Part shown: positions 1 to 64,000 of the stretch, in pieces | How positions within the stretch are numbered: the first letter of the stretch is position 1 | How the letters are laid out: every line of letters starts with the position of its first letter | IMG/VR virus record: IMGVR_UViG_3300022862_000263 | Source: a virus | Taxonomy: Duplodnaviria; Heunggongvirae; Uroviricota; Caudoviricetes | DNA length: 64,000 bases | Strand: one strand, 5' to 3' | Made by a program: the position numbers and the translations under genes | Notes under the pieces: model-generated | Seen by the model: the letters and a program-made list of their open reading frames with translations, nothing else | The model's database searches: none | Told to the model about the DNA's origin: nothing

Positions 1-70
1 TGAGCATGTGCAGCCGAAGCCGCACATGATACCCAAATGTTTCGCGAAGCACCTACAAAAGCTATGAAAA

Positions 71-622
71 TCAGATATCTGGAAGAAAATGTAAAGAATC
101 AGCCTGAGATAGCCCATACCCGCTCAGCACGCCGACAGTTGATGCGTCCGAAGCATGGCTTTGGAGGTACATTCGGAAGCGGTGGCCGTTCTCACGGCTC
201 TGGATGTTCAGCCAGGGGCTGCCGTCTGCTTCGACTTCAAGCATTTTCTTAAGACGCTTCTCGCCATCAGCCCTAGACTTAATGCGAATTCTAGAAAATG
301 CCTTGTAAGGCCCGGAAAAGTCTGGGGAAACGACCTTCGGGAAACCGGCTGTGAAGCTCTTTTCAAAGTGAGTTGAACGAGACACAAACTCATGCAGCTG
401 CACGTGATCATTTATGGTCTCGGCAAAGACCCGAAACGTGGAGATCCTCTTCTGTGGGCTCGAAGCATCGATAAAGGGCAGCGCCAGCGCGAATTTACCC
501 TTGAACTCAGAAAAGCCGGCATGCAGAGCTTTCATCAGACAGGAAGCGCCTTGAGACACCTCCTCCATGGAGGCTCGGCTGCCCACCTTGACGGTGTAAT
601 CAACGTAGGTGGCCGGAATCAT
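71..622 (-). CDS. cas6f: Cas6f/Csy4 CRISPR endoribonuclease (type I-F)
   Basis: 183 aa, the Csy4 size class. Last gene of a csy1-csy2-csy3-csy4 order with overlapping stop/start codons. C-terminal motifs resemble Csy4 (HRFRMYLQ.. vs HFRLFIRH; ..GYGLSQ vs CYGLSKGG). Confidence 0.65.
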   Translation of the reverse strand: MIPATYVDYTVKVGSRASMEEVSQGASCLMKALHAGFSEFKGKFALALPFIDASSPQKRISTFRVFAETINDHVQLHEFVSRSTHFEKSFTAGFPKVVSPDFSGPYKAFSRIRIKSRADGEKRLKKMLEVEADGSPWLNIQSRENGHRFRMYLQSHASDASTVGVLSGYGLSQADSLHFLPDI

Positions 623-1725
623 TACTTGTCACCGCCTTCGGAGTAAACGCCGCCTCGAATCAGTGAGGCGATCATGAACATGCCTTCATGGCTGTTGACG
701 TCGATGCTGTTGAGCTGGCGCATGTAAGCGAACGACGAGTCCTTCGCACCTCGGAACATTTTCTGAGCATCCAGGTTGGCGCCGCAGGGCTCTACCGAAA
801 TTGGCTGGCCATGGGACTCAAATCCTGGGTACCAGGTATCAATGGTGCGCAGTGCATTGGCCACCTTGGTGTCGCGGAATGCAGCTTGGCCAACCACGCG
901 ACTTGACTGCAGGGACATCAGGTCAGACTGAGGTTCCAGGAAGGATTCGCCGACCGCGTAGAGTGAGCGGGCAAATCCTTTTGGCTTGTCGCCACCCAGG
1001 TAGTTCTGGGAAGGAAAGACCTCCATGCCGCCGTTCATGCTGGCGCCGAAATCCAGAACAGCCATCACGCTGAAATTTTTCGTGGTTTGGCCTGCCAGGC
1101 AAAGCGCAATTTGCGTTCCCAGTTTCACCTCATCCGCAGAGTAATCTTTGAAGTGATTCATTGGTGTTTTCAGCGCGTTGAACGTCAGTTGCTCATCGCC
1201 AAAGTTCACGGTGATATTGACCTTGTTCGCGTACTGACGGTTTCTCCACAACCAGCGACCATTGGCAATGTTGCGGGCGTAGCGGTTCGCTACTTCCATC
1301 AGGCCTGCCGAGATCTCGGTTTTGGATGCGCTGCGGTTCAGGAAGTCGGTAAAGCTTGCCTTGAACGCGCCGAGGAGGGATTCATCGTCCGTTTTGGACA
1401 GGGCGCAGGAATTCAGGCCGTTTTCCAACGGGTAGAAGCTTACGCCCATCTTCACCGCCAGGGACTGGGCCGACATGTCGGTTTTCGCGCTGTCGGTCAG
1501 CTGAATGTTCGACACCTCTTGGCGGTCGCCGGTGGCTTTTTTGTTGATGTTCTGAGTGCCGCGAAGGCCACTGCGTGTAACCATCAATGGTTTCAGGGAT
1601 TTATCCGGCATAACGCTGTAGAACAGCGAATCGGTCACGTTGATTAGACGGGTGAAGGACAGAACGCCAGGAAGCTTGGAGAATTTTGCTGGTTGGGACA
1701 TGGTCTGGGGTCTCGAAATGATCAA
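622..1725 (-). CDS. cas7f: Cas7f/Csy3 Cascade backbone subunit (type I-F)
   Basis: 367 aa. Matches Csy3 blocks as remembered from the P. aeruginosa protein: IANGRWLWRNR, EVFPSQ, ANALRTIDTWYP, ASLIRGGVY at the C-terminus. Confidence 0.85.
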   Translation of the reverse strand: MIISRPQTMSQPAKFSKLPGVLSFTRLINVTDSLFYSVMPDKSLKPLMVTRSGLRGTQNINKKATGDRQEVSNIQLTDSAKTDMSAQSLAVKMGVSFYPLENGLNSCALSKTDDESLLGAFKASFTDFLNRSASKTEISAGLMEVANRYARNIANGRWLWRNRQYANKVNITVNFGDEQLTFNALKTPMNHFKDYSADEVKLGTQIALCLAGQTTKNFSVMAVLDFGASMNGGMEVFPSQNYLGGDKPKGFARSLYAVGESFLEPQSDLMSLQSSRVVGQAAFRDTKVANALRTIDTWYPGFESHGQPISVEPCGANLDAQKMFRGAKDSSFAYMRQLNSIDVNSHEGMFMIASLIRGGVYSEGGDK

Positions 1726-2528
1726 TAGGTTGTGATGGCGAATACGGTGTCGTCGATCCAGCGGCTGCGCCAGAACGGAATGGAGTCGCCTTCAAATTCA
1801 CGAATGGATACGTACTGAGCCAGGCCTAAAAGGGGCTCACCGTAGCTGTGTGCAGGGTAGGAACCATCAGACAGGCTTCTGACCCCGACAACACGCTCAG
1901 CTGGGGCGGTGATCAGCGCGTAGGCGGGCACCACCGGGGTCAGCCAAGAGTCACCGCTTTCGGGTGTTGGACGCTTGCTCAGCGCCGCTACCATGAGTGC
2001 TGCTGGGTCATCCCCCTCCAGCAATTCCTTGCGGTCGACGAGCCAATACCCGTTGCCAGGAATTGCGTCGAGCAGAGCATCGTCACTTGCACGGAATTCC
2101 TGGACGCTGGCGAAGCTTTCAATGACCCCGCCAGCGATGCGGCCACCGTTCAGGAATGACCGCACTTTTTCGAGATCTAGTTTTTCAGCGAACTCGATAA
2201 CCAGGCTGATTTTCAAGTGCGCCGTGGCCACCGGCTGCAGCGAGAGGGCCATCGTCCCGGTGACGTAGTCATTCTTGTCGATGTAGGTCGACGCTTTGCG
2301 CTGCTGGAACTGAGGCCGCTTGAAGCCGCTGTGGAAATCAGCTTCGGCCAGGTACTTGGCATCGTGATGAATCAGTGCCACACCAGAGGCATCGGAGCCA
2401 ATGCGTAGGCCCATTGCATGGGCAAAGAGGTGAACGGCCATAATCGGCGCCGCTGTCACTGCGTAATTGCTGGACAGCGCATTGGCATGGCGTACGTTAA
2501 GGTGCTTCAAAACCAGGAGATAGCTCAT
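1722..2528 (-). CDS. cas5f: Cas5f/Csy2 (type I-F), short variant
   Basis: 268 aa. N-terminus (LKHLNVRHANALSS) resembles the Csy2 N-terminus (LSIQNANAISS). Sits between csy1 and csy3 and is translationally coupled (4-bp overlaps). Confidence 0.6.
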   Translation of the reverse strand: MSYLLVLKHLNVRHANALSSNYAVTAAPIMAVHLFAHAMGLRIGSDASGVALIHHDAKYLAEADFHSGFKRPQFQQRKASTYIDKNDYVTGTMALSLQPVATAHLKISLVIEFAEKLDLEKVRSFLNGGRIAGGVIESFASVQEFRASDDALLDAIPGNGYWLVDRKELLEGDDPAALMVAALSKRPTPESGDSWLTPVVPAYALITAPAERVVGVRSLSDGSYPAHSYGEPLLGLAQYVSIREFEGDSIPFWRSRWIDDTVFAITTY

Positions 2529-3676
2529 TACAGGCAGCCCTTGACCAGGCCGGTAATCAGATTGATCTCGGCTTGTGAGTATTCGTGTTGGCGCTGCTCA
2601 TCGCTTTCGCATGTCGCGATGTGACGAGATAGCCACGATGAAAATTGGTATTTCCATTTTGCCGTCCGCTGCGAGGGATCGATCAGACCAACGCTCACAG
2701 CGTCCACATTGGCGCTGACAAGCGACTCACCTGGTAGTTGGTCTTTGTATGCGGTCAGCAGCTCATAGGCATCTGCACCGAGGCGCAGGAGATGGCGTAC
2801 AAAGCCGGAGATCAGCTTCGCGTGCTGTTCGCGAGCTTCCATATTGGCTTCGACGTTGCCTTGGCACTTGTTGCGCCAGGAGACGTATTGCGCCTGAAGG
2901 CCCTTAGGCAGGCGGGGATTTCGAATGCCGTTGTGATGCAGTGAAAAGACGCGGGAGCGCTCACTGCTCCGCGCTGGGAAGCATCCAACAATCGGCGCCC
3001 GCATAGAGAACACCAGGCCACCGGCATTCAGCGGCTTGGCGCCACCAATAGGGAAGTCAGCCAGGGTGATCCGCTTGAATGCCTGAGCCTTCCCGTCCTT
3101 GTTTTTGCGTAGCTCACTCAGTTGGAGGTTGTGCTCAACAATGGCCGTCTTGAGTTGGTGACTTACGCCGGCAGAGGAGAGGGGCGTCAAGCTGATGTAG
3201 CCGCCATCTGGTCGTGGCAGTAGGATCTGGCGGACACGCGGGGAGATCTTGTCAGCTTGCACGAAGCTCGATCTCTTGATGATCTCAAGGGAGCGCTTGA
3301 TGTGCCCAAACTCTAAGAGCGGCACGTCATCAACACGGCCTTTTGCGACATCAGCTATCTGGGAATAAATTCGCGAAGTGGCGGCGCCAGTGTAGCGATC
3401 CATCAGCACATCAATGCCATGGCCGATCAATGTCCGCACGCCCACGTATGGGAGCTTGATACCCTGTGAGGTGCCTACACGAACACCACCTGATTCAGCG
3501 TTGGTATTCACCGTCTTGAACGAGTGGTGAATGAGATGCTCAATGGCGGTGCTGTAGCTATCCAGGGGGTAGCTTTCCCAAGGCTTGAACTCTGAAGCTT
3601 CAGAGGTCGCTGATTCTTTGGTCATGGTGAAAGGGATCGTTGTCGAATTGGTGCGGCAATATATGGCAATCGTCAC
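2528..3676 (-). CDS. cas8f: Cas8f/Csy1 large subunit (type I-F)
   Basis: 382 aa. Block LLPRPDGGYISLTPLSSAGVSHQLK resembles Csy1 YFPLPGSGYHLLAPLFPTSLVHHVH. First gene of the csy operon. Start may be the internal ATG (MTKES.., ~3625). Confidence 0.6.
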   Translation of the reverse strand: MTIAIYCRTNSTTIPFTMTKESATSEASEFKPWESYPLDSYSTAIEHLIHHSFKTVNTNAESGGVRVGTSQGIKLPYVGVRTLIGHGIDVLMDRYTGAATSRIYSQIADVAKGRVDDVPLLEFGHIKRSLEIIKRSSFVQADKISPRVRQILLPRPDGGYISLTPLSSAGVSHQLKTAIVEHNLQLSELRKNKDGKAQAFKRITLADFPIGGAKPLNAGGLVFSMRAPIVGCFPARSSERSRVFSLHHNGIRNPRLPKGLQAQYVSWRNKCQGNVEANMEAREQHAKLISGFVRHLLRLGADAYELLTAYKDQLPGESLVSANVDAVSVGLIDPSQRTAKWKYQFSSWLSRHIATCESDEQRQHEYSQAEINLITGLVKGCL

Positions 3677-3759
3677 ATATCGTCAATTGCCTGCTAACCA
3701 TCGGAACGACAGGCCCGAGCCCTGTAAATCTACACTCATCCTCCAGGGCAGTCGGCTGG

Positions 3760-4215
3760 CTAGTCGAAAGCCTCTGAAAACCACAATTTCACGATTTCGA
3801 GCCTGGCTTGTGCCGAGTATAGGGCGAGCTTTCGCTCCGGGAGCCCTGCTGTCACGCTACGCAGCAGTTCAATGAACTCAGCCTCATCCGCGACTAACCT
3901 TCCATCAAGGTGGCGCAACAATGGTTTCAAGGGGCTGTCCACCAGTGCGATCTTTCTAGGCCAGCTCGGTGGGTAATCCAGTACCTCGCCGCTAGGCGTG
4001 ACCCAACGCCAATCATCGTCTCCGACTTGCTCTGCATCACCCTCCGGCGCAGCTTCCAGGAGTCTTAATCCTGAGGAGGGCCCTTCACCGCTTTCCCAGG
4101 CAGCAGCGCCATAGTACTTATTAGGTTTGGCTGCAGTCGAATCAAAGACGTTGACGGACGGAGGCTCTTCCTCGTTATGGAGAAACCAGCCGGCGCCGAG
4201 ATCAAGGTAGTGCAT
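3760..4215 (-). CDS. hypothetical acidic protein upstream of csy1 (no Cas1 or Cas2-3 features)
   Basis: 151-aa ORF sitting 84 bp upstream of csy1, where cas2-3 would be in a canonical I-F locus. No helicase or HD motifs. Confidence 0.3.
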   Translation of the reverse strand: MHYLDLGAGWFLHNEEEPPSVNVFDSTAAKPNKYYGAAAWESGEGPSSGLRLLEAAPEGDAEQVGDDDWRWVTPSGEVLDYPPSWPRKIALVDSPLKPLLRHLDGRLVADEAEFIELLRSVTAGLPERKLALYSAQARLEIVKLWFSEAFD

Positions 4216-4277
4216 TGGATACCCTTAAAGCGGATGGGGAGGTGACGCCCTGAAGCCTGCAGAAGGCAGAATATAGA

Positions 4278-4535
4278 CTCAAAACCACAAAAAGTGGAAA
4301 ACACATGCAAGCCAGGTTTTGTCGATGTCTCAACCACCTCACGATGGTGTACGCGTACCTACCGTCTTCATCAAAACCACCCGGAAGTGGTCGACGGTAA
4401 TCGCCCTTGTCAGCGATCTGGTTCCAAACCACGGTGAGTGGGGGACTTCGGAGTGATCGATGTCAAAACCACTGAATCAGTGGGTGACTGGGCGCTTTTA
4501 GTCTTCAAAACCGCATCGTGGCGGAGTAGCCAGCG
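4278..4535. repeat. array A: about 6 tandem units of ~40-53 bp, each with core tcaaaaccac-N5-9-gtgg(t) small hairpin
   Basis: Units start near 4278, 4331, 4371, 4424, 4463 and 4505. Conserved 10-bp core plus short inverted partner. The loop and inter-unit sequence vary. Confidence 0.6.
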
Positions 4536-4672
4536 CCAGGCGCAGGCAGAGTGGGGCGGAATGTATAGAGACCTGCACAACCTGTCAATATTTGGTAATT
4601 ATCCCTGATGCCTGAGGACGCGCCGACGAATATCTGCCAAAATCCGATCAGCCGAGAATCCCTCATGGAGCC

Positions 4673-5137
4673 ATGATGCCAACGTTAACCAATCTTGATC
4701 CCGAATACCTGTCACGAGACCTTGCGGTTGATGCGATTGATCGAGGTTGCTTGATAGCGCTGGTTGAAAAATGCTTACAATCTGAAAATCAGGCTTACAT
4801 TCAGGTCTACACAGGCGATGAAATCCTGAGCCATCGCATTGCGTTCATTAAGCCTGGAGAACCATGGATTGAGGAACCCATCACTCGCAAGGACGGTGCA
4901 GACCTTGCGTTGGCTATCGCCAGTGTTCTAGCGGCCCAGCGTGAGGAGAGCCCTTACGAGGTATGGATGGATGGCGGCGGGATTATTCAAACAAGCGATG
5001 GGCGCAGCGTTAAGCTAGTGGTGGCGTCATCTAGGGTCATCCCAGATGGGTATCATATACTGCTTAGAGCCTGGCCATTGACTGCCGCCCAATTGGGTTA
5101 TATTCGTGCAGAGTCTGCGAGCGAATCCCCCAACTGA
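4673..5137 (+). CDS. hypothetical protein between the two hairpin-repeat arrays
   Basis: 154-aa ORF with an ATG start and reasonable codon usage. No recognisable motifs. Confidence 0.4.
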   Translation: MMPTLTNLDPEYLSRDLAVDAIDRGCLIALVEKCLQSENQAYIQVYTGDEILSHRIAFIKPGEPWIEEPITRKDGADLALAIASVLAAQREESPYEVWMDGGGIIQTSDGRSVKLVVASSRVIPDGYHILLRAWPLTAAQLGYIRAESASESPN

Positions 5138-5529
5138 TCAGCTGATTCCAGATCTGAAGCTCTGGAGCCTTCAGCCCAGGCTCGGAAATCACTGGCGGCG
5201 CAGGTGTGAACTGGAATACCGGCATCGACATAGGCAAGCCGACCAATTGCTACGCCGTCATGGGCTTTGTAGTTCACAAGCGCTATTCCATGAGCCTCGA
5301 AGATGTTCTGGGTCTCGCGCTTCACTGCGCCGATGCTGTACATCTGGAAAGGCTTGAGCCCGTGGGTAGGGTTGGCAGGTCTGATCATTTCGAAACGCTA
5401 TGTAGCAGAGGAATTAGGTACCGGTGGGAGAAAATGGCTTTCGCAACAATCTGAGCCACTGATCAAAGACGCTGTCCTAATCTTGCCTGCAACCCTGACC
5501 AAGCGGTATGACTTCAATGGGCAGCAAGA

Positions 5530-5795
5530 AACAAACCACCTCGAGAGGTGGTGAACAACATCCGGATCGAGCGCTGGATGCTATTGAATTTGAAAACCAC
5601 CCTACGGGATGGCGAAGATGGTGGCTTTTGCCACTCCAAACCACCCCTTGGTGGTGAAATCTCGGAATCCAAGCTGACTTCAAAACCGCTGCTGCGGCGT
5701 ACCATGAAGAGGGTCTTGATCTCAAAACCACTGTAAGGTGGTGGCAAGGTTTTACCATCTTCGAAACCACATTTGCGGTGGTGAACCGGTTTGGG
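5530..5795. repeat. array B: about 6 tandem units of ~40-45 bp with the same tcaaaaccac..gtggtg hairpin core as array A
   Basis: Units start near 5530, 5590, 5634, 5679, 5721 and 5760. The core is the same as in 4278-4535. Confidence 0.6.
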
Positions 5796-5998
5796 GCTCT
5801 GGTTCTGCGTAGGGTCGTTTGAGGCGCCGGCGCCGATGATGCTTTTGATGGTGGCGAAATATAGTTACTATTCGGCATTCCGTCAATATATGCCATACGT
5901 TGACCTGATAAAGGCCTCTACGGTGTGAGCGGATCTTTTAGCAGCAGCCAGCAGGTCTGGCTTGCTCAGTTGTTGAGCCAGGCCTTGGCAGGCCTGCA

Positions 5999-6865
5999 GT
6001 GAGTTGCGCCGATCTTGAAATGTTTGATGATCGACTAAACGGCGTTATTAGGTTTTCTCAGCCCGCTATGCGGGAGTGGGCGACAAGGCGTTTCGCTACA
6101 ACGCCCCACCAGCCCGGCATGAGCTCGCCTACCTGCTGGCTCAGCCTTGCAGTTGGAGCCAGGCGAAATCTAACATTCGGTTTGGTGAGCGCTACTTTGC
6201 TGTGGCTTTTCGAGAAGGCAAGCCCGAGGTCAAAAGCTGGCCACCACCCTTATTCACCCACCTTGGTAGATCTTATGACAAGCTCAACCGCATCCTACAC
6301 TCAACTGCTGGTGCACGCGGCATTGGCTTGCTCGCACCACCGGATTTTGCAAGGTATCTACAACGGCAGTAGCCAGAGAGATCACACCAGTCACATTGGA
6401 AACGCTTACCGGAAGGCTGTCGATGCCTTGCAAAAGCTGGCCAGAGTCAGCAAGGCGTGTGGGAAAGATGCCAGGAGCTCACCGATGTATGAATCGTTCG
6501 GCGATCTTTCGTCGCACTATGAGCAAACCTACGAACAATGGCGCCCAGTGGTGTGCGATGATCTCACGCCGCGAGTGATCTTCGACGCCATGGAGAAGGG
6601 CAACAAGCTGATCTGGAGAAACTGGACAATCAGCGCCTCCCGCTATCAAGAAGTGACCGACGATTATGGGTTGCCGGCATGGGGGCGAGTGGTGACGATC
6701 ACCAGTCCAAACGGCGTGAGGGTAAAGCTCGAGCACCCTGGGCGACCTTGCTACAGGGCTCGTAAAATATTTGAATCTGTGCTTGGATACGCCTTCCAGG
6801 GTAATGACGGCCTACAAGATGACCCAATCCACCGGTACGACCAAAACGAGTGCTGCGAATACTGA
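5999..6865 (+). CDS. hypothetical protein (true start probably internal, about 6278)
   Basis: Long ORF. The C-terminal two-thirds look protein-like. The N-terminal third is overlapped by the alternative frame 6076..6372. Start unresolved. Confidence 0.3.
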   Translation: MSCADLEMFDDRLNGVIRFSQPAMREWATRRFATTPHQPGMSSPTCWLSLAVGARRNLTFGLVSATLLWLFEKASPRSKAGHHPYSPTLVDLMTSSTASYTQLLVHAALACSHHRILQGIYNGSSQRDHTSHIGNAYRKAVDALQKLARVSKACGKDARSSPMYESFGDLSSHYEQTYEQWRPVVCDDLTPRVIFDAMEKGNKLIWRNWTISASRYQEVTDDYGLPAWGRVVTITSPNGVRVKLEHPGRPCYRARKIFESVLGYAFQGNDGLQDDPIHRYDQNECCEY

Positions 6866-7373
6866 CTGCAAGGTTACTGCAGGCTCAGACTCTTTTGCGG
6901 TGAGCGGCCCTGACCTCAAAGCCATCTCTCAAGGGTTCATCACAGGTGAGCTATCAGCGGAGAAGGCCATTGAGCTGGCGCAGGATCACCACTTCCGTGC
7001 CAGGCACGAAGCGGGCCCTCCATTCTGAGTGCATGGCTCGCACACACCTCCAATCACCGTTAGCCCGTAGACGCCATGAATCAAGACGAGCCAGATTTCG
7101 TTCAGCATCTGATTACCTGTTCATTCCTTTGGGCTCAGGTGAGCTTTCTGTACATGACATTTAGATTTTCCATGGATGCTCTGTGGGGGTTTGGGCTGAT
7201 GATCCTCCGTGACGAAGCTCATGGAGCTAGCGTTATCGCATTCATCCTGACTGCGTTCATCTTCTGGATGATGGGCCGTGAGGTGAACAAGCATGCTAAC
7301 AAGAGAATGGATAGGCTCTACCCGAAAGATTGAGCTGCAACAAACGTTTTCTCTAAGGTACATATAGCAATTA

Positions 7374-7401
7374 TTGACTTGATATCATCATGATATACAA
7401 T
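7374..7401 (+). promoter_or_regulatory. sigma70-like promoter (TTGACT-16-TACAAT) with embedded 7-1-7 palindrome atatcatCatgatat
   Basis: TTGACT at 7374-7379, TACAAT at 7396-7401. The palindrome lies in the spacer, so a possible operator. About 250 nt upstream of the 7655 CDS. Confidence 0.35.
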
Positions 7402-7654
7402 GGATGTCATCAAGAACGGCTCGCCCGTTAACCCAATATGGCAGGCAATAGCTATGACGCCCTCGCACCATACGCACCTCAGGTGCGGCTCTGCATTGAA
7501 CCGCCGTGGACAGTCATGGACTGCTTCCAAACAGTAGGGCTTGTCTGCAGTAACTCATGACCGCTGGCGCTGTAATAGGCGGTAAACCATCGACGTGCAT
7601 TTTTCACCAGGTCTCAATTAGCCTGTGTGTAGCGCTCTAACGCAAGGAGAAAGA

Positions 7655-8650
7655 GTGAATATCATCATCGGACTGGTTGGCTTGGTTGCTGCCATCTTGG
7701 CTTATAAGCGAAAATCGGACATCGGCTTTGCATTTGTCGGTGTAATTTTCATGTTTTGGTTGGGCCATCAGCAGGGTAACGACCTTTGGGGGACGGTTGA
7801 ACTTGTTTTCAGATTTAACCTTCTGTACGTGGCGCTGTCGGCAGCTGCTGCTTTTCTTTTAGGTCGTGTGGCTATTCACCTGGGAGAAAAGGCAAAAAGC
7901 GAAAAAAAATCGGAACGAGATGGTGTTCTGAAAGGGATGAGCCTAGTCGTAGGCCGAATCTTGCAGACCAACAGTAACACTACAGTATTAACTGATGTCA
8001 ACCTGACCCGGAACGTATTTGGAGGACTCCAGGCCGATACGACCCATGACGTTCAAGTAACACACAACACGTGGTTGCGCGATCTCAATACCAATCGTGA
8101 GGTGAATTACACTGGAAGTGGGCAGCTTAGGGCCCGTGTAGGCCATATTTTTGGAACGATGAGCTGGAGAGGTGACAGCTTAATTGATCACAATTTTTCT
8201 ACAGGCAGAACCTATTCGGCGCAGGCGACTTCTACCAACATTATCCTTTCGGTAATTTTCTCGCTCGTGATGATTATTTTTGGATGGGCTCTTTTCCCAA
8301 TTTTTGCTCTTGCTTCTCCTCTTGTGTGGGCTGGTTTAATGCGGTGGAAGGGTGGTGCGATATATCTTGATCGCGCAATACCTGGGGTTAATCGTCTGGA
8401 ATCAATATTTACATACGGCGGCGGAGTTATTTACTTAGCAGTCTGGCTGTATCTATTCAACTATCAGCGAGGAAGTGTTGATGATTTCATTGCAGCTGGG
8501 TCTATTGTCTTTGTTGCTTTAGTTGCATTGCATCAATACGTTGTTCGAACGGCTAAGACTCGTCACGATGCTTTAATTACTGCGGGTAACGCTGAACTTG
8601 CTCGCCTCTATCACAAGGCTGAATATAAGTTGCCAACCGAAGTTTGCTGA
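7655..8650 (+). CDS. hypothetical integral membrane protein
   Basis: GTG start 6 nt after AAGGAG (7644-7649). Hydrophobic helices at both ends and an Asn/Thr-rich central region. Lower GC than the neighbours. Confidence 0.5.
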   Translation: MNIIIGLVGLVAAILAYKRKSDIGFAFVGVIFMFWLGHQQGNDLWGTVELVFRFNLLYVALSAAAAFLLGRVAIHLGEKAKSEKKSERDGVLKGMSLVVGRILQTNSNTTVLTDVNLTRNVFGGLQADTTHDVQVTHNTWLRDLNTNREVNYTGSGQLRARVGHIFGTMSWRGDSLIDHNFSTGRTYSAQATSTNIILSVIFSLVMIIFGWALFPIFALASPLVWAGLMRWKGGAIYLDRAIPGVNRLESIFTYGGGVIYLAVWLYLFNYQRGSVDDFIAAGSIVFVALVALHQYVVRTAKTRHDALITAGNAELARLYHKAEYKLPTEVC

Positions 8651-8765
8651 GTTAGGGGCGCCTCTCAGGCGCCTCTTATCGGATTTGGAGTTGGCAGCAA
8701 AGTCACCCAAGTGGGAGCGCGGATTGGTTCGCGAAATATGGCTAGAATGGCGGTAAATTCAGTAG

Positions 8766-9467
8766 TCACGTGTGGTTCATCCGAACGAACTTCAAAACCT
8801 CATCACTCGCCGACACGCCTATGGCGATCTTTACGTGCCTACCAGCTACAAGAGCAATGTCGCAGGCGCTAGAAGCTGTCTCGCTGATCGCGGCAATCTC
8901 GCTCATCAATGTGAGCATATAGGAAACCACGGTCTGCCTGACCTGGCTAGCAGGCAGTGATTCTAGAGCTGCCGTAACCACGTCCTGCAGCGAGGCCTGC
9001 AACGCCTGAGCTTGCTCCAAGGAGAAACCGCCAGGGAAGCATATGACCTTTCCCTCGGCTAGGACGCATAAGGATTCGGCGCTGCAGTCTTGGTGGAAGT
9101 ACACAAACCTGGTGACCAATTTATCATTCTCAGCGGTTGGATACGTGAACATCCAGGACGTTTCGGCCAAATCGGCCTGTAGGTAGGGGCTGTCAGCATT
9201 GTCCTTTGAAAACGAGGTGCGGACATTCAATATCGAATCCAGTATGTCTTCAGAACTGCTGAATCCATTGTCCCTGGCACGTGATTTCACAGGTTCTAGC
9301 ATTGTCGTCAAGCCAGTACCAGTGATTACGCCAACCTGAGTCCGAACAATTTTCTCTTCGTTGTCTCCTAAAGGTATTCTCAAGCCATCCTGGGTGATGC
9401 AGCTGACGCGCTTGTCGGCTGCAATGATGACCTCATCTCCTAGATGCGCAACCAAAATACAGGTCAT
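8766..9467 (-). CDS. putative Ntn-hydrolase/proteasome-like (HslV/Anbu-like) protein
   Basis: 233 aa. Begins MTCILVAHLGDEVIIAADKRVS, like the Thr1-nucleophile N-termini of HslV/proteasome beta homologs (TTIVSVRR..VVIAGDGQ). Confidence 0.35.
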   Translation of the reverse strand: MTCILVAHLGDEVIIAADKRVSCITQDGLRIPLGDNEEKIVRTQVGVITGTGLTTMLEPVKSRARDNGFSSSEDILDSILNVRTSFSKDNADSPYLQADLAETSWMFTYPTAENDKLVTRFVYFHQDCSAESLCVLAEGKVICFPGGFSLEQAQALQASLQDVVTAALESLPASQVRQTVVSYMLTLMSEIAAISETASSACDIALVAGRHVKIAIGVSASDEVLKFVRMNHT

Positions 9468-9684
9468 AAATTTTCTCTCGTTGACGCACGAAATCTACAC
9501 GACTGAGCTTCGGAACCGCCGTTAGGCCCAGGTGGGTGCAGTCATCATAGCAGGGCGTTAAGGCCCCTGGGTCTGGAGGTTACGGAGTAATGGGCAGCAG
9601 CCACCCTAAAAATTTCGACAAATTAGGATTTTTGCTACTGAGTTCTAGTCAAACCTTAGAAATTACACTGCCCGGTATTCAGCC

Positions 9685-10632
9685 ATGCCCCCATCCCAGC
9701 CGAGCAACAAGATTCCCGAAAGATTTCCGCCACAGCTGGCGCTGAATGTCATCCAGCCGCCCCAAGGATCTTGGCACTGGGAAATCAAATTCGATGGTTA
9801 CCGGGCCATGCTCCATATCCTTGGCGGTAGGGTGACCCTCTACACCAAAAATGGAGCTGACTGGACACGAAAATTTCCCAGAATCGTCTCAGCTATTGAG
9901 TCGCTTAGCCTGCAGAATGCCTGGCTTGATGGGGAGGTCATACTGCCTTCTAGCGACGGTAAACCAGACTTCGGCGGGCTCCAGGCGGCCATCGCTGGTG
10001 GCACAACAGACGACGTCGTACTCTACCTGTTCGACCTGATGTTCTATGCGCGGATCGATTACAGGATGAAGCCCATCGAAAAACGCCGGCGTAAGCTTGA
10101 AGGGTTACTGGAGGGCGTCGACCTTACGAATATCAGGTTTTCAGAAGCGTTTGCAGAGCCGGTGGAGTCCCTGCTGGCTTCTGCCTGTGCGATGGGGTTG
10201 GAGGGGTTGATAGGCAAGAAGGCGGGTAGCAGTTACACCTCGAGTCGTAACGGCGACTGGGTAAAGCTGAAATGCAAGCAACGCCAGGAGTTTGTGATCG
10301 CCGGCTACACGTCAGTTCAGGCTGGGGCAGGGGTTGGCTCCCTGGTTTTGGCTAGGTATGACGACGGTGGAAATCTTCTGTACGCGGGTAGGGTGGGTTC
10401 AGGTATCCGAGATAGAGATTCTGCGATTTTGTCGCGAACGCTGAAGCCCCTGAAAGCGGACTGCCCCTTAAGCTCGGCTGATGCAAAGCTCAAGGCCTCG
10501 GCCATCTGGGTGACGCCTGAGATTGTGTGTGAGGTGCAATACGCAGAACTCACGAGACGGGGCATTGTCAGGCATGGCGTATTCGTTGCGCTACGCAGTG
10601 ATACGCCAGTAAAATCTGTAAAACTTGAGTAG
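9685..10632 (+). CDS. ATP-dependent DNA ligase (LigD-ligase-domain/LigC-like)
   Basis: 315 aa. Motif I EIKFDGYR (adenylation lysine KxDGxR). Ligase motifs LEGLIGK and WVKLK are present. Confidence 0.8.
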   Translation: MPPSQPSNKIPERFPPQLALNVIQPPQGSWHWEIKFDGYRAMLHILGGRVTLYTKNGADWTRKFPRIVSAIESLSLQNAWLDGEVILPSSDGKPDFGGLQAAIAGGTTDDVVLYLFDLMFYARIDYRMKPIEKRRRKLEGLLEGVDLTNIRFSEAFAEPVESLLASACAMGLEGLIGKKAGSSYTSSRNGDWVKLKCKQRQEFVIAGYTSVQAGAGVGSLVLARYDDGGNLLYAGRVGSGIRDRDSAILSRTLKPLKADCPLSSADAKLKASAIWVTPEIVCEVQYAELTRRGIVRHGVFVALRSDTPVKSVKLE

Positions 10633-10646
10633 TACTTAAAAACGAC

Positions 10647-11348
10647 TCAGTACCTCTCAAAGACCTCTTGCGTTAGGTCTTCCTCTGTAACACCATCAAT
10701 TTTCATTAATCGTTCAGCTTGCTTGACGCCGTGGTTGTAACCCTCACCCCAAGCCGCCGCTGCAATCATGTAATCTTGGAAAAACCCGAGCTCACTGCCG
10801 AACAGGGGTATCACTAGCGAAGCGCTTTTTTGCGCAGACGTGAGCGCTTTTCTGTCATCAAACCTCTCAAGCTGATCATAAGTGCTTCTTAGGGATGACT
10901 GGGCAGAGTCAATGTACTCAGATATGTAATCGGTATCTGGCCTTCTATTTTCGCGATCTACATCGCACCATTTATCAAGCATGGCTGCAACATCTATCAA
11001 TACAGGGCACAGCTTGGCTTGATCTTTTATATTTGAGATTCCTGAAAAGCTACCCTGCAGCATGTAGATGCTGATGCTGTATGCCTCTTCTCCGCGTATG
11101 GTAATAGCGCTTGATTCTTCTGATGGAGGCTTTATGGAGCAGCGATACTTCCTGGCTATGGAATTAAGCGCATCCATCAGTTCGCCAAAGGTAAGACTCT
11201 CATCCCTGGTGAGGTTTGGCACCTCGGGTGCGAATACATCGACAAGAGTGTGATCATGACCTCGGCGCTTCCTGCTTGCGTTCATCAAGGGCACAAGTCT
11301 ATTTGCGACGTGAAAAAATTCTCGATGCGAATTTACGGCTCTAGGCAT
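10647..11348 (-). CDS. hypothetical protein
   Basis: 233-aa ORF, no recognisable motifs. Confidence 0.4.
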   Translation of the reverse strand: MPRAVNSHREFFHVANRLVPLMNASRKRRGHDHTLVDVFAPEVPNLTRDESLTFGELMDALNSIARKYRCSIKPPSEESSAITIRGEEAYSISIYMLQGSFSGISNIKDQAKLCPVLIDVAAMLDKWCDVDRENRRPDTDYISEYIDSAQSSLRSTYDQLERFDDRKALTSAQKSASLVIPLFGSELGFFQDYMIAAAAWGEGYNHGVKQAERLMKIDGVTEEDLTQEVFERY

Positions 11349-11541
11349 TAGGGCTGTCCCTTGATCTTTTTTCGATTTTATCTCGATGACTCAATTAAAA
11401 GCGAGAATTGCCAGGCCACTGCTGTAGCAGGGCTCGTCAAAAATCAGGGCAATGCTGGGCTTCGTCGCCACATGATGGCTGGACAGGAGTAGATTCTTTT
11501 GGTATTCTTTTTAAATTCTTTCGTGGTTTTTTGGTAAAAGA

Positions 11542-11937
11542 ATGGCAACGATAGCTATCGACCTTCCCGATGAGGTTCTCCTCAAGGTAATGCAGGCGGC
11601 CTCGGCAGAAGGGCGTAGCCTCAATGACCATGTCGTCATGACGCTACTCGACTCGTTGGCGACTCCGGAAAATGGAGCTCCTCCCAACGCCGGCGCCGCC
11701 CTGGTAGAGAGCATACTCGAGCGCTCGATCAACTTTGTTCTTAGCATAGATGCTGGTTCTGAGTTTTTTCTTTCAGACGTCTGCAATGCCGATGATTGGG
11801 CAGCCCTGGATGCCGGGCAGCGCAAAAGCCTTGGCAAGAAATTCCGGAACCAGGTCACTGACAGAGGTCTCGCGATATGGAAAGGGAAAAGTGGGAATAA
11901 CCACGCCCTCTATGTGCGCTGTGATGCAACCCCTTAA
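11542..11937 (+). CDS. hypothetical protein with RHH-like N-terminus
   Basis: 131 aa. The N-terminus MATIAIDLPDEVLLKV..EGRSLNDHVVMTL resembles ribbon-helix-helix antitoxins/regulators. Confidence 0.35.
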   Translation: MATIAIDLPDEVLLKVMQAASAEGRSLNDHVVMTLLDSLATPENGAPPNAGAALVESILERSINFVLSIDAGSEFFLSDVCNADDWAALDAGQRKSLGKKFRNQVTDRGLAIWKGKSGNNHALYVRCDATP

Positions 11938-11957
11938 GATTTACAGGAGTTAGAGTT

Positions 11958-12716
11958 TTGTTCCCGGCCATTCTTCAGAGTCAGCTCGACCTTTTCAAAA
12001 AGCACAACCTGGTAGCGTTGGCCGTGTGGCCAGGAAAGGCCCCTGCAGGTTGGGTGCAAAATGTCGCTCCATCGTTTGCTGGGCTGCAAAGCTTGCCATC
12101 CACCGGCCTCACACGGTCTACACTGCGGGCGCTATGGGCTAACAAAGCCATCAGCACAGAGATCTGTGTGATCTGTACCCTGGCCTGGGGTGAAATGAGC
12201 GTCAGGAATGCTCGTAAGCTGGTACCGACCATGGCGAATTGGCTTCCGCTGTGTGATGAGATCCGCCAGGGTAAGCACAATCGCAAGAGTGCATTCACCG
12301 CCTTCTCGAAGCTGAAGGCTGCCAAGAAAATGCCTGGCATGGGGCCAGCGTACTTCACCAAAATCATCTTCTTCGCCGATCCAAAGGGCGACGGGTACAT
12401 CCTCGACCAATGGACTGCCAGAAGCGCTCACATGCTGACTGGCCAATCCAAGTGGCCGGCCATCACCCTGAACCATGAAACGCGTGAAGATGCCAAGACG
12501 AGGCCAGAGGCACTGCGTCTCCGTGTGGTTGACCGAGTCACTGCCGATCACTATGAAGATTACTGTTCGATGGTGGAGCATATTGGAGCCACGCTTACCA
12601 TCCATCCCCATGTGGTGGAGGAGCGCTTGTTCAGCGCCGGAGGGCACAACCCCCATCCATGGCGCGACCATATCATGACCGCTTGGGCGGTAGGGCTTAA
12701 TCCATTGTACAAGTAA
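11958..12716 (+). CDS. hypothetical protein
   Basis: 252-aa ORF. Possible HhH-like segment (KMPGMGPAYFTKIIFF). Uncertain. Confidence 0.4.
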   Translation: MFPAILQSQLDLFKKHNLVALAVWPGKAPAGWVQNVAPSFAGLQSLPSTGLTRSTLRALWANKAISTEICVICTLAWGEMSVRNARKLVPTMANWLPLCDEIRQGKHNRKSAFTAFSKLKAAKKMPGMGPAYFTKIIFFADPKGDGYILDQWTARSAHMLTGQSKWPAITLNHETREDAKTRPEALRLRVVDRVTADHYEDYCSMVEHIGATLTIHPHVVEERLFSAGGHNPHPWRDHIMTAWAVGLNPLYK

Positions 12717-12766
12717 GGCCAGCTTTCATTTACAGAGCCCGCCTTTTCACGAGGCGGGTGCTGAGA

Positions 12767-13576
12767 TCAGAAATCTGGACAGAGCTCTTCCTCCATCAAT
12801 TTCACCTTGGTGCGAAGATCAATTTCCGTGACAACACTGTTGATGACCTCATCGAGCTCTTCGTTGTCAGAGTACAGGTGGCCTACTTGCTCACCCATGT
12901 ACCTTACCAAGATTTGAAAGGCAGGCTGCTTGGAAAGTCGCTTCATAGCCTTTGTGAATTTGTCGAGGATCTTCTCTGACTGCTGCTGATCCTCAGCGTT
13001 TTCGATCCGCTCCTCGTAGGCTTTAATCAGCTCGCGGGCCGATAGGAATGAGGCTTCGTAATCCAGTGCTCTCCAATAAGTCTCATGGGTGCCAGTAGTG
13101 AGCGCACCGATTTTTTCGTAGCCATTCTCGCCACGAACATGGGTGAGCATGTCCTCTGCGTCCTGTATGCATTCACCGTCAAATGCACCACATAGGGAGA
13201 CGCTTGTATGGCTGGCCAGATCTCGATGCCAGTCCTCAATACAGACGATTTGATCAGGATCCCCTTCATACCGGGTTGCCTGGATGAGCGTGCAGCCCTG
13301 GCCTTCGTACATATCCCTGACCTCGGCATATCCGAAGATGTGGTGCTCAAAAGGGATACCACGGGAGGTAAGGTAGTCTGTGATCGGAAGCTGAACATCA
13401 CAAGGCCCCGGCATTTCCCATGTCGTCAAAACAACGTTGTTGATCCGAGCGCCCTGTGGGGAGTGCAAGTAGTCGATGATATTGAGGGCGGCATCCTCTG
13501 GAGTCATCCCGAAGTTTGCGAGGCCATCCCTCCAGGTTTCTTCCAGGTGGTGTATGAGTAGGGTGTGCTTTTTCAT
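12767..13576 (-). CDS. hypothetical protein
   Basis: 269-aa ORF, convergent with the previous gene. No recognisable motifs. Confidence 0.4.
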   Translation of the reverse strand: MKKHTLLIHHLEETWRDGLANFGMTPEDAALNIIDYLHSPQGARINNVVLTTWEMPGPCDVQLPITDYLTSRGIPFEHHIFGYAEVRDMYEGQGCTLIQATRYEGDPDQIVCIEDWHRDLASHTSVSLCGAFDGECIQDAEDMLTHVRGENGYEKIGALTTGTHETYWRALDYEASFLSARELIKAYEERIENAEDQQQSEKILDKFTKAMKRLSKQPAFQILVRYMGEQVGHLYSDNEELDEVINSVVTEIDLRTKVKLMEEELCPDF

Positions 13577-13901
13577 TAAAACTGGCCTTGTTTCCAGATC
13601 GAGGCGAAAGGCGCCTTTCCCGGAGCTCTTTTGGTTAGCCTAGCATTGGAGGTTCTTGCAATGCAGCCTGCCCTTTGGGGCAGGAACGGCGACTTGTGCG
13701 CATCAGCAGCCAAGGCTATCTAAGCTTTAATTTCGATTTTTATGTCTTGCGCAGCTCTGCGCCGGAAAAGTAAGAAATACCTTATATTTTGCGCTGTCGC
13801 CGCGCTCGATAGCCAAAATCGAAAGGATAGCTTCGATTTCATTGACAAAAGCACCAGCGCAGGCCAAAATGTAAGGTATAAATTAGATTTTTGGCGCACC
13901 C

Positions 13902-14129
13902 ATGAACAATAACCTGAGACAAATTCGCACAGCCTCAGAGCTTGGTGACATCGTCCGCCATGCGCGGAAGAAGCAGGGCATCACCCAGGCAGACCTGGCT
14001 CTGATCACTGAGAAGAGTCATGTGCTGCTGCGCGATATTGAGACCGGAAAGGGCTCTGTTTCATTCGCTAGCGTGCTTCAGGTGCTGAATGAGCTCGGCA
14101 TTCGCATGTATGTGGAGCCTGGTCAATGA
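13902..14129 (+). CDS. hipB: HipB-like XRE-family HTH antitoxin
   Basis: 75 aa. HTH core GITQADLALITEKSHVLLRDIETGK. Its stop overlaps the hipA start (ATGA). Confidence 0.8.
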   Translation: MNNNLRQIRTASELGDIVRHARKKQGITQADLALITEKSHVLLRDIETGKGSVSFASVLQVLNELGIRMYVEPGQ

Positions 14130-15379
14130 GGTCGCTTGAGGTTGTAATCAATTCAGACCATGTCGGTTCACTCAAAGACCAAAACGGCATCTGGAGTCTC
14201 GAGTACACGCCAGCCTGGATCAAGAATCCCGATGGTTACGACTTGGCGCCCACCTTGCCAAGGACAGAGGAATCGATCCTTGACGGTTCAACGAACCGGC
14301 CTGTGCAGTGGTTCTTCGATAACCTGCTTCCCGAGGAGGATGCCCGCCGTTTGTTGGCCACTGATGCGAAGATCGAGTTTGCTGATGCATTTGGGTTGCT
14401 GGGTTACTACGGGGCGGAGTCTGCCGGCGCAATTACTCTCCTGAACTCGCTGCAGGATGAGGAGGAGGGTGGCCTCAAAGCATTGCCAGATGAGCTCCTT
14501 AGCCAACGGATTCAGAATCTTCCTCGTGTAGCGCTTGCCACTGGGGCGCCTAAACGCATGTCTCTGGCCGGCGCTCAGCACAAACTCGCGGTGGTGATGA
14601 ATCAAGAGGGGCTATTTGAGCCTGTGGGGTCTACGCCGTCGACCCACATCCTGAAGCCTGACCACGATGACCCGAATACCTATAACGCCACAGCCGCGAA
14701 TGAATGGTTCATCATGACCATCGCCAGGAAGATTTGGGGTGAGGTTCCTCCGGTCTACCTTAAGCGCGTACCCGAGTCCGTCTATCTAATTGAGCGCTTT
14801 GACCGCTCAGAGGTCGGTGGCCGGTTGGTGAGGGAGCATGTCCTTGATGCCTGCCAATTGCTGGGGCTGGACAAGACCTTCAAGTACAACCAGGCAACGG
14901 TGGAGACCCTGCAGCGCATCTTGGGCCTGGTGCGGAATGTAGCGAAGACGCGGATGCAGCTTTTCACCTGGCTGGTATTCAACACCCTGGTTTGCAATAA
15001 CGACAACCACCTGAAGAACCTGTCATTCTTCGTCAAGGGCGACTCGTATCACCTGACTCCTCACTACGACATGCTGTGCACCGGCATATACGGCGCCACG
15101 AACACCCCATGGCTCAGCGCAGATCTGGTCTGGAGGCCGGAAGGGGTGCGCACTTTTGATGAGGTGACGCTGGGGAGCTTTTTGCAGTTGGGCAAGGAAA
15201 TTGGCCTGGGCGAAAAGATCGCTCACAAGCTGATTGTGAGCCTCACCAAAAGTATCCTCGATGTGGCGCGTTCACTGATAGACGAGCATGCCGACAGTAT
15301 GATGGCTGGGGAAGCGCAGCTGATCAGACGGATCACGTTTGGCGCGATCACGGACATGGTGGCTAAGCTCAAGTCCTAG
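14126..15379 (+). CDS. hipA: HipA-family serine/threonine kinase toxin
   Basis: 417 aa. Catalytic loop NNDNHLKNLSF, ATP-binding region LAGAQHKLAV, N-terminal HipA_N-like (LEYTPAW). Confidence 0.85.
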   Translation: MRSLEVVINSDHVGSLKDQNGIWSLEYTPAWIKNPDGYDLAPTLPRTEESILDGSTNRPVQWFFDNLLPEEDARRLLATDAKIEFADAFGLLGYYGAESAGAITLLNSLQDEEEGGLKALPDELLSQRIQNLPRVALATGAPKRMSLAGAQHKLAVVMNQEGLFEPVGSTPSTHILKPDHDDPNTYNATAANEWFIMTIARKIWGEVPPVYLKRVPESVYLIERFDRSEVGGRLVREHVLDACQLLGLDKTFKYNQATVETLQRILGLVRNVAKTRMQLFTWLVFNTLVCNNDNHLKNLSFFVKGDSYHLTPHYDMLCTGIYGATNTPWLSADLVWRPEGVRTFDEVTLGSFLQLGKEIGLGEKIAHKLIVSLTKSILDVARSLIDEHADSMMAGEAQLIRRITFGAITDMVAKLKS

Positions 15380-15427
15380 CCCGCCTTAGGGAAGGTCGCC
15401 ACAACGTACTGTGGCGACCTCAATCAC

Positions 15428-17137
15428 TCAGCGATATGGCCAGCCAGGATCTTCACCAACGCGGCCTAGGTGGTAGTTCAACCTGCCTGGATTTGCGTGA
15501 ACCAACGCGTTCAGTGCGTAGTATGCTCTGTCTCTGAAGCGAGCCTCGAATTTGCGCATGAGTTCACTGCTGAACAGTGTGGGCTCAACCTGCTTTTCTT
15601 CAGGGGCATCCGGGTTGATTCGGATTAACCTCGCCCTCATCAGGCTTTTCCAAGTCGGATCAGTAACTGCAGTTTCTGACAGGCGTTTATACCTATAGCT
15701 CCCTGGAGTTCGGTAGTGATCCCGGATGATCTCCGTAAGAACCATGCGCTGCTGATTGACCAGTTTCCTGAGTGAAAACGCAACGTCAGTGATCTGTGAC
15801 GCAAGAGGAGAATTAGGGTCGATATCCAACACCTCCAGGAGCTCAGGAATTACGTCATCAACCCACTGATCCGTGAGCTGAACGGACGCCAAATCGAACT
15901 CGTGGCGGTAAGGGGCCTTTAGCCGCATGCGCTTTTTTAGCGGGTGATCATGGCCGAAGGTGTAAGGCACACCGTTGTTGAAGTCAATTTCATGCTCAGG
16001 GCATACCAAGGCCGCGTTGTAGGTGTGATTCCATCTCTTAACTTCGTCCAGCTCACCGTGGCGATTGAAAATCCTGGTCAGCTTTGCCTCGACCCGCCCG
16101 TCAACAATCAGCGGCTTTTCACAACTCGGTTTCTCGCAGCGCCCCTTCGAGCGATAGAAGGCCTTCTTGATTTCGCCGGCGTTCTTGATGACCTCAGGGT
16201 CATAAAACCAAGCTCGCCCAAGAGCAGCTGCTCGGATACCGTAAGGGTCATCCGGTGCCAGGTCAGGGCACAGATGATTGAAACCGATGGATTCTGGGCG
16301 GTGCAGGGTAGGGGCATCGATTGCTCTCGCCTTCATCGACAGGACATTTTTCTGTCGATAGTCGCCGTTTATGGTCGCCAGCATCATTGGGTACGACATG
16401 AACAGAATATCGTCATTGACGTAAAGATCATCGATGAGCTTTTGCTGCTTAATGCCATTGGGCATTTCGTTGCCAACAATGAGCAGGTAGCTCAGCTCGA
16501 TCTGGGTGAGTGGGTGCGGGTCACCTGAGGGAAGGAAAAGCTCCAAAGGGTAGTTCACGAACAACCGAGAAAGGTTAGCCAGCAGGCTCTGACGATGACA
16601 ATTAGCACGTAGGTGCTTTTGCCACTCTTTGACTTGATCGATTGCATCTGTCGTATCTTTGTGAAAGTCCGAACCCCCAAGGACGTCTTGCACGAACACG
16701 CTTTTGGCCGCCTGCTCTATCTCGACTAGCGTGATCTTGATCGTTCGCTCCTGGGTCGTGATGTAGCAGTAATCCGTAACCCTGGGAAACGGGAGGCGCA
16801 GCTGATTGATTAGGGAGTCGAGGTAAAGACCGCCAGCGTAGAGCTCCGGCGTGTGAAGCAGGAAGGGATTGGCGATAATCGCATTCTGCAAATGCTTTTC
16901 ATGATGATCATCACAACGCTCCTCAAGGCTGGCAACGTAGGAGCTTTTTGGCGCCTCTCTAGAGCGCTGGGCTTTCTCGCCCCTTACCTTGTAGGTGTTT
17001 TTCGGACTGGGAGCCTCTTTCGACTCGATCCTTTTCTTCCCAGGCTTGGGTGGGGCTGGCGTATTTATTAGCTCAATAAACGACGAGACGATGCCTTGAA
17101 TTTCAGATTCGGTGTACATCTGGATGAACCTCTGCAA
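15428..17137 (-). CDS. large hypothetical protein (569 aa), possible Cys/His nuclease-like motifs
   Basis: Long ORF beside the TA module. Contains CPEHEID..H and other Cys/His patches. No confident family assignment. Confidence 0.45.
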   Translation of the reverse strand: MQRFIQMYTESEIQGIVSSFIELINTPAPPKPGKKRIESKEAPSPKNTYKVRGEKAQRSREAPKSSYVASLEERCDDHHEKHLQNAIIANPFLLHTPELYAGGLYLDSLINQLRLPFPRVTDYCYITTQERTIKITLVEIEQAAKSVFVQDVLGGSDFHKDTTDAIDQVKEWQKHLRANCHRQSLLANLSRLFVNYPLELFLPSGDPHPLTQIELSYLLIVGNEMPNGIKQQKLIDDLYVNDDILFMSYPMMLATINGDYRQKNVLSMKARAIDAPTLHRPESIGFNHLCPDLAPDDPYGIRAAALGRAWFYDPEVIKNAGEIKKAFYRSKGRCEKPSCEKPLIVDGRVEAKLTRIFNRHGELDEVKRWNHTYNAALVCPEHEIDFNNGVPYTFGHDHPLKKRMRLKAPYRHEFDLASVQLTDQWVDDVIPELLEVLDIDPNSPLASQITDVAFSLRKLVNQQRMVLTEIIRDHYRTPGSYRYKRLSETAVTDPTWKSLMRARLIRINPDAPEEKQVEPTLFSSELMRKFEARFRDRAYYALNALVHANPGRLNYHLGRVGEDPGWPYR

Positions 17138-17282
17138 GAGATTGCGGAGCGCACTGGGTCAGACAGACACCTTCGAATTGAGGAAGGAGGCGATCATCAG
17201 CAATGACAGGGGTTGAAGCCAGAATTTATCAGGCTTTTTGCCATCAAATCAATGCCGACTTGAGGTCAATTCCCTAGGAAGA

Positions 17283-17744
17283 TTAACGGCAATCAGGCGC
17301 AGGAGCATCGGGCTCAAAGCGATCCAGGCGGAGCCAGGCTTTCTGATATTTTGCGTTGCGCTTCAGATCGGATTCTGTGACTTTAGGTAGGCGCGAGAGA
17401 TCCATGTTGTCCTTGAGATCTTCCATTTTGACCTTTCTCGCCACTTCATCTGGCGCGATTCGATCAATGAATTGCATATAGCTCTCTCCCTCGCGCCGGG
17501 ACAAGATCTCGACCCTGGAAACCACCTCTTCGGGCAGGCCCGCCTCAGCGAGATCCTGAGCTGTGATGCCGCAATCCTCAATGACATCATGCAGCACAGC
17601 GACGGCCTTGCTGATTGTGTCATTCATCCGGGCCATAACCCGAAGAGGGTGGCTGATGTAGGGTTGGCCAGCCTTGTCCACCTGGCCGGCGTGAGCTCGC
17701 ACAGCGACCGCAATCGCGACATCGAGAATGCGGGCAGGCTTCAT
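17283..17744 (-). CDS. small HD-domain (p)ppGpp hydrolase-like protein (RelA/SpoT hydrolase-domain-only, Mesh1/SAH-like)
   Basis: 153 aa. RAHAGQVDKAGQPYISHPLRV and VLHDVIEDC match the RelA/SpoT HD hydrolase signature. Confidence 0.6.
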   Translation of the reverse strand: MKPARILDVAIAVAVRAHAGQVDKAGQPYISHPLRVMARMNDTISKAVAVLHDVIEDCGITAQDLAEAGLPEEVVSRVEILSRREGESYMQFIDRIAPDEVARKVKMEDLKDNMDLSRLPKVTESDLKRNAKYQKAWLRLDRFEPDAPAPDCR

Positions 17745-18141
17745 GCGAGACTCCTTGTGAAGATGTGATGGGGTATGCCAAATATCCTAACACGGCTTTG
17801 AGGTTGGGTCTCATTTACATCATCGAATTTACCCAAAACCAATCTACATAAATGCCGGAATAGGCGTCCGCTAGGCGAGAATTTTACGTCATACCTTAAA
17901 TATAGACATCGCCTTTAAAAATGCAGGCTAAGCTCGACTTTAATGAGCCACTTTCTTTCGAGGTGTGGTATCATTCCGCGTGTGTGAAAGTCGGGTTTAG
18001 CGAGCATGTCACGCCTGCTGGATTGACTGACAATATATCGAATTGTTTTGAGCTGTTGCACCTTGCCAAGGGCGCAGCGGCGGGGCTTGTTTTGCCCGCT
18101 GTTGTGACGCAGCATCTCCCCTAAATGGAATCTGACTGCAC

Positions 18142-20937
<2,796 letters not shown>

Positions 20938-20956
20938 TCGCAAGCATTGACGGAGC

Positions 20957-20983
20957 GGGGCGCCCTTTGGGGCGCTCTTTTTT
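20957..20983 (+). terminator. rho-independent terminator after gyrA
   Basis: GC stem gcgccc-tttg-gggcgc followed by a TCTTTTTT run. Confidence 0.7.
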
Positions 20984-20992
20984 CACGTCCCA

Positions 20993-21814
20993 TTGACGAT
21001 TGGCAGGATCGCTATGCCTCACGAACTTGAAGCCTTCAATCCACATGCTGTTGGGGTTTGCCCGGCAGCTGATTGGGCGCCGACTACGTCTACTGTAAGC
21101 GCTGATGATTTTCGCAAGCTGTTGGCGCTATATGAGATGACTGTAAACCGTGCCGACTCGACTCAGCGCAAGCTGCAGCAGCTACAAGCGGAGATTGAGG
21201 ATCCATCGTTTTATCTGCGAGCGATTAACTGCCCGCATGAAATCACGACCGAAAAGATCGTCCTGCACTTTGACCACAACACAGGTAAAGGTGCCTATAA
21301 CGCTCTCGATCAGTTGGCTAAGAGGCTTACCAAGCCATTGGCGGTGGTCGAGCCTACTGAGACGCTTGGGGGGCGTTTACCGCCGACTGAGCGCCAGCAG
21401 TTGTGGACTGTGATCGACGAAGCCCTAAGCTCTACTCATGAGCCCTTCGAGCGTGGAGACATCTGTAACATACTGGCACCAGTGCTGGCACCGCTAGTCA
21501 CGGAGGAGGCTGAGAAACCCTCTCTGATAAACCTGAAAGCTTTGTTAAACAAATACCCCTGGATGGATGTGCCACTGAATTTCGACGAGATCAGGCGCAA
21601 TTCCGACCGGTACATGCAGCTGCGCGATAGAGCTACTAATAGCAAGGCGGCTGCTCCAATGGTGATCTTGGTTGAACCGAAGCCTGATTATAGATTGCTG
21701 GATGGCTGTGACGTGGGCGATTCGCTGATCTACGGACGGAGGCTTGATCATTGGGTAGATCGGTTCCTATTCCCTAACGCTGAGGTGGATCAGCTCGATC
21801 CGCCCACTAAATAA
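20993..21814 (+). CDS. hypothetical protein
   Basis: 273-aa ORF (may start at MPHELEAF, 21014). Occupies the position where serC normally follows gyrA. Confidence 0.4.
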   Translation: MTIGRIAMPHELEAFNPHAVGVCPAADWAPTTSTVSADDFRKLLALYEMTVNRADSTQRKLQQLQAEIEDPSFYLRAINCPHEITTEKIVLHFDHNTGKGAYNALDQLAKRLTKPLAVVEPTETLGGRLPPTERQQLWTVIDEALSSTHEPFERGDICNILAPVLAPLVTEEAEKPSLINLKALLNKYPWMDVPLNFDEIRRNSDRYMQLRDRATNSKAAAPMVILVEPKPDYRLLDGCDVGDSLIYGRRLDHWVDRFLFPNAEVDQLDPPTK

Positions 21815-21871
21815 TCGATCAGGCCACGTAACGTTGCGAAAAATTATTCGAGCCTCCTGAGGAAAGTCGCT

Positions 21872-22126
21872 ATGAGTGCACAATCCAAAATCAATCAAGG
21901 TTCTCAGTTCCCATACGACCGACCGGACGATGATGACACGCCAGCAGTTCCTGCTACCGACTGGGCCCACGTCGCAGCACGTGGCATCTTGGCTGATTTG
22001 ACCGGTCGTGCAGGGATTGGTAACGAGCTAGAGCAATATGACGAAGAGATTCGCAATGAGATCATTACCTCAGCTGCCGAGATCATTCGCCTGGCGCATA
22101 GCCAGGCCACCCCAGGAGGTCGCTGA
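21872..22126 (+). CDS. hypothetical small acidic protein
   Basis: 84 aa. GAGGAAAG RBS 6 nt upstream of the ATG. Confidence 0.4.
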   Translation: MSAQSKINQGSQFPYDRPDDDDTPAVPATDWAHVAARGILADLTGRAGIGNELEQYDEEIRNEIITSAAEIIRLAHSQATPGGR

Positions 22127-22210
22127 GTGATGAAGCCGCGATTTGATCTTCCGGGTGAGCTTGGTTGGGATCTTTTCTGATCGCTAATTAGGTGATCAGC
22201 AAGCGCTGCA

Positions 22211-22783
22211 GTGAGCAGCGATGATGTTTTCTTCCACGAGGGTATACCGATGTCAGGCATTATTTGCATCCAACAAATCTTCGCCCAAGAGCTCAAAATC
22301 GATCTTGGTCTAAGCCACGCAGAAGCGATCTGGGCGCTGACGTTGGCTGATCTGAAAAAGAAACAGTCCATCAAGCATTACCAGGACACCATTGATCTGA
22401 TTGAGTGTGCTGAGTCTGGTTATCTGCCCCCTTCAGAGCGTGAGATTCTCAGGGAGTCAATCGGTCATGGCACGATTGGGTGCGCTTGGCGCCCCTTTGG
22501 AGTGTCAGACGTCGAGGGGCAGGTTTTGGAGCGTCTGTATGCTTATCTTCGGCAGGCTAAGATCATTTCCGACAAGCAAGACCCATACCTTGGCCGGCAT
22601 GTGACCCTGGTCGAAACAGATGATGCAAAGGGCAAGACCATTAGGGTACGGAAGCGTATGAGCGGGCTTTACGATATCGATACGAAGAATTCCGGCCAGC
22701 CTGATTCCACCTACATAATGAGGCACCCGGACTGCACCGCCGATGACGTGATTAGGGCCCTGGGTAACTATTTACAGTTCTAA
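22211..22783 (+). CDS. hypothetical protein
   Basis: 190-aa ORF (possibly starting at MSGIIC, ~22250). Confidence 0.4.
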
Positions 22784-22865
22784 ATCTGCGGTGTCGTCCC
22801 ATTTTTTTATAATTGAATCGGGTGCCGCTGGTTTGTTGGCATGCGCAGCATTGGAGAGTTGGAAA

Positions 22866-23564
22866 GTGAGTAATGAAGCACAAGTCATCACCATTGACGG
22901 CCCGAGCGGAGCTGGCAAGGGTACGGTTGCCAGCATCCTGGCGAATAAGCTCGGCTGGAAGCTGCTTGATTCAGGAGCTCTGTATCGGCTGCTGGCCTAC
23001 GCAGCTGGTAATCATGGGATTGACTACAGCAATGAGGATGGCCTGCAGGCCCTGGCTGCTCATCTGGACGTTCAGTTTGTTGCTGCAGCTCCGGGGCAGA
23101 CGCAAAAAATCATCTTGGAAGGTGAGGATGTAACCTCGGCTATCCGCACTGAAGATATCGCCGCTGGCGCTTCAAAAGTCAGTGCTTTACCCGGCGTGCG
23201 CGAGGCATTGCTGCAGCGCCAGCGTGAATTTCTCGAGTCTCCAGGCTTGATTGCGGACGGTCGTGACATGGGTACCGTGGTATTTCCGGATGCTGCGGTG
23301 AAAATCTTTTTGACTGCCAGTGCGGAGGAGAGGGCGAAGCGGCGGTTTGAACAATTGACATCTAAAGGTCACCAGGTGGCGCTGGCGCAGGTTCTGGCAG
23401 AAATTAAGGAGCGGGATGAGCGTGACTCCAGTCGGGCCGCCGCCCCTTTAAAGGCGGCAGCCGATGCTCTGTGCATCGACTCGACAGGGCTCTCCATTGC
23501 TAAGGTTGTTGAGCTGATCATCAGTCATATGGAAATCAGAATGCACAGCCTGCGGGCGGCATGA
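22866..23564 (+). CDS. cmk: cytidylate kinase
   Basis: GTG start 7 nt after GGAGAG. N-terminus [15 protein letters not shown] and [11 protein letters not shown] match Cmk. About 232 aa. Confidence 0.85.
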
Positions 23565-23618
23565 GGCATTTCAATAGGTGCGGTTAGCTAGGCCCAGGAA
23601 TTTCTCCTCAGGGCATAA

Positions 23619-23737
23619 TTAGATCGTTGTCTACCAAGGCCATTGGTGCATGGATCCGGCGTGAGTCATGGGGGAGGGTTGAAATGATCGCCGGCCTATC
23701 AAAAGTAGGTCTAATTTTGAGTTTAGATCGTTGTCTA
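23619..23737. repeat. two copies of 15-16-mer ttagatcgttgtctac 102 bp apart (third copy at 27486)
   Basis: Exact repeats at 23619-23634 and 23722-23737, in the cmk-downstream intergenic region upstream of the 23857 ORF. Confidence 0.5.
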
Positions 23738-23856
23738 CTGATAGTCCTGGATTTCCCTACTGCATGCGCTTCTCCGGTAATCAGTGGGTGGGGGTTTTAA
23801 ATAAATATGGTATATTGACATTACAGCGGGTTCCCACGGGGATATGATGCTAGGGG

Positions 23857-24366
23857 ATGCCTCGAACCGAAAATCCATGGATGCGAGCAATGCACTTTCT
23901 TTCGACTGTAAAATTGATCAAGCGCCTTGATAAGGGCCTCATCACTGTGAAAGACCTGCCTTTCGACAAGCTCTCCGAGGACGAGGTGGCTCGCATCATG
24001 AGGTACCATGGTTGGCAATATCGATTTCTACCAAAACCCTTCAAGACCAAGGCGGTGCTTGAGGCCTCCGTATTGAGTCGATACAACGCAGTGAGATCGG
24101 TGGGGCGCGGAAACGTGACCGACGAGCTTGCCTGTATGGCCATCGACAAGTACGGTCTGAAGACCTTCCTGGCGCTGGATGACCGCTGTAAGACTGAGGT
24201 TGTGTGCCTTCACGCTCTCCGCAACGACTCGAGGGCCTACCTGGCGATCAAGCCGACGCAGCTCACGGATGCAATCTCGAAGTTCCTGAGGGTTAAGCTG
24301 AGGATCAATGCGACAATTGATCAATCTCCTGGAGCGGTGCCCGAAAGATTTTCAGCTGCAGCTTAA
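23857..24366 (+). CDS. hypothetical protein
   Basis: 169-aa ORF. Confidence 0.4.
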   Translation: MPRTENPWMRAMHFLSTVKLIKRLDKGLITVKDLPFDKLSEDEVARIMRYHGWQYRFLPKPFKTKAVLEASVLSRYNAVRSVGRGNVTDELACMAIDKYGLKTFLALDDRCKTEVVCLHALRNDSRAYLAIKPTQLTDAISKFLRVKLRINATIDQSPGAVPERFSAAA

Positions 24367-24421
24367 GTTTTCGCCGCTACCACCGTTACGACTTATGTGC
24401 AGATGACCAGAAGGGGTTGTA

Positions 24422-25372
24422 ATGACCGCGCCAGTGACCGTCGAGTACCGTTGCATCAAGTGCAAGCAGAAAACGCCACCACCGTTGGCATCAGCGAGAT
24501 TCGTCTTGTGCCCGTGCGGTTACATGACATCAGCATCGGCTGCGGAGCAGGTTGCCAGCACTGAGGTGGTAGCTGAAGGTGCTGTAGATGCTCGCTACGC
24601 ACAAAACCAAACCTCATATTCAATGACAAGGATGGATTCCATGAGCCACAGCCTCGACAATTCCCATGCACTGCGAAGCGCTTTTGAAGCTCAAGTGCAA
24701 GACCTTGGGTTGTATACCCACAGCTTTCAGCGTCACACCGAAGATAGTGCTGGCGCAGAGAATGCAACCAGTGGCCGTGATCAGCCTGTCGTTGCAGGCG
24801 ACTATGTCAGTCTATTCATGCAAGATGCCTGGAAGATCTACAGGGCATTCCACATCAGTTTGGTTACAAAACCTGAGCCCGTGAAGCACGTTACCCGATA
24901 CGACGGTGGCATGAGCCTGGGAGGGCAATCTGTTGTTAAGGGCACCGACTTCGACCAAGAGCGTACCTTGCGCTTGGCTGCAGAGGCAGAGTTGGAATCG
25001 CTGAAGGCCTCGTATCAGACAGTGCATGAGTCGTTGACATCTGTGCGCAATGAGCGTGACCGGGCAGCAATGGAGGTGGGCAATCTCCAATCCGATTTGG
25101 AGCATGAAAAACGCCAATCAAATATCCTGGAGATCGGGCTTGAAAACTTTGACAGGCTGATAAATCTGCAGAAAAAGCAGGCCTCGATGGCTGAGAAGGC
25201 TCTTGTTGCTGCTCAAGAGGCTGTTCGGATATGTATCGAGACTTCTTCAGTCGGCCCGCGATACATCGAAAGGCTGGAGCTGATTCTCGCCGGTTGCCAT
25301 GAGGCGGCAACATTGCTAGCTATGGCAAACCGACTGCCGGAACGCCCGCAAAATGGCACGCCTGTTGGTTAA
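24422..25372 (+). CDS. hypothetical zinc-ribbon plus coiled-coil protein
   Basis: 316 aa. N-terminal C-x2-C...C-x-C (CIKCKQ...CPCGY) and a C-terminal coiled-coil (LESLKASYQTVHESL...). Confidence 0.45.
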   Translation: MTAPVTVEYRCIKCKQKTPPPLASARFVLCPCGYMTSASAAEQVASTEVVAEGAVDARYAQNQTSYSMTRMDSMSHSLDNSHALRSAFEAQVQDLGLYTHSFQRHTEDSAGAENATSGRDQPVVAGDYVSLFMQDAWKIYRAFHISLVTKPEPVKHVTRYDGGMSLGGQSVVKGTDFDQERTLRLAAEAELESLKASYQTVHESLTSVRNERDRAAMEVGNLQSDLEHEKRQSNILEIGLENFDRLINLQKKQASMAEKALVAAQEAVRICIETSSVGPRYIERLELILAGCHEAATLLAMANRLPERPQNGTPVG

Positions 25373-25427
25373 AAAACGAGGTATCTGACGGGAGGGTGTC
25401 GAGGTGTCAGCAGAGGTTAGCTGATGT

Positions 25428-25461
25428 GAATGCAGGGAGAGAAATCAATCTTCCTGCATTC
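25428..25461. terminator. hairpin between convergent genes (9-bp stem gaatgcagg/cctgcattc, 16-nt loop)
   Basis: Perfect inverted repeat followed by tcaaaaagc. Could serve both convergent genes. The loop is long. Confidence 0.35.
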
Positions 25462-25483
25462 TCAAAAAGCTTCGATGGTTACG

Positions 25484-26035
25484 CTATTTAATTGAGTGAT
25501 TCCCTGGCACTGCGCGATCAGCTTCGGTGTGGGGCGTGCCACCAAAATTATGGTGGTTATAGGCCGCAATGGCATCTTCCTCAGAATCGTATTCGCTTTC
25601 GACCCATGGGAATACCATGCGCTCGAAATGAGCACGTTCTTCTGAGGTCAGATCAGTCCACAGGTATATCTCGCCATCCTCGCCAGGCACGCCGAATTCA
25701 CCTTGCCAGTACTGCTGAATGGCAGTGAGCCGCTGAAGCCCGTCGAGAAGAATCTGATCTAGATCCGGGTTGTTCAGTGTGCTGTTGACCATGAACGTAC
25801 CGAGCGAAACCCCCAAGAAAACACTCTCAATGAAAGCAATCTGCTGAGCCTCAGACCACTTATCATCACCACGCTGCCAGTATGGGATTTTGTAGCCAAG
25901 CACGCTTTTGCCGGCATATCCGGCCTGCCTGAGCTCTTCTTCCCTCCTAAGCCACTGCAGTCGAATGGACGACATCATGGATTGCATGGCTTGGCCGTAA
26001 TAGCGACGCTTTGGAATTCTGCTAGAGGCTGTCAT
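25484..26035 (-). CDS. hypothetical protein
   Basis: 183-aa ORF. Confidence 0.4.
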   Translation of the reverse strand: MTASSRIPKRRYYGQAMQSMMSSIRLQWLRREEELRQAGYAGKSVLGYKIPYWQRGDDKWSEAQQIAFIESVFLGVSLGTFMVNSTLNNPDLDQILLDGLQRLTAIQQYWQGEFGVPGEDGEIYLWTDLTSEERAHFERMVFPWVESEYDSEEDAIAAYNHHNFGGTPHTEADRAVPGNHSIK

Positions 26036-26073
26036 GTGGTGCTCACTCTAATTCTTTGTCGGAGGCGGCCTGA

Positions 26074-26529
26074 TTAGTCATCAGCCTTTCCACGGCTTGC
26101 CAAGCGCTCCAGGGCGCTTTTGAGTTTTGGGTCACTGATCCCGTTTGCCGCGCACAGTATCTGCTCTGATGACGCTTCGGAAATCTTAATTTTCCTGCTT
26201 TGAGGTTTGGTAACGACGATTGGCGGCTCGACTTTGAAAATGATCCGCTGAATCCCTGCGAACTCCCCATGCGCTGCGAGCTGCCGCATGATTCGCCGTT
26301 GCTGATACCTCAGCTTGGTAGCCCAGTTTGCGTCAGTGACCACCAGGAGTAGGGTATAATCCTTCCAGGAAGCGACCTTGCAGAATGGTCTGACAGCAGG
26401 TTGCAGCTGAGCCTCGAGCAGCTGCTGAAGGCGAACAATCCTGCCGGCCTTCTCGTAGAGGCCTTTCAGGTCTTCCGCTTCGCTTAGCCACAAGCCAGGA
26501 GGCTTCATGGTCACTGGTTTGTCAGACAT
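26074..26529 (-). CDS. DciA-like (DUF721) protein
   Basis: 151 aa. Segment CKVASWKDYTLLLVVTDANWATKLRYQQRRIMRQL fits the DUF721/DciA pattern (hydrophobic-LxV core, conserved W, basic tail). Confidence 0.45.
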   Translation of the reverse strand: MSDKPVTMKPPGLWLSEAEDLKGLYEKAGRIVRLQQLLEAQLQPAVRPFCKVASWKDYTLLLVVTDANWATKLRYQQRRIMRQLAAHGEFAGIQRIIFKVEPPIVVTKPQSRKIKISEASSEQILCAANGISDPKLKSALERLASRGKADD

Positions 26530-26656
26530 CCGGGGGATTCAGGGCTGTTGGTGGCTAAAGGTTAGCGCATGGTAACAAAATTTGGACAATGGACGAACGA
26601 TCTGAAGATCGACACCAGTGATTTGGAAGACAGCGGCGGCCCCAGCCCCTTAGCGA

Positions 26657-27166
26657 TTGGGTGCAATGCGATCCAGTGTGTATGATACGGGCCTACACCC
26701 ATATCCTCGATGGCAGACGATGACGAATCAACCTACCCCTGATGCAGCTCTAATCCTCCATGAGGTGCGCGGGCTGATCACAAAAAATCGGGAGATCATC
26801 GAGACGATACTCCGACAGTCACTCTTAAGCAGCAACACAGCTGGAGCCTGCCTCTACGCCTCACTTATCTGCGCGCAGACCATCAACAAATTCACGGCTG
26901 CAAAAGCCATCATTCGTGGCGGAGATGGGGAGGGGGATGGAGGTCTCCTGGTTGACGGTGTTAGAAATGGGCACTACTGGCTTGAGGTAGACGTATGCGG
27001 TGACCGTTTTATCGTGGACATCACTGCCGATCAATTTGGTTTGCCACCCGTTATCATTGAACGCGTTGAGGTGATGCAGCAGCTCTACGTTCCTGGTGAT
27101 CAGATGGTGGTAGACGGGCACGTGGCCGACATGAAAAACCAGATAGGGATGGTGGTTGATCAATGA
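26657..27166 (+). CDS. hypothetical protein (likely starts at ~26720, MTNQPTP)
   Basis: 169-aa ORF. Gly/Asp-rich loop. Confidence 0.35.
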   Translation: MGAMRSSVYDTGLHPYPRWQTMTNQPTPDAALILHEVRGLITKNREIIETILRQSLLSSNTAGACLYASLICAQTINKFTAAKAIIRGGDGEGDGGLLVDGVRNGHYWLEVDVCGDRFIVDITADQFGLPPVIIERVEVMQQLYVPGDQMVVDGHVADMKNQIGMVVDQ

Positions 27167-27387
27167 ACGTAAAAGCGCAGAGCTATGATTTCGACCGAGA
27201 AGATCTTGAGCGAAGAATAAGCGAGTGGTTCACCAGCGAGGAGGCGCAGATAAGCCTGCGCCAGGCCGCTGAAGAGGCTAATCTCAGGATCGCCCAGGTG
27301 AGGCGGGAGCAGCGTGTAACCTGGCAACAAATGAATACTCCAATTGGCCCGCTGCATGGTAGCTGGCGTGTGCAAAACAGCTTTTAA
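27163..27387 (+). CDS. hypothetical small protein
   Basis: 74 aa, start overlaps the previous stop. Confidence 0.3.
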   Translation: MNVKAQSYDFDREDLERRISEWFTSEEAQISLRQAAEEANLRIAQVRREQRVTWQQMNTPIGPLHGSWRVQNSF

Positions 27388-27965
27388 AGGCCGGGGCCAG
27401 GCTCTGTATCACGAGGTTTACGCTCGTTCATCAGATGCGAGAACTCCACGCAGTCAGGGTCTAGCACTGCATAAGCTTTAACTTTTAGATCGTTGTCTTC
27501 TGGCAGAAGTGCCGCTTGATACCCCTCCGACCGCAAAAGGGTCATCACGGCGGGGGAGTCCAAAATTCTGTAAGCGCTTTCGCCAATTTCTCCCTCGACT
27601 TCGACATCCCATGGGCCGTCAACTGCCAGAATCTCCGGATCTGCGTTGTAGACGCCCAGGAGCCTTTTCAACACTTCATCCTGGTGAAGATCAACAACCT
27701 TATCGGCCTGTAGGCTGACAGCTGATACGGTACCTCCACGAGCAAAGTATGTCGCGTAGGGGAGGTCTTCGGTCAGGTAGAACGGGCGGCCAGCACTCAC
27801 TATCGGCTTGCGATTGCCGGGGACTCCGAAAGCCTTGTTGCCTGTTCTGTGAGGACTACCGTGGAACAGAACCTTTGCCACTGCCGGACTGTTTTCATGA
27901 GATCTCATAAGGGAACCTTGATGTTGGATGCTTTTAGTGTATGTCCTGCGAAAATACCGATTCAA
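27384..27965 (-). CDS. putative ART-fold protein (H-Y-E class, diphtheria-toxin/Tpt1-like)
   Basis: 193 aa. LFHGSP...(24 aa)...RPFYLTED..PYATYF mirrors the ExoA/DT pattern YHGT...GFYIAG. Related in pattern to the 55790 ORF. Confidence 0.35.
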   Translation of the reverse strand: MNRYFRRTYTKSIQHQGSLMRSHENSPAVAKVLFHGSPHRTGNKAFGVPGNRKPIVSAGRPFYLTEDLPYATYFARGGTVSAVSLQADKVVDLHQDEVLKRLLGVYNADPEILAVDGPWDVEVEGEIGESAYRILDSPAVMTLLRSEGYQAALLPEDNDLKVKAYAVLDPDCVEFSHLMNERKPRDTEPGPGL

Positions 27966-28365
27966 CTCAGGCCTAAATCCCTCTCCATGGTATTAATCTA
28001 GAGTAGAAAACGCATGATTTCCTGGCAATATTGGCTATATAATCACACCGCAGTAAAGGTATAGCTCGCCGGTGAGCTAATGAGAACTAATCGGATGTAG
28101 AGGCATTAATGTCCAACGTCAAATGCTCAAAATCGCCTACCTTCAAAGAGAAATGGGGGTGGGTCGCCGACAGCCCGCCCGGCATCGCTTTGATTTTCTC
28201 CATGACTTTGTTGATCATTGGCTGCTCAACGTTGTACTTTACTTAGTACAGCCCAATCTCAGCGATCTCCGTTGTCGCACGGCGCCAATATGTGGAGACG
28301 TTGACGAGAATTGATCGAGATGAGGGTCACCAAGCCCTCAGCTCTACTTCAATATATGCTTATAT

Positions 28366-28926
28366 ATGCTTCAGCTTACCTTGGAATTTGGGATCAAAGC
28401 CCTGGCCCAGGCTGGGCCATTGACGAAATGCCTTGGAAAACGACTCGCATCGATCTGGATCTCCTATCGCCGATCACACTCCCCTAGAAATGTGACACAA
28501 TGGCCATCAACTTTTCGTTTACCTGATGGGCAAACCATGCAGTGGAGCCTAATTCATTCAGTGACCCTGGAGAAGCCCAGCTTCGGCAAGGCGTGCAATG
28601 GTTGCGGCATCTGCTGCATTTCCGTGGTCTGTGACCTCGGGGTTACCCTCGGGGATGACATGAACTGTAAAGCCCTGACGCGCAAGCCGGATGGGAGCTT
28701 CCAGTGTGGAATGGTAGTTGACCCTTACCGGTACATGTCTGATGAAGACTTAAGCACCTGGCGGGCACTGGATCGGCTTGGGGGAGGAGCACAAGGTGAA
28801 GACGCCCTGAAGGCTTGCCATGCTGAAGCTCTGGGGGCTGGCCTCGGCTGTGACGCCGATGATGAGGCGCTTCAGGAGTACCTGCAGGAAGCGAGGGAAA
28901 ATGAGCAGATGACCCTAGAGCTGTAG
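28366..28926 (+). CDS. hypothetical Cys-rich protein (start uncertain)
   Basis: ORF with CNGCGICCISVVC and further Cys. Possible internal start at MQWSLIHS (~28537). Confidence 0.3.
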   Translation: MLQLTLEFGIKALAQAGPLTKCLGKRLASIWISYRRSHSPRNVTQWPSTFRLPDGQTMQWSLIHSVTLEKPSFGKACNGCGICCISVVCDLGVTLGDDMNCKALTRKPDGSFQCGMVVDPYRYMSDEDLSTWRALDRLGGGAQGEDALKACHAEALGAGLGCDADDEALQEYLQEARENEQMTLEL

Positions 28927-29506
28927 GTATCACTCGGTCATTAGTCTTAGCCATTCAGTCGCGATTTCGAGGCCTGTTTTCTCCGCGTGCTCGAGGCACT
29001 GCGCTTGAATCTTATTCGTCATTGGCATGGACAGCATCACTTGCGTCCTGCATGAGCTTGCGGCCATTTTGGGGAAGTTGTCCCAACTGAAGGCTGCACC
29101 TCTATAGTTGGGGTTACTAAGTTCCGCCAACATCCGTCCAGTCGTCGCGTGGCAGATCAGGCTAACTCTGTCTTTGTACTTGTCGGCGAGCATTGAAGTT
29201 CCTTGGACGGAGGTGTGGAGCCCCGACAAGAGTAGAGGATTGGGAGGGGTGTGGCAGTGCTCGCCCGGATACTTGAAACTACCCGGCGCACCAGCGCAAC
29301 CACATCATCAAGGCTACTCGTCCGAAAATCCAGGGTCAAGCACAAGACCAGAAGCGAGGTCGTAGAGGTCGAGAGAGAGCAAATCGATATCTTCACGGCA
29401 AAGCCGTGCCTCTGGCTTTTACGAGCAGTTCGAGCAGAGCAGAAACCGACCAAAGGTGCAAAAACTAGTGTAAATTGACAGGATGTCAGCATGGGTTGAT
29501 GGATGA

Positions 29507-30142
29507 ATGGAGTGTAAGAAAGGCGGTGAGGAACATGGCGTGGTGTTCGATGCGTTCGGCACCCTGGTCAAGATCGACCGAGCAAGCCATCCATACCGTC
29601 AGCTCCTTAAGCTTGGCATCATGCGTGGAAGAAAGCCGAGGCATGACGACGTGAGCGCAATCATGAGCAATCACTGGAGCCTAGAGGTTGCTGCCTGTGA
29701 GCTGGGTATTGCAATCAAATGTCATGAGCTCGAGGCGCTTCAGTCGTGTCTTGATGACGAGCTTTCAAGCATTACGGCGTACCCAGATGGGCTCGATGCG
29801 GTGGCCATGCTTAAGTGCGCCGGATTTAGGGTTGGGGTATGCAGCAACCTGGCGCTACCGTATGCGCCAGCCCTGATGGGCTTATACCCATCGCTTGATG
29901 CAATGAGCTTCAGCTTTGAGGTCGGCGCCCTCAAGCCAGACGTGAGGATCTACCAAGACGTCTGCGCAAAACTGGGCGTCGATCCAGGGAGCGTCACAAT
30001 GATCGGTGACTCGCAAAAATGCGACTCCATAGGGCCTAGAGAATTTGGCATGGGCGGCTGGCATCTCGATAGATCACCGGGAGCGCCGTTATCGGAGCTA
30101 ACGAGCTTCGCAGGCATAATGATCAAGAAATTTAAGATTTGA
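29507..30142 (+). CDS. HAD-superfamily hydrolase (2-haloacid dehalogenase-like motif I)
   Basis: 211 aa. Motif I FDAFGTL (DxYGTL type). Motif IV GDS. Stop overlaps the next start. Confidence 0.6.
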   Translation: MECKKGGEEHGVVFDAFGTLVKIDRASHPYRQLLKLGIMRGRKPRHDDVSAIMSNHWSLEVAACELGIAIKCHELEALQSCLDDELSSITAYPDGLDAVAMLKCAGFRVGVCSNLALPYAPALMGLYPSLDAMSFSFEVGALKPDVRIYQDVCAKLGVDPGSVTMIGDSQKCDSIGPREFGMGGWHLDRSPGAPLSELTSFAGIMIKKFKI

Positions 30143-30924
30143 GGGTGATGATGCAGAACTGGATTCAACGATTTCCAATCAATACCAAAGGTAGAAGCTT
30201 CGCGATCAGTGATATTCACGGGTGCATCAAGCTGATGAAGAAACGCCTGGCGGCGGTCGGGTTCGACGAATCGTGCGATCTCGCTTTCCCTGTGGGCGAC
30301 CTGGTCGACAGAGGGCCTGAGAGCGAGTGGATCCTGGATGTATTAGGTGAGAGTTGGTTCAAGCCAATCATCGGAAACCATGAGGCCTTCATCCTCAAGC
30401 TCTATAAGGATGGCAACCCATCTGCATCCACCCTTAAAGAGGCGCTGGAGTTCAAGACCTCTGGCTTTGACTGGTGGGGTAAGACGTCGCCGGCGTTCCG
30501 CCGTGAATTTCTGGAAAAGGTCAGGCAGCTTCCAATCGCCACCGAGCTGGAAACCTCCATCGGTAAGGTCGGGATGGTGCATGCTGACGTGCCAAGCGGC
30601 CTGCACTGGGATCGCATTGTCGATCTGATCAATCACCCGGATGTGGAGCAGCGCCGTCTGCTGCTGAGCAACCGTAATCGAGTCAAGACTAAGGATTGCA
30701 CCCCAGTGCCTGGCATTGAGCGGGTATACGTTGGACACAACATCGTCAAACGACCACTTACGCTTGGCAACGTGATCGCTATCGACACCGGGGCCTACAA
30801 AGGCCGATCCAAGAAGTGGAGAGGGAAGGGGCAGCTCAGCGTGGTGCGTGTGGATGTCTCTATGAGGGAGCTCAATGAGCATATCCAGAAGCTCCATCCT
30901 GGCCAAGGCTTGCTTATTCCTTGA
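30139..30924 (+). CDS. PPP-family metallophosphoesterase (Ser/Thr phosphatase / ApaH-like)
   Basis: 261 aa. GDLVDRGP and GNHE signatures. DIHG at the N-terminus. Confidence 0.75.
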   Translation: MRVMMQNWIQRFPINTKGRSFAISDIHGCIKLMKKRLAAVGFDESCDLAFPVGDLVDRGPESEWILDVLGESWFKPIIGNHEAFILKLYKDGNPSASTLKEALEFKTSGFDWWGKTSPAFRREFLEKVRQLPIATELETSIGKVGMVHADVPSGLHWDRIVDLINHPDVEQRRLLLSNRNRVKTKDCTPVPGIERVYVGHNIVKRPLTLGNVIAIDTGAYKGRSKKWRGKGQLSVVRVDVSMRELNEHIQKLHPGQGLLIP

Positions 30925-31023
30925 TTCTATCAATCCATTGATGCGTAAAATCCGCCAGTTAGTTGGCGGCTTTCCAATTCTATAGTTTTCGCTGAGATCA
31001 TTTGTTTGTAAAAATTTATTCTG

Positions 31024-31890
31024 GTGAATACAATTCCTTCAATGGTGCTAATAAAAACAACAACAGGTGCCCATATGATTAGCATGAAGCCGCTAGAGAA
31101 AATCCATCCACGAACCAAAATATCATCTTGGGAATCTATAGATCAAAAGCTTGGAGACAATTTTTACTCACTAGATGGAGTTAAAATCAATAGAGGTGAT
31201 AGGATTTCTGACAAGGGAAGGTTGCCCGTACTCCTTAATAATGATGGCACTGCTGTAGGAGATTTGATCCCTTACTCGTCATGGGGGTCAAGCCTTTCGA
31301 ATCTTCTAACTAAAAGATCCTGGGACATGCTCAGACATCCAAGGATTGAGAAAAACAACAATGTCTGTGAGCTTTGCGGTGGTAAGTTTAAGGTTTTGGA
31401 TGTGCATGAGGTTTGGAGTTACTGGGTAAAAGAGTCTAATGAAGCTCAGATAAGATCAAATGTGCTCCCTGGCCGCATAGGTGTGCAGAGGCTGGATGGT
31501 TTGTTAACTGTCTGTCATGAGTGTCACAAATGCTTTCACCTTGGCTTTGCACACGCTACAGGAGATCTGGATAATGTTTTAAAAAGACTGTCTATGATTA
31601 ACGGCTGGAAGGGGGCTCAATCAAAAGACTACTTCAAGACTGTTGGTGATAGATGGAAGAGTTTATCTAGGTTAAGCTGGATTCTCGATTTTAGTGGGGT
31701 TGAGCATCCTGACGGCTATTTTACGATTAAGTCACCGTGGGTGCGTGAAAAATTAGACCAAAGATATCTTCATTCTGTATCAAGGGAAGGTGGTGAAAGA
31801 TTGACTGCCATAGTAGGTCATAGCTGGAAATTCTCAAAAGAGGATCAGGCTACATACGAAACCTTGGAATCTTTAACCATGAACGTATGA
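31024..31890 (+). CDS. hypothetical Cys/His-motif protein in a low-GC segment
   Basis: 288 aa, AT-rich codons. CELCGGK...CHECHKCFH could be a zinc finger or HNH-like. Confidence 0.45.
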   Translation: MNTIPSMVLIKTTTGAHMISMKPLEKIHPRTKISSWESIDQKLGDNFYSLDGVKINRGDRISDKGRLPVLLNNDGTAVGDLIPYSSWGSSLSNLLTKRSWDMLRHPRIEKNNNVCELCGGKFKVLDVHEVWSYWVKESNEAQIRSNVLPGRIGVQRLDGLLTVCHECHKCFHLGFAHATGDLDNVLKRLSMINGWKGAQSKDYFKTVGDRWKSLSRLSWILDFSGVEHPDGYFTIKSPWVREKLDQRYLHSVSREGGERLTAIVGHSWKFSKEDQATYETLESLTMNV

Positions 31891-31965
31891 CAAATAATTT
31901 CTGGGTTTCTAGCTATAATATCGGCAGCTGGTAAAAAACTGCCGATTTTAATTTTGAGTAGCTTG

Positions 31966-32712
31966 TCAACCAGGATGCGATCCCGGTACCGGTATGTTGC
32001 TTCTCACCTTGCGGTTGCTATTGGAGAGGGCTATGCCAGCAGTCACCATGCCGGAGGTCGCTGGGACATCCTTGAGAGATATAGTTCCGTCGTCAACAAG
32101 ACCTTTGATGAACCTTTCCAGGTCTTTGTTATGTCGATCAAGGCCGTGAATAGTGATCCGTTGTTGTTCGGTCTCTGTTTGCAGGCTCGAGAGTCGCATG
32201 GTCAGCCGCCCGTTACCTTCGCGTAGTTCTTCGTGAAGGCCTCGAATGCGATCATTATCCGAGGTTAGGCTCTTGATCTGCTTCGCTTCGGGAGACAAGC
32301 CGCGAGGCTTTTTCTTGAGCTCCCTGATTTGATCCTGAGCTTTCTCCAGCTCACGCTGAACAGCTCCGAGTTCTGCCTCAAATTCATCAGCCCGCTCTTC
32401 TGCTGCCTCTGCTGCGGCAACAGCGTTACGGAGTCTGACCTTGAGTTGAGTAATTTTTGCTTCCAGCTTTCTGGTTGTTACCTTGAGTCTGGCTTTGCCG
32501 GCAGACACCTTGACGGCTGCAGCGTGCTGGAGCTTATCAATCAAAGCCGCGAATTGGCTTGGGCGGAATTCAAAGAGCGTGGTTCTGTTTTCCTTGCCAG
32601 GGAATCTTGTCTTCGATACTGCAAAAAACTCATGACCTTCGAGAAGCTTTGGAAGCTTGTCTGGGCTGGATTTGTAGAATTTCGGATCAAAACGTCTGTC
32701 AGGCTTAGCCAT
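31966..32712 (-). CDS. hypothetical coiled-coil protein
   Basis: 248 aa with a long heptad-like Ala/Glu/Lys-rich central region. Confidence 0.45.
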   Translation of the reverse strand: MAKPDRRFDPKFYKSSPDKLPKLLEGHEFFAVSKTRFPGKENRTTLFEFRPSQFAALIDKLQHAAAVKVSAGKARLKVTTRKLEAKITQLKVRLRNAVAAAEAAEERADEFEAELGAVQRELEKAQDQIRELKKKPRGLSPEAKQIKSLTSDNDRIRGLHEELREGNGRLTMRLSSLQTETEQQRITIHGLDRHNKDLERFIKGLVDDGTISLKDVPATSGMVTAGIALSNSNRKVRSNIPVPGSHPG

Positions 32713-32892
32713 ACTCTGCTCCCCAAAGAATTCAATCGACAGCGCTAGGCCTCAGATAGAGGTGCAGAGCGAGATGGGTCGTTTGATCCTAGATCTCGGA
32801 TTCCGCACCACCGACTCTGATAGACCATTGACTAGATGTGCACTGATGACGGATTATGTGTCCACAGTGTGGTCACAGTCAAGGAGCTCATG

Positions 32893-33204
32893 ATGGCCAA
32901 AGACGATTTTGTTAAAGCTCGGGTTGAGAAAGAGCTGAAAGAGCAGGCCGATGCTATTTTCGCCCAAATGGGGCTGACGATGTCAGGAGCTATTCTACTG
33001 ATGCTGCGACAGACAGTGATTCAAAATAAGCTGCCGTTCGCCATCGACGGAGCCCCCACCCCAAACGCAAGAGTCAGGGCAAGTATGGAAGCTCATGATC
33101 GCGAAGGTACTGCGGGAATTACGACTTACGACAGCTCTCAAGAATTCTTTGACGCCCTGGGTATTGGGAAAGAAGGCCGTCAAAGTAATCGCCGAGAGCC
33201 CTGA
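32893..33204 (+). CDS. RelB/DinJ-family antitoxin (orphan)
   Basis: AAGGAG RBS, then ATG at 32893. MAKDDFVKARVEKELKEQADAIFAQMGLTMSGAILLMLRQ is a typical DinJ N-terminal RHH. No RelE/YafQ partner directly downstream. Confidence 0.6.
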   Translation: MAKDDFVKARVEKELKEQADAIFAQMGLTMSGAILLMLRQTVIQNKLPFAIDGAPTPNARVRASMEAHDREGTAGITTYDSSQEFFDALGIGKEGRQSNRREP

Positions 33205-33770
33205 TAGCTCATTGACTCTTCACTTCGGCCAGCGATAGGGTCTTGGTAAGGTAGTCGACCAGGTAGATGTGCAGGATTGCCAAGGATGGCTCATCAAATT
33301 CAACCGGAGTGTTGGGCTCATCAAAGAGATCATGCCAATCCGGAATCATGATTTGTTTATCCAAATCGCGGCCCACAGCTTGAGAGAGACTGCTAAGCGC
33401 CAGCATCCCACCCGAAAGACCAAATTCAGCTCGCACATCGGAGCGGACGGTCATAATGCTTATCGCTCGACTTTCTGGGTGTCGCTTGACGCTAATACTT
33501 GATAGTCCTTTGAGTGACGGGATGATTTCTTATGGCCTGGGCGTGCTGAAGCGCAGCACTGATCAGAGAAAGGTTTCGATCCGCGCCCGCAGACCGATTT
33601 GTCTCATAGGAATGACGAACGGACTCACCAAGCAGTTCGCCTGCATCGCTGAAGCTCGCTAGTAACTGCGCCGCAGGGTCACGTTTGGCATCCAGAAACG
33701 CCTGCGCTCTTAGGCCGACTCAGTGGACAACACCAGGCAGCAAGCTGGCTCGTTTACGGTGAGGTAGCGG

Positions 33771-34511
33771 TCATTCTTCACATTCATCACGCTCGATAGG
33801 CTCTTCTACAGACTCGGCAGGTTCGACTACGCCGACGACAAACTCCGGGCGAAGCGACCAGAAAACGCCTTGAATAGTTTTTGCCTCAAAGTCGTACGTG
33901 AAGTCATTTTTCAGGTCAAGGCTGAAGATTTGATTCCAACCAGCCTGCACCCGGCTATGGAACGGCTCTGGAACAGGGACGTCATCGTATAAGCTCAAGT
34001 CTGCAGCTGCTAGCTCGGCCTCAAACTGGGTTGATTCAGGCTCATCAAGCATGCACCAGTAATTGAGCGGAGCGTGCCACATGTAGAAGTCGGAAAGCAG
34101 AAGTTGATCCTTTGGCAGGCTGAGCTCAAGCAGTACGTCACCTGGCTGGCTACCTTCTGCCGAAGGCTTTACCCTTTCTCCCCAAAGTGAAATCCAACAC
34201 CACCATGGCGTGATGCCTGGCTTACGCCCAGGGAGGCCCGCACTATCCATGGACTCCTTCATCCAATCATATGCGATCTTGAAGTAAGTGGAGTCCTCCG
34301 CCAGATCAGCAGGGCACTCCTGGATTTGACCATCGAGGATTTCCGATACGATACCGGGAGGAACAAACATCCATGCTGTGATTCGGCCATCCTCGTTCGC
34401 GTAATGATCGCACCATTTTTTCCGTGTTTTAATCAAGTTTTGGCCCAAGGAAACCTCCACAAAGGCAGCCCTGCATTCGCAGGGAGTGTCCGACGGGGCA
34501 GGGTCGCTCAC
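33771..34511 (-). CDS. hypothetical protein
   Basis: 246-aa Trp-rich ORF. Confidence 0.4.
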   Translation of the reverse strand: MSDPAPSDTPCECRAAFVEVSLGQNLIKTRKKWCDHYANEDGRITAWMFVPPGIVSEILDGQIQECPADLAEDSTYFKIAYDWMKESMDSAGLPGRKPGITPWWCWISLWGERVKPSAEGSQPGDVLLELSLPKDQLLLSDFYMWHAPLNYWCMLDEPESTQFEAELAAADLSLYDDVPVPEPFHSRVQAGWNQIFSLDLKNDFTYDFEAKTIQGVFWSLRPEFVVGVVEPAESVEEPIERDECEE

Positions 34512-34790
34512 CGGAGCACTCCCTATTTGGCAGGCATAAAAAAACCACCTTTGCGGGGCGGTTTTTAGATTGTTACTTTCACAGGAGACGGTATTAGCCG
34601 TATCGCCGAGGTGGAGTCCTGCACTCTTAGCTCGACTGCGTGATTCAAGTATATTGCCATACTCGGATAGTTGTCAACACGTTGGCAAGGCCGTGCGGCA
34701 AAATGCCTGAATTGCTCTGGCCACATATTCGGCCCCATCTCAGTTTCTGATTAATCGAGCTACCAAGCATTGAAGCTCTGCTCTGCATCA

Positions 34791-36110
34791 TCACAGGCCC
34801 AATTCATCCACAAACAACCTAGCGCGATCTTTTCCACTTAACGCACTGAGTAAATCACGTCGGTGCTCTGCCAGGTAGCTCGTCAGAAGCGATTTACTCA
34901 GGCCCTTGGCTGCCTTGTACTGCACCTCCAGATCGACATGGGGCTCCAGCAGGTCGACCAGCCTCATTTTTTGCGAAAGGGCACAGTCTTGCTCTTTAAT
35001 TTTGGCAACCCACGAGACTAGGGTCTCAAACAATCGGTCAAAGACCTTTTCCTGCAGCGGCAGCTCATTCTCAAAGCGCAGAGAATCCAGCTCCATCAGG
35101 AAGGCCTGCAGGTTGCTCGTGATTTTCGACACGGTGGAGGCAGCCGACAGACCTTTGGTGGGTCGCTTCAACTGCTCGCGCCAAACTTCCGGGCTTGCCA
35201 TCAAGGTTCTAAGCGCCAGCTGTCGAGCATATTCATCGTTGAAAAGGTACACATCACGAGGCTTATTGCCTCTAGTATTTCTAAGCAGTGACGTCAACTC
35301 GCCTAAAATAAGCCATGCCTTTGTATTAAACAGCTGAATTTTGTGGGCTGAATTTGCATAGAGAATGGACAGCGGGTTGACGATATCTTCCAGACGCGAG
35401 CGCCTCGCATCTTCACTCAACTCCGGAATGTCACCTGCACTGCCAGTCGTTTCGTGAGTCAAGAACCTATACGATAGATTCATCAAGGTCTGATAACCAC
35501 CAGGCTGGTTAAGCTTGAGGAACATATCGTCCAGCAGGCCAAGTGTCTCCTCCTGGGTTTTTTCTGGAGGGAGCACCCCGCGCTTAACCGCTGAATGCGC
35601 GAGCGCCAGCAGGATCATGTACTGATTGCGGTTACCGGTTGTCAGATAGTCAAAAAGTTGGCTATCCGGATCTAGCTTAAGACTTGTTCTTAAAGATTCG
35701 AAAAAACTTGTTATTGCCTCAACCTGATAGCTCTCGGTAACACCTGTCTTCATGAAACCATTTGCCAGGTTCTCAAGCCAGCGCTGCGGTGCCAACGTCG
35801 CCATCTTGGGCAGATGGTAGGCGGCAAGCATCGCTGCGGTTGCCGGTATTTTTTTGGAGGCTTTCAGCATGAAGCTCAAGAACAAGTGGTTGTTGCCTCG
35901 GTCGTATACCCCTGTATCAGTAGACTTCAGCCTATCCATTACATCGGCTACTCCTTCCAGGTCAGCGGTCTCTGACTGATTTTGATAGGCGAAGCCAAGT
36001 GTATAGGCGACCCAGGAGTGAGCTGCGGTCAGTTGATGTTCGCCCAGATCTGCGACTGTCTGTTCGGTGAATTCAGCGAGATCTACCGCTACGATTCTTT
36101 CTTGTTGCAT
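34791..36110 (-). CDS. hypothetical protein (439 aa), downstream of helicase
   Basis: Long ORF. No P-loop detected. Confidence 0.4.
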   Translation of the reverse strand: MQQERIVAVDLAEFTEQTVADLGEHQLTAAHSWVAYTLGFAYQNQSETADLEGVADVMDRLKSTDTGVYDRGNNHLFLSFMLKASKKIPATAAMLAAYHLPKMATLAPQRWLENLANGFMKTGVTESYQVEAITSFFESLRTSLKLDPDSQLFDYLTTGNRNQYMILLALAHSAVKRGVLPPEKTQEETLGLLDDMFLKLNQPGGYQTLMNLSYRFLTHETTGSAGDIPELSEDARRSRLEDIVNPLSILYANSAHKIQLFNTKAWLILGELTSLLRNTRGNKPRDVYLFNDEYARQLALRTLMASPEVWREQLKRPTKGLSAASTVSKITSNLQAFLMELDSLRFENELPLQEKVFDRLFETLVSWVAKIKEQDCALSQKMRLVDLLEPHVDLEVQYKAAKGLSKSLLTSYLAEHRRDLLSALSGKDRARLFVDELGL

Positions 36111-36372
36111 GGCAGATATCCCGCCTCCTGTAATTTAATGGAAAAGGCCGATTTAAGCACGTGACTGTGTACTTCTCCGCACTCTTTTTCAGGAAGACCT
36201 TTTTGAGATCGGCATCATTCAGATTACTGATGCGCTCTGCCTTTTTCAACGCGTAGCGTGGTGTTTGAAAAAATCAGCTTGCGGATAGTGAATGGTGAAA
36301 CAATTGGAAAGAACTAATGGCTTTGATTCCGCCCGTAAGAGCTTAACTAAAGCGCCATAAGATTAGTCAGTT

Positions 36373-38175
36373 TTATTTCGCCTGAACTGCGGGCGGCCCA
36401 ACCCAATTCAGTGCAACGTGAGCTGCCCGGCACTGAGTGACGTCCAATTCATACTGGGCACGGGTCAAAGCAACGTAGAAGATCCTTGCCTCTTCAGGGG
36501 TGAAAGGAATTTTAGATTTTTCGGCGTCGTTTTGTGGGAAGGCGAAGTCATCAGCAAGCCGAACAGAAGGGAATTGCAGACCCTTTGCCTTGTGAACCGT
36601 TGAGATAGTGACATCCGCCTCGGCCTGGCTGACTTTGTGAACCGCATTCAGCGCTACTAGCAGCTCTTGGGGCGGCCAGGTTTCGATAAGCTTCACCAGG
36701 GTGGCCAACTCAGCCCCAACCTCTGTCTCAGAATAATCGATAAGCTCATTCCAGTTGTCGAACATCTGGAAGTCGGGAGAGCGTGGGCGTCTATGTTGCA
36801 TCAGGCTAATGCAAGACTCTACCTCGGTGATGAGTGTGGAGACATCCCCGGCCATGTGCACCTTCTTGCCGAGCTTCAGGGCATCCATAAGCTCGCTGAG
36901 CGCACCCTTGTTGCCACGGCATAGAATCGCCTTGGGATTCGGGACTTCACATAGTCTTGATTCAACCATGGGAGACCCAACGATTTTGAAAGACGTTTCT
37001 CCTAGAAAATTCTGCAGAACCCGGTTGGCAATTTCTGCTACAGGTTGCCCATAACGGAATGACCTGGTGAGATCGCAAGTCTGATCAGTAGTGATTGCGT
37101 CCATGGCGTTCACAGCTCCGCGCCAGCCATAGATCTGCTGCCGGCGATCACCTACCCAAATGACCTGACAGGGCTGTTCCATTATAACTTTCAGGACTAC
37201 CTTCGAAGTGTCCTGAGCTTCATCGAGTAGGATGAAGTCACAGCCGAGCACTGGTCTGCTGAGTGCCCAGATCTTCAGGTAGACATCCGGCCAGATAGGA
37301 AGGGTGCCATTCACATCACTGAGCATACGCCAAAGCATAGCCGCTAGTGGGCCTAGCTTGGACGCTATGGGTTGGGCTGCAAGATAGGCTTCTTTGCGAT
37401 CACCTTTTTTGGTCATCTTGTAGAGGATGGGCCATGGTGCTGAATCAAGGTCGAGCTGCTGGGAGGCGCCATGAGTAAAATTGGCGACCCACTGTCGAAT
37501 AACGTTGGCCTGTTCGTATTTTGAGATCCCGTCGAAGTCGCTGAGGTGCAACGCATCAATGATGATTTTGCTAGCCAGGTTCTTTTTCTGAATCCGATGA
37601 CTGAAGGGATGCCCGGCGCCCTCATAGGCCACAGAGTGGGTTGTCCGGCAGTGGGTGTTCTGGCTGAAGCGTGAAGAAGCCTCTTTGATGATGTCTTTGT
37701 TGAAGGCCAGGTAGAGTCCCTTCCTTTTGCCCATGTTCAGACTGATCGCTGATAGCCCGCTGGTTTTTCCTGAACCGGCGCCAGCCTCCACCTTCAGGCT
37801 ACATCCCGAGACGGCGTGCTCGACAGCCTGCTGTTGCTCATCGGTAAGCGGGTGGTCGCCCAGTTTGAAATTCCTGGGGTTTGACTGCAAAGGTGGAGCT
37901 TTCAGTCGGTTTAGTGCCGCCATGGCTGGGGACGGCGGTAATAGGATGGGTGCTTGAGCCGCTGTCAATTCCGGCATCGGGGCTTGATCCAGCTTACCAT
38001 CAGCGGTCGTCTGGTAAAGGTCTGACATCCCGATTTGAGCAATCAATGACTTGCTGGTTGCTTGAGCATATAGCTGATCGGCCTTTTTCAGCGCGTCGCG
38101 CAGCCTGGCGTTTTCAAGCGCCAGCTTCCGGATGGTGTCGGTGTGATTTGCTGCCATGCGACGGCACCTGAACAT
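36373..38175 (-). CDS. SF1 UvrD/Rep-like DNA helicase
   Basis: 600 aa. Walker A AGAGSGKT. Motif II ILLDEAQD. UvrD-type motifs throughout. Confidence 0.7.
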   Translation of the reverse strand: MFRCRRMAANHTDTIRKLALENARLRDALKKADQLYAQATSKSLIAQIGMSDLYQTTADGKLDQAPMPELTAAQAPILLPPSPAMAALNRLKAPPLQSNPRNFKLGDHPLTDEQQQAVEHAVSGCSLKVEAGAGSGKTSGLSAISLNMGKRKGLYLAFNKDIIKEASSRFSQNTHCRTTHSVAYEGAGHPFSHRIQKKNLASKIIIDALHLSDFDGISKYEQANVIRQWVANFTHGASQQLDLDSAPWPILYKMTKKGDRKEAYLAAQPIASKLGPLAAMLWRMLSDVNGTLPIWPDVYLKIWALSRPVLGCDFILLDEAQDTSKVVLKVIMEQPCQVIWVGDRRQQIYGWRGAVNAMDAITTDQTCDLTRSFRYGQPVAEIANRVLQNFLGETSFKIVGSPMVESRLCEVPNPKAILCRGNKGALSELMDALKLGKKVHMAGDVSTLITEVESCISLMQHRRPRSPDFQMFDNWNELIDYSETEVGAELATLVKLIETWPPQELLVALNAVHKVSQAEADVTISTVHKAKGLQFPSVRLADDFAFPQNDAEKSKIPFTPEEARIFYVALTRAQYELDVTQCRAAHVALNWVGPPAVQAK

Positions 38176-38369
38176 AAAGCTTTGATTATAGCTTTTGGCG
38201 GGAGATTTTGCCTTGATTGGGTTATTCTGCTTGGTAGCGGCAAGGAGATCTCATCATCAGCAAGTCGCATCGTATAGCAGTTGCCGGCTGTCATCACATG
38301 GTTGGCATCTATTGACTATTGCTCATGGTTGATGTGATAGTTACGGTAATATTTTTAGGAGTGACTTAA

Positions 38370-38717
38370 GTGAACACTCATAAGTTGCATGACGAATACA
38401 GTAGGCAAGCTCATAGCTTGGTAGCCTCAAAGCTTCGTGCAAATCCAAGCTTAATAAATATTGCGAAAAGAAATCTCCTAGAGATATCTAAAGAGTTGCC
38501 GAAGAACTCGGTAACTGTCATGGAGTGGGAGATTATTCTTAAGTGTAATATTGACAGTATTTGTGACTTCATTGTTCAGAATAATGACCACCTTCAAGAA
38601 CTTCGGCAATCATCTCCGTTTTCTGGGATGATTACCACAGAGGAACGGAGAAACCTGCGTGAAAAGATCTTCTCTAGAACATCTGATTCGAGTAGCGAGC
38701 CAAATTACAGGCGATAA
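38370..38717 (+). CDS. hypothetical protein, low-GC cassette gene 1
   Basis: 115 aa, AT-rich. Overlaps the next ORF by 59 nt in another frame. Confidence 0.35.
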   Translation: MNTHKLHDEYSRQAHSLVASKLRANPSLINIAKRNLLEISKELPKNSVTVMEWEIILKCNIDSICDFIVQNNDHLQELRQSSPFSGMITTEERRNLREKIFSRTSDSSSEPNYRR

Positions 38718-39585
38718 TGAAATTCTCATAATAGGGAGTCAAGCGTTTCACGGAGCCTCTAGGTCTTTGCCAGACGCTGTCGAAAGATCAATTGAGGCTG
38801 ATTTAGCGTTAGTAAACCTTCCTGAGAAGTGGGAAGATATCGATGGGGCTATTGGGGAAGACTCAAATTTTTTCACCCTTCATCGTTATTATGCCCAAGG
38901 GGTGAGCGCGGATACGGCAATTTTACCACTAGGATGGAAAGATAGACTAAATTATATAAATAATGAGAATACTGGCGGCGCCACCGGGTGCTGTATTGGT
39001 ATATATGACCTTGTACTGTCTAAGTATTGCGCGGAACGAGAAAAAGATTTTGAGTTTATTTCCGAAATAATTAGCATGGATATGCTGGATCAGAGTACCT
39101 TGAGTGATCTTGCGGGCGATCTTCCAGTCGACGAATATAGGATTGATAGGATACGAGGATTTATTGAAAGGGATTTTAGACTGCAGAAGGCTAACGAAAA
39201 AGGACGTCAGATAGAAAGGATGGAGTTGTCGCTGATCGCAAAAATAGCAAATGTTGATGATCAATTGCCAATTAGATTAATTGGTGCAAGGAAGTCTCAG
39301 TACGGAATTGCTGGAATGCTTAACGAGATATGCCTAGACGATGAAGCTTTGTCGGCATCTATTAGAAAATATAACGACATTTTGGTTGATGATTTGTCAG
39401 CAATATCAAAAGCCTGGGCTGAACTGAAGAGTCTTAATCCGAATATTCAACTTCAAATAGACTCAATTGCCCAGAAAGCAGAAAATATAGCCAGGATGGT
39501 TTCAACCCAGTCATTAGAGAAGTCGATGCCAGAAGATTTGTTTGTTAAGCCTGAAAATGATGGCGATAACTTAACTCCAAATTAG
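38659..39585 (+). CDS. hypothetical protein, low-GC cassette gene 2
   Basis: 308 aa. N-terminus HLIRVASQITGDNEILIIGSQA is reminiscent of nucleotidyltransferase-fold or DUF proteins. Uncertain. Confidence 0.4.
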   Translation: MKRSSLEHLIRVASQITGDNEILIIGSQAFHGASRSLPDAVERSIEADLALVNLPEKWEDIDGAIGEDSNFFTLHRYYAQGVSADTAILPLGWKDRLNYINNENTGGATGCCIGIYDLVLSKYCAEREKDFEFISEIISMDMLDQSTLSDLAGDLPVDEYRIDRIRGFIERDFRLQKANEKGRQIERMELSLIAKIANVDDQLPIRLIGARKSQYGIAGMLNEICLDDEALSASIRKYNDILVDDLSAISKAWAELKSLNPNIQLQIDSIAQKAENIARMVSTQSLEKSMPEDLFVKPENDGDNLTPN

Positions 39586-39634
39586 CAATGTTTCAATAAT
39601 TTTTATTCTGGTAGTATTTTTATTTGTTCATATT

Positions 39635-39668
39635 TATTTTTTGGGGCGCGTGTAGCGCCCAAGATAAA
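39635..39668. terminator. bidirectional rho-independent terminator between convergent genes
   Basis: Stem gggcgc-gtgta-gcgccc, preceded by a T-run and followed by an A/T-rich run. Confidence 0.65.
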
Positions 39669-39687
39669 TTTATTTACGTTGATTGGG

Positions 39688-40134
39688 TTAACCATTCTTA
39701 GAATCATTTATAAAATTTTCAAGCTGTAATTTTCTGATATTCATGCTTTCGATCATGACTTGCAGACCAGGCTGATTGGGTTTGTTTTCCAGTAGACTGG
39801 TATACGAAGAAATAACACCGTTTACTTTATGTAGTATCCCTGGGGCTCGATCTATTCCTGTCGAGTTATCCCACGGCATCGAAGGCAATTTGCGATTAGG
39901 GTCGGCCATGAATGTGTGGGCCCAGTCCTGGGTGTATGAGCATGCCGGGCAAACCCAGCCGTCCTTGGTAGCGATCAGCGTGCCTCGATCACCACCCTCA
40001 TCACCATGCCCAGGATCACTGCGGTTCTTGCAGGTGAATGGGTGGAAGGGCATCCCATTGCAGGTGGCCGTTTGGTACTCGTTAAGCGCCTGAACAGACT
40101 CTGGAGAGAACGGAGCTGTGATCTTGTTGGACAT
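39688..40134 (-). CDS. hypothetical Cys-rich protein, last gene of the radical-SAM operon
   Basis: 148 aa. CNG..C...CPAC patches. Confidence 0.4.
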   Translation of the reverse strand: MSNKITAPFSPESVQALNEYQTATCNGMPFHPFTCKNRSDPGHGDEGGDRGTLIATKDGWVCPACSYTQDWAHTFMADPNRKLPSMPWDNSTGIDRAPGILHKVNGVISSYTSLLENKPNQPGLQVMIESMNIRKLQLENFINDSKNG

Positions 40135-40164
40135 TTTGAAAGCCTCTAAAATTTTGTTGGTGAT

Positions 40165-41088
40165 TCAATTCGGTGGGTTGATCAACGATGCCCATTGCGG
40201 CCCGACAGCTTCGCCAGCTGATCTCATTGATCGAGAGACCATGAGTTTTCCAAGGCCAGACCTTTCCAGATCGTTGTGCAGGTTCGTTAGCTGGCCATGA
40301 TCGAGCGTATCACCAGCCCTCTGCAAAAGTTTGACGACTCTTTTGCACCCGCCCGCAATGGAGAGGAGGGCAGTCTGCACAGCAGCTGTAAGCTCGCCAT
40401 GTGTCCACAGGTACTCGGACAATACCGCAAGGGATTCTGGCTGCTTCATCTCATGAGCGTTGATGAGGCGCTCAACGCAGAGCCTGCCTTCATCACCTGG
40501 CTTGCCGGCCATCAGTACGCCAAGAAGGTATTCTGAATAGACATGCCCCTCGGTAGCAAGGGCCTTGAGCGCCTGGATGGTCTCACTGCCAGCTTCCATT
40601 TGCGGACTGAATGCCGACACTGGCTCCAGCTTGGAGCACCCGGTAAAAGCAGCCTTGAATCGCACTGCGAGCTTGGCTTTGTGGTTGACCAACAGCTTGG
40701 AGTACGAAAGCCCAAAATTACGCATGGCGTAAATGTGATACGAATGATACTGGCCTAAGTCTGGGTCAGTTTCTTCTGCCAGCGCATTCGCCTGCAGGTC
40801 AGAAACCAGCATGGTTTCAGTAGAGCCTGGCAGCTCAATCATCAGCCGAGAGTTGTCGAAGGTCATCGCCAACTCCTCAAAAGCCTTGACCGAGCAGACC
40901 ACCCCCACATCCTCGGGGGACAAAGGGAAGACGAGCATATGATCAGCCCGATCTCGACCTGAGATTCTGTATTTTTCGGATGGCTCAAGGAACTCCCGGC
41001 AGTTGAATTTTTTAAATCCGATTTCCCAGTCACGCCCGAAAATTTTGATCGTAAAGCGCTTGGAGCTAGCTAAATTTGTGGCTTTCAT
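40165..41088 (-). CDS. hypothetical protein, operon gene 5
   Basis: 307-aa ORF, 31 bp from the next gene. Confidence 0.4.
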   Translation of the reverse strand: MKATNLASSKRFTIKIFGRDWEIGFKKFNCREFLEPSEKYRISGRDRADHMLVFPLSPEDVGVVCSVKAFEELAMTFDNSRLMIELPGSTETMLVSDLQANALAEETDPDLGQYHSYHIYAMRNFGLSYSKLLVNHKAKLAVRFKAAFTGCSKLEPVSAFSPQMEAGSETIQALKALATEGHVYSEYLLGVLMAGKPGDEGRLCVERLINAHEMKQPESLAVLSEYLWTHGELTAAVQTALLSIAGGCKRVVKLLQRAGDTLDHGQLTNLHNDLERSGLGKLMVSRSMRSAGEAVGPQWASLINPPN

Positions 41089-41111
41089 CTATGGGTTTTC
41101 CAAGCGGATCT

Positions 41112-41915
41112 TTAATCGCAGCTGATGGTGCATACGGAGGCGTAAGCTATGTCGACACGGGGTATGGCTGTGTCTTGGTAAATAGCACGCTTTTCTTCGC
41201 GGAACCACGAAGAGTAAAAGTGCGCATTCTTGATGAACCTCAGCTCATTGAGGCAAAACTCTTTGAAGCTCAGGCTTGGATTGCCGTCCAGAAATTCCTT
41301 GTACATGTTGACGTACAAATCATCAAACCAGGTGGGCTCGAGAATCTGAAGCAGGTCAGCGTCGCGCAGGATGGCCTGGTATTCGTTCAGGGGTTCGCGT
41401 TTGAACGGGAATTGGGTGCTCTGCAAGGTCTCCAGTAGAAATGGGATATCTAAGAGTATCGGCTCATTGCTTTTGCGTAGGATGCCGGCATCCGCCAGGA
41501 AGATGTTAGCGATCATGATCGAGCGCGACACGTTCACAATGTCTGGCTCTTTAACGCCAGTGTGTGCGATGTCGTGAAACGCAGCGGCAAGGATCGTTGA
41601 GTTGATTTCCTTCTGCTGGGCCTCAGACAGATTCGCCAGGTCGCTCTTCAGATAGTGGCGCAGTCCCTGAATGGTGCCATCGACCACGCAGCACGTGTGA
41701 TACCAGTCATGATAAGGGCGCTTATGGCTGTAGTCCTCAAAGCGCTGATGAATGAGGTCAAATAGCTCCTGTGGATCAACACCATTGAGCTTGACCATCT
41801 CTGAGAACGCTTGCCGGGTGGCAACATGCTTCAAGATGCGGCTGGCTTCAGGATCAGGGCAGAGCAGCTTGTAGCCGAGCCGCTCTTTGACTCGTGCAAT
41901 GAGTTGCATGTCCAT
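41112..41915 (-). CDS. HD-domain phosphohydrolase
   Basis: 267 aa. H..HD (HDWYH) and a second FHDIAH motif typical of HD metal-dependent phosphohydrolases. Confidence 0.6.
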   Translation of the reverse strand: MDMQLIARVKERLGYKLLCPDPEASRILKHVATRQAFSEMVKLNGVDPQELFDLIHQRFEDYSHKRPYHDWYHTCCVVDGTIQGLRHYLKSDLANLSEAQQKEINSTILAAAFHDIAHTGVKEPDIVNVSRSIMIANIFLADAGILRKSNEPILLDIPFLLETLQSTQFPFKREPLNEYQAILRDADLLQILEPTWFDDLYVNMYKEFLDGNPSLSFKEFCLNELRFIKNAHFYSSWFREEKRAIYQDTAIPRVDIAYASVCTISCD

Positions 41916-41950
41916 ATCATGTTCCTTTAGGGATGAGCGCTTGGCGATAG

Positions 41951-42451
41951 CTATTCCAGATGAGGGCTGAGCTTGATCGATACGATTTCATAGCGAATCG
42001 GCTTGCCCCGCATAGGAAGTTCAACCTCGTCACCCACCGTCTTGTGGAGCAGCCGCTCACCAACGGGAGAGAGGTAAGAAACGATCCCTTTATCAGGATT
42101 GCCTTCCTCATAACCCAAGATCGAGTGCGTGCGCATCTCGCCATCTTCAGACTCAAGCTCCACTTCAACGCCTGGAAGAACCTCGTGAAAATCTTGATTC
42201 TGGATGTGCTCGCAATCATTGATCAGGCGGGCAAAACGGATGACGTTTTCCAGCTCCGCGATTTTGTTCGGCAGCTCGTAGGTCACCTTTGTGCGCAGCT
42301 GCATGAACTCGGGGTTCTCCCTAAGGTCGTTATCCAGGCTGGCTGAATGACCCATGGCACGGGTGGACTTTTCCAAGTCCTCGACGAGATCCTTCTGCCT
42401 GTTGGCCAAGTTCACCAATCCCTTGCGGGTGACGTAGTAAGCGGTAGACAT
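41951..42451 (-). CDS. GreA/GreB-family transcript cleavage factor homolog (Rnk/Gfh-like)
   Basis: 166 aa. N-terminal coiled-coil with acidic tip DLRENPEF (cf. GreA DLSENAEY). C-terminal FKBP-like domain GIVSYLSPVGERLLHKTVGDEV. Confidence 0.7.
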   Translation of the reverse strand: MSTAYYVTRKGLVNLANRQKDLVEDLEKSTRAMGHSASLDNDLRENPEFMQLRTKVTYELPNKIAELENVIRFARLINDCEHIQNQDFHEVLPGVEVELESEDGEMRTHSILGYEEGNPDKGIVSYLSPVGERLLHKTVGDEVELPMRGKPIRYEIVSIKLSPHLE

Positions 42452-42454
42452 GTC

Positions 42455-43030
42455 TTAATTCAACCAGGGTAGACGGGAGGCAGCGATTTTCAGCGCATCT
42501 TGCAGATCGTTGGTGCTGTTGTCGACAATGCAGAGATGCTCCCCCAGGCGCTGGAACTCGGCGAGGAAGCGATTGCGGATGCTGTTGTCATCCAGAACCT
42601 TGTCCAGATCGCTTTTGCCACGGACAGTGATTCGATCCTGGCGAACAGACTCGTCGATGTTGATGAATATGGTGGCGTCGGGTTCATGGATGTCATAACC
42701 CATGCCTTTGTACACCAGATCAACGTCCATGCCGGCAACGCGGTGAGATACTACGGTGTCGATCAGGTAACGAACGCAGTAAACGTTGTGGGTCTTGAGC
42801 TTCTCTTTGATTCGCTCAGAGGCGTAGGCAACTGCCGCCAAGTAGAATAGGAAGTGGGCAGACTGCGACCGGTCTCTTACCTCACTGTCGAACATCTCTC
42901 GGGTTTCGCCGAAGGGGCCATCCGGAGTCTTGAAAAGAAAGCCGTTGGGATCGAGCTTGCAAAGCTGTTCCGCCAGGCTCGAAGTCCCAGAGCCATCAAG
43001 CCCGGTGATGACAACCAGTTTTCCAACCAT
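42455..43030 (-). CDS. P-loop nucleotide kinase, thymidylate-kinase-like
   Basis: 191 aa. Walker A ITGLDGSGTSS. Tmk-like LID/NMP-binding layout. 4-bp spacing to the flanking genes. Confidence 0.6.
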   Translation of the reverse strand: MVGKLVVITGLDGSGTSSLAEQLCKLDPNGFLFKTPDGPFGETREMFDSEVRDRSQSAHFLFYLAAVAYASERIKEKLKTHNVYCVRYLIDTVVSHRVAGMDVDLVYKGMGYDIHEPDATIFINIDESVRQDRITVRGKSDLDKVLDDNSIRNRFLAEFQRLGEHLCIVDNSTNDLQDALKIAASRLPWLN

Positions 43031-43033
43031 TGT

Positions 43034-44920
43034 TTAAACTCCTGTGGTGTGACCAGGGATCACGGGGAAGCTGAGTGCATCCCGGATGGTGATCCGCTCG
43101 ATAGTTTCAGTTTTCAGGAAGAAGCGTTCCTTGGATTGCCCTTCTTCGGTGGCCGTCATGGCCAGATCCAGCCGTTCGACCAAGATCGAAGGGCTGTCCT
43201 TGTATGTGTTGCGTTCGCCACGTGCGCTGCTTGTCGAAGAAGCTCCAAGCACTGGTGCAACAGCAAGACGCCATGCCTCGCCTTCTTCGGCAAGCTCGCC
43301 GGTGAGGCCGAAGGCGCGCTCATGATTTGGAGTCAATGGCAAGTCAGGTCGTGAGGCGATGGCTTTGTATTCGTGATAAGCGCGGCCAAGGTTACAGATG
43401 TGCCCGGTGTCAACGCTGAGGTCTTTGTCAAAGAAGGCCGTAGACGGGTAGTTGGCGAGCTGCAGGACGCGCACGTAGCTTTTGAGCACCTCGACAACCT
43501 GCTCGCGGATGTATTCCGCAGCGCGTGGGTCGTTGCTGGTTACCGCGTCAGCCTGCTCATAGAGTGCTGTGATGATGCGTTCTACATCAGTCCATGTCAC
43601 ATTTTGCCCAGTGGACTTCGCCTGGATAAGCAGGTTCAGCAGGTACCGCTCGCCGTCGATGTAGCCTGACCCTGGGCGCTCATCGGTTTTAGGATAGAAG
43701 TACTTGGCAGTGATCCCGTCAGTCCGGCGCTCCGCATCAACGGCAAAATACTCGCCGTCTTCGTTCTGCAACCGGTGAAGCAGGGCATCGCGACATTGCA
43801 GTGATGGAGGCAGCGCGTTAGCCAAAGACAGGTCGGCGATCAGCGCCAGCATGTCATCCTGAATAACCTGCTCATGGCCGTAGATCAACCAGCAAGGATC
43901 ACCTGGTTGCGAGAGCTCGGTACCGTGGCTTTTCGCATCAGTAATGGTGGCGAACTCGAGGGTATGATGGGACGCTTTCTGCACTACCAGATAGGGGCCT
44001 GCGCGAAGCACACGATGCCCCTGAATTTCAGATACTTCGACTTCGGTTCGTACCACCAGCGGACGGAAACGCAATTCCACGCACGCGCCCTTGCGACCCT
44101 TACGCTCGGAGAGGAACGTACTGCGGTAGGTGTCGAGCATAACCGCGATGTCTTTCTCGAAGTTGTCACGGGACGCCGCTCCCACACGCTCGGCAGCCTG
44201 TGTCCAACCGTAGGTGTACGGAGAGAAAGACAAGCGCAGACCGGCAATTCCTGACATGAGGCTGCCACTGATTCGTTCGTGCATCGCCTGGATACCGGGA
44301 TTGAGCCGACTGTAGCCTACCGTTGCGATACGTACCTGTACGCCCAGATCTTCATGGAGCCACTGCACCAGATCGTCCAAGTGCGGGTAGGCGGCGGGAT
44401 CGTTGTCCAGGTAGCAGTAGATAACGCCAGGGCGATCATTGCGCTTGTTTCCGATCAGCCCGTGTTTCGGCATGACGAATCCCTGCTTGAACAAGCCGGA
44501 GCCGTCGAGTGGTTCTGCGCAAACATCGCCCTCTTCACGAGCCCAGGCGAGGGCTACCGTTTTCATCGCCGCCACCAGGTTGGCAAGATCACGGCGACTC
44601 ATGTTCCACAGCGTCGTGCCGGCGCTTTGACTGCAAAAGCTGCAACGATTGAGACAACCAACCTGCGTCTGGAAATGTCGCATCTTCTGTAGCGATTCAC
44701 GTGGCAGCGCCAGCAGCTGATCCACAAGCTCCTGTCGACGACGCTGGTCTTCATCCAGCACGTTTAGCCAGGTACCTTCGCTTTGCAGAGTAGCCAGGGG
44801 AGGTACAATGCCATCCAGACCGGTTTCCAAAGGGTCGAAAGGCCTACAAACGGCGGATTCGGTGGTAACACAAACATCGCCCATGGCTTCTAAATTCCGT
44901 TGAAGAGGTTGAATGCTCAT
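43034..44920 (-). CDS. radical SAM enzyme with ~280-aa C-terminal extension
   Basis: 628 aa. CLNRCSFC (C89-x3-C93-x2-C96) is the canonical 4Fe-4S/SAM motif. First gene of a tightly spaced six-gene operon. Start may be ATG 44920 or ATG 44884. Confidence 0.75.
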   Translation of the reverse strand: MSIQPLQRNLEAMGDVCVTTESAVCRPFDPLETGLDGIVPPLATLQSEGTWLNVLDEDQRRRQELVDQLLALPRESLQKMRHFQTQVGCLNRCSFCSQSAGTTLWNMSRRDLANLVAAMKTVALAWAREEGDVCAEPLDGSGLFKQGFVMPKHGLIGNKRNDRPGVIYCYLDNDPAAYPHLDDLVQWLHEDLGVQVRIATVGYSRLNPGIQAMHERISGSLMSGIAGLRLSFSPYTYGWTQAAERVGAASRDNFEKDIAVMLDTYRSTFLSERKGRKGACVELRFRPLVVRTEVEVSEIQGHRVLRAGPYLVVQKASHHTLEFATITDAKSHGTELSQPGDPCWLIYGHEQVIQDDMLALIADLSLANALPPSLQCRDALLHRLQNEDGEYFAVDAERRTDGITAKYFYPKTDERPGSGYIDGERYLLNLLIQAKSTGQNVTWTDVERIITALYEQADAVTSNDPRAAEYIREQVVEVLKSYVRVLQLANYPSTAFFDKDLSVDTGHICNLGRAYHEYKAIASRPDLPLTPNHERAFGLTGELAEEGEAWRLAVAPVLGASSTSSARGERNTYKDSPSILVERLDLAMTATEEGQSKERFFLKTETIERITIRDALSFPVIPGHTTGV

Positions 44921-44938
44921 AATGACTATTAGTATCCT

Positions 44939-45829
44939 ATGGCCATGAGTGAAGCCATGTCAAACAACCCTCTCGAAATTTTTGACTCCATTCGCAACGG
45001 CGCCGTGGTGCGCCGGCGCCTGCAATGGATCGAGGATCGCCTGTGGTGGGTTGGTGAGCTAAACCGCTCTGACCTCGTGCTGAGATTCGGAATCTCTCCA
45101 CCTCAAGCGACGAACGATTTTTCGCTCTATCAGAAGCTGGCACCGGACAACCTCAGGTATGACCCGAGGAAAAAGCTGTACGTGGCTGGTGAAGGGTTCG
45201 TGCCTCTTTTCCCTAAGGATCACGAGCTTTGGCTGAAGGACAATGCCACAGAGGACTCAAGCCTCAAGAGCGTCGACATGGTGGGTGTATCCTCGCTCAA
45301 GCGTGGGATCGATCCGGCATTGGTACGAAGCATCTCCATGGCTGCGAGGCACCGCATCCCACTTCGGATCGTGTATCAGTCAATGAAGGCGTCAAATCCA
45401 GAAGATCGTGTGATCAGTCCGCATGCCATCGTTGAGACTGAAGTGCGTTGGCATGTCCGGGCCTGGGATGAAAAGCGTCAGGCCTTTTTAGATTTGGTAC
45501 CCTCGCGGATTATCAAGGTCACTCCAGAGCCGGCTGCGACCTGGGTACCGCAGGAGCTCGATGAAGAGTGGAACCGAATGGTCGAGATCATCCTCGTCCC
45601 TTCAGCAAAGCTTTCTGAGAGCCAACGTCGCATTGCGGAAGGCGACTACCACATGATTGATGGCAGAAGGGTGCTGCAGGTGCGTGCCTGTATGGCGTAC
45701 TACCAACTCTCAGCGATGTATCTGGTTGACGCAGTGCGTTACCACGAAGGGCAGCCTGAAGAGCGTAACTTTGGAATCGCGGTGGAAAACTGGAAAGCTT
45801 TGCAGCCGCTGGTAATGGAGATGAACTGA
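44939..45829 (+). CDS. wHTH-WYL-domain transcriptional regulator (BrxR/CapW-like)
   Basis: 296 aa. N-terminal wHTH (LNRSDLVLRFGISPPQATNDF). WYL-domain signature ISPHAIVETEVRWHVRAWDEKRQAFLDLVPSRI. Divergent from the radical SAM gene. Confidence 0.6.
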   Translation: MAMSEAMSNNPLEIFDSIRNGAVVRRRLQWIEDRLWWVGELNRSDLVLRFGISPPQATNDFSLYQKLAPDNLRYDPRKKLYVAGEGFVPLFPKDHELWLKDNATEDSSLKSVDMVGVSSLKRGIDPALVRSISMAARHRIPLRIVYQSMKASNPEDRVISPHAIVETEVRWHVRAWDEKRQAFLDLVPSRIIKVTPEPAATWVPQELDEEWNRMVEIILVPSAKLSESQRRIAEGDYHMIDGRRVLQVRACMAYYQLSAMYLVDAVRYHEGQPEERNFGIAVENWKALQPLVMEMN

Positions 45830-46833
45830 TGGCGTTGACTTGGTCGGACTTGGCGATGATTCAAGAGCGCATGACGGAGTCGGCGGAGATTCGGTCAGCA
45901 GCCATTTTAGGAGCAGCGCCAGCCTCGGTATGGATTGCCTCCGGACTCGCGAAGATCTCCGCAGCCTATGGTGCGTCCTTGATCGAGCAATCCGTTGGGG
46001 CTCCCAGCCACCTGATTTCTGCCATGGACTACTGCGGAAAGCCGCTCTTGCGATCCCTCCCGGTACTGATCTCCATGAAGGGTCGTCATCAGGATGCCAT
46101 AAGTGTGGCCAAATCCATCGTCCATCGAAACTCGCCGGCGTCCGTCTTGATCACGGGGGATACCGATGGGCCTGCCGCACAGGTTCTCAACACGGGTGTC
46201 CAGGCATCGTGTGTGGTCTCAGCAGGATATCCGGCTCGAGATAGCAGGTTCGTGAATTGCGGCTCGATATTCATGCTTTCTGCGTTGGCCTATCAGCTGA
46301 ATAGGCAGGCCTTTGGCGATGATGTGATTGGCACAGTCGATAAGGGTAGCTTGGCGCAAGCGTTCTCACGAGCAGCGGAGGGTGCACATGCAATTGCTCA
46401 GGGTATCTCCACTACAGAATGCTGGGAACAAAAACAGCTCATCATCCTTGGTCAGGGGCTTGGATCAGAGCTGACATTGCCATGGCAATCGATCTTCGCA
46501 GAGGCGGGGATTCTGACTGCAACGTGCCTGGATCTGAAGGACTACACACACGGCGATCACCTTGCTGCCGTACGTTCAAATAATGCTATCTACCTGGTGA
46601 TTCAACAGCCAGGCACTGAAGACATGGTTCAGATTTTTAAATCTAGATTTACCGCGAGATTCCCAGTATTGGTGGCGCCGCTGGAGTCATCAGGGCCGAC
46701 GAGGTTCTGGGAGAATTTGTTCTACAGCTGCAACGTCGCTCATGCGCTGACTGACCTGCTTGGTTACGGTGGCCAGCGCCCACCAAAGGATCCAACTGTC
46801 CATAGCTGGCGAGGGTGGGGTAGTTTGTGTTGA
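45829..46833 (+). CDS. hypothetical protein, possibly double-SIS-domain-like. Translationally coupled to the WYL gene
   Basis: 334 aa. ATG overlaps the WYL stop (ATGA). Gly/Ala-rich Rossmann-like segments weakly reminiscent of SIS/AgaS-like proteins. Confidence 0.35.
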   Translation: MALTWSDLAMIQERMTESAEIRSAAILGAAPASVWIASGLAKISAAYGASLIEQSVGAPSHLISAMDYCGKPLLRSLPVLISMKGRHQDAISVAKSIVHRNSPASVLITGDTDGPAAQVLNTGVQASCVVSAGYPARDSRFVNCGSIFMLSALAYQLNRQAFGDDVIGTVDKGSLAQAFSRAAEGAHAIAQGISTTECWEQKQLIILGQGLGSELTLPWQSIFAEAGILTATCLDLKDYTHGDHLAAVRSNNAIYLVIQQPGTEDMVQIFKSRFTARFPVLVAPLESSGPTRFWENLFYSCNVAHALTDLLGYGGQRPPKDPTVHSWRGWGSLC

Positions 46834-47231
46834 ACATTGCGCTACAGGAACGCTTTCATCGTGCTTTCCATGGGCTGCGCAATCTAGTTTAGCCTGCCGG
46901 GCGCTTGCCCGCCTGAAAGGTTCAAGCTTGAAAATTTAGGCTATCTTGGCCGGGCCTGCCTTCGCATGTTGAATGACCTCTGCAGGAGCCACGCCCTAGT
47001 AATCTGCCACATGCTCAGAAAATACCTACGTCACTAGCCCACGACGTCCATCCACAAGGTGCTGATTGCTGGTTTACCTAGCTCAGCAGCATTCTTTTGA
47101 GAAAGTCGACTTGAATGGCCATGGCCGTACGATGCTTGGTGTCATTGACGTTAATCAGGCGGGTAGGTCTTGGTGAATTTGCTAAAGGTTTTGTAACCCT
47201 CTTGCTTCATCCCGCTGCCAAGGCGGCTCCT

Positions 47232-47271
47232 GATTCACAGATTCACAGATTCACAGATTCGCAGATTCGCA
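47232..47271. repeat. 5 x 8-bp tandem repeat (gattcaca x3, gattcgca x2)
   Basis: Perfect head-to-tail octamer repeats in the intergenic region upstream of nfeD. Confidence 0.8.
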
Positions 47272-47359
47272 GCCCTAACACGGGAGGCGGCAAAGCGAAA
47301 TATCTGAGTAAGGTTGGCTAGACAAAGCCGCTCGTATGGCTCCTAACAATAGGCGTATA

Positions 47360-47387
47360 TTGACAGAGCCGTAGAGTCCTGTAGATT
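47360..47387 (+). promoter_or_regulatory. sigma70-like promoter TTGACA-16-TAGATT upstream of nfeD-flotillin
   Basis: TTGACA at 47360-47365, TAGATT at 47382-47387. About 160 nt upstream of the 47546 start. Confidence 0.35.
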
Positions 47388-47545
47388 TCCCAGGGTGTAG
47401 GGGGCCTGGTGAGTCGTCGCAGAAGGGACGTCAGCCCAGCTCCATAGCTGCTTCTGAGCGGGGGTTAGCCCTGCGCAGCACTATTGGCGACTGTGGACGG
47501 TCTTGCCAACGCAGGTCGCTTGCCAACAAATCAAAGGGGCCTCAT

Positions 47546-48091
47546 TTGGAAAATCCTGCATTCATTGTTGCCATGGTCTCAACCATTGGCTTTGGCTTGT
47601 ACACGCTCGTGGCCAGTGTGCTCGGCGACCATCACAGCGGTAATGGCAGTCATCATGGCGGGCATGGCAGCGCAGAAGGTTGGGCCATGCTTGAGTACAT
47701 CTCAGTTCAAGCCATTTTGCTCGCCATGATGAGCTACAGCTGGAGCTGGCTGTACTGGGCAACAGTCACTAATGGGGTGCTCTTGCAAAGCGTCGCAACG
47801 CTGCTATCGGGCTCCGCAATGGTGGCTCTCTATGTTGGCGGCATGCGCCTGATCAAGAAGCTAAATACCCCTGAATCACATCCAGAATTTGAACCTGCGG
47901 TCGGTATGCAGGGCGTCGTTTACTTGACGATTCCGCCTGCCGGCGAAGGCTTTGGTCAGGTCACTCTCCGCGACCCACAGTTGGGTGACTTCCAGGTCAA
48001 TGCAACCTCCCATGAGGAGGAAATCGAATCAGGCAGTCTTGTCGTCGTCTCCGAGACAGGTCAGCTGAGTGTAAAAGTCCGTCGAGTTTGA
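47546..48091 (+). CDS. NfeD-family membrane protein (short form)
   Basis: 181 aa. N-terminal transmembrane helices plus a C-terminal OB-fold-like region. Immediately upstream of the flotillin gene. Confidence 0.6.
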   Translation: MENPAFIVAMVSTIGFGLYTLVASVLGDHHSGNGSHHGGHGSAEGWAMLEYISVQAILLAMMSYSWSWLYWATVTNGVLLQSVATLLSGSAMVALYVGGMRLIKKLNTPESHPEFEPAVGMQGVVYLTIPPAGEGFGQVTLRDPQLGDFQVNATSHEEEIESGSLVVVSETGQLSVKVRRV

Positions 48092-48149
48092 TCCTTCCCG
48101 CCTGCCGGGAAGCTGGCAGGCATTACTCTGCTATGTAGGTGGAACGCGA

Positions 48150-49637
48150 ATGTTAGATAACGCTGCAACGATCATGTTCTGGCTCCTCCCGGTGATCATT
48201 GTGATCGCCCTGGTGATGACGTATCTGAAGAACTACATCATCTGCCCGAACGACAAAGTTATGGTGGTTTATGGTGCCGGTTCCAGCTCGGCGCAAGGCG
48301 CGAAGATCATTCATGGTGGTGGGCAGCTCGTAGTGCCTTGGTTGCAGCGTTCTGCCTTCCTGAGCCTGAAACCCATGTCGATCCCTGTCGACTTGAAGGG
48401 GGCTTTGAGCGCCAACAACATCCGCGTGAACGTGCCGAGCCAATTCACGATCTCCATTGCGTACAAAGACCAGGCGCTGATGCAGAACGCGGTGCGTTAC
48501 CTGCTTGAGCAGACTGAGGCGCAAATTAAAACAACCGCTGGGGAAATCATTTTCGGCTCACTTCGATCCGTTGTTGCGACGCTCACAATCGAGGAGCTGA
48601 CGCGGAATCGCGATAAGTTCATCAATGCGATCAATGTCAACATTGACGCAGAGCTTAAAAAAATCGGCTTGACGCTGATCAACAGCAACTTGATGGACAT
48701 CACCGACGAATCCGGCTTTATCACTGCTATGGGGCAAAAGTCTGCGTCGGAAGCTGTGAATAAAGCCAACATCGAGGTTGCCGAACAAGAGCGTCTTGGT
48801 GCTATCGGTGTAGAGGAGAACAACAGTAAACGCAACATTAGTGTGGCTGAGCAGGAAACATTATCCAAAGTTGGTGTCAGTGCCGCTGAGCGCGACCGTG
48901 AAGTTCGTATTGCTGCGCTCAAAGCAGAAACACAAAAAGGTACCAACGACTCTCAGGCTGACATCGCCGACTCCAACGCTGCCCTCGCGATTCGAGAAGC
49001 TGATGCTCATGAAAAAGGCGAGGTGGCCAAGGCAAAGGCAGCGACTACTATCGCCAATGAGCAGCGCCTGGCAGAGCAGGCAGAGTTGTCCAAGCAACAG
49101 TTGCCTGCAGCTAACGTTGCAAAAGAGCAAAAGGTGATCGAGGCCGAGGCGGAAGCTGAGAAATCTCGCATCATCGCCAAAGGTGAGGCGGACGCTATTC
49201 TTGCCAAGTTTACTGCTGAAGCTAACGGCCTGAGATTGAAGTTAGAAGCCCAGGCGGAAGGCTACAGAAAGATCGTTGAGTCGGTTGGCGGCGATACTAA
49301 CGCGGCAGCTAAGCTCATGATGATTGAGCAGGCGACTGACATCGTCAGGATTCAGAGTGAGGCCCTGTCAAATCTGGTTATCGATCATGTAACTGTGTGG
49401 GACTCCGGATCAGGTAACGATGGTCTGCAAGGCTTCATTCGAAACTTCGCGTCTTCGCTTCCACCGCTACATGAGATCTGTAAACAAGCCGGTATTGAGC
49501 TTCCAGCCGGATTTATGGGGTCGCAGTTGAAAGATCCTAAACATGCAATTACCAGGGAGCCAGCGCAGGCAGCTACAGAACCAGAGTCAGCTGCTGCGTC
49601 GGAAGCGATTGATGAACTGCCTTTAAGTAAAGGTTGA
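48150..49637 (+). CDS. SPFH/band-7 flotillin-like protein (YqiK/FloT-like)
   Basis: 495 aa. N-terminal TM, SPFH domain, long Ala/Glu/Lys-rich coiled-coil (EA-repeat-like). Confidence 0.8.
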   Translation: MLDNAATIMFWLLPVIIVIALVMTYLKNYIICPNDKVMVVYGAGSSSAQGAKIIHGGGQLVVPWLQRSAFLSLKPMSIPVDLKGALSANNIRVNVPSQFTISIAYKDQALMQNAVRYLLEQTEAQIKTTAGEIIFGSLRSVVATLTIEELTRNRDKFINAINVNIDAELKKIGLTLINSNLMDITDESGFITAMGQKSASEAVNKANIEVAEQERLGAIGVEENNSKRNISVAEQETLSKVGVSAAERDREVRIAALKAETQKGTNDSQADIADSNAALAIREADAHEKGEVAKAKAATTIANEQRLAEQAELSKQQLPAANVAKEQKVIEAEAEAEKSRIIAKGEADAILAKFTAEANGLRLKLEAQAEGYRKIVESVGGDTNAAAKLMMIEQATDIVRIQSEALSNLVIDHVTVWDSGSGNDGLQGFIRNFASSLPPLHEICKQAGIELPAGFMGSQLKDPKHAITREPAQAATEPESAAASEAIDELPLSKG

Positions 49638-49655
49638 TTTCACTTACTTTGTATT

Positions 49656-49678
49656 AGCCGGCGAAAGCCGGCTTTTTA
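49656..49678 (+). terminator. rho-independent terminator after the flotillin gene
   Basis: agccggc-gaaa-gccggct followed by TTTTTAT. Confidence 0.7.
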
Positions 49679-49681
49679 TGT

Positions 49682-50395
49682 TTGCATGGTGATAAAATGA
49701 TTGAAAAGATTAAGATAACAGACTCACTGGACTTCTTTATGCGCAAATGGGTTGTTCATGAAATGTACTGCAACTTAAGTAATGCTTGGTCTTTTACTAT
49801 AAATAATGACGTAAAAAGCAGGATGACAAGGCAGATCTCGATTCAGATCGTTAAAATATATCGAGATCTTGAAAGTTTGATAAGTTCAGTAAATGATCTT
49901 CAAAAGTCGATAGAGCTTATTGGTGGTGATGCAGTAGAGGGTGTGATTAATGTTGAGCGGCATTATGATGTTTGTATAATTAGGTTTCGCAGGTATGATG
50001 AAATTATAAACTCATGCAAGCGTGAGCTTGTCGGGCCGAGTGATGCCCTATTGATCTTCCCTGAATTAAAATCAATGATAAGTAGGCTTACCTCTCAAGG
50101 TTCTAAATTATCTAGGATGTATGGGTTAAAGAGAAATATTATAATGCACGAGAGAAGTCATTCAATCCAGCTTGGAAGCGTCGCTATGATTCTTGACCTG
50201 ATTGATGAGTCAAGATCATCCGAGGTCTCGATGCATTTTGGGTTTGATAGCAAGCAGGATCTTATTCGTCAGGTAGTGAATAAGGCTATATCTGAATACA
50301 ATTTAATTCGAGAGCATGTTAACATAATTGTCGGCGAATTTAATTCGCTGTGTGATCATATGATGTTTGAGATCAACCATATTGAAGGTGGTTGA
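49682..50395 (+). CDS. hypothetical protein in low-GC segment
   Basis: 237 aa, AT-rich codon usage unlike the neighbours. Confidence 0.4.
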   Translation: MHGDKMIEKIKITDSLDFFMRKWVVHEMYCNLSNAWSFTINNDVKSRMTRQISIQIVKIYRDLESLISSVNDLQKSIELIGGDAVEGVINVERHYDVCIIRFRRYDEIINSCKRELVGPSDALLIFPELKSMISRLTSQGSKLSRMYGLKRNIIMHERSHSIQLGSVAMILDLIDESRSSEVSMHFGFDSKQDLIRQVVNKAISEYNLIREHVNIIVGEFNSLCDHMMFEINHIEGG

Positions 50396-50839
50396 TCTTA
50401 CGTTTATATTACTTTTGAATAATTTTGCGCCAGTAGGTAGCAGCATCAATCATCGATGGCTCGCATACTTGATAGACCTTCCTTGAATAGCTCTACCTCA
50501 AGGTAAGCAAGCGAAATAGTTCATCTGGCGAGGCATATACCGGCTACGTAAATCTTACGAGGTCTGACAAGGTATTCCTCACTCGGCAGAAAAAATACGA
50601 GAACGATGGCGAAGGAAATATTTGGGGGGATTTCCCAGGCGGGATCCACATCGCGCATCATCGTAATCCAAGAGAGCCTAAGGTCTTCTTCGATAGCGCA
50701 CCATCCCTAGGGGTAGAGGCCTCTAAACGCCAGGGAGTTGCGCTAAAAGGTCTTGATACTACTGTCCATAGCCTATAGCCTACGTGGCCATCCATCATGA
50801 TGGCCATCAGCCGCTAGATAAGATAAAGGCGAACCGCCC

Positions 50840-51538
50840 ATGGACGAGCAATCCGCTGCGCCGAAGAGACCCTTCAAGCCAAAACCCTACGATTCGCTGC
50901 TTGGCACCATGTCTGACCAAGATCTTGCGAATGCCACCGGTGTATGCAACCGAACCATTGGCGCTAGACGAAAACTCCTTGGGGTCGAGGCCTGGAGCGT
51001 GGAGGTTGCACTTACCCCGCATATGCACCTGCTAGGCATTCTTAGTGACAAAGAAATTTCAAATATCAGTGGGGTAGGAATTTCCAGCGTCACCAAGTAC
51101 AGGAAGGAAAACGACATCCATCCACATCCGTTGGCTGAATTCGTACCGCTGCTTGGGCATGTAACCGATGAGGACGTTGCCAGGGTTTCTGAAATGCCTT
51201 TGGCATTAGTGGAAAAGACTCGTTGCATACTTGGTATCGAGGAGCTGGTGGTTGAGCTCAGCGATCCGATCCATATCGACAATTACGAAGGCCCTCTTCT
51301 TGGCTTTGAATCGCTCCTCACGACACAAACTATCGTGGAGATTCACCGTGAAACTGGCATTCACTGCTCGATTATCGAGCGCCGACGTGACTTCTTGGAA
51401 CTGCCAGTATTTCAGCGCAAATCTAAGCTGGAACCTTACAAGCACCTTGTTGGCATTGTCCCAGTACCGCTGCTTGCAAAGCTCGTTGGTCTGTCAGGGT
51501 CAAGAGTGCGACAGTTGAGTAAGCCTACAGAAGATTGA
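50840..51538 (+). CDS. multi-HTH-repeat protein, paralog 1 (flanks the Abi gene)
   Basis: 232 aa. 3-4 tandem ~35-aa repeats of LLG.LSD.EI...GV....V..YRK (HTH-like). Paralogous to 53258..54073. Palindrome tggccatc-catcat-gatggcca lies just upstream (50793-50814). Confidence 0.45.
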   Translation: MDEQSAAPKRPFKPKPYDSLLGTMSDQDLANATGVCNRTIGARRKLLGVEAWSVEVALTPHMHLLGILSDKEISNISGVGISSVTKYRKENDIHPHPLAEFVPLLGHVTDEDVARVSEMPLALVEKTRCILGIEELVVELSDPIHIDNYEGPLLGFESLLTTQTIVEIHRETGIHCSIIERRRDFLELPVFQRKSKLEPYKHLVGIVPVPLLAKLVGLSGSRVRQLSKPTED

Positions 51539-52072
51539 GCCCTGGTCACTCGGCAATCAGAGCTGCTGCAGCTCGTCGCGCTTTCAGGAAATCGATCATC
51601 ATTCCCGGCGCTTGAACTTAGGTAGAAAACGCGTTTTGAGTTTCTCCGGTTGATTTGGGCAGGCTGACGATCTCGATTTCCTCCTAGAGATGCTCACGAC
51701 AAACTGGTGGTTCTAACAGATTGCCCCGAATCGCCACCCGCGAAGCGGCTACATGCTGAAAGGTGAAGCAGTCGCGCATCTGTTTCTGCAGCATCCCTAT
51801 CAGCGATACCCTATGGCCTGATTCAGGATGCGAATGCGCAGTGTCCATCTATCACCTCTTGACCTTGGCGAATTTACAGGTTGGAACTGCAGCTTGAAAG
51901 CGGGGATCGCCGCGTGAGGCGGCTTGGATGCGTGGGTAACGAGTCTTGTGTGTATTTCAGAAACGAAAACCCCGGCTCAAGGCCGGGGCGGGTGTTTCGT
52001 GGTCTTTGCAGGGAGTCGTAAGCTTTCGCTCATTGGAGCTCAGTGCCAACCGATTCTCAATCCTACGAGCGG

Positions 52073-52101
52073 TTGACACCGATGTCAACCCCCTTTATAC
52101 A
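52073..52101 (+). promoter_or_regulatory. sigma70-like promoter TTGACA-17-TATACA with overlapping palindrome gttgacACCGATgtcaac
   Basis: TTGACA at 52073-52078, TATACA at 52096-52101. Perfect 6-bp inverted repeat at 52072-52089 overlaps the -35. AGGAAG RBS, then ATG 52128. Confidence 0.5.
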
Positions 52102-52127
52102 GGCACCTTGCCAGTAGGAAGTCGAGC

Positions 52128-53039
52128 ATGCCGCACACAGTCCAGTATAGACCTCAGCTGATTGAACAGATTATCAGTTCCCACCGTATCGCGAGCTATA
52201 GCAAGGTATTTTCGACCAGCAATGATGCTGAGCTGGTGGGGGCCTACCTGTGGAACTCGCACGTTTGTGGTGTTCTCTACCCCCTGATCAGCGCGGCGGA
52301 GGTCACGTTGCGGAACTCGATTGACACCGTCCTGACGTCTGATCTTGGGAAATTTTGGTGGAAGGCAAAGACGCTTAAGTACAAGAGCTTCACCCCCGGA
52401 GGCCAGGTGCCCGACGCGGTCGCGAAACTGACCAAAAATTTCGGATCAGCCTTCAACACTGCCTGGTACGAGCGAAAAAGCCGGCAGGTCAGTGGGCAGC
52501 CAGACCACCAAGAGGTTGTATCCAAAACGGACTTCTCCACGTGGGAATTCGTTCTGGACAACGAATACATGGGTAACAACCTTATCTGGCCAAAGAACTT
52601 GGGGAGGGTTTTCAAAGGCCAATGGCCAACGAGTCAGGCGAGCGCCATGCTGGTCGGGTGCAAAGATCAGGTTGCGTTGGTAAGGAAGTTCCGAAATCGG
52701 GTCTTCCATCATGAGCCTGCTTGGAAGCGCTTCAACGTCAATGATGAGCATCAAGCGGTGGCCCACCTGCACGAAAAAATTGGCAAAATCACTGAGCTGA
52801 TCTCCTGGATTTCGCCAGAGAAGATCAATCTGCTTGAGAAGTCCGGGGCGATCAGAACTGCATACCGTGCCTGCACCGTAGCCGAAATTGCACGGTTCAA
52901 GTACCAGTCCAAGACGAGCACGGTTAACAGCATGGCTAAGCTCATCAAGGTCGCAGAGGCTGCAAGCGCTGGTAATGAGGTTATGAAAATCGCGGTATAT
53001 GGAAAGCGGAAGGCGGTCTATACCCTCCAGGCTGACTGA
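52128..53039 (+). CDS. Abi_2 family (AbiD/AbiF-like) abortive-infection protein
   Basis: 303 aa. FRNRVFHHEPAW matches the Abi_2 RNxxAHHxxxW signature. Size and layout are typical. Confidence 0.6.
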   Translation: MPHTVQYRPQLIEQIISSHRIASYSKVFSTSNDAELVGAYLWNSHVCGVLYPLISAAEVTLRNSIDTVLTSDLGKFWWKAKTLKYKSFTPGGQVPDAVAKLTKNFGSAFNTAWYERKSRQVSGQPDHQEVVSKTDFSTWEFVLDNEYMGNNLIWPKNLGRVFKGQWPTSQASAMLVGCKDQVALVRKFRNRVFHHEPAWKRFNVNDEHQAVAHLHEKIGKITELISWISPEKINLLEKSGAIRTAYRACTVAEIARFKYQSKTSTVNSMAKLIKVAEAASAGNEVMKIAVYGKRKAVYTLQAD

Positions 53040-53257
53040 TAGGTGCTCTGGCGGCCGCCACGAAGTTCTGCCTGCATCCAGGTATCAACCAGGCAAGTGG
53101 GCAAGCGGGCATCATCATTCAGCTCTCTTTAGGCTACGACGACTGCGCTGGCACAGGCTTCAGGCACTAGTAGCGAGGATGCGTCGCTATGGGATAATGA
53201 TCATGTTATATTGCCACCCCAAAAAGCCACTCCTGGTGCAAGGCTTCGCGACTAAAG

Positions 53258-54073
53258 ATGAGTCATACGGCTTTATCTGTAGATCAGTTCCCCGGCCTGG
53301 TTACCCATACCAACAGAGAAGAAGATTTACCCATGGGCGATAGAGCCTCTGATGTTCAAGACCTCAACGGCTACAACCCGCAAAGTTATCAACTTGGCGC
53401 TATGCCAGACCGTGTCGAAGCGGGGGCGATGAGGGAACCGCATCACGACAGGCAATTGCGGCTTGGCACCGCTGTGTGGGGAGCTCGGAGTAAGCTCAGT
53501 CCATATGAGTGGTTGGCTGGAATTTTAGGAGACAATCGCCTCTCGCGGATCAGTGGGTGGAGCAGCTCCAGCATCGCCAAATTTCGCAAGAAACATGGCA
53601 TTCAGTTTCACCCACTGCGAGACTTCGTGCCACTGCTTGGCTTGGTAGCAGACCAGGATGTTTCACGAGCCTCCTCCGTGCCCTTAGAGGTCGTGACCGC
53701 TCTCCGTCAGTATTTACGCGTGTACGAGTATGTGGCGGAGTCCGTCGATGAAGTCAAAATCGAGGATTTCCAGGGGCCGCTTCTCGGATTCGAATCGATG
53801 CTCACGACGAAGAACTCGGCGGAAATTTACCGTGAGTGTGGCATAAACCCCAACATCGTGGATCGCCGTCGAAAGCATCTTGGGCTGCCGTCTGTAGGGC
53901 TAAAAAGTAAGCTTGATCCATACAGGCACCTAGTAAACGTCATCTCGATCCCACTCTTGGCTAAGCTTTGCGGCATCACCGATCCCAGGGTGCGGCAGTT
54001 GATTAATGCTCAGGAGCGGTTGCATGCCCGCAAAAGTCCACTTGGAGATGGGCAGTTCGCAGACAGCTTGTAG
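53258..54073 (+). CDS. multi-HTH-repeat protein, paralog 2 (start possibly 53333)
   Basis: 271 aa. Shares FVPLLG.V.D.DV.R.S..PL, EDFQGPLLGFESMLTT, IVDRRRKHLGLP, KLDPYRHLV..I.IPLLAKL.G..D.RVRQL with paralog 1. Confidence 0.45.
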   Translation: MSHTALSVDQFPGLVTHTNREEDLPMGDRASDVQDLNGYNPQSYQLGAMPDRVEAGAMREPHHDRQLRLGTAVWGARSKLSPYEWLAGILGDNRLSRISGWSSSSIAKFRKKHGIQFHPLRDFVPLLGLVADQDVSRASSVPLEVVTALRQYLRVYEYVAESVDEVKIEDFQGPLLGFESMLTTKNSAEIYRECGINPNIVDRRRKHLGLPSVGLKSKLDPYRHLVNVISIPLLAKLCGITDPRVRQLINAQERLHARKSPLGDGQFADSL

Positions 54074-54178
54074 CCAGTGGCATCTGCGTTAAGCCATCCT
54101 TCGGCTAAGGTTGTCGATAGTGGTATGAGCACATGCTCCGGCCTCAGCCATCCAGGCGTGACACACAGAGAATTTAAA

Positions 54179-55258
54179 ATGCAGCAAACACTGATCCCGT
54201 TCGGTCTTCACCATGGGCGCTTAGTCCGCGCCATCGAGGTTGCGAACGGATTGGCTTGTGGGTGCCTGTGCCCTGGGTGTAACACGCCGCTGATCGCAGC
54301 CAATCGAGGTACCAAGAACGTCCACCATTTCCGACATGCTCAGTCGGTCGACTGCCGTTCTACGTACGAAGCCTCGTTGCACAAATTTGCTGTAGACCTG
54401 CTGATTGAGAGCAAACGCATCGTGCTGCCTGATTTTAGCCAGGTCATCAGCAACCGGACTCGGTACGGCGCAGAGGTAAAGAAAAGGGTAGCTTTCCCCG
54501 GTGCCCAGGCGGAGGCGACTCAGGCCAGCGCCGGCGTGATGATAAATGGCGTAACGCCGGATGTGGTCTTCGATGTGGGTGGGCACCAGCTCATCATCGA
54601 GGTGCGAGCATCCGCCAAAGTTGATGACCTCAAGCGGCACAAACTGAAGGCCTCCGAGCTGTCAGTGCTGGAGGTTGACCTTTCGACATTGGACATGAAG
54701 ACCATTTGTGAGCCGGAGCTCTTTGAGCGAGCTCTACTGGATGATCCTGGCAACAAGCGGTGGATACACTCGAGACGCGGTGAGCAGATGCTTAAAGCTG
54801 CGAGGTGTCAGTTGGCTGAAGACGTAAAGGCGATGGACGACGCTCATCGACAGAAGGCGCAGGCAATCGGCTTATCCTCAGTAGATGGTGGTACCAGGCC
54901 GACCATAGCAGCTTCGGTTCAGGGCAAGCCTCTGCGTGTGAGCCTGCCAGTTGATACCTCAAGGTCTGATAAGCAGGCTTGGCGAGAGGCAATTCAGGAG
55001 AGAGCCGGCGTCATCGCTGCGTCGATTCAACGTTCGGTAAATGAATGGGGCGGCAAGGCCATGCAATGTGAGAATTGCTTGATGGCTAGCCACCCAGACG
55101 CCGTCAGCTGCAGCTATTGCGGGGTGGCAAAAACCTTGAAGGCTGAGACCTTTACCAGGGACTACTCCAACACGGCTCTGGCCAGGCTGAGTTGCTCACC
55201 TCGTGTTGATCAATCTTATGAAAGAGCTCCAGTTTTACATGGTGTCCATGGAAAGTGA
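54179..55258 (+). CDS. CoiA-like competence-family protein (putative nuclease)
   Basis: N-terminus LIPFGLHHGRLVRAIEVANGLACGCLCPGCNTPLIAANRGTKNVHHFRHAQ matches the CoiA N-terminal C-x2-C...HF.H layout. The track ORF starts at 54077. 54179 is the more likely ATG. Confidence 0.5.
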   Translation: MQQTLIPFGLHHGRLVRAIEVANGLACGCLCPGCNTPLIAANRGTKNVHHFRHAQSVDCRSTYEASLHKFAVDLLIESKRIVLPDFSQVISNRTRYGAEVKKRVAFPGAQAEATQASAGVMINGVTPDVVFDVGGHQLIIEVRASAKVDDLKRHKLKASELSVLEVDLSTLDMKTICEPELFERALLDDPGNKRWIHSRRGEQMLKAARCQLAEDVKAMDDAHRQKAQAIGLSSVDGGTRPTIAASVQGKPLRVSLPVDTSRSDKQAWREAIQERAGVIAASIQRSVNEWGGKAMQCENCLMASHPDAVSCSYCGVAKTLKAETFTRDYSNTALARLSCSPRVDQSYERAPVLHGVHGK

Positions 55259-55789
55259 GTCGTATGTCGGCCAGAGCTTATGAAGCGACTACCGAGTAAT
55301 CGCCGCCACTCATGCGATATTTAGTCAACATCTTGGAATATCTGACCCTTCAGATAGGTGCTGTATTGTGAGATGCCACTGAATTTGCACATACCAACCC
55401 TGGCAATTGCGGCCAGAGCCTCATTCTTGATTACCTCAACCATCTCATCAGGGGCAGTGTATGAGATTAGACATCGTCGAGCGCTAGTACACGTTCAGAA
55501 AAGGACTGTAGCCACCTGCCGGTGTTGCTATCTTCATTAAAATTCTTGAGCTCTGATGAGATAGAAAAGTCCGGGCTGGTCTGTGCGGTTCGGAGCCTTG
55601 AGGACGCCATCTGTGGATTTTTATCTTTGCTCATGGAGCTTAACGCGACCTGACCTTACCGTTATCTAAATGCGCTTATAACCATTTGCCATCAAATTAG
55701 CAATCGATTGAAAATCACCGATTGGTGTGTTTGACCTACATCACTTTGGATATATAGAATTGACGTATAGGAAAAGTTAGTAGAGAAAA

Positions 55790-56401
55790 ATGAATAAAAG
55801 TAACGAATTTTACTACCACGGCTCCCCATGCTCTATTGATCAGTTTGATTACGCGTTTACAGGGCGTGGTCTGGATCAGCACGGCCCAGGATTTTACTTC
55901 TCAAGTAGTAAATCAGGCGCTTGTGCGCACACTGATGTAAATGATGTCGTGAAGGAGGCCGAATCTGAGATTTCGCCGACGCTCCACACAGTTCGACTTA
56001 ATCTCAAAAAACCTTTGCATGCCGACCATGTTCAGAAAATGACTGCCTCTCAGGTTGCACGCATTATGCGCTGCAGTCCCGTGCTTGTGGATAAGCTTTG
56101 GGACAGAGTGGATGTTGGTAGTTACGGTCTTGAATACTGCTTATCAAAGGTATCCAAGGAGTACGTATGGGAAGACGCCAGACTTCTCGACATACTTTGC
56201 CGGCTGTATGGCGATATCTTTGATGAAGACTGCGTTAAGGAGTTCGCCACCGCAGTGCGAGACGTTCTTGGATACGATGGTGCCACCTATCTGCACGAGA
56301 AGCAGAACATCATGGTTGCTTGGTTCCCTGACCAGATCGAGATCGTCAAGAGAACTCCCATGAGGCAACCGGATGAAGACCTTGAGCCCTGCGTAAGGTG
56401 A
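55790..56401 (+). CDS. putative ART-fold protein (H-Y-E class, DT/ExoA/Tpt1-like)
   Basis: 203 aa. YYHGSP...(22 aa)...GPGFYFSSS parallels ExoA YHGT...GFYIAG. Same pattern as the 27384..27965 protein. Confidence 0.4.
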   Translation: MNKSNEFYYHGSPCSIDQFDYAFTGRGLDQHGPGFYFSSSKSGACAHTDVNDVVKEAESEISPTLHTVRLNLKKPLHADHVQKMTASQVARIMRCSPVLVDKLWDRVDVGSYGLEYCLSKVSKEYVWEDARLLDILCRLYGDIFDEDCVKEFATAVRDVLGYDGATYLHEKQNIMVAWFPDQIEIVKRTPMRQPDEDLEPCVR

Positions 56402-56413
56402 TACCCTAGAAGG

Positions 56414-57439
56414 GTGCAGTGGTGGAGTCCAGAAATGCCTATTGAAAACGCAACCATCGACGAAATCCGTGACTACGTTCGTGGGGATCCGGACAGCAGG
56501 CCTCTCAAGTTTTTTGATGAGTCATTGCTTGAGCTAGTCAGTCGGTTTTCTTCTGGTCAGATAGACAGGTTGGAGCAGCTGTCGGGTAGCCCTGTGAAGC
56601 TGAGCCTGCAGCACCTGCACAAATTCATGATCGACCTGTCTTGGGCGTCATCGCGCCTGGAAGGCAATACATACGACTACCTCGACACCAAGCTGCTGCT
56701 GGAGGAGGGCATCAGGTCATCAATGCACAGCCTGGCTGAAGCCAAGATGATCATCAACCACAAGCACGCGATCACAGCAATGTCTGAAGGTGACCCCCTC
56801 ACCAGGGAGATGGTCTGCAGGATCCATAGCCTGTTGGCAGACGATGCTGGTGTTGAGGGGGAGGATCACTTCTTGCCGCCAGATAGGTGCGGACTCGTCA
56901 GAACCTATGAACCTTTATGGATCAGTGGTACCGCCTACAGCCCGGTGGTAGACCAGCCTGGTAAACCACCAGTCGTCAGTCCAGCTCTGGACAAGATCGT
57001 TCAAGTGGCAAATCTACTGCATCCATTCGATGCGTCGGTTTACTTACTGACCAGGTTGCCCTATCTGCAGCCGTTTAACGATTGCAATAAGCGAACCTCC
57101 AGGGTTATTACCAACGCTCCGTTGCTTGCGCGTGGATACCTGCCTATCAGTCTGAAGAACATCGAGAGACGTGACTACCTGTCTGGGGTGGTTGCCTTCT
57201 ACGAGCTTGGTGATAGCCGTCTGATGCAGCATGAGTTCCTGCGAGCGTTCATTGATTCACTGATGATCAATCGTTCTGTTCCGTTAGACGTCTCTATTGC
57301 CTATAGCAAAGATAAGACCTCGATCACCCAGGAGCTGATCTCCTACGTAAACGATGGAACTGAATCTGAAATTTTAGATAGGGTTTTTGCCCCCAAAGGC
57401 AGGTCGATAGGCACCAGCTCTGAGGGGCCAGAGCTGTGA
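56414..57439 (+). CDS. Fic/DOC-family protein with degenerate active-site motif
   Basis: 341 aa. QPFNDCNKRTSR sits in place of HPFxDGNGRxxR. A further partial HPFDAS lies upstream. Overall Fic-like length and helical layout. Confidence 0.5.
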   Translation: MQWWSPEMPIENATIDEIRDYVRGDPDSRPLKFFDESLLELVSRFSSGQIDRLEQLSGSPVKLSLQHLHKFMIDLSWASSRLEGNTYDYLDTKLLLEEGIRSSMHSLAEAKMIINHKHAITAMSEGDPLTREMVCRIHSLLADDAGVEGEDHFLPPDRCGLVRTYEPLWISGTAYSPVVDQPGKPPVVSPALDKIVQVANLLHPFDASVYLLTRLPYLQPFNDCNKRTSRVITNAPLLARGYLPISLKNIERRDYLSGVVAFYELGDSRLMQHEFLRAFIDSLMINRSVPLDVSIAYSKDKTSITQELISYVNDGTESEILDRVFAPKGRSIGTSSEGPEL

Positions 57440-58029
57440 CTCCATTTAGTGGAAGGTCGGTGGGAATTAGATTCGAGTTTACCGAAGAGCTTCCGTCGAG
57501 TGAATGTCCTCCAGGGCATGCTGGTGGAGCCCTGAGGATGTGGTTAGGGGGTACGCCAGTCTGGTGTGGGGCGGATGGACAACCAGTCTTGTGGACATGG
57601 CTGAGTTTCCTTGACGGCCTGGGTCGGACATGGAGGTGGCTTACCTGTGAGACCGCTTATCCAATCCCCATAACCCCTGAGCATATTGGGCTTCTTGACG
57701 AGGTTCTAGCCAATCGTTGGGATGGGATGGATGATGAGCAGCGCGACGGAGAGATGGATTTAATGTTCGATTTCAACCATCGACATAACCTTGCCCACCT
57801 TGTGCGTGGTATCAGTCTTCCACGGGTTATGGCTTTACGGTCAGGTGATGAAGTTGAGCTATGGTCACCATGCCTAAGTCGGCCAATCAGGATCGCGTTT
57901 GTTGAGTTCGAAGAGGAACTTACCAAGTTAGGCGATATACTCAGTCAGCTGACGATGCAGAGCTCCGCCGAAGCACCTGCGGCTGCCAGGCTGAGCTGGC
58001 AGAAAAGGGGCGGGTGTATCATTATTTGA
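57436..58029 (+). CDS. hypothetical Trp-rich protein, coupled to the Fic gene
   Basis: 197 aa. Start overlaps the Fic stop. Confidence 0.35.
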   Translation: MTPFSGRSVGIRFEFTEELPSSECPPGHAGGALRMWLGGTPVWCGADGQPVLWTWLSFLDGLGRTWRWLTCETAYPIPITPEHIGLLDEVLANRWDGMDDEQRDGEMDLMFDFNHRHNLAHLVRGISLPRVMALRSGDEVELWSPCLSRPIRIAFVEFEEELTKLGDILSQLTMQSSAEAPAAARLSWQKRGGCIII

Positions 58030-59038
58030 TAGCAATAGAGCGGTTGACGACGAAAAACCTTAGGCAGCCTTCGGCTGAATGGGCCGACCTGCCTGCATAG
58101 AGCCCCTATCCACAGATCAAGACGCAGTGTATCCGGGCGCAAGCAAAGCATTGCTTACACCTTCCAGAACTTCTACATTACGTAGCCACAGTCTGAATTC
58201 ATGGCCCCTTAAGCTGTGATCAGCTGAGCAATCGACACTCCACTGTCTGAGCGTATAGCCGGCGATCAGCCTGGGTACCGTAATTGAGATCAGGTCATCG
58301 ACCATTCCATAGTCGAGCCTTGTAACCTCAGGCCTTGGCTGATCGGGGTGAGGTACAAGCTCAAGCACTACCTTGGCGGAGCACTCTGTGTCCTTGGCGC
58401 CAGCCTCATGAGCTTCAACGCTCCCGCCATGATCAATCGCTGGATTTAAGATTCGGGTTATGACGAAGTCCCGAAACTCTTCAGATTTCCGGTCAAATGC
58501 CAGCGCAGACCGTTATCGACCAATGTGTGTGGAACGATGACGCACTCGCTCGACCCGTTCAGTGATTCGTACCTGATTTTAAGGGGGAGGCCCTGGAAGA
58601 TCGCTCGGGTGACGATGCCTGGGTACCGAGGTGTCCAATGCGGGCGCGGGGAATTGCCGGCACCCCGGCGCCAGGCGAAATCGTTGGCACACCGTCAGCA
58701 AACCCGTGGCTCAACCAGGTCAGCACGCGGTCTGGGTTGAAGGTGTAGAGTGGGGGAAATTCGTCTGAGATGAAGTGGTCTTAGCCCCGGCGTCGTATGC
58801 CATGTTCGTAGGCGCCAGCGAGGCATACAGTGCGAGATCTCGGTCAGCCTTGAATTTTATGGTGTTTTGACATACATTTGCGGGAGGAATGGCGCTCCTT
58901 CCCGCTCACGTAGGTTAAGGGGACTCCCCAGCGCTGCAGGACAACTGTGTACTCAACTAAGCCCTTGCCCTCAAGTGCCTGGATACATACGCGTGAGCCG
59001 TAGTTAGCTTTCATAAGCTTCCAGGACAAGGAGATGGT

Positions 59039-60727
59039 ATGAGCGCTGCTGATGATTTCCGTAATGGAAATGCCCTTTTCCAAGCCTTTATGAATGAAAC
59101 CAGGGATCCAAATGACCCTGGCACACAACTAAAGAATAGCTTGAGTCTTGCAAATATTGCGTTCCCATCGACACAAGAAAGTGCTCAAGGGATTGCGAAA
59201 AAATCAATATCCCACATGAAGCAAAAAGCTGAGTTGCTTTCAAAGGCCTTGGGTGAAAAGCTAAAGAGAACTGAATGTTTGAACCTTGTTGCAAACATGT
59301 GCTTCTTTTCAAGCTGGAAATCTTACTTGAGTTTTGCTGAAAGCTTCCATCTGCTTTCTGACAGTCAGCGTAAAAGCTCTGGTGATACCGTAAAGCTGAT
59401 ATCAAGCCTGTGGAACATTACTGAAAATCGCCAAAACGATTTTTTCAAAAAGTTCGTGGCTGCTTCTGCCGTGATCCTATCAATCAACACGGGATACGGA
59501 ATGGGGCCTTCCGCTGTAGCTGCAATGAAGGTATTCACTGATTCTAAGGCAAAATCTACTGGAGACTATCTTGATGAGCGTGAGATCTTGCAGATTATTC
59601 ATAACCTTCATCAAGATCCAGGGAAATACTACGTTATGTATTGCTTATCCAAAGCCCCATCCAGGAAGGGAGTGAAAACTAAATGGAGTAATTTGGATAA
59701 CGTTGACGTTGGGTTTTTTCTTCAAAAAACCATTTTTATGGATGTCAGTGACACTACTGTTGAGATGTCGGTAGTGGAGTCCATTGTCGGCACTATAATG
59801 GCAGATATTCATTCTTATGCTGAGGCTAATATTCCATTTTTCATTAACGTAATGCCGTCTCCCGACATCATTGATAGTGAGAAAAACAGGATAATTAACG
59901 CTCTTGCAAGGGATAAAACCCGCGAAGAAGTTTACAAGGTAATTGCCAAGATCTTTTCAGGGAGATTAACTGATAGCGTTAATGAATATATAACTCGTGA
60001 TATTGGCGCATCTGGATTCATTGATGATGAGATTTTCAGTCTGTATAGAGAGGGTCGGCCACCTTCAGGCTTAATTCCAGGTTCAGAGAAAAGTCTTGAT
60101 AACGGTCATTTGGTTAAGTTGTATAAAACTGCCAGTTACAATTCACAGAGTTATTCCGGGGTTCGTTTCTACCAAATTACCGCTTTGGCGTTCGACCATA
60201 GCGGATTTGTATCAGGCTATTTGGTTACAAATCACATAAAAAACCCGTCATGCTCTCTCAATATTATTGGGCTTTTTTGTGATGAGCTTGAAAACCCCGC
60301 ATGTATTGAAGCTGCTCTTTCCTTAGGTCTGGTAGAGGGCTTCAAAAGCAGGGTTAAAATATCCCACCCTGTTATTATAACTGACTGGGAAGTGTCTAGG
60401 CACTATCAAGGATTAGGCATCGGGAAAGCATTGATGAACCATGCCTTTGACTTCAAGCATATTGATTTGCAGGAAATAGATTACGTGCTCGCTAAAGTAG
60501 AGCCACTTGAATATTCAATTCCTCCACTAGAAGACACAGAAGAAGCAATTATCCCAAATTATTACTCTTCAAAGTCAAGGTGTGTTGGGGTTTGGGATAA
60601 TGTAACAGATAGTGGGCGTGTATTTGGGAGTAGAGCTATACCATTCCATAGCGTTAAATATCAAAAAAACTGCCATGGTCACCCAAATCTCCTTATGACT
60701 GCAATGTTTCTTTTTCAGGCTGGGTGA
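59039..60727 (+). CDS. hypothetical protein with C-terminal GNAT acetyltransferase-like domain (low GC)
   Basis: 562 aa. C-terminal RHYQGLGIGKALMNHAF matches GNAT motif A (Q/RxxGxG/A). AT-rich codons. Confidence 0.5.
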   Translation: MSAADDFRNGNALFQAFMNETRDPNDPGTQLKNSLSLANIAFPSTQESAQGIAKKSISHMKQKAELLSKALGEKLKRTECLNLVANMCFFSSWKSYLSFAESFHLLSDSQRKSSGDTVKLISSLWNITENRQNDFFKKFVAASAVILSINTGYGMGPSAVAAMKVFTDSKAKSTGDYLDEREILQIIHNLHQDPGKYYVMYCLSKAPSRKGVKTKWSNLDNVDVGFFLQKTIFMDVSDTTVEMSVVESIVGTIMADIHSYAEANIPFFINVMPSPDIIDSEKNRIINALARDKTREEVYKVIAKIFSGRLTDSVNEYITRDIGASGFIDDEIFSLYREGRPPSGLIPGSEKSLDNGHLVKLYKTASYNSQSYSGVRFYQITALAFDHSGFVSGYLVTNHIKNPSCSLNIIGLFCDELENPACIEAALSLGLVEGFKSRVKISHPVIITDWEVSRHYQGLGIGKALMNHAFDFKHIDLQEIDYVLAKVEPLEYSIPPLEDTEEAIIPNYYSSKSRCVGVWDNVTDSGRVFGSRAIPFHSVKYQKNCHGHPNLLMTAMFLFQAG

Positions 60728-60764
60728 TTAGGATTTTAAATGTTGGCTGTTATTTGACTTTTAG

Positions 60765-62171
60765 TTGAATATTGGGGTGTTGAAGATGGCTGTTGGTTTT
60801 GGAACATACTCAGTTTCTATTGATGTTTCATCGATCTATTTTATTGGTGCTGACAATAGGTTGAAATACTATCAGAGCGGAATAGATCTCGTATCTAATT
60901 TAGACTCGGAAGTTGAGCCAGTTGGGATTGCATGTGTAGAGTGCGTTGAAACTGGTTCGTTTCTAATAAATGCTTTCAGAGTAAAATCCGGATTAGATTT
61001 ATCAAAACTAATCATGATTGCAAAAAGCCCTGGCGTCATGGATCTGCCACCAAGCAGGTTGATTTTTAGTAAGCAATCAATGCGATCATTATCAATACTG
61101 GCTAAAAATGGTATTAAAAAGGATGCGAATGTTGATTCAATTGCTTTTTCGTCCATAGAGTCTGACTTAGCAAAAAGTCTTCCTGGATACTCATTTGGTA
61201 GCGTCCGTAACTTTCCGGTGGATATTAATGACCTGGAAAAATTTATCTCCTACGTAAATGAGAAGGAGTATGAATTATCCATAAGGCGTAAGTTGCTTAA
61301 GTCCGTACGCCGCGATGTCATATCAGAAATAAAAGATCTGAGCATGGTTAACGCTGTCAGGCTATACCACCCAAGAAGTGATTGGAGGCCGGCACCGGAT
61401 GCACAAAAACCGTTAGATAGTGAAGTCTGCGCAATCACTGATAGAGTTGGAATTATAGATATTTGCTCAGTTGTGGACAGGCCGGCAAACCCGTTCGGAA
61501 GAAATGGGTTTGATCCTTTTGGTTCAAGTCATGATTGGATGCAAGACGATGACGATGAAGATGACGATGGGGATGGCGATGATGTATATTATGATGAGTG
61601 TGGCAATCGACTGAACCTCCGATATGAGAACCATATTTGGCTTATACTCGTTTTCCATATGCTCGTTTGCGATAATGAGCTATGGGATGATATTGATGTA
61701 GATGATATTTATCAAATTGAGGAGTTTGAGGAGGATCTTCCGCTTAATGTCTATGAAAGTCTTGTAAGTGTAATTAACGGTAATTGCATATTCAAAGATA
61801 TAGATAGCGGGAATTTCTTATGGTCAGTAAATGAATTGTCTGAGATTGTTGACGAATATTGTTTTGTCGAGCTTGTGGTTTCCAGGCACTCGAAGTCCAG
61901 AAATAAATTTTTCGTAACCATTTTTGATGGTGGGGCTCATATCAGTATAATGCGGCAGCAGTATTATTGCGCCAATGATATAGATGATAACCTTGATGCA
62001 TATGGTATTAGTTCCTATAAAGTTATTGTCAAGGCGAGTGTTATTAATTCAATTCAAAGGGTGGTTGATTTAGTTAAAAGTCCAGAGTCCATGTTTGCGG
62101 CAGTAGCTCTTATAAAAGAAATGCTGATTGTTAGCTCTGAAGATTTCAAAGACCTTGTTAGTGATTTTTGA
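60765..62171 (+). CDS. hypothetical protein with poly-acidic tract (low GC)
   Basis: 468 aa. DDDDEDDDGDGDD run. AT-rich. Confidence 0.4.
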   Translation: MNIGVLKMAVGFGTYSVSIDVSSIYFIGADNRLKYYQSGIDLVSNLDSEVEPVGIACVECVETGSFLINAFRVKSGLDLSKLIMIAKSPGVMDLPPSRLIFSKQSMRSLSILAKNGIKKDANVDSIAFSSIESDLAKSLPGYSFGSVRNFPVDINDLEKFISYVNEKEYELSIRRKLLKSVRRDVISEIKDLSMVNAVRLYHPRSDWRPAPDAQKPLDSEVCAITDRVGIIDICSVVDRPANPFGRNGFDPFGSSHDWMQDDDDEDDDGDGDDVYYDECGNRLNLRYENHIWLILVFHMLVCDNELWDDIDVDDIYQIEEFEEDLPLNVYESLVSVINGNCIFKDIDSGNFLWSVNELSEIVDEYCFVELVVSRHSKSRNKFFVTIFDGGAHISIMRQQYYCANDIDDNLDAYGISSYKVIVKASVINSIQRVVDLVKSPESMFAAVALIKEMLIVSSEDFKDLVSDF

Positions 62172-62701
62172 GTTGATTTATTTATGGTGTTTTACCGGAG
62201 ACGTCATTTTTAGTTATTATCGCGATATCCAGGCTGTCGTGTCTTATATTTGTCAGGAGACCGTTGCTCAATTAAAGATTAACTAAATATTTTAACCTGG
62301 TATCTCTAGCTGGGCTACCGTGATTAGCCCAGCATGCTGATCAGCAGAAGAATCCATAGAAAGTCCAACCTGGACGCTGGTTCATCAGGGGAGGGCTTAG
62401 GCGTCATCGACTAATCTTTAAGTCTATCCAGGATCCAGATTGCGACAGTTAACAAATTGACTTGAGCTAAGCTAGGCTTTGGCCGTAGTTTGGATGGGGC
62501 TTACATTTTCTGAAACTGCCTTTAGGGTGTCAGAGTAACTGAATAAAAACTTGTCGACACCCATACCTTCCGGCCTAAGCCCTCCGTTTATTTTGTTTGC
62601 CAAAAGCCTGAAGAATTGAAAGGCCTGCAAAGCTCAAATTAATATGAACAGTTTAAGTTTACCATGCGCTCAATTCTTCTGGGTTGGTTTATGTAATTTA
62701 G

Positions 62702-64000
62702 CTATCCACGATCCTTCAACCCAAGGCGCTTAACTGACCTCGCCCGCTCTTCATCTTGCGTATTGTAGTAGGTGTCTTGGGTAGTTTTCATACTCTCGTG
62801 ACGAAGATCGGCCTGCAAATCCTTGGTCTGCCGATGGGGGGCATCGAAGGTCGCTGAGGTATGTCGCAGCCAGTGTAAGGATGCTGAGCGAAGGCTATCC
62901 ATCTCATCCTCTGTACGGCCTTCGCTCTGCATGCGCTCCAGGGCCTTATCGAACACCTCCTGCAGCAGCAGGCGGATATGGCGGTCGGACAGGCCAGAGC
63001 GGCCAGACAGCGTCTTCAGTAGCGGCGTGTTGTCATCAGGGGAGGGCAGTGGCGTCAGATTCAGGTGCGCCCGATACCGCTTGAGGTAGTCCAGGTAGTC
63101 GTCACGTACGCTGATCTTGGCCTTCTTGTTACCCTTACCAACGACGTGGTACCACCAGTTCCCCTGACTGTCTTTGCGAAAATCTTTCATTCGCGGCGTC
63201 CAGTTATCGCGACCGACCATGTCAGATACCCGCAGGTACATGGAGAATGCTGTAGCCAGGATGAACAAGGTGCGCTCGTGCGTCGACGACTCGTTGGCCA
63301 TGGCCTCAGCGGTTTCCAGAACGTAATCCCACTGGAAGGGGGTTAGTGCCTTGGTTGAACTGATGTCTGTGTTGCGCTGCTTATACTTAGATTTTTGCTT
63401 GATGGCCTGCACTGGATTGGCTCTATCAGTCAGGCCTTCGTCCGTGGCGTACTTGAAAAAGCTGCCACAAACGGCAAAAACCTGGCCAACCGAGCCCTGC
63501 GACATCTCATAAGGTTTGTCCTCAACCTCCCGATTTTGCTCTTTGGCGAGCTTTAGCGAGCTTTTCGAGTGAGTGATGTTGAAGGGCCGCCAGGCATCAT
63601 TGACCTCGTAGGGGTCAGATTCTGAGGCTTTTCGACCACCAATTCGGCGAAATCGAGCTTTTACGATAGGGCCGATCCATTCCGGCAAGGGATTGAGGCA
63701 GAACTCCATGAAGCGCTCGGCGTCGCTGCGGCTCAGCTCGAGGAGCGGCTTCTTGGCCACGATCAGCGACCAGAGGAGCATACGCTCAACATGGGTGCGG
63801 TACGAATTGAAGGTAGCTTCGTTGCCGGCGTAAGACCTGAGAAAACCTCTGACAGCCTTGTAGCCATCGACCGCCTGGAGGTTTTCCGGGAAGGAAGCCA
63901 GGTATTCTTTGACAACGGGAAGCTCAACGATTAGGTTGTTGAAATTCAGATCGTGAAACTTCTTGTAGGTGTCGAACATCGGTAAGGGTTTGGCAGCCAC
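62702..64000 (-). CDS. tyrosine recombinase/phage-type integrase (N-terminus at or beyond window edge)
   Basis: C-terminal catalytic region HWLRHTSATF...LRHESMKTTQDTYYN (R..H.xR..Y). Large N-terminal domain as in island and phage integrases. The ORF runs to the window end. Confidence 0.7.
   Translation of the reverse strand: MAAKPLPMFDTYKKFHDLNFNNLIVELPVVKEYLASFPENLQAVDGYKAVRGFLRSYAGNEATFNSYRTHVERMLLWSLIVAKKPLLELSRSDAERFMEFCLNPLPEWIGPIVKARFRRIGGRKASESDPYEVNDAWRPFNITHSKSSLKLAKEQNREVEDKPYEMSQGSVGQVFAVCGSFFKYATDEGLTDRANPVQAIKQKSKYKQRNTDISSTKALTPFQWDYVLETAEAMANESSTHERTLFILATAFSMYLRVSDMVGRDNWTPRMKDFRKDSQGNWWYHVVGKGNKKAKISVRDDYLDYLKRYRAHLNLTPLPSPDDNTPLLKTLSGRSGLSDRHIRLLLQEVFDKALERMQSEGRTEDEMDSLRSASLHWLRHTSATFDAPHRQTKDLQADLRHESMKTTQDTYYNTQDEERARSVKRLGLKDRG

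What the first reader, a model, noticed from the sequence alone, without database searches (positions are those of the whole stretch)
71..3760. Orphan type I-F Csy effector cassette (cas8f-cas5f-cas7f-cas6f) with no cas1 and no cas2-3 nuclease-helicase upstream
All four Csy/Cascade subunits are present and tightly coupled. Cas7f is unmistakable and the others are recognisable at motif level. The 84-bp-distant upstream gene (3760-4215) is a small acidic unknown. It is not the ~1100-aa Cas2-3 that always precedes csy1 in canonical I-F loci, and no cas1 lies anywhere in the 64 kb. Cas8f and Cas5f are separate proteins, so this does not look like the fused I-F3 transposon-associated form, and no tnsABC/tniQ genes are visible. 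Cas5f is unusually short (268 aa). The result would be a crRNA-guided DNA-binding complex that cannot recruit its cognate nuclease, for example for silencing or plasmid/phage competition. It could also depend on a Cas2-3 supplied in trans. Any array would lie beyond position 1 (only 70 bp follow cas6f).
Basis: partly seen in the sequence, partly recalled or inferred. Interest (0 to 1): 0.72.

Follow-up and report, generated by a model that had tools for sequence, protein, structure and literature searches.

The report
Nuclease-free I-F CRISPR with fossil guides
A Pseudomonas-type megaplasmid carries a CRISPR DNA-binding complex that has lost both its DNA-cutting enzyme and its memory-writing enzymes, yet keeps a conserved set of short guide RNAs, so it most likely acts as an RNA-guided gene silencer rather than as an immune system.

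Summary
The four genes are real: cas8f, cas5f, cas7f and cas6f lie on the minus strand at 71-3625. There is no cas1, cas2-3 or Tn7 gene in the 64 kb window or in 10 kb beyond position 1.

Twelve degenerate I-F repeats sit upstream of cas8f in two clusters (4277-4529 and 5528-5786). They are on the cas strand, and each cluster follows a sigma70-like leader promoter. Spacers are 12-25 nt, plus one of 32 nt.

The same layout occurs in Pseudomonas megaplasmids of about 1 Mb and in large metagenomic contigs.
- All members lack cas1 and the Cas2 domain.
- cas3 was lost at least twice independently.
- All four cas genes are under purifying selection (dN/dS 0.05-0.25).
- Spacers are orthologous across loci and conserved only in their 5' seed.
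- In three Cas3-bearing relatives, one guide matches a CC-PAM site at the cas8f promoter, with mismatches only at positions 6 and 12.

Best reading: a binding-only Csy complex with a hard-wired array of crRNA-like guides, that is, natural CRISPRi. Targets of the window's own guides were not found. I class it as a new variant of a known kind.

The parts
71..622 (-). cas6f (Csy4-like endoribonuclease, 183 aa)
   Evidence: Pfam PF09618 6e-7 and PADLOC Cas6f 5e-9. The catalytic-region motifs LMKALHAGF and QSRENGHRF are conserved in all relatives. dN/dS is 0.05-0.12.
622..1725 (-). cas7f (Csy3 backbone subunit; ORF from TTG 1725, likely start ATG 1701, 359 aa)
   Evidence: Pfam Csy3 8e-59 and TIGR02566 1e-62, above its cut-off. 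It is about 50% identical to canonical I-F1 Cas7f and 74-97% identical to clade members.
1722..2528 (-). cas5f (Csy2, 268 aa)
   Evidence: Pfam Csy2 9e-12. PADLOC Cas5f PDLC01289 gives 4e-27 over 1-259 of 260 model positions.
2528..3625 (-). cas8f (Csy1 large subunit, 365 aa; the ORF is open up to GTG 3676)
   Evidence: PADLOC Cas8f 4e-30 and Pfam Csy1 3.6e-5. The AF2 model has a confident C-terminal helical bundle, and the top PDB fold hits are Csy1 chains with E from 1e-3. The start at 3625 matches the public gene call and all relatives.
3658..3686 (-). sigma70-like promoter of the cas operon (TTGACG-17-TATATT)
   Evidence: The promoter scan gives 10 of 12 matches. The same promoter type precedes cas8f in L003, L013, L041 and pPL1. 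This is a consensus match only; transcription has not been shown.
3760..4215 (-). ORF151, a small acidic protein (pI 4.6) between array cluster 1 and cas8f; function unknown and lineage-specific
   Evidence: No hit in Pfam, NCBIfam, PADLOC or PHROGs. No homologue in any relative's locus or on the whole of pPL1.
4277..4529 (-). Degenerate CRISPR array, cluster 1. Six repeat-like units: 4529-4503, 4488-4461, 4446-4421, 4395-4369, 4352-4326 and 4302-4277. Spacers are 14, 14, 25, 16 and 23 nt.
   Evidence: A covariance model built only from relatives' repeats finds these units at E 7e-5 to 1, all on the minus strand. All fold into a hairpin in the same register.
4560..4588 (-). Leader promoter of cluster 1 (TTGACA-17-TACATT)
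   Evidence: Promoter scan. The sequence downstream of the -10 box (TCCGCCCCAC) resembles the leaders of L003 and pPL1.
4673..5137 (+). ORF154, a small acidic protein (pI 4.6) on the opposite strand between the two clusters; function unknown and lineage-specific
   Evidence: No family hits. No homologue in relatives.
5528..5786 (-). Degenerate CRISPR array, cluster 2. Six repeat-like units: 5786-5759, 5746-5720, 5702-5678, 5659-5633, 5617-5589 and 5556-5528. Spacers are 12, 17, 18, 15-16 and 32 nt. The last unit is terminator-like.
   Evidence: Covariance model hits at E 1.6e-4 to 0.08. Unit 5556-5528, GTTCACCACCTCTCGAGGTGGTTTGTTT, closely resembles the sister-clade repeat GTTCACCGCCCTGCGGGCGGTTTAGAAA. 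The terminator scan flags 5552-5535.
5841..5902 (-). Conserved array leader containing a sigma70-like promoter (5886-5858, TTGACG-17-TATATT)
   Evidence: A BLAST block of 80-88% identity to the leaders of L012/pPL1 and L013, although synonymous sites in the cas genes are near saturation. Promoter scan.

Best explanation
This is a type I-F (Csy/Cascade) module that has been cut down to RNA-guided DNA binding.

Proposed mechanism:
1. Two promoter-driven clusters of twelve degenerate repeats are transcribed toward the cas genes.
2. Cas6f cuts at the conserved hairpins (CCACC-loop-GGTGG followed by a TTTNGAAN handle).
3. Each crRNA-like RNA, carrying a short 12-25 nt pseudo-spacer, is packed into a shortened Csy complex made of Cas8f, Cas5f, a few Cas7f subunits and Cas6f.
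4. With no Cas1-Cas2, the array cannot be renewed. With no Cas2-3, and with R-loops shorter than 32 bp, nothing can be cut.
5. The complexes therefore act as sequence-specific roadblocks or repressors, a natural CRISPRi, at sites that match the conserved 5' seeds next to a CC PAM.

Shown by the analysis:
- The genes and the repeats are present.
- cas1, the Cas2 domain and cas3 have been lost.
- The cas genes are under purifying selection.
- Only the spacer seeds are conserved.
- Cas3-bearing relatives have guide-to-promoter matches.

Inferred:
- Transcription and processing of the array.
- Assembly of the complexes.
- Repression at target sites.

The identity of the window's own targets is unknown.
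For: 1. Effector genes are intact and HMM-supported.

2. No cas1, cas3 or tns genes in 74 kb.

3. A covariance model trained only on relatives recovers exactly 12 repeat units in the window. All are on the cas strand in two clusters, and nothing else in 64 kb scores below E=3. All 12 fold into the same hairpin.

4. Eight related loci carry 7-21 such degenerate repeats directly upstream of cas8f (L003/L005, L012 = pPL1, L013, L014-16, L041, L042). In L013, L041 and pPL1 the arrays grade from regular units with spacers of about 30-32 nt into short, irregular ones.

5. Evolutionary series. The sister clade has cas2-3, cas1 and a regular 28/32 array. The close clade lacks cas1 and the Cas2 domain. 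cas3 is absent from the window and from the L003/L042/L015 branch but present in pPL1, L013 and L041. The window lies outside the rest with 100% bootstrap, so cas3 was lost at least twice.

6. dN/dS is 0.05-0.25 for all four genes with dS of 0.7 to more than 2, including pairs that both lack Cas3.

7. There are 44 cross-locus spacer pairs with at least 9 of 10 identities in the first 10 nt. The figure is 4 for the last 10 nt and 0.2 for shuffled spacers. This is the seed-conserved, tail-divergent signature reported for regulatory mini-arrays (PMC10120712).

8. Guide-to-promoter matches in relatives:
- In L013 and L041 the 13-nt spacer AAACACAATTC(A/G)A matches CC|AAACATAATTCAA next to the -35 box of the cas8f promoter.
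- In pPL1 a different spacer gives the best seed hit on the whole 1.17 Mb plasmid, CC|TGTAAGATTTGACA, overlapping the cas8f -35 box.
- All mismatches fall at positions 6 and 12.

9. Published biochemistry. I-F1 Cascade assembles on spacers of 14 nt and longer and binds DNA, but only R-loops of at least wild-type length trigger Cas2/3 (PMC7296934). Csy complexes on 18-22 nt pseudo-spacers contain fewer Csy3 subunits and repress promoters (10.1101/2024.10.29.618823).
Against: - No convincing target was found for any of the window's 12 spacers. The searches covered 74 kb of its own replicon, its own promoters, phage and plasmid databases, IMG/VR and JGI metagenomes.
- The conserved seeds have no CC-PAM matches on the complete relative plasmid pPL1 beyond chance, apart from the cas8f promoter.
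- The autoregulatory pair seen in Cas3-bearing relatives is not present in the window, nor in the Cas3-less L003/L042.
- The window's array is the most eroded of the clade. It has 12 units, is split by two inserted ORFs, and some stems are only 4 bp, so part of it could be decaying.
- There is little covariation in the stem within the clade: it is conserved rather than compensated.
- No expression or processing data exist.
- The other roughly 575 kb of the replicon could not be read.
Confidence: 0.55

Rival explanations
1. The cassette is still an interference system that borrows Cas2-3, and possibly Cas1, in trans. The donor would be a second type I-F system on the same megaplasmid or in the host chromosome.
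For: - In L014-L016 the Cas3-less cassette lies about 6 kb from a complete sister-type I-F locus (cas2-3 of 1030 aa plus cas8f).
- Cas8f keeps a well-conserved, confidently modelled C-terminal helical region with no deletions specific to Cas3-less lineages.
- The window retains one 32-nt spacer between two good repeats.
- Plasmid CRISPR-Cas systems often lack adaptation modules and are thought to use them in trans (PMC9071438).
Against: - Ten of the 11 spacers bounded by two repeats are 12-25 nt, too short to trigger Cas2/3 in I-F1 (PMC7296934).
- The repeats are individually diverged, so no recent Cas1-mediated acquisition has occurred.
- The Cas3 kept in the closest relatives is only about 53% identical to the sister-type Cas2-3, so cross-recruitment is uncertain.
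- No protospacer was found for the 32-nt spacer.
- No cas3 lies within 74 kb.
Confidence: 0.15
2. It is an anti-defence or inter-element weapon. In this reading the megaplasmid brings both its own Csy complex and a multi-guide array like the published MGE 'Cracr' arrays. These would silence promoters of the host's or rival elements' CRISPR-Cas or other defence genes, or soak up host Cas2-3 and crRNAs.
For: - Phages and plasmids are reported to carry multi-spacer arrays of crRNA-like RNAs with 18-22 nt pseudo-spacers that repress I-F cas or creT promoters (10.1101/2024.10.29.618823).
- That study's pipeline discarded hits next to cas genes, so loci like this one would have been missed.
- In relatives, guides do target an I-F cas8f promoter.
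- Two small acidic orphan ORFs sit inside the window's array region, as anti-CRISPR genes often do. This last point is speculative.
Against: - No seed matches the promoters of the co-resident or sister I-F systems available here beyond chance level.
- The promoters that are targeted in relatives are the system's own.
- No acr or aca family hit was found.
- Host chromosomes could not be searched.
Confidence: 0.15
3. It is a decaying remnant. After losing cas1 and cas3 the locus would be non-functional and drifting, and the repeat-like units would be a rotting array.
For: - The window has the fewest and weakest repeats of the clade, some with 4-bp stems and E-values of 0.02-1.
- The array is interrupted by inserted ORFs.
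- No targets were found.
- A relative carries a Cas8f-Cas5f fusion that deletes the Cas8f C-terminus (P0129), which shows that erosion occurs in the clade.
Against: - All four genes are intact in all nine loci compared.
- dN/dS is 0.05-0.25 at near-saturated dS, including between Cas3-less lineages.
- Repeat hairpins, handles and spacer seeds are conserved where neutral DNA would be unalignable.
- The leader and cas promoters are conserved.
Confidence: 0.08
4. It is a type I-F3 CRISPR-associated transposon (CAST) whose tns genes lie outside the inspected region.
For: It lacks cas1 and cas2-3 and has atypical repeats in short arrays, as I-F3 systems do. This comparison rests on general knowledge and on PMC12669027.
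Against: - No TnsA, TnsB, TnsC or TniQ family hit among the 45 window ORFs scanned with Pfam, which include every ORF of 230 aa or more.
- No such genes appear in the called genes of 8 related loci with 10-kb flanks.
- tniQ is not in the operon.
- The array is upstream of cas8f, not downstream of cas6f.
- Close relatives keep cas3.
Confidence: 0.02

Closest known systems
Type I-F1 CRISPR-Cas with a regulatory mini-array between cas3 and cas8f (cr-like RNA / CreR-type autorepression; Shmakov et al. 2023, PMC10120712)
   Same: - Degenerate repeats lie upstream of cas8f on the cas strand.
- Short pseudo-spacers are conserved in the seed and divergent in the tail.
- PAM is CC.
- Mismatches are tolerated at every sixth position.
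- In relatives (L013, L041, pPL1) the target is the cas8f promoter.
   Different: - Here there are 12 units (7-21 in relatives), not one spacer between two repeats.
- cas1 and the Cas2 domain are gone from the whole clade, and cas3 is gone from the window.
- No normal immune array is present.
- The window itself shows no promoter-matching guide.
MGE-encoded multi-spacer crRNA-like ('Cracr') arrays and RNA anti-CRISPRs (10.1101/2024.10.29.618823; PMC10651486)
   Same: - Carried by a mobile element.
- Several short pseudo-spacers (about 18-22 nt) between degenerate I-F repeats form one transcription unit.
- Expected to form small Csy complexes that bind DNA without cutting.
   Different: - The published elements have no cas genes and hijack the host's Csy proteins. 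This locus encodes its own complete Csy set.
- Their targets are host cas or creT promoters. No such target was found here.
Type I-F3 (Tn7-like CAST) and type I-F4 (HNH-Cas8f): the recognised Cas3-less I-F variants (PMC12669027)
   Same: A type I-F effector without Cas2-3 and Cas1. The arrays are short and atypical, as in I-F3.
   Different: - No tnsABC or tniQ, so it is not I-F3.
- No HNH domain in Cas8f, so it is not I-F4.
- No replacement effector is visible next to the operon.
Type IV-A plasmid systems
   Same: They are plasmid-borne class 1 effectors with Cas6 processing. They have no adaptation module (10.1101/2023.06.23.546257, abstract) and no nuclease. Their action by transcriptional interference rather than cleavage is stated from my own knowledge.
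   Different: - The protein families differ (Csf versus Csy).
- IV-A keeps a DinG helicase, regular arrays and full-length spacers that can be acquired in trans.
- Here there is no helicase, and the repeats and spacers are fossilised.

Membership tests
Type I-F CRISPR-Cas effector (Csy complex) | Cas7f (Csy3) backbone subunit | tested here: met
   TIGR02566 1e-62, above its cut-off. Pfam Csy3 8e-59 over the full length.
Type I-F CRISPR-Cas effector (Csy complex) | Cas5f (Csy2) and Cas8f (Csy1) subunits | tested here: met
   - Cas5f: Pfam 9e-12, PADLOC 4e-27 end to end.
- Cas8f: PADLOC 4e-30 and Pfam 3.6e-5, just over the gathering score. NCBIfam is far below its cut-off.
- The top PDB fold hits are Csy1 chains, but with low TM-scores.
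- Cas8f is the weakest assignment.
Type I-F CRISPR-Cas effector (Csy complex) | Cas6f (Csy4) endoribonuclease with its catalytic His and Ser | tested here: met
   Pfam 6e-7 and PADLOC 5e-9. NCBIfam is below its cut-off. The His-containing LMKALHAGF and Ser-containing QSRENGHRF motifs are conserved. Their assignment as catalytic residues rests on my recollection of P. aeruginosa Csy4 and was not aligned to a solved structure here.
Type I-F CRISPR-Cas effector (Csy complex) | 28-nt repeat with a 5' GTTCA-type flank, a short GC hairpin and an 8-nt 3' handle, spaced by 32-nt spacers | tested here: inconclusive
   The repeat architecture is present in 12 units. However, the units are individually diverged, and only one spacer is 32 nt; the others are 12-25 nt.
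Complete type I-F1 immune system | Cas2-3 fusion nuclease-helicase and Cas1 integrase in the locus | tested here: not met
   No tblastn hit in the window or in L001. No Pfam Cas1 or Cas3 family among the scanned ORFs. The rest of the replicon was not readable.
Type I-F3 CAST | tnsA/B/C and tniQ adjacent to or in the operon with the cas genes, inside Tn7-like ends | tested here: not met
   No such families in the window or in relatives' called genes. Transposon ends were not searched for.
Type I-F4 | HNH nuclease domain fused to Cas8f | tested here: not met
   Cas8f is 365 aa with no HNH hit. Stand-alone HNH genes occur only near cas2-3 of sister-clade loci.
Type I-F2 | Absence of a Cas8f large subunit | tested here: not met
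   A Cas8f gene is present and conserved. The closest PDB sequence hits for Cas6f are the Shewanella Csy4-family proteins 5o6u and 5o7h, which I take to be I-Fv (I-F2) Cas6f, but only at E about 0.4.
Regulatory cr-like RNA genes (CreR/CreA-type mini-arrays) | Degenerate repeats flank a shortened pseudo-spacer whose seed is conserved while its 3' part diverges | tested here: met
   44 seed-conserved cross-locus pairs, against 4 for the tails and 0.2 for shuffled spacers. The window shares at least three seed families with relatives: TCAGCNTGGAT, AAGACNGTAGG and CTATATTCTGC.
Regulatory cr-like RNA genes (CreR/CreA-type mini-arrays) | Partial match to a promoter next to a cognate PAM | tested here: inconclusive
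   Met in the relatives L013, L041 and pPL1 at the cas8f promoter, with a CC PAM and mismatches only at positions 6 and 12. Not found for any window spacer.
MGE 'Cracr' arrays | Stand-alone guide arrays without cas genes that use the host's Cas proteins against host cas or creT promoters | tested here: not met
   The array here is linked to its own complete Csy operon. No host-type target was found. Host genomes are not available.

The most novel reading that the evidence does not exclude
[quoted passage not shown] It would have a heritable array of about 10-20 hard-wired short guides, with seeds kept by selection, that programs a nuclease-free Csy complex to control a regulon of plasmid, host or rival-element genes. 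cas3 would have become dispensable and been lost repeatedly. This would be the first natural type I system whose only job is multiplexed gene regulation.
Probability: 0.35. Interest if true: 0.85.

Novelty: new variant of a known kind. Interest (0 to 1): 0.68.

Why it matters
If the reading holds, this clade shows the steps by which an adaptive immune system becomes a fixed gene-regulation device:
1. A complete system.
2. Loss of cas1 and the Cas2 domain.
3. A frozen array with shortened guides.
4. Repeated loss of cas3.

It would extend the known single-guide autoregulators (CreR, CreA and related cr-like RNAs) to a stand-alone, multi-guide, nuclease-free system encoded by a mobile element.

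It would also offer a compact natural type I-F CRISPRi scaffold that works with guides of 12-25 nt.

A practical point: public annotation calls this clade's Cas8f 'hypothetical protein'. A published search for such arrays also filters out repeat-like hits next to cas genes. Loci of this kind are therefore easily overlooked.

Tried and rejected
- **Canonical I-F repeat search.** Searching the window for the canonical repeat with up to 3 mismatches, plus TRF, an Rfam scan and exact-repeat CRISPR finders, gave nothing. The array is too degenerate for these methods. It was found through the motif GTGGTTTTGA and by comparison with the sister-clade repeat.
- **Array beyond position 1.** None within 10 kb.
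- **Targets of window spacers.**
  - PAM-plus-seed scans of 74 kb found only a weak hit of spacer 9 inside cas8f at 3361 (p about 0.1).
  - The window's own promoters gave nothing with a CC PAM.
- **Targets of pPL1 spacers.** Across the whole 1.17 Mb plasmid, only the cas8f promoter stands out. The overall number of seed hits equals that for shuffled spacers.
- **Conserved seeds.** Tested against all loci and against sister-system promoters, they gave chance-level hits only.
- **Full-length spacers.** Eighteen spacers of 29-35 nt had no match in phage or plasmid databases. The window's 32-nt spacer had none in IMG/VR or JGI metagenomes.
- **Conserved 20-nt spacer with CC PAM in metagenomes.** This gave 30 hits. 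All fall on the common coding motif (A/D)R(V/L)I(I/V/L/F)LG, which I read as the N-terminal strand of Rossmann-fold proteins, and 13 of them on the recurring N-terminus HAR(V/L)IILGSGPAGYSAA, which matches TrxB. My own estimate of the chance expectation is about 10 hits, assuming roughly 10^12 bases in the collection.
- **Pseudomonas trxB follow-up.** The site has a CC PAM, but the seed breaks at position 7 or 10, so I rejected it.
- **Stem covariation within the clade.** It is weak: the stem is conserved rather than compensated.
- **Other checks.**
  - A literature string search for the seed sequences found nothing relevant.
  - Sequence search of the PDB with Cas8f gave no hit.
  - ORF151 and ORF154 gave no family hits.
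  - No relative of the window's Cas8f was found in IMG/VR.
  - In PLSDB, pPL1 is the only clade member found by a Cas7f search.

Full report
**1. The observation**

The window's left end carries four tightly packed minus-strand ORFs. HMM searches assign them as follows.
- Cas7f: Pfam Csy3 8e-59; TIGR02566 1e-62, above its cut-off.
- Cas5f: Pfam Csy2 9e-12. PADLOC Cas5f gives 4e-27 end to end on a 260-position model, so 268 aa is the normal size for this subfamily.
- Cas8f: PADLOC 4e-30 over residues 39-251; Pfam Csy1 3.6e-5, just above the gathering score; NCBIfam far below its cut-off.
- Cas6f: Pfam Csy4 6e-7; PADLOC 5e-9.

Cas8f is the weakest call. It has no sequence match in the PDB.

An AlphaFold model built on 14 homologues is only moderate (pLDDT 67, pTM 0.42), although its C-terminal 145 residues form a confident helical bundle. 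Seven of the eight best PDB fold matches are Csy1 chains of Csy complexes, with E from 1.1e-3 but TM-scores of only 0.17-0.27.

cas8f most likely starts at the ATG at 3625 (365 aa), as in all relatives.

No Cas1, Cas2-3 or Cas3 is detectable by tblastn with relatives' proteins. No Cas1, Cas3 or Tn7 family appears among the 45 window ORFs scanned with Pfam.

**2. Beyond the window**

The Cas6f protein is found on an ENA metagenomic contig of 649,744 bp. That contig is 100% identical to the window over 10,622 nt. It supplies 10 kb to the left of position 1.
- That stretch holds a 124-aa ORF, a Shufflon_N (PilV-like) gene and unrelated genes.
- It holds no CRISPR array and no cas1 or cas2-3.

The window has 51.7% G+C. 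Its genes include an ATP-dependent ligase, a GyrA-like protein, Cmk, UvrD, HipA, a Shedu-like protein, Fic, WYL and SPFH. Twenty-six of 60 ORFs have homologues on the 1.17-Mb plasmid pPL1 of Pseudomonas silesiensis. The window is therefore a piece of a Pseudomonas-type megaplasmid.

**3. The array**

Upstream of cas8f, on the cas strand, I noticed repeated short hairpins followed by TTTTGA. Their meaning became clear from relatives.
- The sister clade (Cas7f 55-62% identical) has a complete I-F system: cas2-3 transcribed divergently, then cas8f-cas5f-cas7f-cas6f-cas1.
- It also has a regular array with the repeat GTTCACCGCCCTGCGGGCGGTTTAGAAA and 32-nt spacers.
- The window's units are diverged copies of that repeat. 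For example, 5556-5528 reads GTTCACCACCTCTCGAGGTGGTTTGTTT. It is preceded by exactly 32 nt and then by another unit.

A covariance model built only from 70 repeats of other loci finds exactly twelve units in the 64-kb window.
- All are on the minus strand, in two clusters (4277-4529 and 5528-5786).
- E-values run from 7e-5 to about 1, and nothing else scores below E=3.
- All twelve fold into a hairpin in the same register, at -4.7 to -11.8 kcal/mol.
- Spacers are 12, 17, 18, 15-16 and 32 nt in cluster 2, and 14, 14, 25, 16 and 23 nt in cluster 1.

The only three sigma70-like sites in the first 6.2 kb are all on the minus strand.
- One sits in front of cluster 2 (5886-5858).
- One sits in front of cluster 1 (4588-4560).
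- One sits in front of cas8f (3686-3658).
- The last unit of cluster 2 looks like a terminator.

Two small acidic orphan ORFs lie in this region: ORF154 between the clusters and ORF151 between cluster 1 and cas8f (pI 4.6).

**4. The clade**

Close relatives (Cas7f 74-97% identical) occur in these places:
- pPL1;
- a 1.06-Mb plasmid of P. serbica IT-P366;
- the 949-kb plasmid pPLMAXa;
- metagenomic contigs of up to 900 kb.

Every one has 7-21 such degenerate units directly upstream of cas8f. In L013, L041 and pPL1 the leader-proximal part is still regular, with spacers of about 30-32 nt, and the array becomes short and irregular toward cas8f.

None has cas1.

Those that keep a helicase-nuclease have a Cas3 without the Cas2 domain. 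In L013 Cas3, Pfam finds HD, DEAD and Cas3_C but not PF21384. The whole of pPL1 has no cas1.

A tree of the four concatenated proteins gives (window,(pPL1,((L013,L041),(L015,(L003,L042))))), with 100% bootstrap for the window lying outside the rest. cas3 is present in pPL1, L013 and L041. It is absent from the window and from the L015/L003/L042 branch, so it was lost at least twice.

**5. Evidence of function**

Pairwise dN/dS of all four genes is 0.05-0.25, with dS from 0.7 to saturation. This includes comparisons between Cas3-less lineages.

Against that background, parts of the arrays and their leader still align at 80-89% identity.

Spacers are orthologous between loci.
- 44 cross-locus pairs share at least 9 of their first 10 nt.
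- Only 4 pairs do so for their last 10 nt, and 0.2 do so for shuffled spacers.
- This seed-conserved, tail-divergent pattern is what Shmakov et al. describe for regulatory mini-arrays (PMC10120712).
- The window shares the seed families TCAGCNTGGAT, AAGACNGTAGG and CTATATTCTGC with relatives.

**6. Targets**

In L013 and L041 a 13-nt spacer (AAACACAATTCAA or AAACACAATTCGA) matches CC|AAACATAATTCAA right next to the -35 box of the cas8f promoter. It differs from the site only at positions 6 and 12.

In pPL1 a different spacer gives the single best seed match on the entire plasmid.
- The site is CC|TGTAAGATTTGACA.
- It overlaps the -35 box of cas8f.
- Mismatches again fall only at positions 6 and 12.

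These are the known hallmarks of I-F autoregulatory guides. They show that guides from these arrays are matched to real sites.

For the window itself I found no such pair. I also found no credible target anywhere I could look.

A scan that seemed to point to trxB start regions turned out to reflect a common coding motif, (A/D)R(V/L)I(I/V/L/F)LG, which I read as the start of Rossmann-fold proteins. It failed in Pseudomonas trxB.

**7. Mechanism**

Published work shows two relevant things.
- I-F1 Cascade assembles on spacers as short as 14 nt and binds DNA, but only R-loops of at least 32 bp switch on Cas2/3 (PMC7296934).
- Csy complexes on 18-22 nt pseudo-spacers contain fewer Csy3 subunits and repress promoters (10.1101/2024.10.29.618823).

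These findings, together with the gene losses and the selection pattern, make one reading the most likely. The window encodes a binding-only Csy complex, loaded with hard-wired crRNA-like guides, that acts as a repressor.

Transcription, Cas6f processing, assembly and repression are inferred, not shown.

Rivals, most to least likely:
- Cas2-3 supplied in trans. A complete sister system sits 6 kb away in L014-16.
- An anti-defence role like the published MGE guide arrays.
- Simple decay, which the selection data argue against.
- A CAST, which is refuted by the absence of tns genes.

**8. Comparison and novelty**

The recognised Cas3-less I-F variants are I-F3 (Tn7 CAST) and I-F4 (HNH-Cas8f) (PMC12669027). 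The defining features of both were tested and are not met here.

The nearest functional analogue is the I-F1 mini-array between cas3 and cas8f. That is one guide inside a complete immune system.

Published MGE guide arrays have no cas genes of their own, and the pipeline that found them discarded repeat-like hits next to cas genes.

I found no description of a cas1-less, cas3-less I-F operon with a multi-unit, seed-conserved degenerate array.

I therefore rate it a new variant of a known kind. Interest is fairly high, held back mainly by the missing targets for the window's own guides.

Noticed in passing
window 3760-4215 (-) and 4673-5137 (+): Two small acidic proteins (151 and 154 aa, both pI 4.6) are inserted in the array region. 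They have no hit in Pfam, NCBIfam, PADLOC or PHROGs and no homologue in any related locus or on pPL1. Their size, charge and position suggest anti-CRISPR-like genes, but that is speculation.
   Followed up: partly
P0129 (Logan contig of 46 kb): A 504-aa protein joins the N-terminal 235 or so residues of this clade's Cas8f in frame to a full Cas5f. A Cas8f-Cas5f fusion that loses the Cas8f helical C-terminus has therefore arisen inside the clade.
   Followed up: no
L017-L040 (pPL1, NZ_CP143488) about 950,469-959,766: pPL1 carries a second, distant type I-like locus. It has a Cas7f-like ORF (27% identity) and a Cas3-like ORF (28% identity).
   Followed up: no
L014-L016 15761-21080: In this relative the Cas3-less cassette lies about 6 kb from a complete sister-type I-F locus (HNH gene, cas2-3 of 1030 aa, cas8f). 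HNH-domain genes also sit next to cas2-3 in L006 (3893-4816) and L009 (3915-4745).
   Followed up: partly
(Cas8f homologues P0121-P0136): NCBI and JGI label this clade's Cas8f 'hypothetical protein', and most members have no precomputed Pfam hit. Public annotation would therefore show only cas5f-cas7f-cas6f.
   Followed up: no
window 5-28 (minus strand, just after the cas6f stop): An inverted repeat, CATGTGC-GGCTTCGGCT-GCACATG, follows cas6f. It could be a terminator hairpin, but it has no T run.
   Followed up: no
L001 11036-12562; L003 12328-15412: PilV-like Shufflon_N genes lie just downstream of cas6f in the window's replicon and in the L003 lineage. They are absent at that position in the Cas3-bearing relatives.
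   Followed up: no
window 9685-25372 and 44939-57439: The surrounding genes suggest a defence and maintenance island:
- ATP-dependent DNA ligase (9685-10632)
- OGG-like glycosylase (11958-12716)
- HipA (14126-15379)
- Shedu SduA_C-like (15428-17137)
- a 931-aa GyrA homologue (18142-20937)
- Cmk (22791-23564)
- GmrSD_N fragment (25484-26035)
- WYL (44939-45829)
- SPFH/flotillin (48150-49637)
- Fic (56414-57439)
   Followed up: no
window 47232-47272: A perfect-looking tandem repeat, (GATTCACA) x5, lies in an intergenic region.
   Followed up: no
window 4276-4216 and the equivalent position in L003, L013, L014, L041, L042 and pPL1: The unit CTATATTCTGC(G/C) follows a repeat in every array of the clade. 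It is itself followed by a 60-70 nt stretch without repeats that contains a small hairpin. It is the most widely conserved 'spacer', and its role (guide, promoter or small RNA) is unexplained.
   Followed up: partly

Follow-up and report, generated by a model that had tools for sequence, protein, structure and literature searches.

The window, by which we mean the whole 64,000-nt stretch of viral DNA analysed here, carries on its minus strand the six closely spaced open reading frames reported by the first-pass annotation, all of which were recovered at the same coordinates by an ORF check (Table 1). The spacers between them measure 3, 3, 35, 23 and 30 nt; the values given earlier (4, 4, 36, 24 and 31 bp) are coordinate differences and hence each one too large. 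A G+C-rich hairpin follows the last gene on its 3′ side, and beyond it lies a convergent gene on the plus strand. The divergent WYL regulator already noticed in that annotation is present and belongs to the BrxR family; the tandem-SIS gene behind it had been overlooked.

Table 1 Features of the operon and of the divergently encoded gene pair in the window
Feature	Position	Strand	Remarks
Radical-SAM enzyme, divergent	43034..44884	-	616 aa (most likely start); longest ORF 43034-44920 = 628 aa; CLNRCSFC
Thymidylate-kinase-fold P-loop protein	42455..43030	-	191 aa; GLDGSGTSS, VRY
GreA/GreB-type RNA-polymerase secondary-channel factor	41951..42451	-	166 aa; DNDLRENPEF tip
HD-superfamily phosphohydrolase	41112..41915	-	267 aa; PDEase_I 1.4e-4, HD 0.03
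307-aa protein without family assignment	40165..41088	-	Insertion specific to the window
148-aa protein without family assignment, four Cys	39688..40134	-	Final gene of the operon
BrxR/CapW-family WYL transcriptional regulator	44939..45829	+	296 aa; WYL 6e-10
Tandem-SIS protein (phosphosugar-binding or isomerase fold)	45829..46833	+	334 aa
Promoter-like site and imperfect palindrome, conserved	44916..44963	-	TTGACA-18 nt-TAGGAT, then CTAATAGTCATTATGAG

The radical-SAM protein consists of an N-terminal partial radical-SAM barrel, which bears the cluster motif, and a family-specific C-terminal region of ~300 aa. An ORF of 628 aa is indeed present, as annotated, but the start is most likely the ATG at 44884, since a database protein with 100% identity is 616 aa long, since the conserved promoter-like site and leader sit upstream of that ATG, and since in a Stenotrophomonas locus the frame from the upstream ATG meets a stop. 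Family-model searches matched the protein to none of the curated radical-SAM families. In structural comparison its fold is akin to those of viperin, BlsE and similar enzymes that act on small molecules and nucleotides; the top match is the peptide epimerase EpeE, followed by SkfB, SuiB, ChlB and anSME, and the protein has no SPASM or twitch auxiliary-cluster cysteines. The partners found in other clades (NADAR, CYTH, DHH, NUDIX and ATP-grasp genes) point to a nucleotide as the substrate, and the enzyme's relatives occur as NADAR-rSAM and rSAM-NUDIX fusions.

The second gene product has the P-loop fold of thymidylate kinases (PF02223, 8e-16; PDC-M51B, 6.5e-23; VakA, 6e-16) and scores 56 bits against TIGR00041, under the cutoff of 83. 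Its Walker-A lysine is replaced by a threonine, which falls on the lysine position in an alignment with yeast Tmk, and its DRY motif reads VRY; the lysine and the aspartate are missing from all members. The motifs VITGLDGSGT, YCVRYLIDT and RQxRIxxRG (the lid) hardly vary across ~34 homologues, and the P-loop glycines, the Tmk-specific Asp and the lid arginines, all nucleotide-binding features, are retained. Among the best 150 matches from 1.84 billion representatives, the threonine form occurs in 16, nearly all of them among the closest, and GK[ST] is found in more distant relatives; the Thr-type subfamily is small and system-specific. Because these two residues are lost throughout, the protein is probably no normal kinase, but a pseudo-kinase that binds nucleotides or else an enzyme of an atypical kind. 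The kinase fold assigned at first is correct, but phosphorylation by this protein is doubtful, and with these two residues gone the step of the viperin/CMPK2 analogy in which the triphosphate is made fails.

Annotated as a GreA/GreB homolog with a conserved acidic tip (DLRENPEF), the third protein resembles these factors in having both Gre domains, a coiled coil of full length and a D-x-x-E tip that is intact; when it is aligned to GreA and GreB of E. coli, this tip matches GDLKENAEY. Across 35 homologues, which come from several phyla, the sequence DNDLRENPE[FY] hardly varies, and for this reason the factor is probably active. It differs from GreA and GreB in its score of 70.9 bits against the GreA model, half the cutoff of 139, and in being encoded only beside this radical-SAM family, sometimes as a NADAR-Gre fusion; it belongs to a paralogous, system-specific subfamily. 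Only 86 clusters were found at E<=1e-10, many of them on contigs equal in length to radical-SAM-bearing ones. A domain search revealed no evident ligand-binding domain in the 166-aa protein. Rnk, Gfh1 and DksA are further secondary-channel relatives of GreA/GreB. Gre C-terminal domains have also been noted in other conflict systems, such as TPR-GreA/B-PIN (PMC9503650), with partners that differ from those in the window.

WHD_BrxR, WYL and BrxR_CTD domains are recorded for the regulator in the metagenome contig whose radical-SAM gene is 100% identical to that of the window (L088), and likewise in L001, L086, L087, L090 and L095-L097; the regulator gene of the window may start a few codons downstream of 44939. 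The tandem-SIS gene, whose start overlaps the stop of the regulator gene, is predicted to be translationally coupled to it, and the two are fused in Vibrio, Yersinia and Atlantibacter; this SIS subfamily is small and system-specific. Upstream of the operon, the promoter-like site at 44963-44934 is the best in the region (10/12 match), and the imperfect palindrome CTAATAGTCATTATGAG follows it at 44932-44916 on the minus strand. The window shares this conserved block with L089, L090, L095, L086 and L087, with a perfect palindrome in L090; the palindrome may serve as the BrxR operator of this operon. The wHTH-WYL-CTD architecture, the divergent orientation relative to the cargo and the palindrome-bearing conserved promoter region are all shared with BrxR/CapW regulators, a WYL family described as controlling defence systems (PMC9122601; PMC11662680, as cited in PMC12392091). 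The coupling or fusion to a tandem-SIS protein sets the present regulator apart, and a term search of PMC9122601 and PMC12392091 did not find it.

Wherever the flanks of a proteobacterial locus are complete, the genes for the radical-SAM enzyme, the Tmk-like protein and Gre lie side by side, as they do in many loci of Firmicutes and Saccharibacteria; the orders seen are rSAM-Tmk-Gre, rSAM-Gre-Tmk, Tmk-Gre-rSAM and Tmk-rSAM-NADAR-Gre. Their clustering is not due to chance, and the pairwise-identity matrices of the three proteins correlate (r = 0.88-0.96, 30 loci, Mantel p <= 0.001). In Proteobacteria, the trio is always accompanied by the divergent BrxR-type WYL regulator and the tandem-SIS protein. 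The data support a co-transcribed, conserved multi-gene system, though not the six-gene one first proposed: conservation extends to the three core genes only, the HD, 307-aa and 148-aa genes being variable. Across 84 radical-SAM loci, the Tmk-like partner is found in 35 and a second Tmk-like type in 13, alongside NADAR (48), NUDIX (24), CYTH (21), ATP-grasp (20) and DHH-NADAR fusions (~16); parts of the system are also joined as NADAR-Gre and BrxR-SIS. The enzyme lacks a Gre gene in 50 of these loci (Actinobacteria; LysR-type Bacilli loci), so its chemistry does not require Gre. Relatives occur in 126 of 185,579 species genomes (~0.07%), patchily over at least five phyla; none was found in 50,697 phage records, and one in 2.9 million viral contigs.

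The assignment of the fourth gene to the HD-domain phosphohydrolases is borne out by matches to PDEase_I, HD and a PHROG phosphohydrolase (3e-17). The best solved-structure matches are PDE7A/PDE4, around YHxxxH...HDxxHxG, the metal site resembles that of class I cyclic-nucleotide phosphodiesterases, and the protein looks like an enzyme of this kind. The gene is a lineage-specific accessory confined to one sublineage: it is present in L089 (94% identity), L086 (71%) and L007, and L095-L097 have it as a gene of 267 aa in the corresponding place; the slot is occupied by NYN+OST-HTH in L087 and by two paralogues without assignment in L001, and the gene is absent from L090, L002 and L091. Neither the 307-aa nor the 148-aa protein matched any family in family-model and PHROG searches. 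The 307-aa gene, probably co-transcribed with the operon, is an insertion unique to the window: a homologue was found neither in loci L001-L084 nor in the accessory gene sets of L086, L087 and L089, and in L089 the 148-aa homologue follows the HD gene directly. This homologue (74% identical) is the only one and lies in the closest relative of the window. The 148-aa protein had been called Cys-rich; its translation contains four cysteines only, in a zinc-ribbon-like arrangement (C-x9-C ... C-x2-C).

Relatives of the operon adjoin BREX, Shango-like, Gabija-like, RmuC and McrBC genes. One locus has BREX and GmrSD neighbours inside an integrase/relaxase island, another has TerB, BrxC/D-like and helicase neighbours inside a P4-like island, and others lie near an RmuC-domain protein, an OLD-TOPRIM and UvrD pair, McrBC or a Piwi protein; the islands bear integrases, IS elements and relaxases. 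The window itself encodes Shedu-, HipA-, GmrSD-, ART/Fic- and UvrD-like genes. These defence or mobile-island contexts and the BrxR family of the regulator agree with the defence setting initially suggested. The combination was also thought not to be a described system, and the literature and model libraries searched contain no description of it. We regard it as a real, apparently undescribed candidate defence system, probably a new antiviral one that acts on nucleotides and transcription.

Prokaryotic viperins (pVips) likewise place a radical-SAM enzyme beside a Tmk/Cmk-fold protein in defence islands, with a modified nucleotide acting on transcription as the expected product, and the Tmk-like protein of the window matches their PADLOC model VakA (6e-16). 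However, the radical-SAM protein of the window is twice as large, with a unique C-terminal domain, and the Walker-A Lys and DRY Asp are missing from the kinase-fold protein beside it. To our knowledge, pVips have not been reported with a Gre factor, a BrxR and SIS pair, or partners of the NADAR, CYTH or DHH type. The PADLOC candidate PDC-M51 shares its component B, a 191-position Tmk-like model matched over its full length (79.5 bits, 6.5e-23), whereas component A matches no more than the 22 residues that surround the cluster motif (11.3 bits) and gave no hit at all with seven family proteins and the corresponding segments from three related loci. A Gre component is absent from PDC-M51, and the literature searched does not mention this candidate system.

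Based on the above data, we tentatively favour, with somewhat less than even confidence, a defence-island module that moves horizontally and is controlled by a repressor of the BrxR type. Upon derepression of the operon, the radical-SAM enzyme would modify a nucleotide, and its product would poison the nucleic-acid synthesis of the invader. The Tmk-like protein would bind, present or sequester this product, and the Gre factor would link the system to the host RNA polymerase; most likely, it would stimulate cleavage of analogue-ended transcripts, allowing the host multi-subunit polymerase, and not a phage polymerase, to recover. The delivery of the nucleotide to RNA polymerase, first ascribed to the Gre factor, is one of several readings of its role. 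The variable hydrolases (HD here; NUDIX, CYTH, DHH and NADAR elsewhere) could trim or detoxify the product, and expression may be subject to feedback from the SIS protein through its sensing of a phosphosugar or nucleotide. Several observations speak against a defence module of this design: besides the missing residues of the Tmk-like protein, the loci without Gre and the biosynthetic look of some relatives (see below), the cells possess housekeeping GreA/GreB, which leaves a private Gre copy to be accounted for, and the fourth gene in one locus encodes an NYN RNase and not a nucleotide hydrolase, so that an effector slot fits better than a detoxifier slot.

Alternatively, the operon could be a small nucleoside-analogue antibiotic cluster directed at competitors, with the radical-SAM enzyme producing the analogue and the hydrolases and Gre providing self-resistance. 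OxsA/OxsB, from the nucleoside-analogue cluster of oxetanocin A, combine a radical-SAM enzyme with an HD-type phosphohydrolase that processes or detoxifies the analogue. ThmABC (4′-thiothymidine), a compact cluster mobile among Enterobacterales and Vibrio, also brings together a radical-SAM enzyme, a kinase-fold protein (a nucleoside kinase) and a phosphohydrolase handling the analogue, an NTPase that confers self-resistance (PMC12691670). The Actinobacterial and some Firmicute relatives, with ATP-grasp, aminotransferase, acetyltransferase and MFS genes and LysR or XRE regulators, resemble small clusters for biosynthesis more than they do immune systems. We nevertheless consider an antibiotic role rather unlikely: the Thm kinase is AbmG-like and the third Thm gene encodes an NTPase, not a Gre factor (PMC12691670); no exporter is conserved with the core in the loci inspected; no Photorhabdus protein is among the named radical-SAM homologues; and the proteobacterial versions are BrxR-controlled throughout and found within defence islands or at P4-like hotspots. 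A repressor of this type would suit the control of a toxic system (PMC9122601; PMC12392091), and the radical-SAM/Tmk-like pair might produce a small nucleotide ligand with which Gre, as the effector of abortive infection, shuts down through the secondary channel the host RNA polymerase on which the phage depends; DksA acting with ppGpp, or Gfh1, would be the analogue. In Vibrio, Yersinia and L090 the three core genes suffice by themselves, no other candidate effector being present; the Gre subfamily is confined to this system, with a tip more invariant than is usual for defence proteins; and PDE-like HD, DHH and CYTH belong to families whose members synthesise or break down signalling nucleotides. 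However, an active cleavage factor needs its D-x-x-E tip intact and an inhibitor does not, the small Gre protein offers no evident ligand-binding domain, and outside Proteobacteria and Clostridia most loci have the radical-SAM gene without Gre, which makes shutdown of the host polymerase distinctly unlikely.

That same tip invariance, the match to EpeE and the peptide- or protein-modifying enzymes next to it, and a large C-terminal domain that could serve protein recognition would suit a radical-SAM enzyme that modifies a macromolecule, namely the Gre tip, RNA polymerase or an RNA 3′ end. We find this very unlikely, given the lack of SPASM/twitch cysteines, the fusions to nucleotide-processing NADAR and NUDIX and not to peptide-binding domains, and the Gre-less loci, in which the partners are NUDIX, NADAR-DHH or ATP-grasp proteins. 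Gre and Tmk are, finally, housekeeping folds, and the enzyme could in principle serve tRNA or rRNA modification or cofactor maturation in core metabolism, beside ordinary GreA and Tmk genes by chance. Such a role is barely credible: the radical-SAM protein matches no curated family, the Gre and Tmk-like proteins fall far under their equivalog cutoffs, and the Tmk-like one lacks catalytic residues. Where a known housekeeping family would have its neighbourhood in core genomes, this locus is carried by islands that contain integrases, IS elements and relaxases, in so few and scattered species that its distribution effectively refutes a housekeeping function.

The operon is part of a genuine candidate defence module that is conserved and, it appears, not yet described; at its core are three genes, encoding the radical-SAM enzyme, the Tmk-like protein and the Gre-like factor, together with a two-gene regulator. 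Its composition, motifs and folds, the co-inheritance and fusions of its genes, its rarity and its island setting are all directly observed. The first-pass annotation had proposed a six-gene, viperin-like system that modifies nucleotides for defence or regulation. The candidate defence module stands and is conserved, but six genes give way to the trio and the regulator pair, the HD, 307-aa and 148-aa genes being variable or found nowhere else among the compared loci.

This gene content emerges from 84 loci in which ORFs were called and then searched iteratively with HMMs derived from the proteins of the window. The Tmk-like protein is present in 35 loci (a further 13 actinobacterial loci carry a second Tmk-like type), the Gre-like protein in 34, and the 334-aa protein in 9; the WYL regulator is found in 9 by HMM search, and in 5 when only genes no farther than 3.5 kb from the radical-SAM gene are counted. 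The HD protein occurs in a single locus, and the 307-aa and 148-aa proteins in none. The predicted neighbourhood of radical-SAM, Tmk-like, Gre and HD genes is thus borne out for the trio, which is co-inherited across clades, but not for HD. Pseudomonas genomes carry the regulator, the 334-aa gene, the radical-SAM, Tmk-like and Gre genes and, where HD would lie, a 267-aa gene, with nothing beyond. In Vibrio, in Yersinia and in one locus from a metagenome, the operon is limited to the three core genes. The order of genes changes with the clade (rSAM-Tmk-Gre, rSAM-Gre-Tmk, Tmk-Gre-rSAM or Tmk-rSAM-NADAR-Gre-CYTH, rSAM being the radical-SAM gene), and the three core proteins co-diverge (r = 0.88-0.96).

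When one genome of each species was scanned, relatives of the radical-SAM enzyme turned up in 126 of 185,579 species, which belong to Proteobacteria, Clostridia, Bacilli, Mollicutes, Actinomycetes, Saccharibacteria and other groups. The family was not found in a collection of 50,697 phage records, and 2.9 million viral contigs yielded a single relative. Such a distribution effectively excludes a housekeeping function, which the first-pass annotation had named as an outcome that would undo its proposal. The plasmid search returned only two truncated Streptomyces fragments adjoining NUDIX genes, which we judge to be remnants and not an independent domain family. On the Streptomyces globosus plasmid (L085), a 172-aa ORF aligns solely with residues 457-610 of the enzyme and is followed by a NUDIX gene, near an IS630 transposase. 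This is probably what is left, in truncated form, of the actinobacterial rSAM-NUDIX pair.

The enzyme itself has the CxxxCxΦC cluster motif and partial TIM barrel of the radical-SAM superfamily. Its Pfam match (16.5 bits) lies under the Pfam threshold, and the assignment is made because, among other results, the CxNxCxFC motif is missing from only six of the 114 homologues, most of them shorter sequences, and is retained in the other 108. The family lacks extra invariant cysteines and therefore an auxiliary cluster. Many invariant polar residues mark the C-terminal ~300 residues, for which a structural match was sought and none found. All 114 clusters at 90% identity are annotated as hypothetical and have no Pfam domain except fused NADAR or NUDIX. 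Scans of Pfam, NCBIfam, PADLOC and PHROG placed the protein in no family, and a profile search of its alignment against the sequences of solved structures gave chance matches only; the top structural match is a peptide epimerase. Membership of the viperin family is rejected on the PADLOC scan and the structure comparison: no PADLOC viperin model, no Pfam or NCBIfam family and, by profile search, no solved-structure relative was recovered, and the protein is neither closest to viperin in structure nor a single-domain enzyme of ~300-350 aa.

The calls made from sequence for the Tmk-like protein, the Gre-like protein and the divergent WYL regulator all hold. The first has a Tmk fold (PF02223, 8e-16; 58.7 bits, cutoff 27) and aligns with yeast Tmk across residues 3-178, while scoring 56 bits, under the cutoff of 83, with TIGR00041. 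Among its homologues in the system, the P-loop GLDGSGT[ST][ST] and VRY for DRY are near-invariant, so that the lysine of Walker-A GxxxxGK[ST] and the aspartate of DR[YH] are missing; in the alignment with yeast Tmk, a Thr takes the place of the Walker-A lysine. Both the lid arginines (RQxRIxxRG) and the Asp specific to Tmk are retained. Among the best 150 matches in 1.84 billion representatives, the Thr form is found in 16, nearly all of which rank with the nearest ones, and more distant relatives have GK[ST]. In P-loop kinases, loss of both the Walker-A Lys and the DRY Asp speaks against ordinary ATP-dependent phosphotransfer. Because it lacks both, we take the Tmk-like protein, from its sequence, to be either a pseudo-kinase that binds nucleotides or some atypical enzyme.

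The Gre-like protein (PF03449 and PF01272) has the coiled coil, globular C-terminal domain and acidic tip expected of a Gre factor, with a near-invariant DNDLRENPE[FY] in which DLRENPEF aligns with GDLKENAEY of GreA. It is not a housekeeping GreA or GreB, since every equivalog model scores far under its cutoff, the best being TIGR01462 at 70.9 bits against 139. A score at half the GreA cutoff marks it as a dedicated paralogue, one whose catalytic tip is intact. Like the enzyme family, the Gre subfamily and the 334-aa family are small, with 86 and 69 clusters respectively, and for many of their members the longest contig is the same size as that of the radical-SAM matches. Gre C-terminal domains have been reported in other conflict systems (TPR-GreA/B-PIN), with other partners (PMC9503650).

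Beyond the core the operon is fluid. The HD assignment is weak by Pfam (PDEase_I 1.4e-4, 22 bits, cutoff 24.8; HD 0.03, 15 bits) but gains from a match to a PHROG phosphohydrolase family (3e-17) and from YHxxxH and HDIAH motifs that align with the metal site of PDE7A. The HD gene is present at 71% identity in the Stenotrophomonas locus and at 94% in the closest metagenomic relative (L089); there a 148-aa homologue (74%) directly follows it, which makes the 307-aa gene an insertion peculiar to the window. Two unknown paralogues occupy the HD position in P. putida, and an NYN+OST-HTH protein, an RNase, does so in P. oryzihabitans. Neither the 307-aa nor the 148-aa protein belongs to a Pfam, NCBIfam, PADLOC or PHROG family.

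The six minus-strand ORFs lie at the positions first assigned to them and are closely spaced as described, but the gaps are in fact 3, 3, 35, 23 and 30 nt. The 628-aa start of the radical-SAM gene was abandoned for a downstream ATG giving 616 aa, most likely the true start, because a 100%-identical database protein is 616 aa long, a conserved TTGACA-18-TAGGAT site and leader lie upstream of this ATG, and in Stenotrophomonas the frame of the upstream ATG meets a stop. The operon's promoter-like site and the opening codons of the divergent regulator gene share sequence, the -35 TTGACA being the reverse complement of ...ATGTCAA... inside the regulator's MAMSEAMSN, and the block with the perfect palindrome ATGGCCAT is kept across genera.

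In the window, the regulator shows a WYL domain (6e-10); the same gene in L088, a metagenome contig with an identical radical-SAM gene, and orthologues are recorded with WHD_BrxR, WYL and BrxR_CTD. It thus has the wHTH, WYL and C-terminal dimerisation domains of BrxR/CapW, beside defence cargo. Two papers link the BrxR family to defence islands and describe members as repressors (PMC9122601; PMC12392091). The adjoining 334-aa protein has a tandem SIS fold; it belongs to no family in Pfam, NCBIfam, PADLOC or PHROG, and a solved-structure profile search gave chance matches only.

In other clades the enzyme keeps further company. NADAR is linked to it in 48 loci, standalone or fused to DHH, Gre or the enzyme itself, and it is also linked to CYTH, NUDIX, ATP-grasp and an aminotransferase; all these partners, DHH included, are nucleotide- or sugar-phosphate-processing families. 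The NADAR fusions vary among L020, L036 and L048, L004, L009 and L039, and L054 with ~15 other Bacilli loci, and involve the Gre-like factor (~310 aa), the radical-SAM enzyme at either terminus, or a DHH phosphoesterase (~430 aa). NADAR-DHH loci have a LysR regulator upstream, in some cases an Mbeg1-like gene, and no Tmk-like or Gre genes.

Because of these partner families and the absence of an auxiliary cluster, we infer a nucleotide substrate for the radical-SAM enzyme. Its product would disrupt the nucleic-acid synthesis of an invader, and the Gre factor could tie that action to RNA polymerase, most attractively by protective proofreading in which the analogue is excised from host transcripts. 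We favour this role because the catalytic tip is conserved and because it would set the host polymerase, with its multiple subunits, apart from those of phages. The whole picture is tentative, its chance of being right a little short of even: Gre is missing from 50 of the 84 loci, which fits poorly, and the RNase found in place of HD at one locus is awkward. The peptide epimerase match is also awkward for a nucleotide substrate and favours a competing explanation, that the enzyme modifies protein or RNA, against which stand the partner families. The genes might instead form a nucleoside-antibiotic cluster with self-resistance genes, or an abortive-infection system in which Gre is the effector and responds to a small ligand.

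The most far-reaching interpretation, which we regard as unlikely, is a new class of bacterial immune system that acts via RNA polymerase's secondary channel. A new radical-SAM family and a catalytically remodelled Tmk-fold partner would make a modified nucleotide, a dedicated Gre would be needed for its action or for immunity to it, by selective proofreading of host transcripts or by delivering or locking the compound at the active site, and the BrxR-SIS pair would sense a sugar-phosphate or nucleotide. If true, both the natural nucleotide analogue and the use of a Gre factor in immunity would be without precedent.

If the module's role is confirmed, the known defence systems would gain one built around an enzyme from outside every curated family, which opens the possibility of new radical-SAM chemistry on nucleotides and of a new natural nucleotide analogue; a private Gre-type factor would also, for the first time, be seen recruited to immunity. 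It would directly inform how cells that make chain-terminating or toxic nucleotides protect their own polymerase, and whether secondary-channel factors can serve to tell host transcription from viral. Two further oddities lend themselves to testing: the loss of the catalytic Lys and Asp, invariant in this Tmk fold, and the pairing of BrxR with SIS. A compact set of three to six genes and its presence in Pseudomonas, Vibrio, Yersinia and Stenotrophomonas make cloning and testing easy.

OxsAB, a compact nucleoside-analogue cluster, is among the systems that the candidate most resembles. In its presumed working the candidate is closest to systems pairing a prokaryotic viperin (pVip) with a kinase and to the compact nucleoside-analogue cluster ThmABC, made up of a ThmA-type radical-SAM enzyme, an AbmG-like kinase and an NTPase; its description sets it apart by that NTPase, where the candidate has a Gre factor (PMC12691670). 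The PADLOC candidate system PDC-M51 was rejected because only its kinase-fold component is matched: the Tmk-like protein hits component B at 79.5 bits, but component A scores 11.3 bits through the cluster motif only, and other family members do not match A. No description of the gene combination was found in the full texts searched, a set that omits most subscription papers, nor is the system mentioned in the Moraxellaceae WYL and BrxR papers (PMC12392091, PMC9122601).

Coordinates of the module and of neighbouring or related features
Sequence	Position	Strand	Feature
Window	14126-15379		HipA kinase toxin
Window	15428-17137		569-aa protein, Shedu SduA C-terminal domain
Window	18142-20937		gyrA (core)
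Window	22791-23564		cmk (core)
Window	25484-26035		Short protein, GmrSD N-terminal domain
Window	26074-26529		dciA (core)
Window	33771-34511	-	DUF3841 protein
Window	34791-36110	-	Unknown 439-aa protein
Window	36373-38175	-	UvrD/GajB-like helicase
Window	38370-38717		115-aa ORF
Window	38659-39585	+	DUF6036 nucleotidyltransferase
Window	39688-44920	-	Six-gene operon
Window	44884	-	Most likely radical-SAM start
Window	44916-44963		Promoter-like block with palindrome
Window	44939-45829	+	BrxR-type WYL regulator
Window	45829-46833	+	334-aa tandem-SIS protein
Window	47546-49637		181-aa ORF and SPFH/Band-7 flotillin-like protein (495 aa)
Window	50840-55258		Several unannotatable ORFs
Window	55790-56401		ART-PolyVal ADP-ribosyltransferase-like gene
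Window	56414-57439		Fic/DOC gene
Window	59000-64000		Low-GC block (~0.40); 562-aa, 468-aa, 432-aa (minus strand) ORFs, no Pfam match
L088	170-2252		181-aa ORF and SPFH/Band-7 pair
L085	5983-7136		172-aa radical-SAM fragment, NUDIX gene

The module sits in island surroundings elsewhere. In one relative it is adjoined by BREX and GmrSD within an integrase/relaxase island, and a P4-like island (integrase, AlpA, DUF3987) holds it beside TerB, a BrxC/D-like ATPase and a helicase; other neighbours include an RmuC-domain protein, an OLD-TOPRIM and UvrD pair, McrBC and a Piwi protein. In the window, Shedu-, HipA-, GmrSD-, ART/Fic-, DUF6036- and UvrD-like genes surround chromosomal gyrA, cmk and dciA, which the HipA, Shedu and GmrSD genes adjoin.

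Downstream of the operon, the helicase, 439-aa and DUF3841 genes look like a separate conserved neighbour module: L089 likewise has a 93%-identical helicase and a DUF3841 protein downstream. No GajA-like partner of the helicase was seen in this region. Inserted between operon and helicase is the DUF6036 gene with the overlapping 115-aa ORF, a plus-strand pair of low GC (0.405 vs 0.52 for the window) that is absent from L089 and looks like a toxin-antitoxin-type pair. On the other side, the 181-aa ORF and the flotillin-like gene lie directly past the SIS gene, at the same place as in L088. The unannotatable ORFs lie upstream of the adjoining ART-PolyVal and Fic genes, and the low-GC block at the end of the window may be another acquired island segment.

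Follow-up and report, generated by a model that had tools for sequence, protein, structure and literature searches.

A BrxR/CapW-type repressor coupled to a diverged double-SIS protein in a conserved radical-SAM cassette

Why should a repressor of the type found in anti-phage islands share its transcript with a protein resembling sugar-phosphate-binding SIS domains? A sequence-only reading of the window, i.e., a stretch of 64,000 nucleotides from a virus of the class Caudoviricetes (IMG/VR record IMGVR_UViG_3300022862_000263), had placed a WYL-domain regulator divergent from a radical-SAM operon, coupled it to a downstream 334-aa protein and suggested that the latter senses a phosphosugar or nucleotide signal. 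Both ORFs were present as described (44939-45829, + strand, 296 aa, and 45829-46833, + strand, 334 aa). They belong to a five-gene cassette in which the radical-SAM, Tmk-like kinase and GreA-like genes share one strand, while the other carries brxR and, after it, SIS (Table 1). The SIS protein has 69 homologue clusters, with identity down to 32%, and the gene order was matched in about 20 independent loci, indicating that both genes are real. The cassette is conserved and previously undescribed; we found no description of it in the published literature.

Table 1. Features of the cassette and its control region (window coordinates).
Feature	Coordinates	Strand	Basis or remark
HD/PDEase-like phosphohydrolase, 267 aa, optional fourth gene	41112..41915	-	weak Pfam matches
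GreA/GreB-like transcript-cleavage factor, 166 aa	41951..42451	-	Pfam GreA_GreB 6.5e-18
Thymidylate-kinase-like nucleotide kinase, 191 aa	42455..43030	-	Pfam Thymidylate_kin 8.1e-16, above cut-off
Diverged radical-SAM enzyme, 616 aa	43034..44884	-	longest ORF reaches 44920
Shared control region, 72 bp	44885..44956		between conserved radical-SAM and brxR starts; alignments A2, A4
Candidate brxR-SIS -10, CATAAT, tentative	44918..44923	+	alignments A2, A4; consensus match only
Candidate operator box GACTATTAGTAT	44924..44935		position-conserved, alignments A2 and A4
Predicted sigma-70 promoter, radical-SAM operon	44934..44963	-	promoter scan, 10/12 matches
brxR/capW-like repressor gene (wHTH-WYL-WCX)	44957..45829	+	PDB, Pfam and PADLOC matches
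Coupling junction, GGAG RBS then TGATG	45817..45831	+	read from sequence
Diverged double-SIS protein, 334 aa	45829..46833	+	AF2 model, Foldseek, homologue clusters

The identity of the regulator was assessed by profile and structure-database searches. The WYL signature named earlier, RWHVRAWDEKRQAF, was found, and the protein matched Pfam WYL (PF13280) at 6.1e-10 (39.4 bits; cut-off 21.8) and the PADLOC WYL model at 4.5e-12. In phmmer searches against the PDB it matched CapW 7tb6 (4.9e-43), CapW 9c5g (2.1e-35), 7tb5 (1.8e-34), BrxR 7t8k (1.6e-32) and 7qfz (4.1e-31); the matches span about residues 24-288 (25-262 for CapW 7tb6, 9c5g and BrxR 7t8k), and its orthologues bear precomputed PF26109 WHD_BrxR and PF26107 BrxR_CTD annotations. 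Judged by its sequence, the product is a full-length CapW/BrxR-type wHTH-WYL-WCX repressor, as had been proposed, and not a DeoR protein. It resembles the solved repressors (7TB6, 9C5G, 7T8K, 7QFZ) over its full length (E 5e-43 to 4e-31), in its size of about 290 aa, in its RWHVR motif and Ser/Arg contacts, and, like the CapW/BrxR proteins of CBASS, BREX and defence islands, in lying divergent from a presumably repressed operon in a defence-island context. The phmmer alignments, in which ISPHAIVETEVRWHVRAWDEKRQAFLDLVPSRI aligns with CapW across the WYL contact region, retain the RWHVR motif and the Ser/Arg residues that contact ssDNA. In solved CapW, ssDNA is bound by the protein's own WYL pocket, with S158, R180, R184 and R200 of the Ec protein as the four contact residues, and CapW/BrxR repressors respond to DNA damage (PMC11662680). 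The present protein retains all four of these residues, and the CapW WYL domain binds ssDNA; BrxR thus already appears to have a signal of its own.

The two divergent genes share a short control region. The longest radical-SAM ORF starts at 44920, 18 bp from 44939, where the longest brxR ORF begins. Homologue and control-region alignments place the conserved brxR start at 44957 (ATGTCAA), and the conserved radical-SAM start is Met13 at 44884, the CAT of which is kept in alignment A4; most radical-SAM homologues are 616-617 aa. This leaves 44885-44956 as the real intergenic region, and the spacing given earlier as 18-70 bp corresponds to 18 bp between the longest ORFs and 72 bp between the conserved starts. 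Mean column identity of this region within the window's clade was 79% (A2, A4). The overlapping divergent promoters that had been proposed were recovered as interleaved predictions. The radical-SAM promoter has its -35 (TTGACA, 44963-44958) inside the brxR start, as the reverse complement of ATGTCAA, followed by an 18-nt spacer and the -10 TAGGAT (44939-44934). Of 24 distinct control regions from homologous loci, 22 had the pattern TTGACA/TTGTCA-N16-19-TAnnnT; the spacer was 18 nt in 20. On the other strand, the counterpart of the candidate CATAAT in distant homologues is an extended -10, TGTAnnAT, that is conserved among them.

A candidate operator box sits at a conserved position that separates the two -10 elements and covers both predicted start sites; it reads GACTATTAGTAT in the window's clade and CTATTCACTAG in the distant clade. 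The distant-clade consensus box was not found in the window's control region at two or fewer mismatches. Inverted repeats, suggested earlier as binding sites in this region, did not stand out: the best ones in the control regions were no better than shuffled controls at any single locus, and a clear 20-bp palindromic operator was not found for BrxR here.

The regulator stop overlaps the downstream start as claimed. The junction reads GGAG-N8-TGATG, with the GGAG ribosome-binding site at 45817 and one base shared by the brxR TGA (45827-29) and the SIS ATG (45829-31); in homologues with separate genes the gap ranges from -8 to +5 nt. This pairing had been called atypical; it is also conserved, and in some lineages the two genes are naturally fused. 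Known CapW/BrxR repressors stand alone, whereas BrxR here is coupled to a double-SIS protein and in enterobacteria and vibrios (Yersinia, Vibrio, Atlantibacter) forms a single 594-653-aa BrxR::SIS polypeptide with it. SIS lies at the BrxR C-terminus in fusion loci L010, L012, L013 and L042. A C-terminal SIS domain is also carried by five cluster representatives (clustering at 50% identity) of 594-629 aa; for two of these proteins, P0190 and P0201, BLASTP with the N-terminus confirmed a BrxR fusion (2e-67 and 2e-57). Such fusions strongly support a functional link; together with co-occurrence, they show in comparative terms that SIS is functionally tied to BrxR.

Among the 23 homologous loci that were informative, having 3 kb or more of sequence upstream, 22 had the radical-SAM gene next to SIS. 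On the earlier question of whether regulator and operon co-occur elsewhere, the cassette recurs, with BrxR missing in two lineages. In these (L036 and L040/41/47), SIS is retained beside the radical-SAM gene, intact and with all invariant residues, indicating that it is more than an accessory of the regulator and that whatever SIS does can proceed without BrxR. Gene neighbourhoods thus show a second tie of SIS, to the radical-SAM pathway.

The double-SIS features that had been described as weak proved real at the fold level. The AF2 model (pLDDT 92.9) gave 129 Foldseek matches in the PDB at E<=1e-3; all of the 50 matches listed were SIS isomerases, deaminases or deglycases, with TM up to 0.73. 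They include 2aml, NagB-II (7kqa, 8fdb) and the GlmS isomerase domain (1mos, 3ooj), at E 2e-13 to 1e-9 and TM 0.6-0.73; sequence identity to double-SIS phosphosugar enzymes is 12-21%. Model and matches point to two tandem SIS alpha/beta lobes and show, at the level of fold, a very diverged double-SIS protein of the GlmS-isomerase/NagB-II type. In the profile check proposed for both proteins, the WYL half held and the SIS half did not: PF01380 gave no direct match to the 334-aa protein at E<=0.1, nor did any other HMM match it, and profile searches did not find solved SIS proteins by sequence. The A1 family profile did match PfkB::SIS and SIS::HAD proteins (1e-22 to 1e-7), which exceed the PF01380 cut-off and provide the sole link to Pfam SIS, a transitive one. 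These fusions with PfkB kinases and HAD phosphatases are its closest sequence relatives. A distant homologue (L046) sits in a GT9/radical-SAM/glyoxalase/DegT/GNAT sugar-biosynthesis operon.

The invariant motifs of the family are SGLAK, RDxRFVN, DxKDYTHGDH and WRGWG. G39, G85, D89, E225, H241 and G242 are kept across the PfkB/HAD enzyme fusions too, and the cassette clade is additionally invariant at the basic residues K42, R140, R317, K320 and R328; about 13 charged or polar residues are invariant, including the Glu/His pair. E225/H241 align without gaps with catalytic GlmS Glu488/His504, and S82 with Ser347, in a local alignment with a weak pairwise score of 44; all three residues are conserved throughout the extended family, and hhalign (probability 0.3%) gave no support for this residue alignment. 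The phosphate-binding GlmS loop with Thr302/Ser303 is replaced (CGTS to SGLA), and the Ser-x-x-Gly-x-x-Asp loop is retained. The protein shares its two-lobed fold with the GlmS isomerase domain, NagB-II, the FrlB/FraB deglycases and AgaS (1MOS, 7KQA, 8FDB, 9OTU, 2AML). Unlike these enzymes, it carries WRGWG at the C-terminus and basic residues that are invariant in its own clade, and it lies in a candidate defence cassette rather than in an amino-sugar metabolism context. In line with the earlier reading, its neighbours are the radical-SAM, kinase and GreA genes and not a sugar-utilisation locus. It may handle a phosphosugar or nucleotide, probably as a catalyst.

We then considered the presumed effector operon, which differs from those of CBASS or BREX in its radical-SAM/kinase/GreA content. 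The radical-SAM protein, a true though strongly diverged member of its superfamily, has a CxxxCxxC cluster motif and a partial TIM-barrel core, and its C-terminal structure of about 400 aa was unmatched, i.e., a large novel region. Viperin was only one of its many structural matches, and the viperin models of PADLOC did not match it. Prokaryotic viperins (pVips) belong to the viperin clade of about 300-aa NTP 3',4'-dehydratases; as the protein here is 616 aa and lacks a viperin HMM match, we rejected a pVip identity. The cassette also adds GreA-like, SIS and BrxR parts that are not described for pVips with adjacent kinases. Of the cassette, PADLOC recognised only the kinase (PDC-M51B, 6.5e-23; VakA, 6.4e-16) and not the system. 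The candidate PDC-M51, which needs both A and B, was likewise rejected, since PDC-M51A (radical SAM) matched just a 22-residue stretch at the Cys motif (E 0.028). The kinase P-loop is atypical, with Lys changed to Thr (the six cassette orthologues in alignment A6 all read GLDGSGT[ST][ST]; E. coli Tmk has GLEGAGKTT). Kinase activity is uncertain because the Walker-A lysine is absent. In the GreA-like factor, the positions of E. coli GreA D41 and E44 are invariant (alignment A5), i.e., the catalytic Asp/Glu tip is intact, and the C-terminal globular domain is present as well; its score lies below the NCBIfam greA cut-off (70.9 vs 139 bits), which suggests a paralogue rather than the housekeeping GreA.

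The cassette occurs in Pseudomonas, Acinetobacter, Methylomonas, Azoarcus, Vreelandella, Yersinia, Vibrio and Atlantibacter and was not found in 5,426 complete E. coli genomes. Its neighbours include BREX genes, TerB, McrBC, patatin, dynamin-like, HipA and toxin-antitoxin genes, integrases and a relaxase. The distribution is patchy, and the cassette is horizontally transferred on mobile defence islands. Family members are fused to or lie beside NADAR, NUDIX, CYTH and HD domains, a nucleotide theme. The defence role and the radical-SAM product can be suggested from this context.

Several proteins provide precedents for such an arrangement. RpiR, MurR and HexR are HTH regulators with a phosphosugar-binding SIS domain and exemplify metabolite-controlled repression. 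As in the fused lineages here, they carry DNA-binding domain and SIS on one polypeptide; however, the RpiR type combines HTH_6 with a single SIS, whereas the present proteins combine wHTH-WYL-WCX with a double SIS of the GlmS/NagB-II type, and HMM searches detected no HTH_6 or RpiR similarity. In trigger enzymes and enzyme-repressor fusions (e.g., BirA, NadR, PutA), an enzyme is linked to a repressor and its substrate status can set expression. BrxR::SIS may be analogous in that an enzyme-like domain is covalently joined to a repressor; the two are not homologous.

We propose, at even chances, that an ssDNA-released BrxR and a phosphosugar- or nucleotide-handling, probably catalytic SIS protein control a viperin-like candidate defence cassette. 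From the comparative promoter anatomy, a BrxR dimer would occupy the 72 bp between the divergent starts. Since the radical-SAM -35 coincides with the brxR start codon and about 10 bp separate the two -10 boxes, a single bound repressor would shut both promoters. During phage attack or DNA damage, ssDNA would fill the WYL pocket and free the repressor from DNA, a step modelled on how solved CapW works and on the retention of its contact residues. SIS would bind, and probably convert, an intermediate or product of the radical-SAM/kinase pathway, either a phosphorylated sugar or a nucleotide derivative, and would thereby couple a metabolite to BrxR-controlled expression by a trigger-enzyme logic analogous to the RpiR-type HTH-SIS regulators. 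The cassette would then be a viperin-like anti-phage system making a modified nucleotide, and the role of its private GreA would be to rescue RNA polymerase or to target it.

The ligand-sensor role suggested earlier stands in part: fusion strongly supports the functional link, whereas the role itself is not established, as the ssDNA pocket is kept and SIS persists without BrxR. SIS could be a purely non-catalytic subunit that binds a phosphosugar or nucleotide and modulates DNA binding by BrxR, as in RpiR/MurR/HexR. The HTH-SIS precedent, C-terminal fusion in at least four loci and in five fusion-length cluster representatives (two confirmed), and the position of SIS on the regulator's transcript rather than in the effector operon at all but one locus are consistent with such a sensor. 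We nevertheless consider it unlikely, since lineages lacking BrxR (L036, L040/41/47) still carry an intact SIS beside the radical-SAM gene, its invariant residues include the Glu/His pair of kinase- and phosphatase-fused SIS enzymes, and the WYL domain already has a ligand, ssDNA (PMC11662680). Persistence without BrxR and this Glu/His pair suggest an enzyme or trigger enzyme at least as much as a passive sensor. They could also indicate an enzyme with no regulatory role, which supplies the radical-SAM/kinase substrate or detoxifies the product and sits with brxR so that the autoregulated promoter can drive it ahead of the effectors or independently of them. The PfkB and HAD fusions of its nearest relatives and the operon around L046 agree with this; however, it is difficult to see why SIS would repeatedly be fused end to end with a DNA-binding repressor unless the two were coupled physically or functionally, and the tight translational coupling is conserved, making a solely enzymatic role improbable in our view.

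A very unlikely reading removes defence altogether and takes the cassette as a DNA-damage-inducible nucleotide-pool or transcription-stress module on mobile elements, with BrxR-SIS as its stress regulator. CapW/BrxR repressors do respond to DNA damage (PMC11662680), and GreA, Tmk-like, HD, NUDIX and CYTH are housekeeping-type nucleotide and transcription folds. Against it stand the patchy, horizontally transferred distribution, the absence from the E. coli genomes, the kinase matches to PADLOC defence-candidate models and the company of BREX, McrBC, TerB, patatin, toxin-antitoxin genes and integrases.

Returning to the proposed defence cassette, a bolder and doubtful extension is that BrxR and SIS form a two-input switch, reading ssDNA and, through a catalytically competent SIS, a phosphosugar or nucleotide metabolite, while the radical-SAM enzyme and the atypical kinase make a transcription-poisoning analogue against which GreA confers self-immunity. 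If true, a giant viperin-like radical-SAM enzyme would act in a previously undescribed anti-phage system, and a dedicated GreA paralogue would excise the nucleotide analogue from host RNA polymerase as built-in self-immunity. Downstream of these genes, the phosphohydrolase matched Pfam PDEase_I (1.4e-4) and HD (0.032) weakly; its orthologue is present in about six distinct homologous loci (e.g., L006, L008, L023, L024 and L035) and is replaced or absent elsewhere.

SIS, the 334-aa diverged double-SIS protein, is encoded directly after a gene that had been read as a BrxR/CapW-like wHTH-WYL regulator, and profile searches upheld this assignment. BrxR of the window scored 39.4 bits against the Pfam WYL model (cut-off 21.8) and 4.5e-12 against the PADLOC WYL models; phmmer against PDB sequences matched CapW and BrxR structures only, with residues 24-288 aligned (S. 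maltophilia CapW 7TB6, 4.9e-43; CapW 9C5G, 2.1e-35; BrxR 7T8K, 1.6e-32; 7QFZ, 4.1e-31). The serine and three arginines through which CapW contacts ssDNA (Ec S158, R180, R184, and R200; PMC11662680) all had counterparts in the protein. The RWHVR motif was present, and a DeoR or RpiR identity was rejected. Judging from these sequence matches, the window regulator is a bona fide wHTH-WYL-WCX repressor; by itself, it only adds one more ordinary member to a family already known. Among known defence-island regulators, CapW/BrxR-type WYL repressors are the most common and, to our knowledge, have so far been regarded as single-protein, single-signal (ssDNA) switches.

The cassette comprises genes for a radical-SAM protein (~600-620 aa), a Tmk-like kinase (191 aa), and a GreA-like factor (166 aa) on one strand and brxR and SIS on the other. 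If the longest ORFs are taken, the divergent starts are separated by 18 bp. Most radical-SAM homologues were 616-617 aa, corresponding to Met13 of the window (44884); the CAT at this position was kept in close relatives, and that of Met1 (44920) was not. Similarly, brxR homologues, including the natural BrxR::SIS fusion protein P0190, started at ATGTCAA, which is Met7 of the window (44957). Starts 44920 and 44939 were dropped for 44884 and 44957, respectively; therefore, the true intergenic region is 44885-44956 (72 bp), which explains both the gap of 18-70 bp and the start coordinate 44884 of the sequence-only reading. At the brxR/SIS junction (GGAG-N8-TGATG), the TGA of brxR and the ATG of SIS have one base in common, in agreement with the stop/ATG overlap noted earlier. 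A perfect 9-nt inverted repeat, CATGGCTTC/GAAGCCATG, surrounded both start codons (44882-44890 and 44951-44959), giving the divergent genes one GAAGCC-ATG start context; it was left uninterpreted because it was not conserved in the distant loci. No intrinsic terminator was found directly 3' of SIS, where a non-coding stretch of ~700 bp contained five copies of a tandem 8-mer, GATTCACA/GATTCGCA (47231-47272).

Coordinates of the cassette genes and flanking genes in the window
Feature	Coordinates	Strand	Remarks
UvrD-type helicase	36373-38175	-	flank
DUF6036 nucleotidyltransferase	38659-39585	+	flank
GreA paralogue	41951-42451	-	catalytic D41/E44 tip intact, DNDLRENPE[YF]
Tmk-like kinase	42455-43030	-	Pfam Thymidylate_kin; PADLOC PDC-M51B, 6.5e-23; VakA
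Divergent radical SAM, longest ORF	43034-44920	-	628 aa
brxR, longest ORF	44939-45829	+	296 aa
SIS ORF	45829-46833	+	334 aa
SPFH/flotillin protein	48150-49637	+	flank

The SIS protein matched no Pfam, NCBIfam, or PADLOC model. Neither phmmer nor a family-profile hmmsearch against PDB sequences retrieved a SIS protein or any other solved protein, and hhalign of the family profile with E. coli GlmS gave no alignment. An AF2 model built on the homologue alignment (pLDDT 92.9, pTM 0.92) gave 129 Foldseek matches in the PDB at E<=1e-3; the 50 listed were all double-SIS phosphosugar enzymes, including Lmo0035, NagB-II, the GlmS/GFAT isomerase domain, and FraB, with TM up to 0.73 and 12-21% identity. 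The earlier suggestion of weak double-SIS features thus held at the level of the fold, with no direct SIS HMM match. Homologues formed 69 clusters of ~330 aa, with Stenotrophomonas among the source names and strongly conserved motifs SGLAK, RDxRFVN, DxKDYTHGDH, and WRGWG. An exhaustive profile search over 1.84 billion representatives linked the family at the sequence level to proteins in which SIS is joined to a PfkB sugar kinase or a HAD phosphatase (E 1e-22 to 1e-7) and which themselves exceeded the Pfam SIS cut-off. G39, G85, D89, E225, H241, and G242 were universal in this extended family; K42, R140, N143, D238, H244, R317, K320, W327, R328, and W330 were further invariant in the cassette clade. 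A weak ungapped local alignment with GlmS, which hhalign did not support, paired E225 with Glu488, H241 with His504, and S82 with Ser347. The conservation pattern looks enzyme-like, and the SIS pocket looks more basic than that of the amino-sugar isomerases.

Homologous loci were obtained by exact-protein look-up, genome scan, and metagenome scan. Of the 23 such loci whose upstream sequence was long enough, 20 had the full arrangement. The cassette spans gamma- and betaproteobacteria, with hosts in Pseudomonas (chromosome and megaplasmid pPLMAXa), Acinetobacter, Methylomonas, Azoarcus, Vreelandella, Atlantibacter, Yersinia enterocolitica, and Vibrio vulnificus. No match was found in PLSDB plasmids (blastn), in INPHARED phages (tblastn), or, with the Atlantibacter fusion locus as the query, in complete E. 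coli genomes (blastn). The gene after the GreA-like factor was variable: HD/PDEase-like in the window and ~6 other loci, NYN/OST-HTH in L019, a 334-aa unknown protein in L001, and otherwise none. SIS adjoined the radical-SAM gene in 22/23 loci. A known metabolic isomerase in a sugar-utilisation context had been envisaged as an alternative from the sequence; no sugar-utilisation operon was found at these 22 loci of the cassette clade, and a housekeeping sugar-isomerase identity was therefore rejected. The one exception, the outlier L046 (3030-8977), encodes the most distant SIS homologue (28% identity) in a glycan-biosynthesis operon of GT9 heptosyltransferase, canonical radical-SAM, glyoxalase, SIS, DegT aminotransferase, and GNAT genes; therefore, glycan biosynthesis is a further setting in which this SIS clade is paired with a radical-SAM enzyme.

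In the control region, a promoter scan of the radical-SAM strand found TTGACA-18 nt-TAGGAT at 44963-44934, with the -35 hexamer being the reverse complement of the brxR start ATGTCAA. TTGACA/TTGTCA-N16-19-TAnnnT was present in 22 of 24 distinct control regions (18-nt spacer in 20), whose proteins were 38-80% identical. On the brxR strand, a -10-like element (CATAAT in the window, TGTAnnAT in distant loci) is followed by a box of conserved position, which lies between the two -10 elements; its sequence is GACTATTAGTAT for the window's clade and CTATTCACTAG for the distant one. From the element layout on both strands, the predicted promoters are therefore interleaved, in line with the overlapping divergent promoters proposed earlier. 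One protein bound at ~44924-44935 would occlude both promoters. The operators published for BrxR consist of 11-bp inverted repeats separated by a 5-bp spacer and lie downstream of the -10 element (PMC9122601). The sequence-only reading had proposed a search of the intergenic region for inverted repeats; no arm pair beat shuffled controls at any single locus. The distant-clade box CTATTCACTAG occurred in the window at chance-level counts, with none in the control region.

A single ORF of 609-653 aa encodes both BrxR and SIS, end to end with ~10 linker residues between them, in Atlantibacter (L010), Yersinia (L012), Vibrio (L013), and a metagenome (L042/43). Among the cluster representatives (50% identity), the search found five, 594-629 aa long, with a C-terminal SIS domain, and the N-termini of two of these five matched window BrxR (2e-67 and 2e-57). 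At the sequence level, such fusions are classic Rosetta-stone evidence for BrxR and SIS acting together, and their recurrence counts against SIS acting solely as a pathway or immunity enzyme with no part in regulation. The enzyme-like conservation of SIS and the lineages with SIS only count against another rival, a pure non-catalytic sensor. In L036 (3340-4365) and L040/41/47 (2828-3799 in L040), SIS is directly divergent from the radical-SAM gene without BrxR and keeps all invariant residues. In L040/41, SIS is followed by a gene for a 397-aa AAA_22/ATPase_2 protein, and in L044, SIS shares the strand of the GreA-like gene and lies after it. Neither BrxR nor SIS was present in more distant cassettes: the Exiguobacterium radical SAM is fused to NADAR, and metagenome relatives are fused to NUDIX or lie beside CYTH or a kinase. 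SIS is therefore part of the pathway as it occurs in proteobacteria, and more than an add-on to the regulator. We propose that BrxR would repress both promoters and be released by ssDNA, as for CapW, and that SIS would bind, and probably convert, a phosphorylated sugar or nucleotide-derived pathway intermediate; by contact with or covalent linkage to BrxR, it would couple expression to a pathway metabolite.

The kinase P-loop reads GLDGSGT[ST][ST] where the Walker-A motif has GxxGxGK[ST], with Lys replaced by Thr in 6/6 aligned cassette orthologues and with the DRY-like Arg and LID arginines kept; the Tmk-like kinase may be no conventional NMP kinase. The GreA-like protein fell below housekeeping GreA cut-offs. 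This paralogue could cut chain-terminating nucleotides out of the host RNA polymerase or, alternatively, could deliver something via the secondary channel. Distant relatives within the 616-aa radical-SAM family (L014, 8001-10232; L016, 7001-9271; L018, 6456-9480; L017, 7001-9864) were fused to NADAR or NUDIX or lay beside a CYTH triphosphatase or AlaRS-editing-like (tRNA-synt_2c) gene, associations that point to a nucleotide or ADP-ribose-type substrate. Nucleotides or their phosphates are the substrates of all the family's fusion partners and neighbours (NADAR, NUDIX, CYTH, and HD). Most economically, the effector arm would be read as a viperin-like pathway whose product is a modified nucleotide; its private Gre factor would act on RNA polymerase. 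Such a paralogue suggests a testable idea, i.e., that bacteria shield their own polymerase from chain-terminating antiviral nucleotides.

The cassette could instead be a non-defence stress module, but the genomic context counts against a housekeeping role. Its neighbours are of the kind usually seen in defence islands and mobile elements, among them BrxL, BrxC/D with TerB, McrBC, dynamin-like GTPases, patatin, HipA, integrases, a relaxase, and transposases. PADLOC did not call the cassette as a system. A literature search found no description of the five-gene cassette or of BrxR coupling or fusion with a double-SIS protein; PMC10250203 was a spurious hit, in which "greatest" had been matched as "GreA". 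What appears new here is the conserved coupling or fusion of BrxR with a double-SIS protein and its five-gene cassette; a WYL-regulated defence operon is the known side. The finding delimits a compact, widespread cassette of radical SAM, kinase, GreA, SIS, and BrxR. For CapW/BrxR-type regulators, a conserved and in some lineages covalent pairing with a protein of the phosphosugar-isomerase fold would be the first known example of an attached second module that handles a metabolite.

In Pseudomonas psychrotolerans L19 (L019; 1-314 and 8161-11913), the cassette lies between BREX brxL and a relaxase/integrase module, and the NYN/OST-HTH RNase replaces the HD protein. The window region itself looks like a mosaic defence or mobile island. 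No tRNA was found in the window, and low-GC patches were located at 31-32, 38-40, and 59-62 kb. The flanking UvrD-type helicase matched many PADLOC GajB models (best, 6.6e-22).
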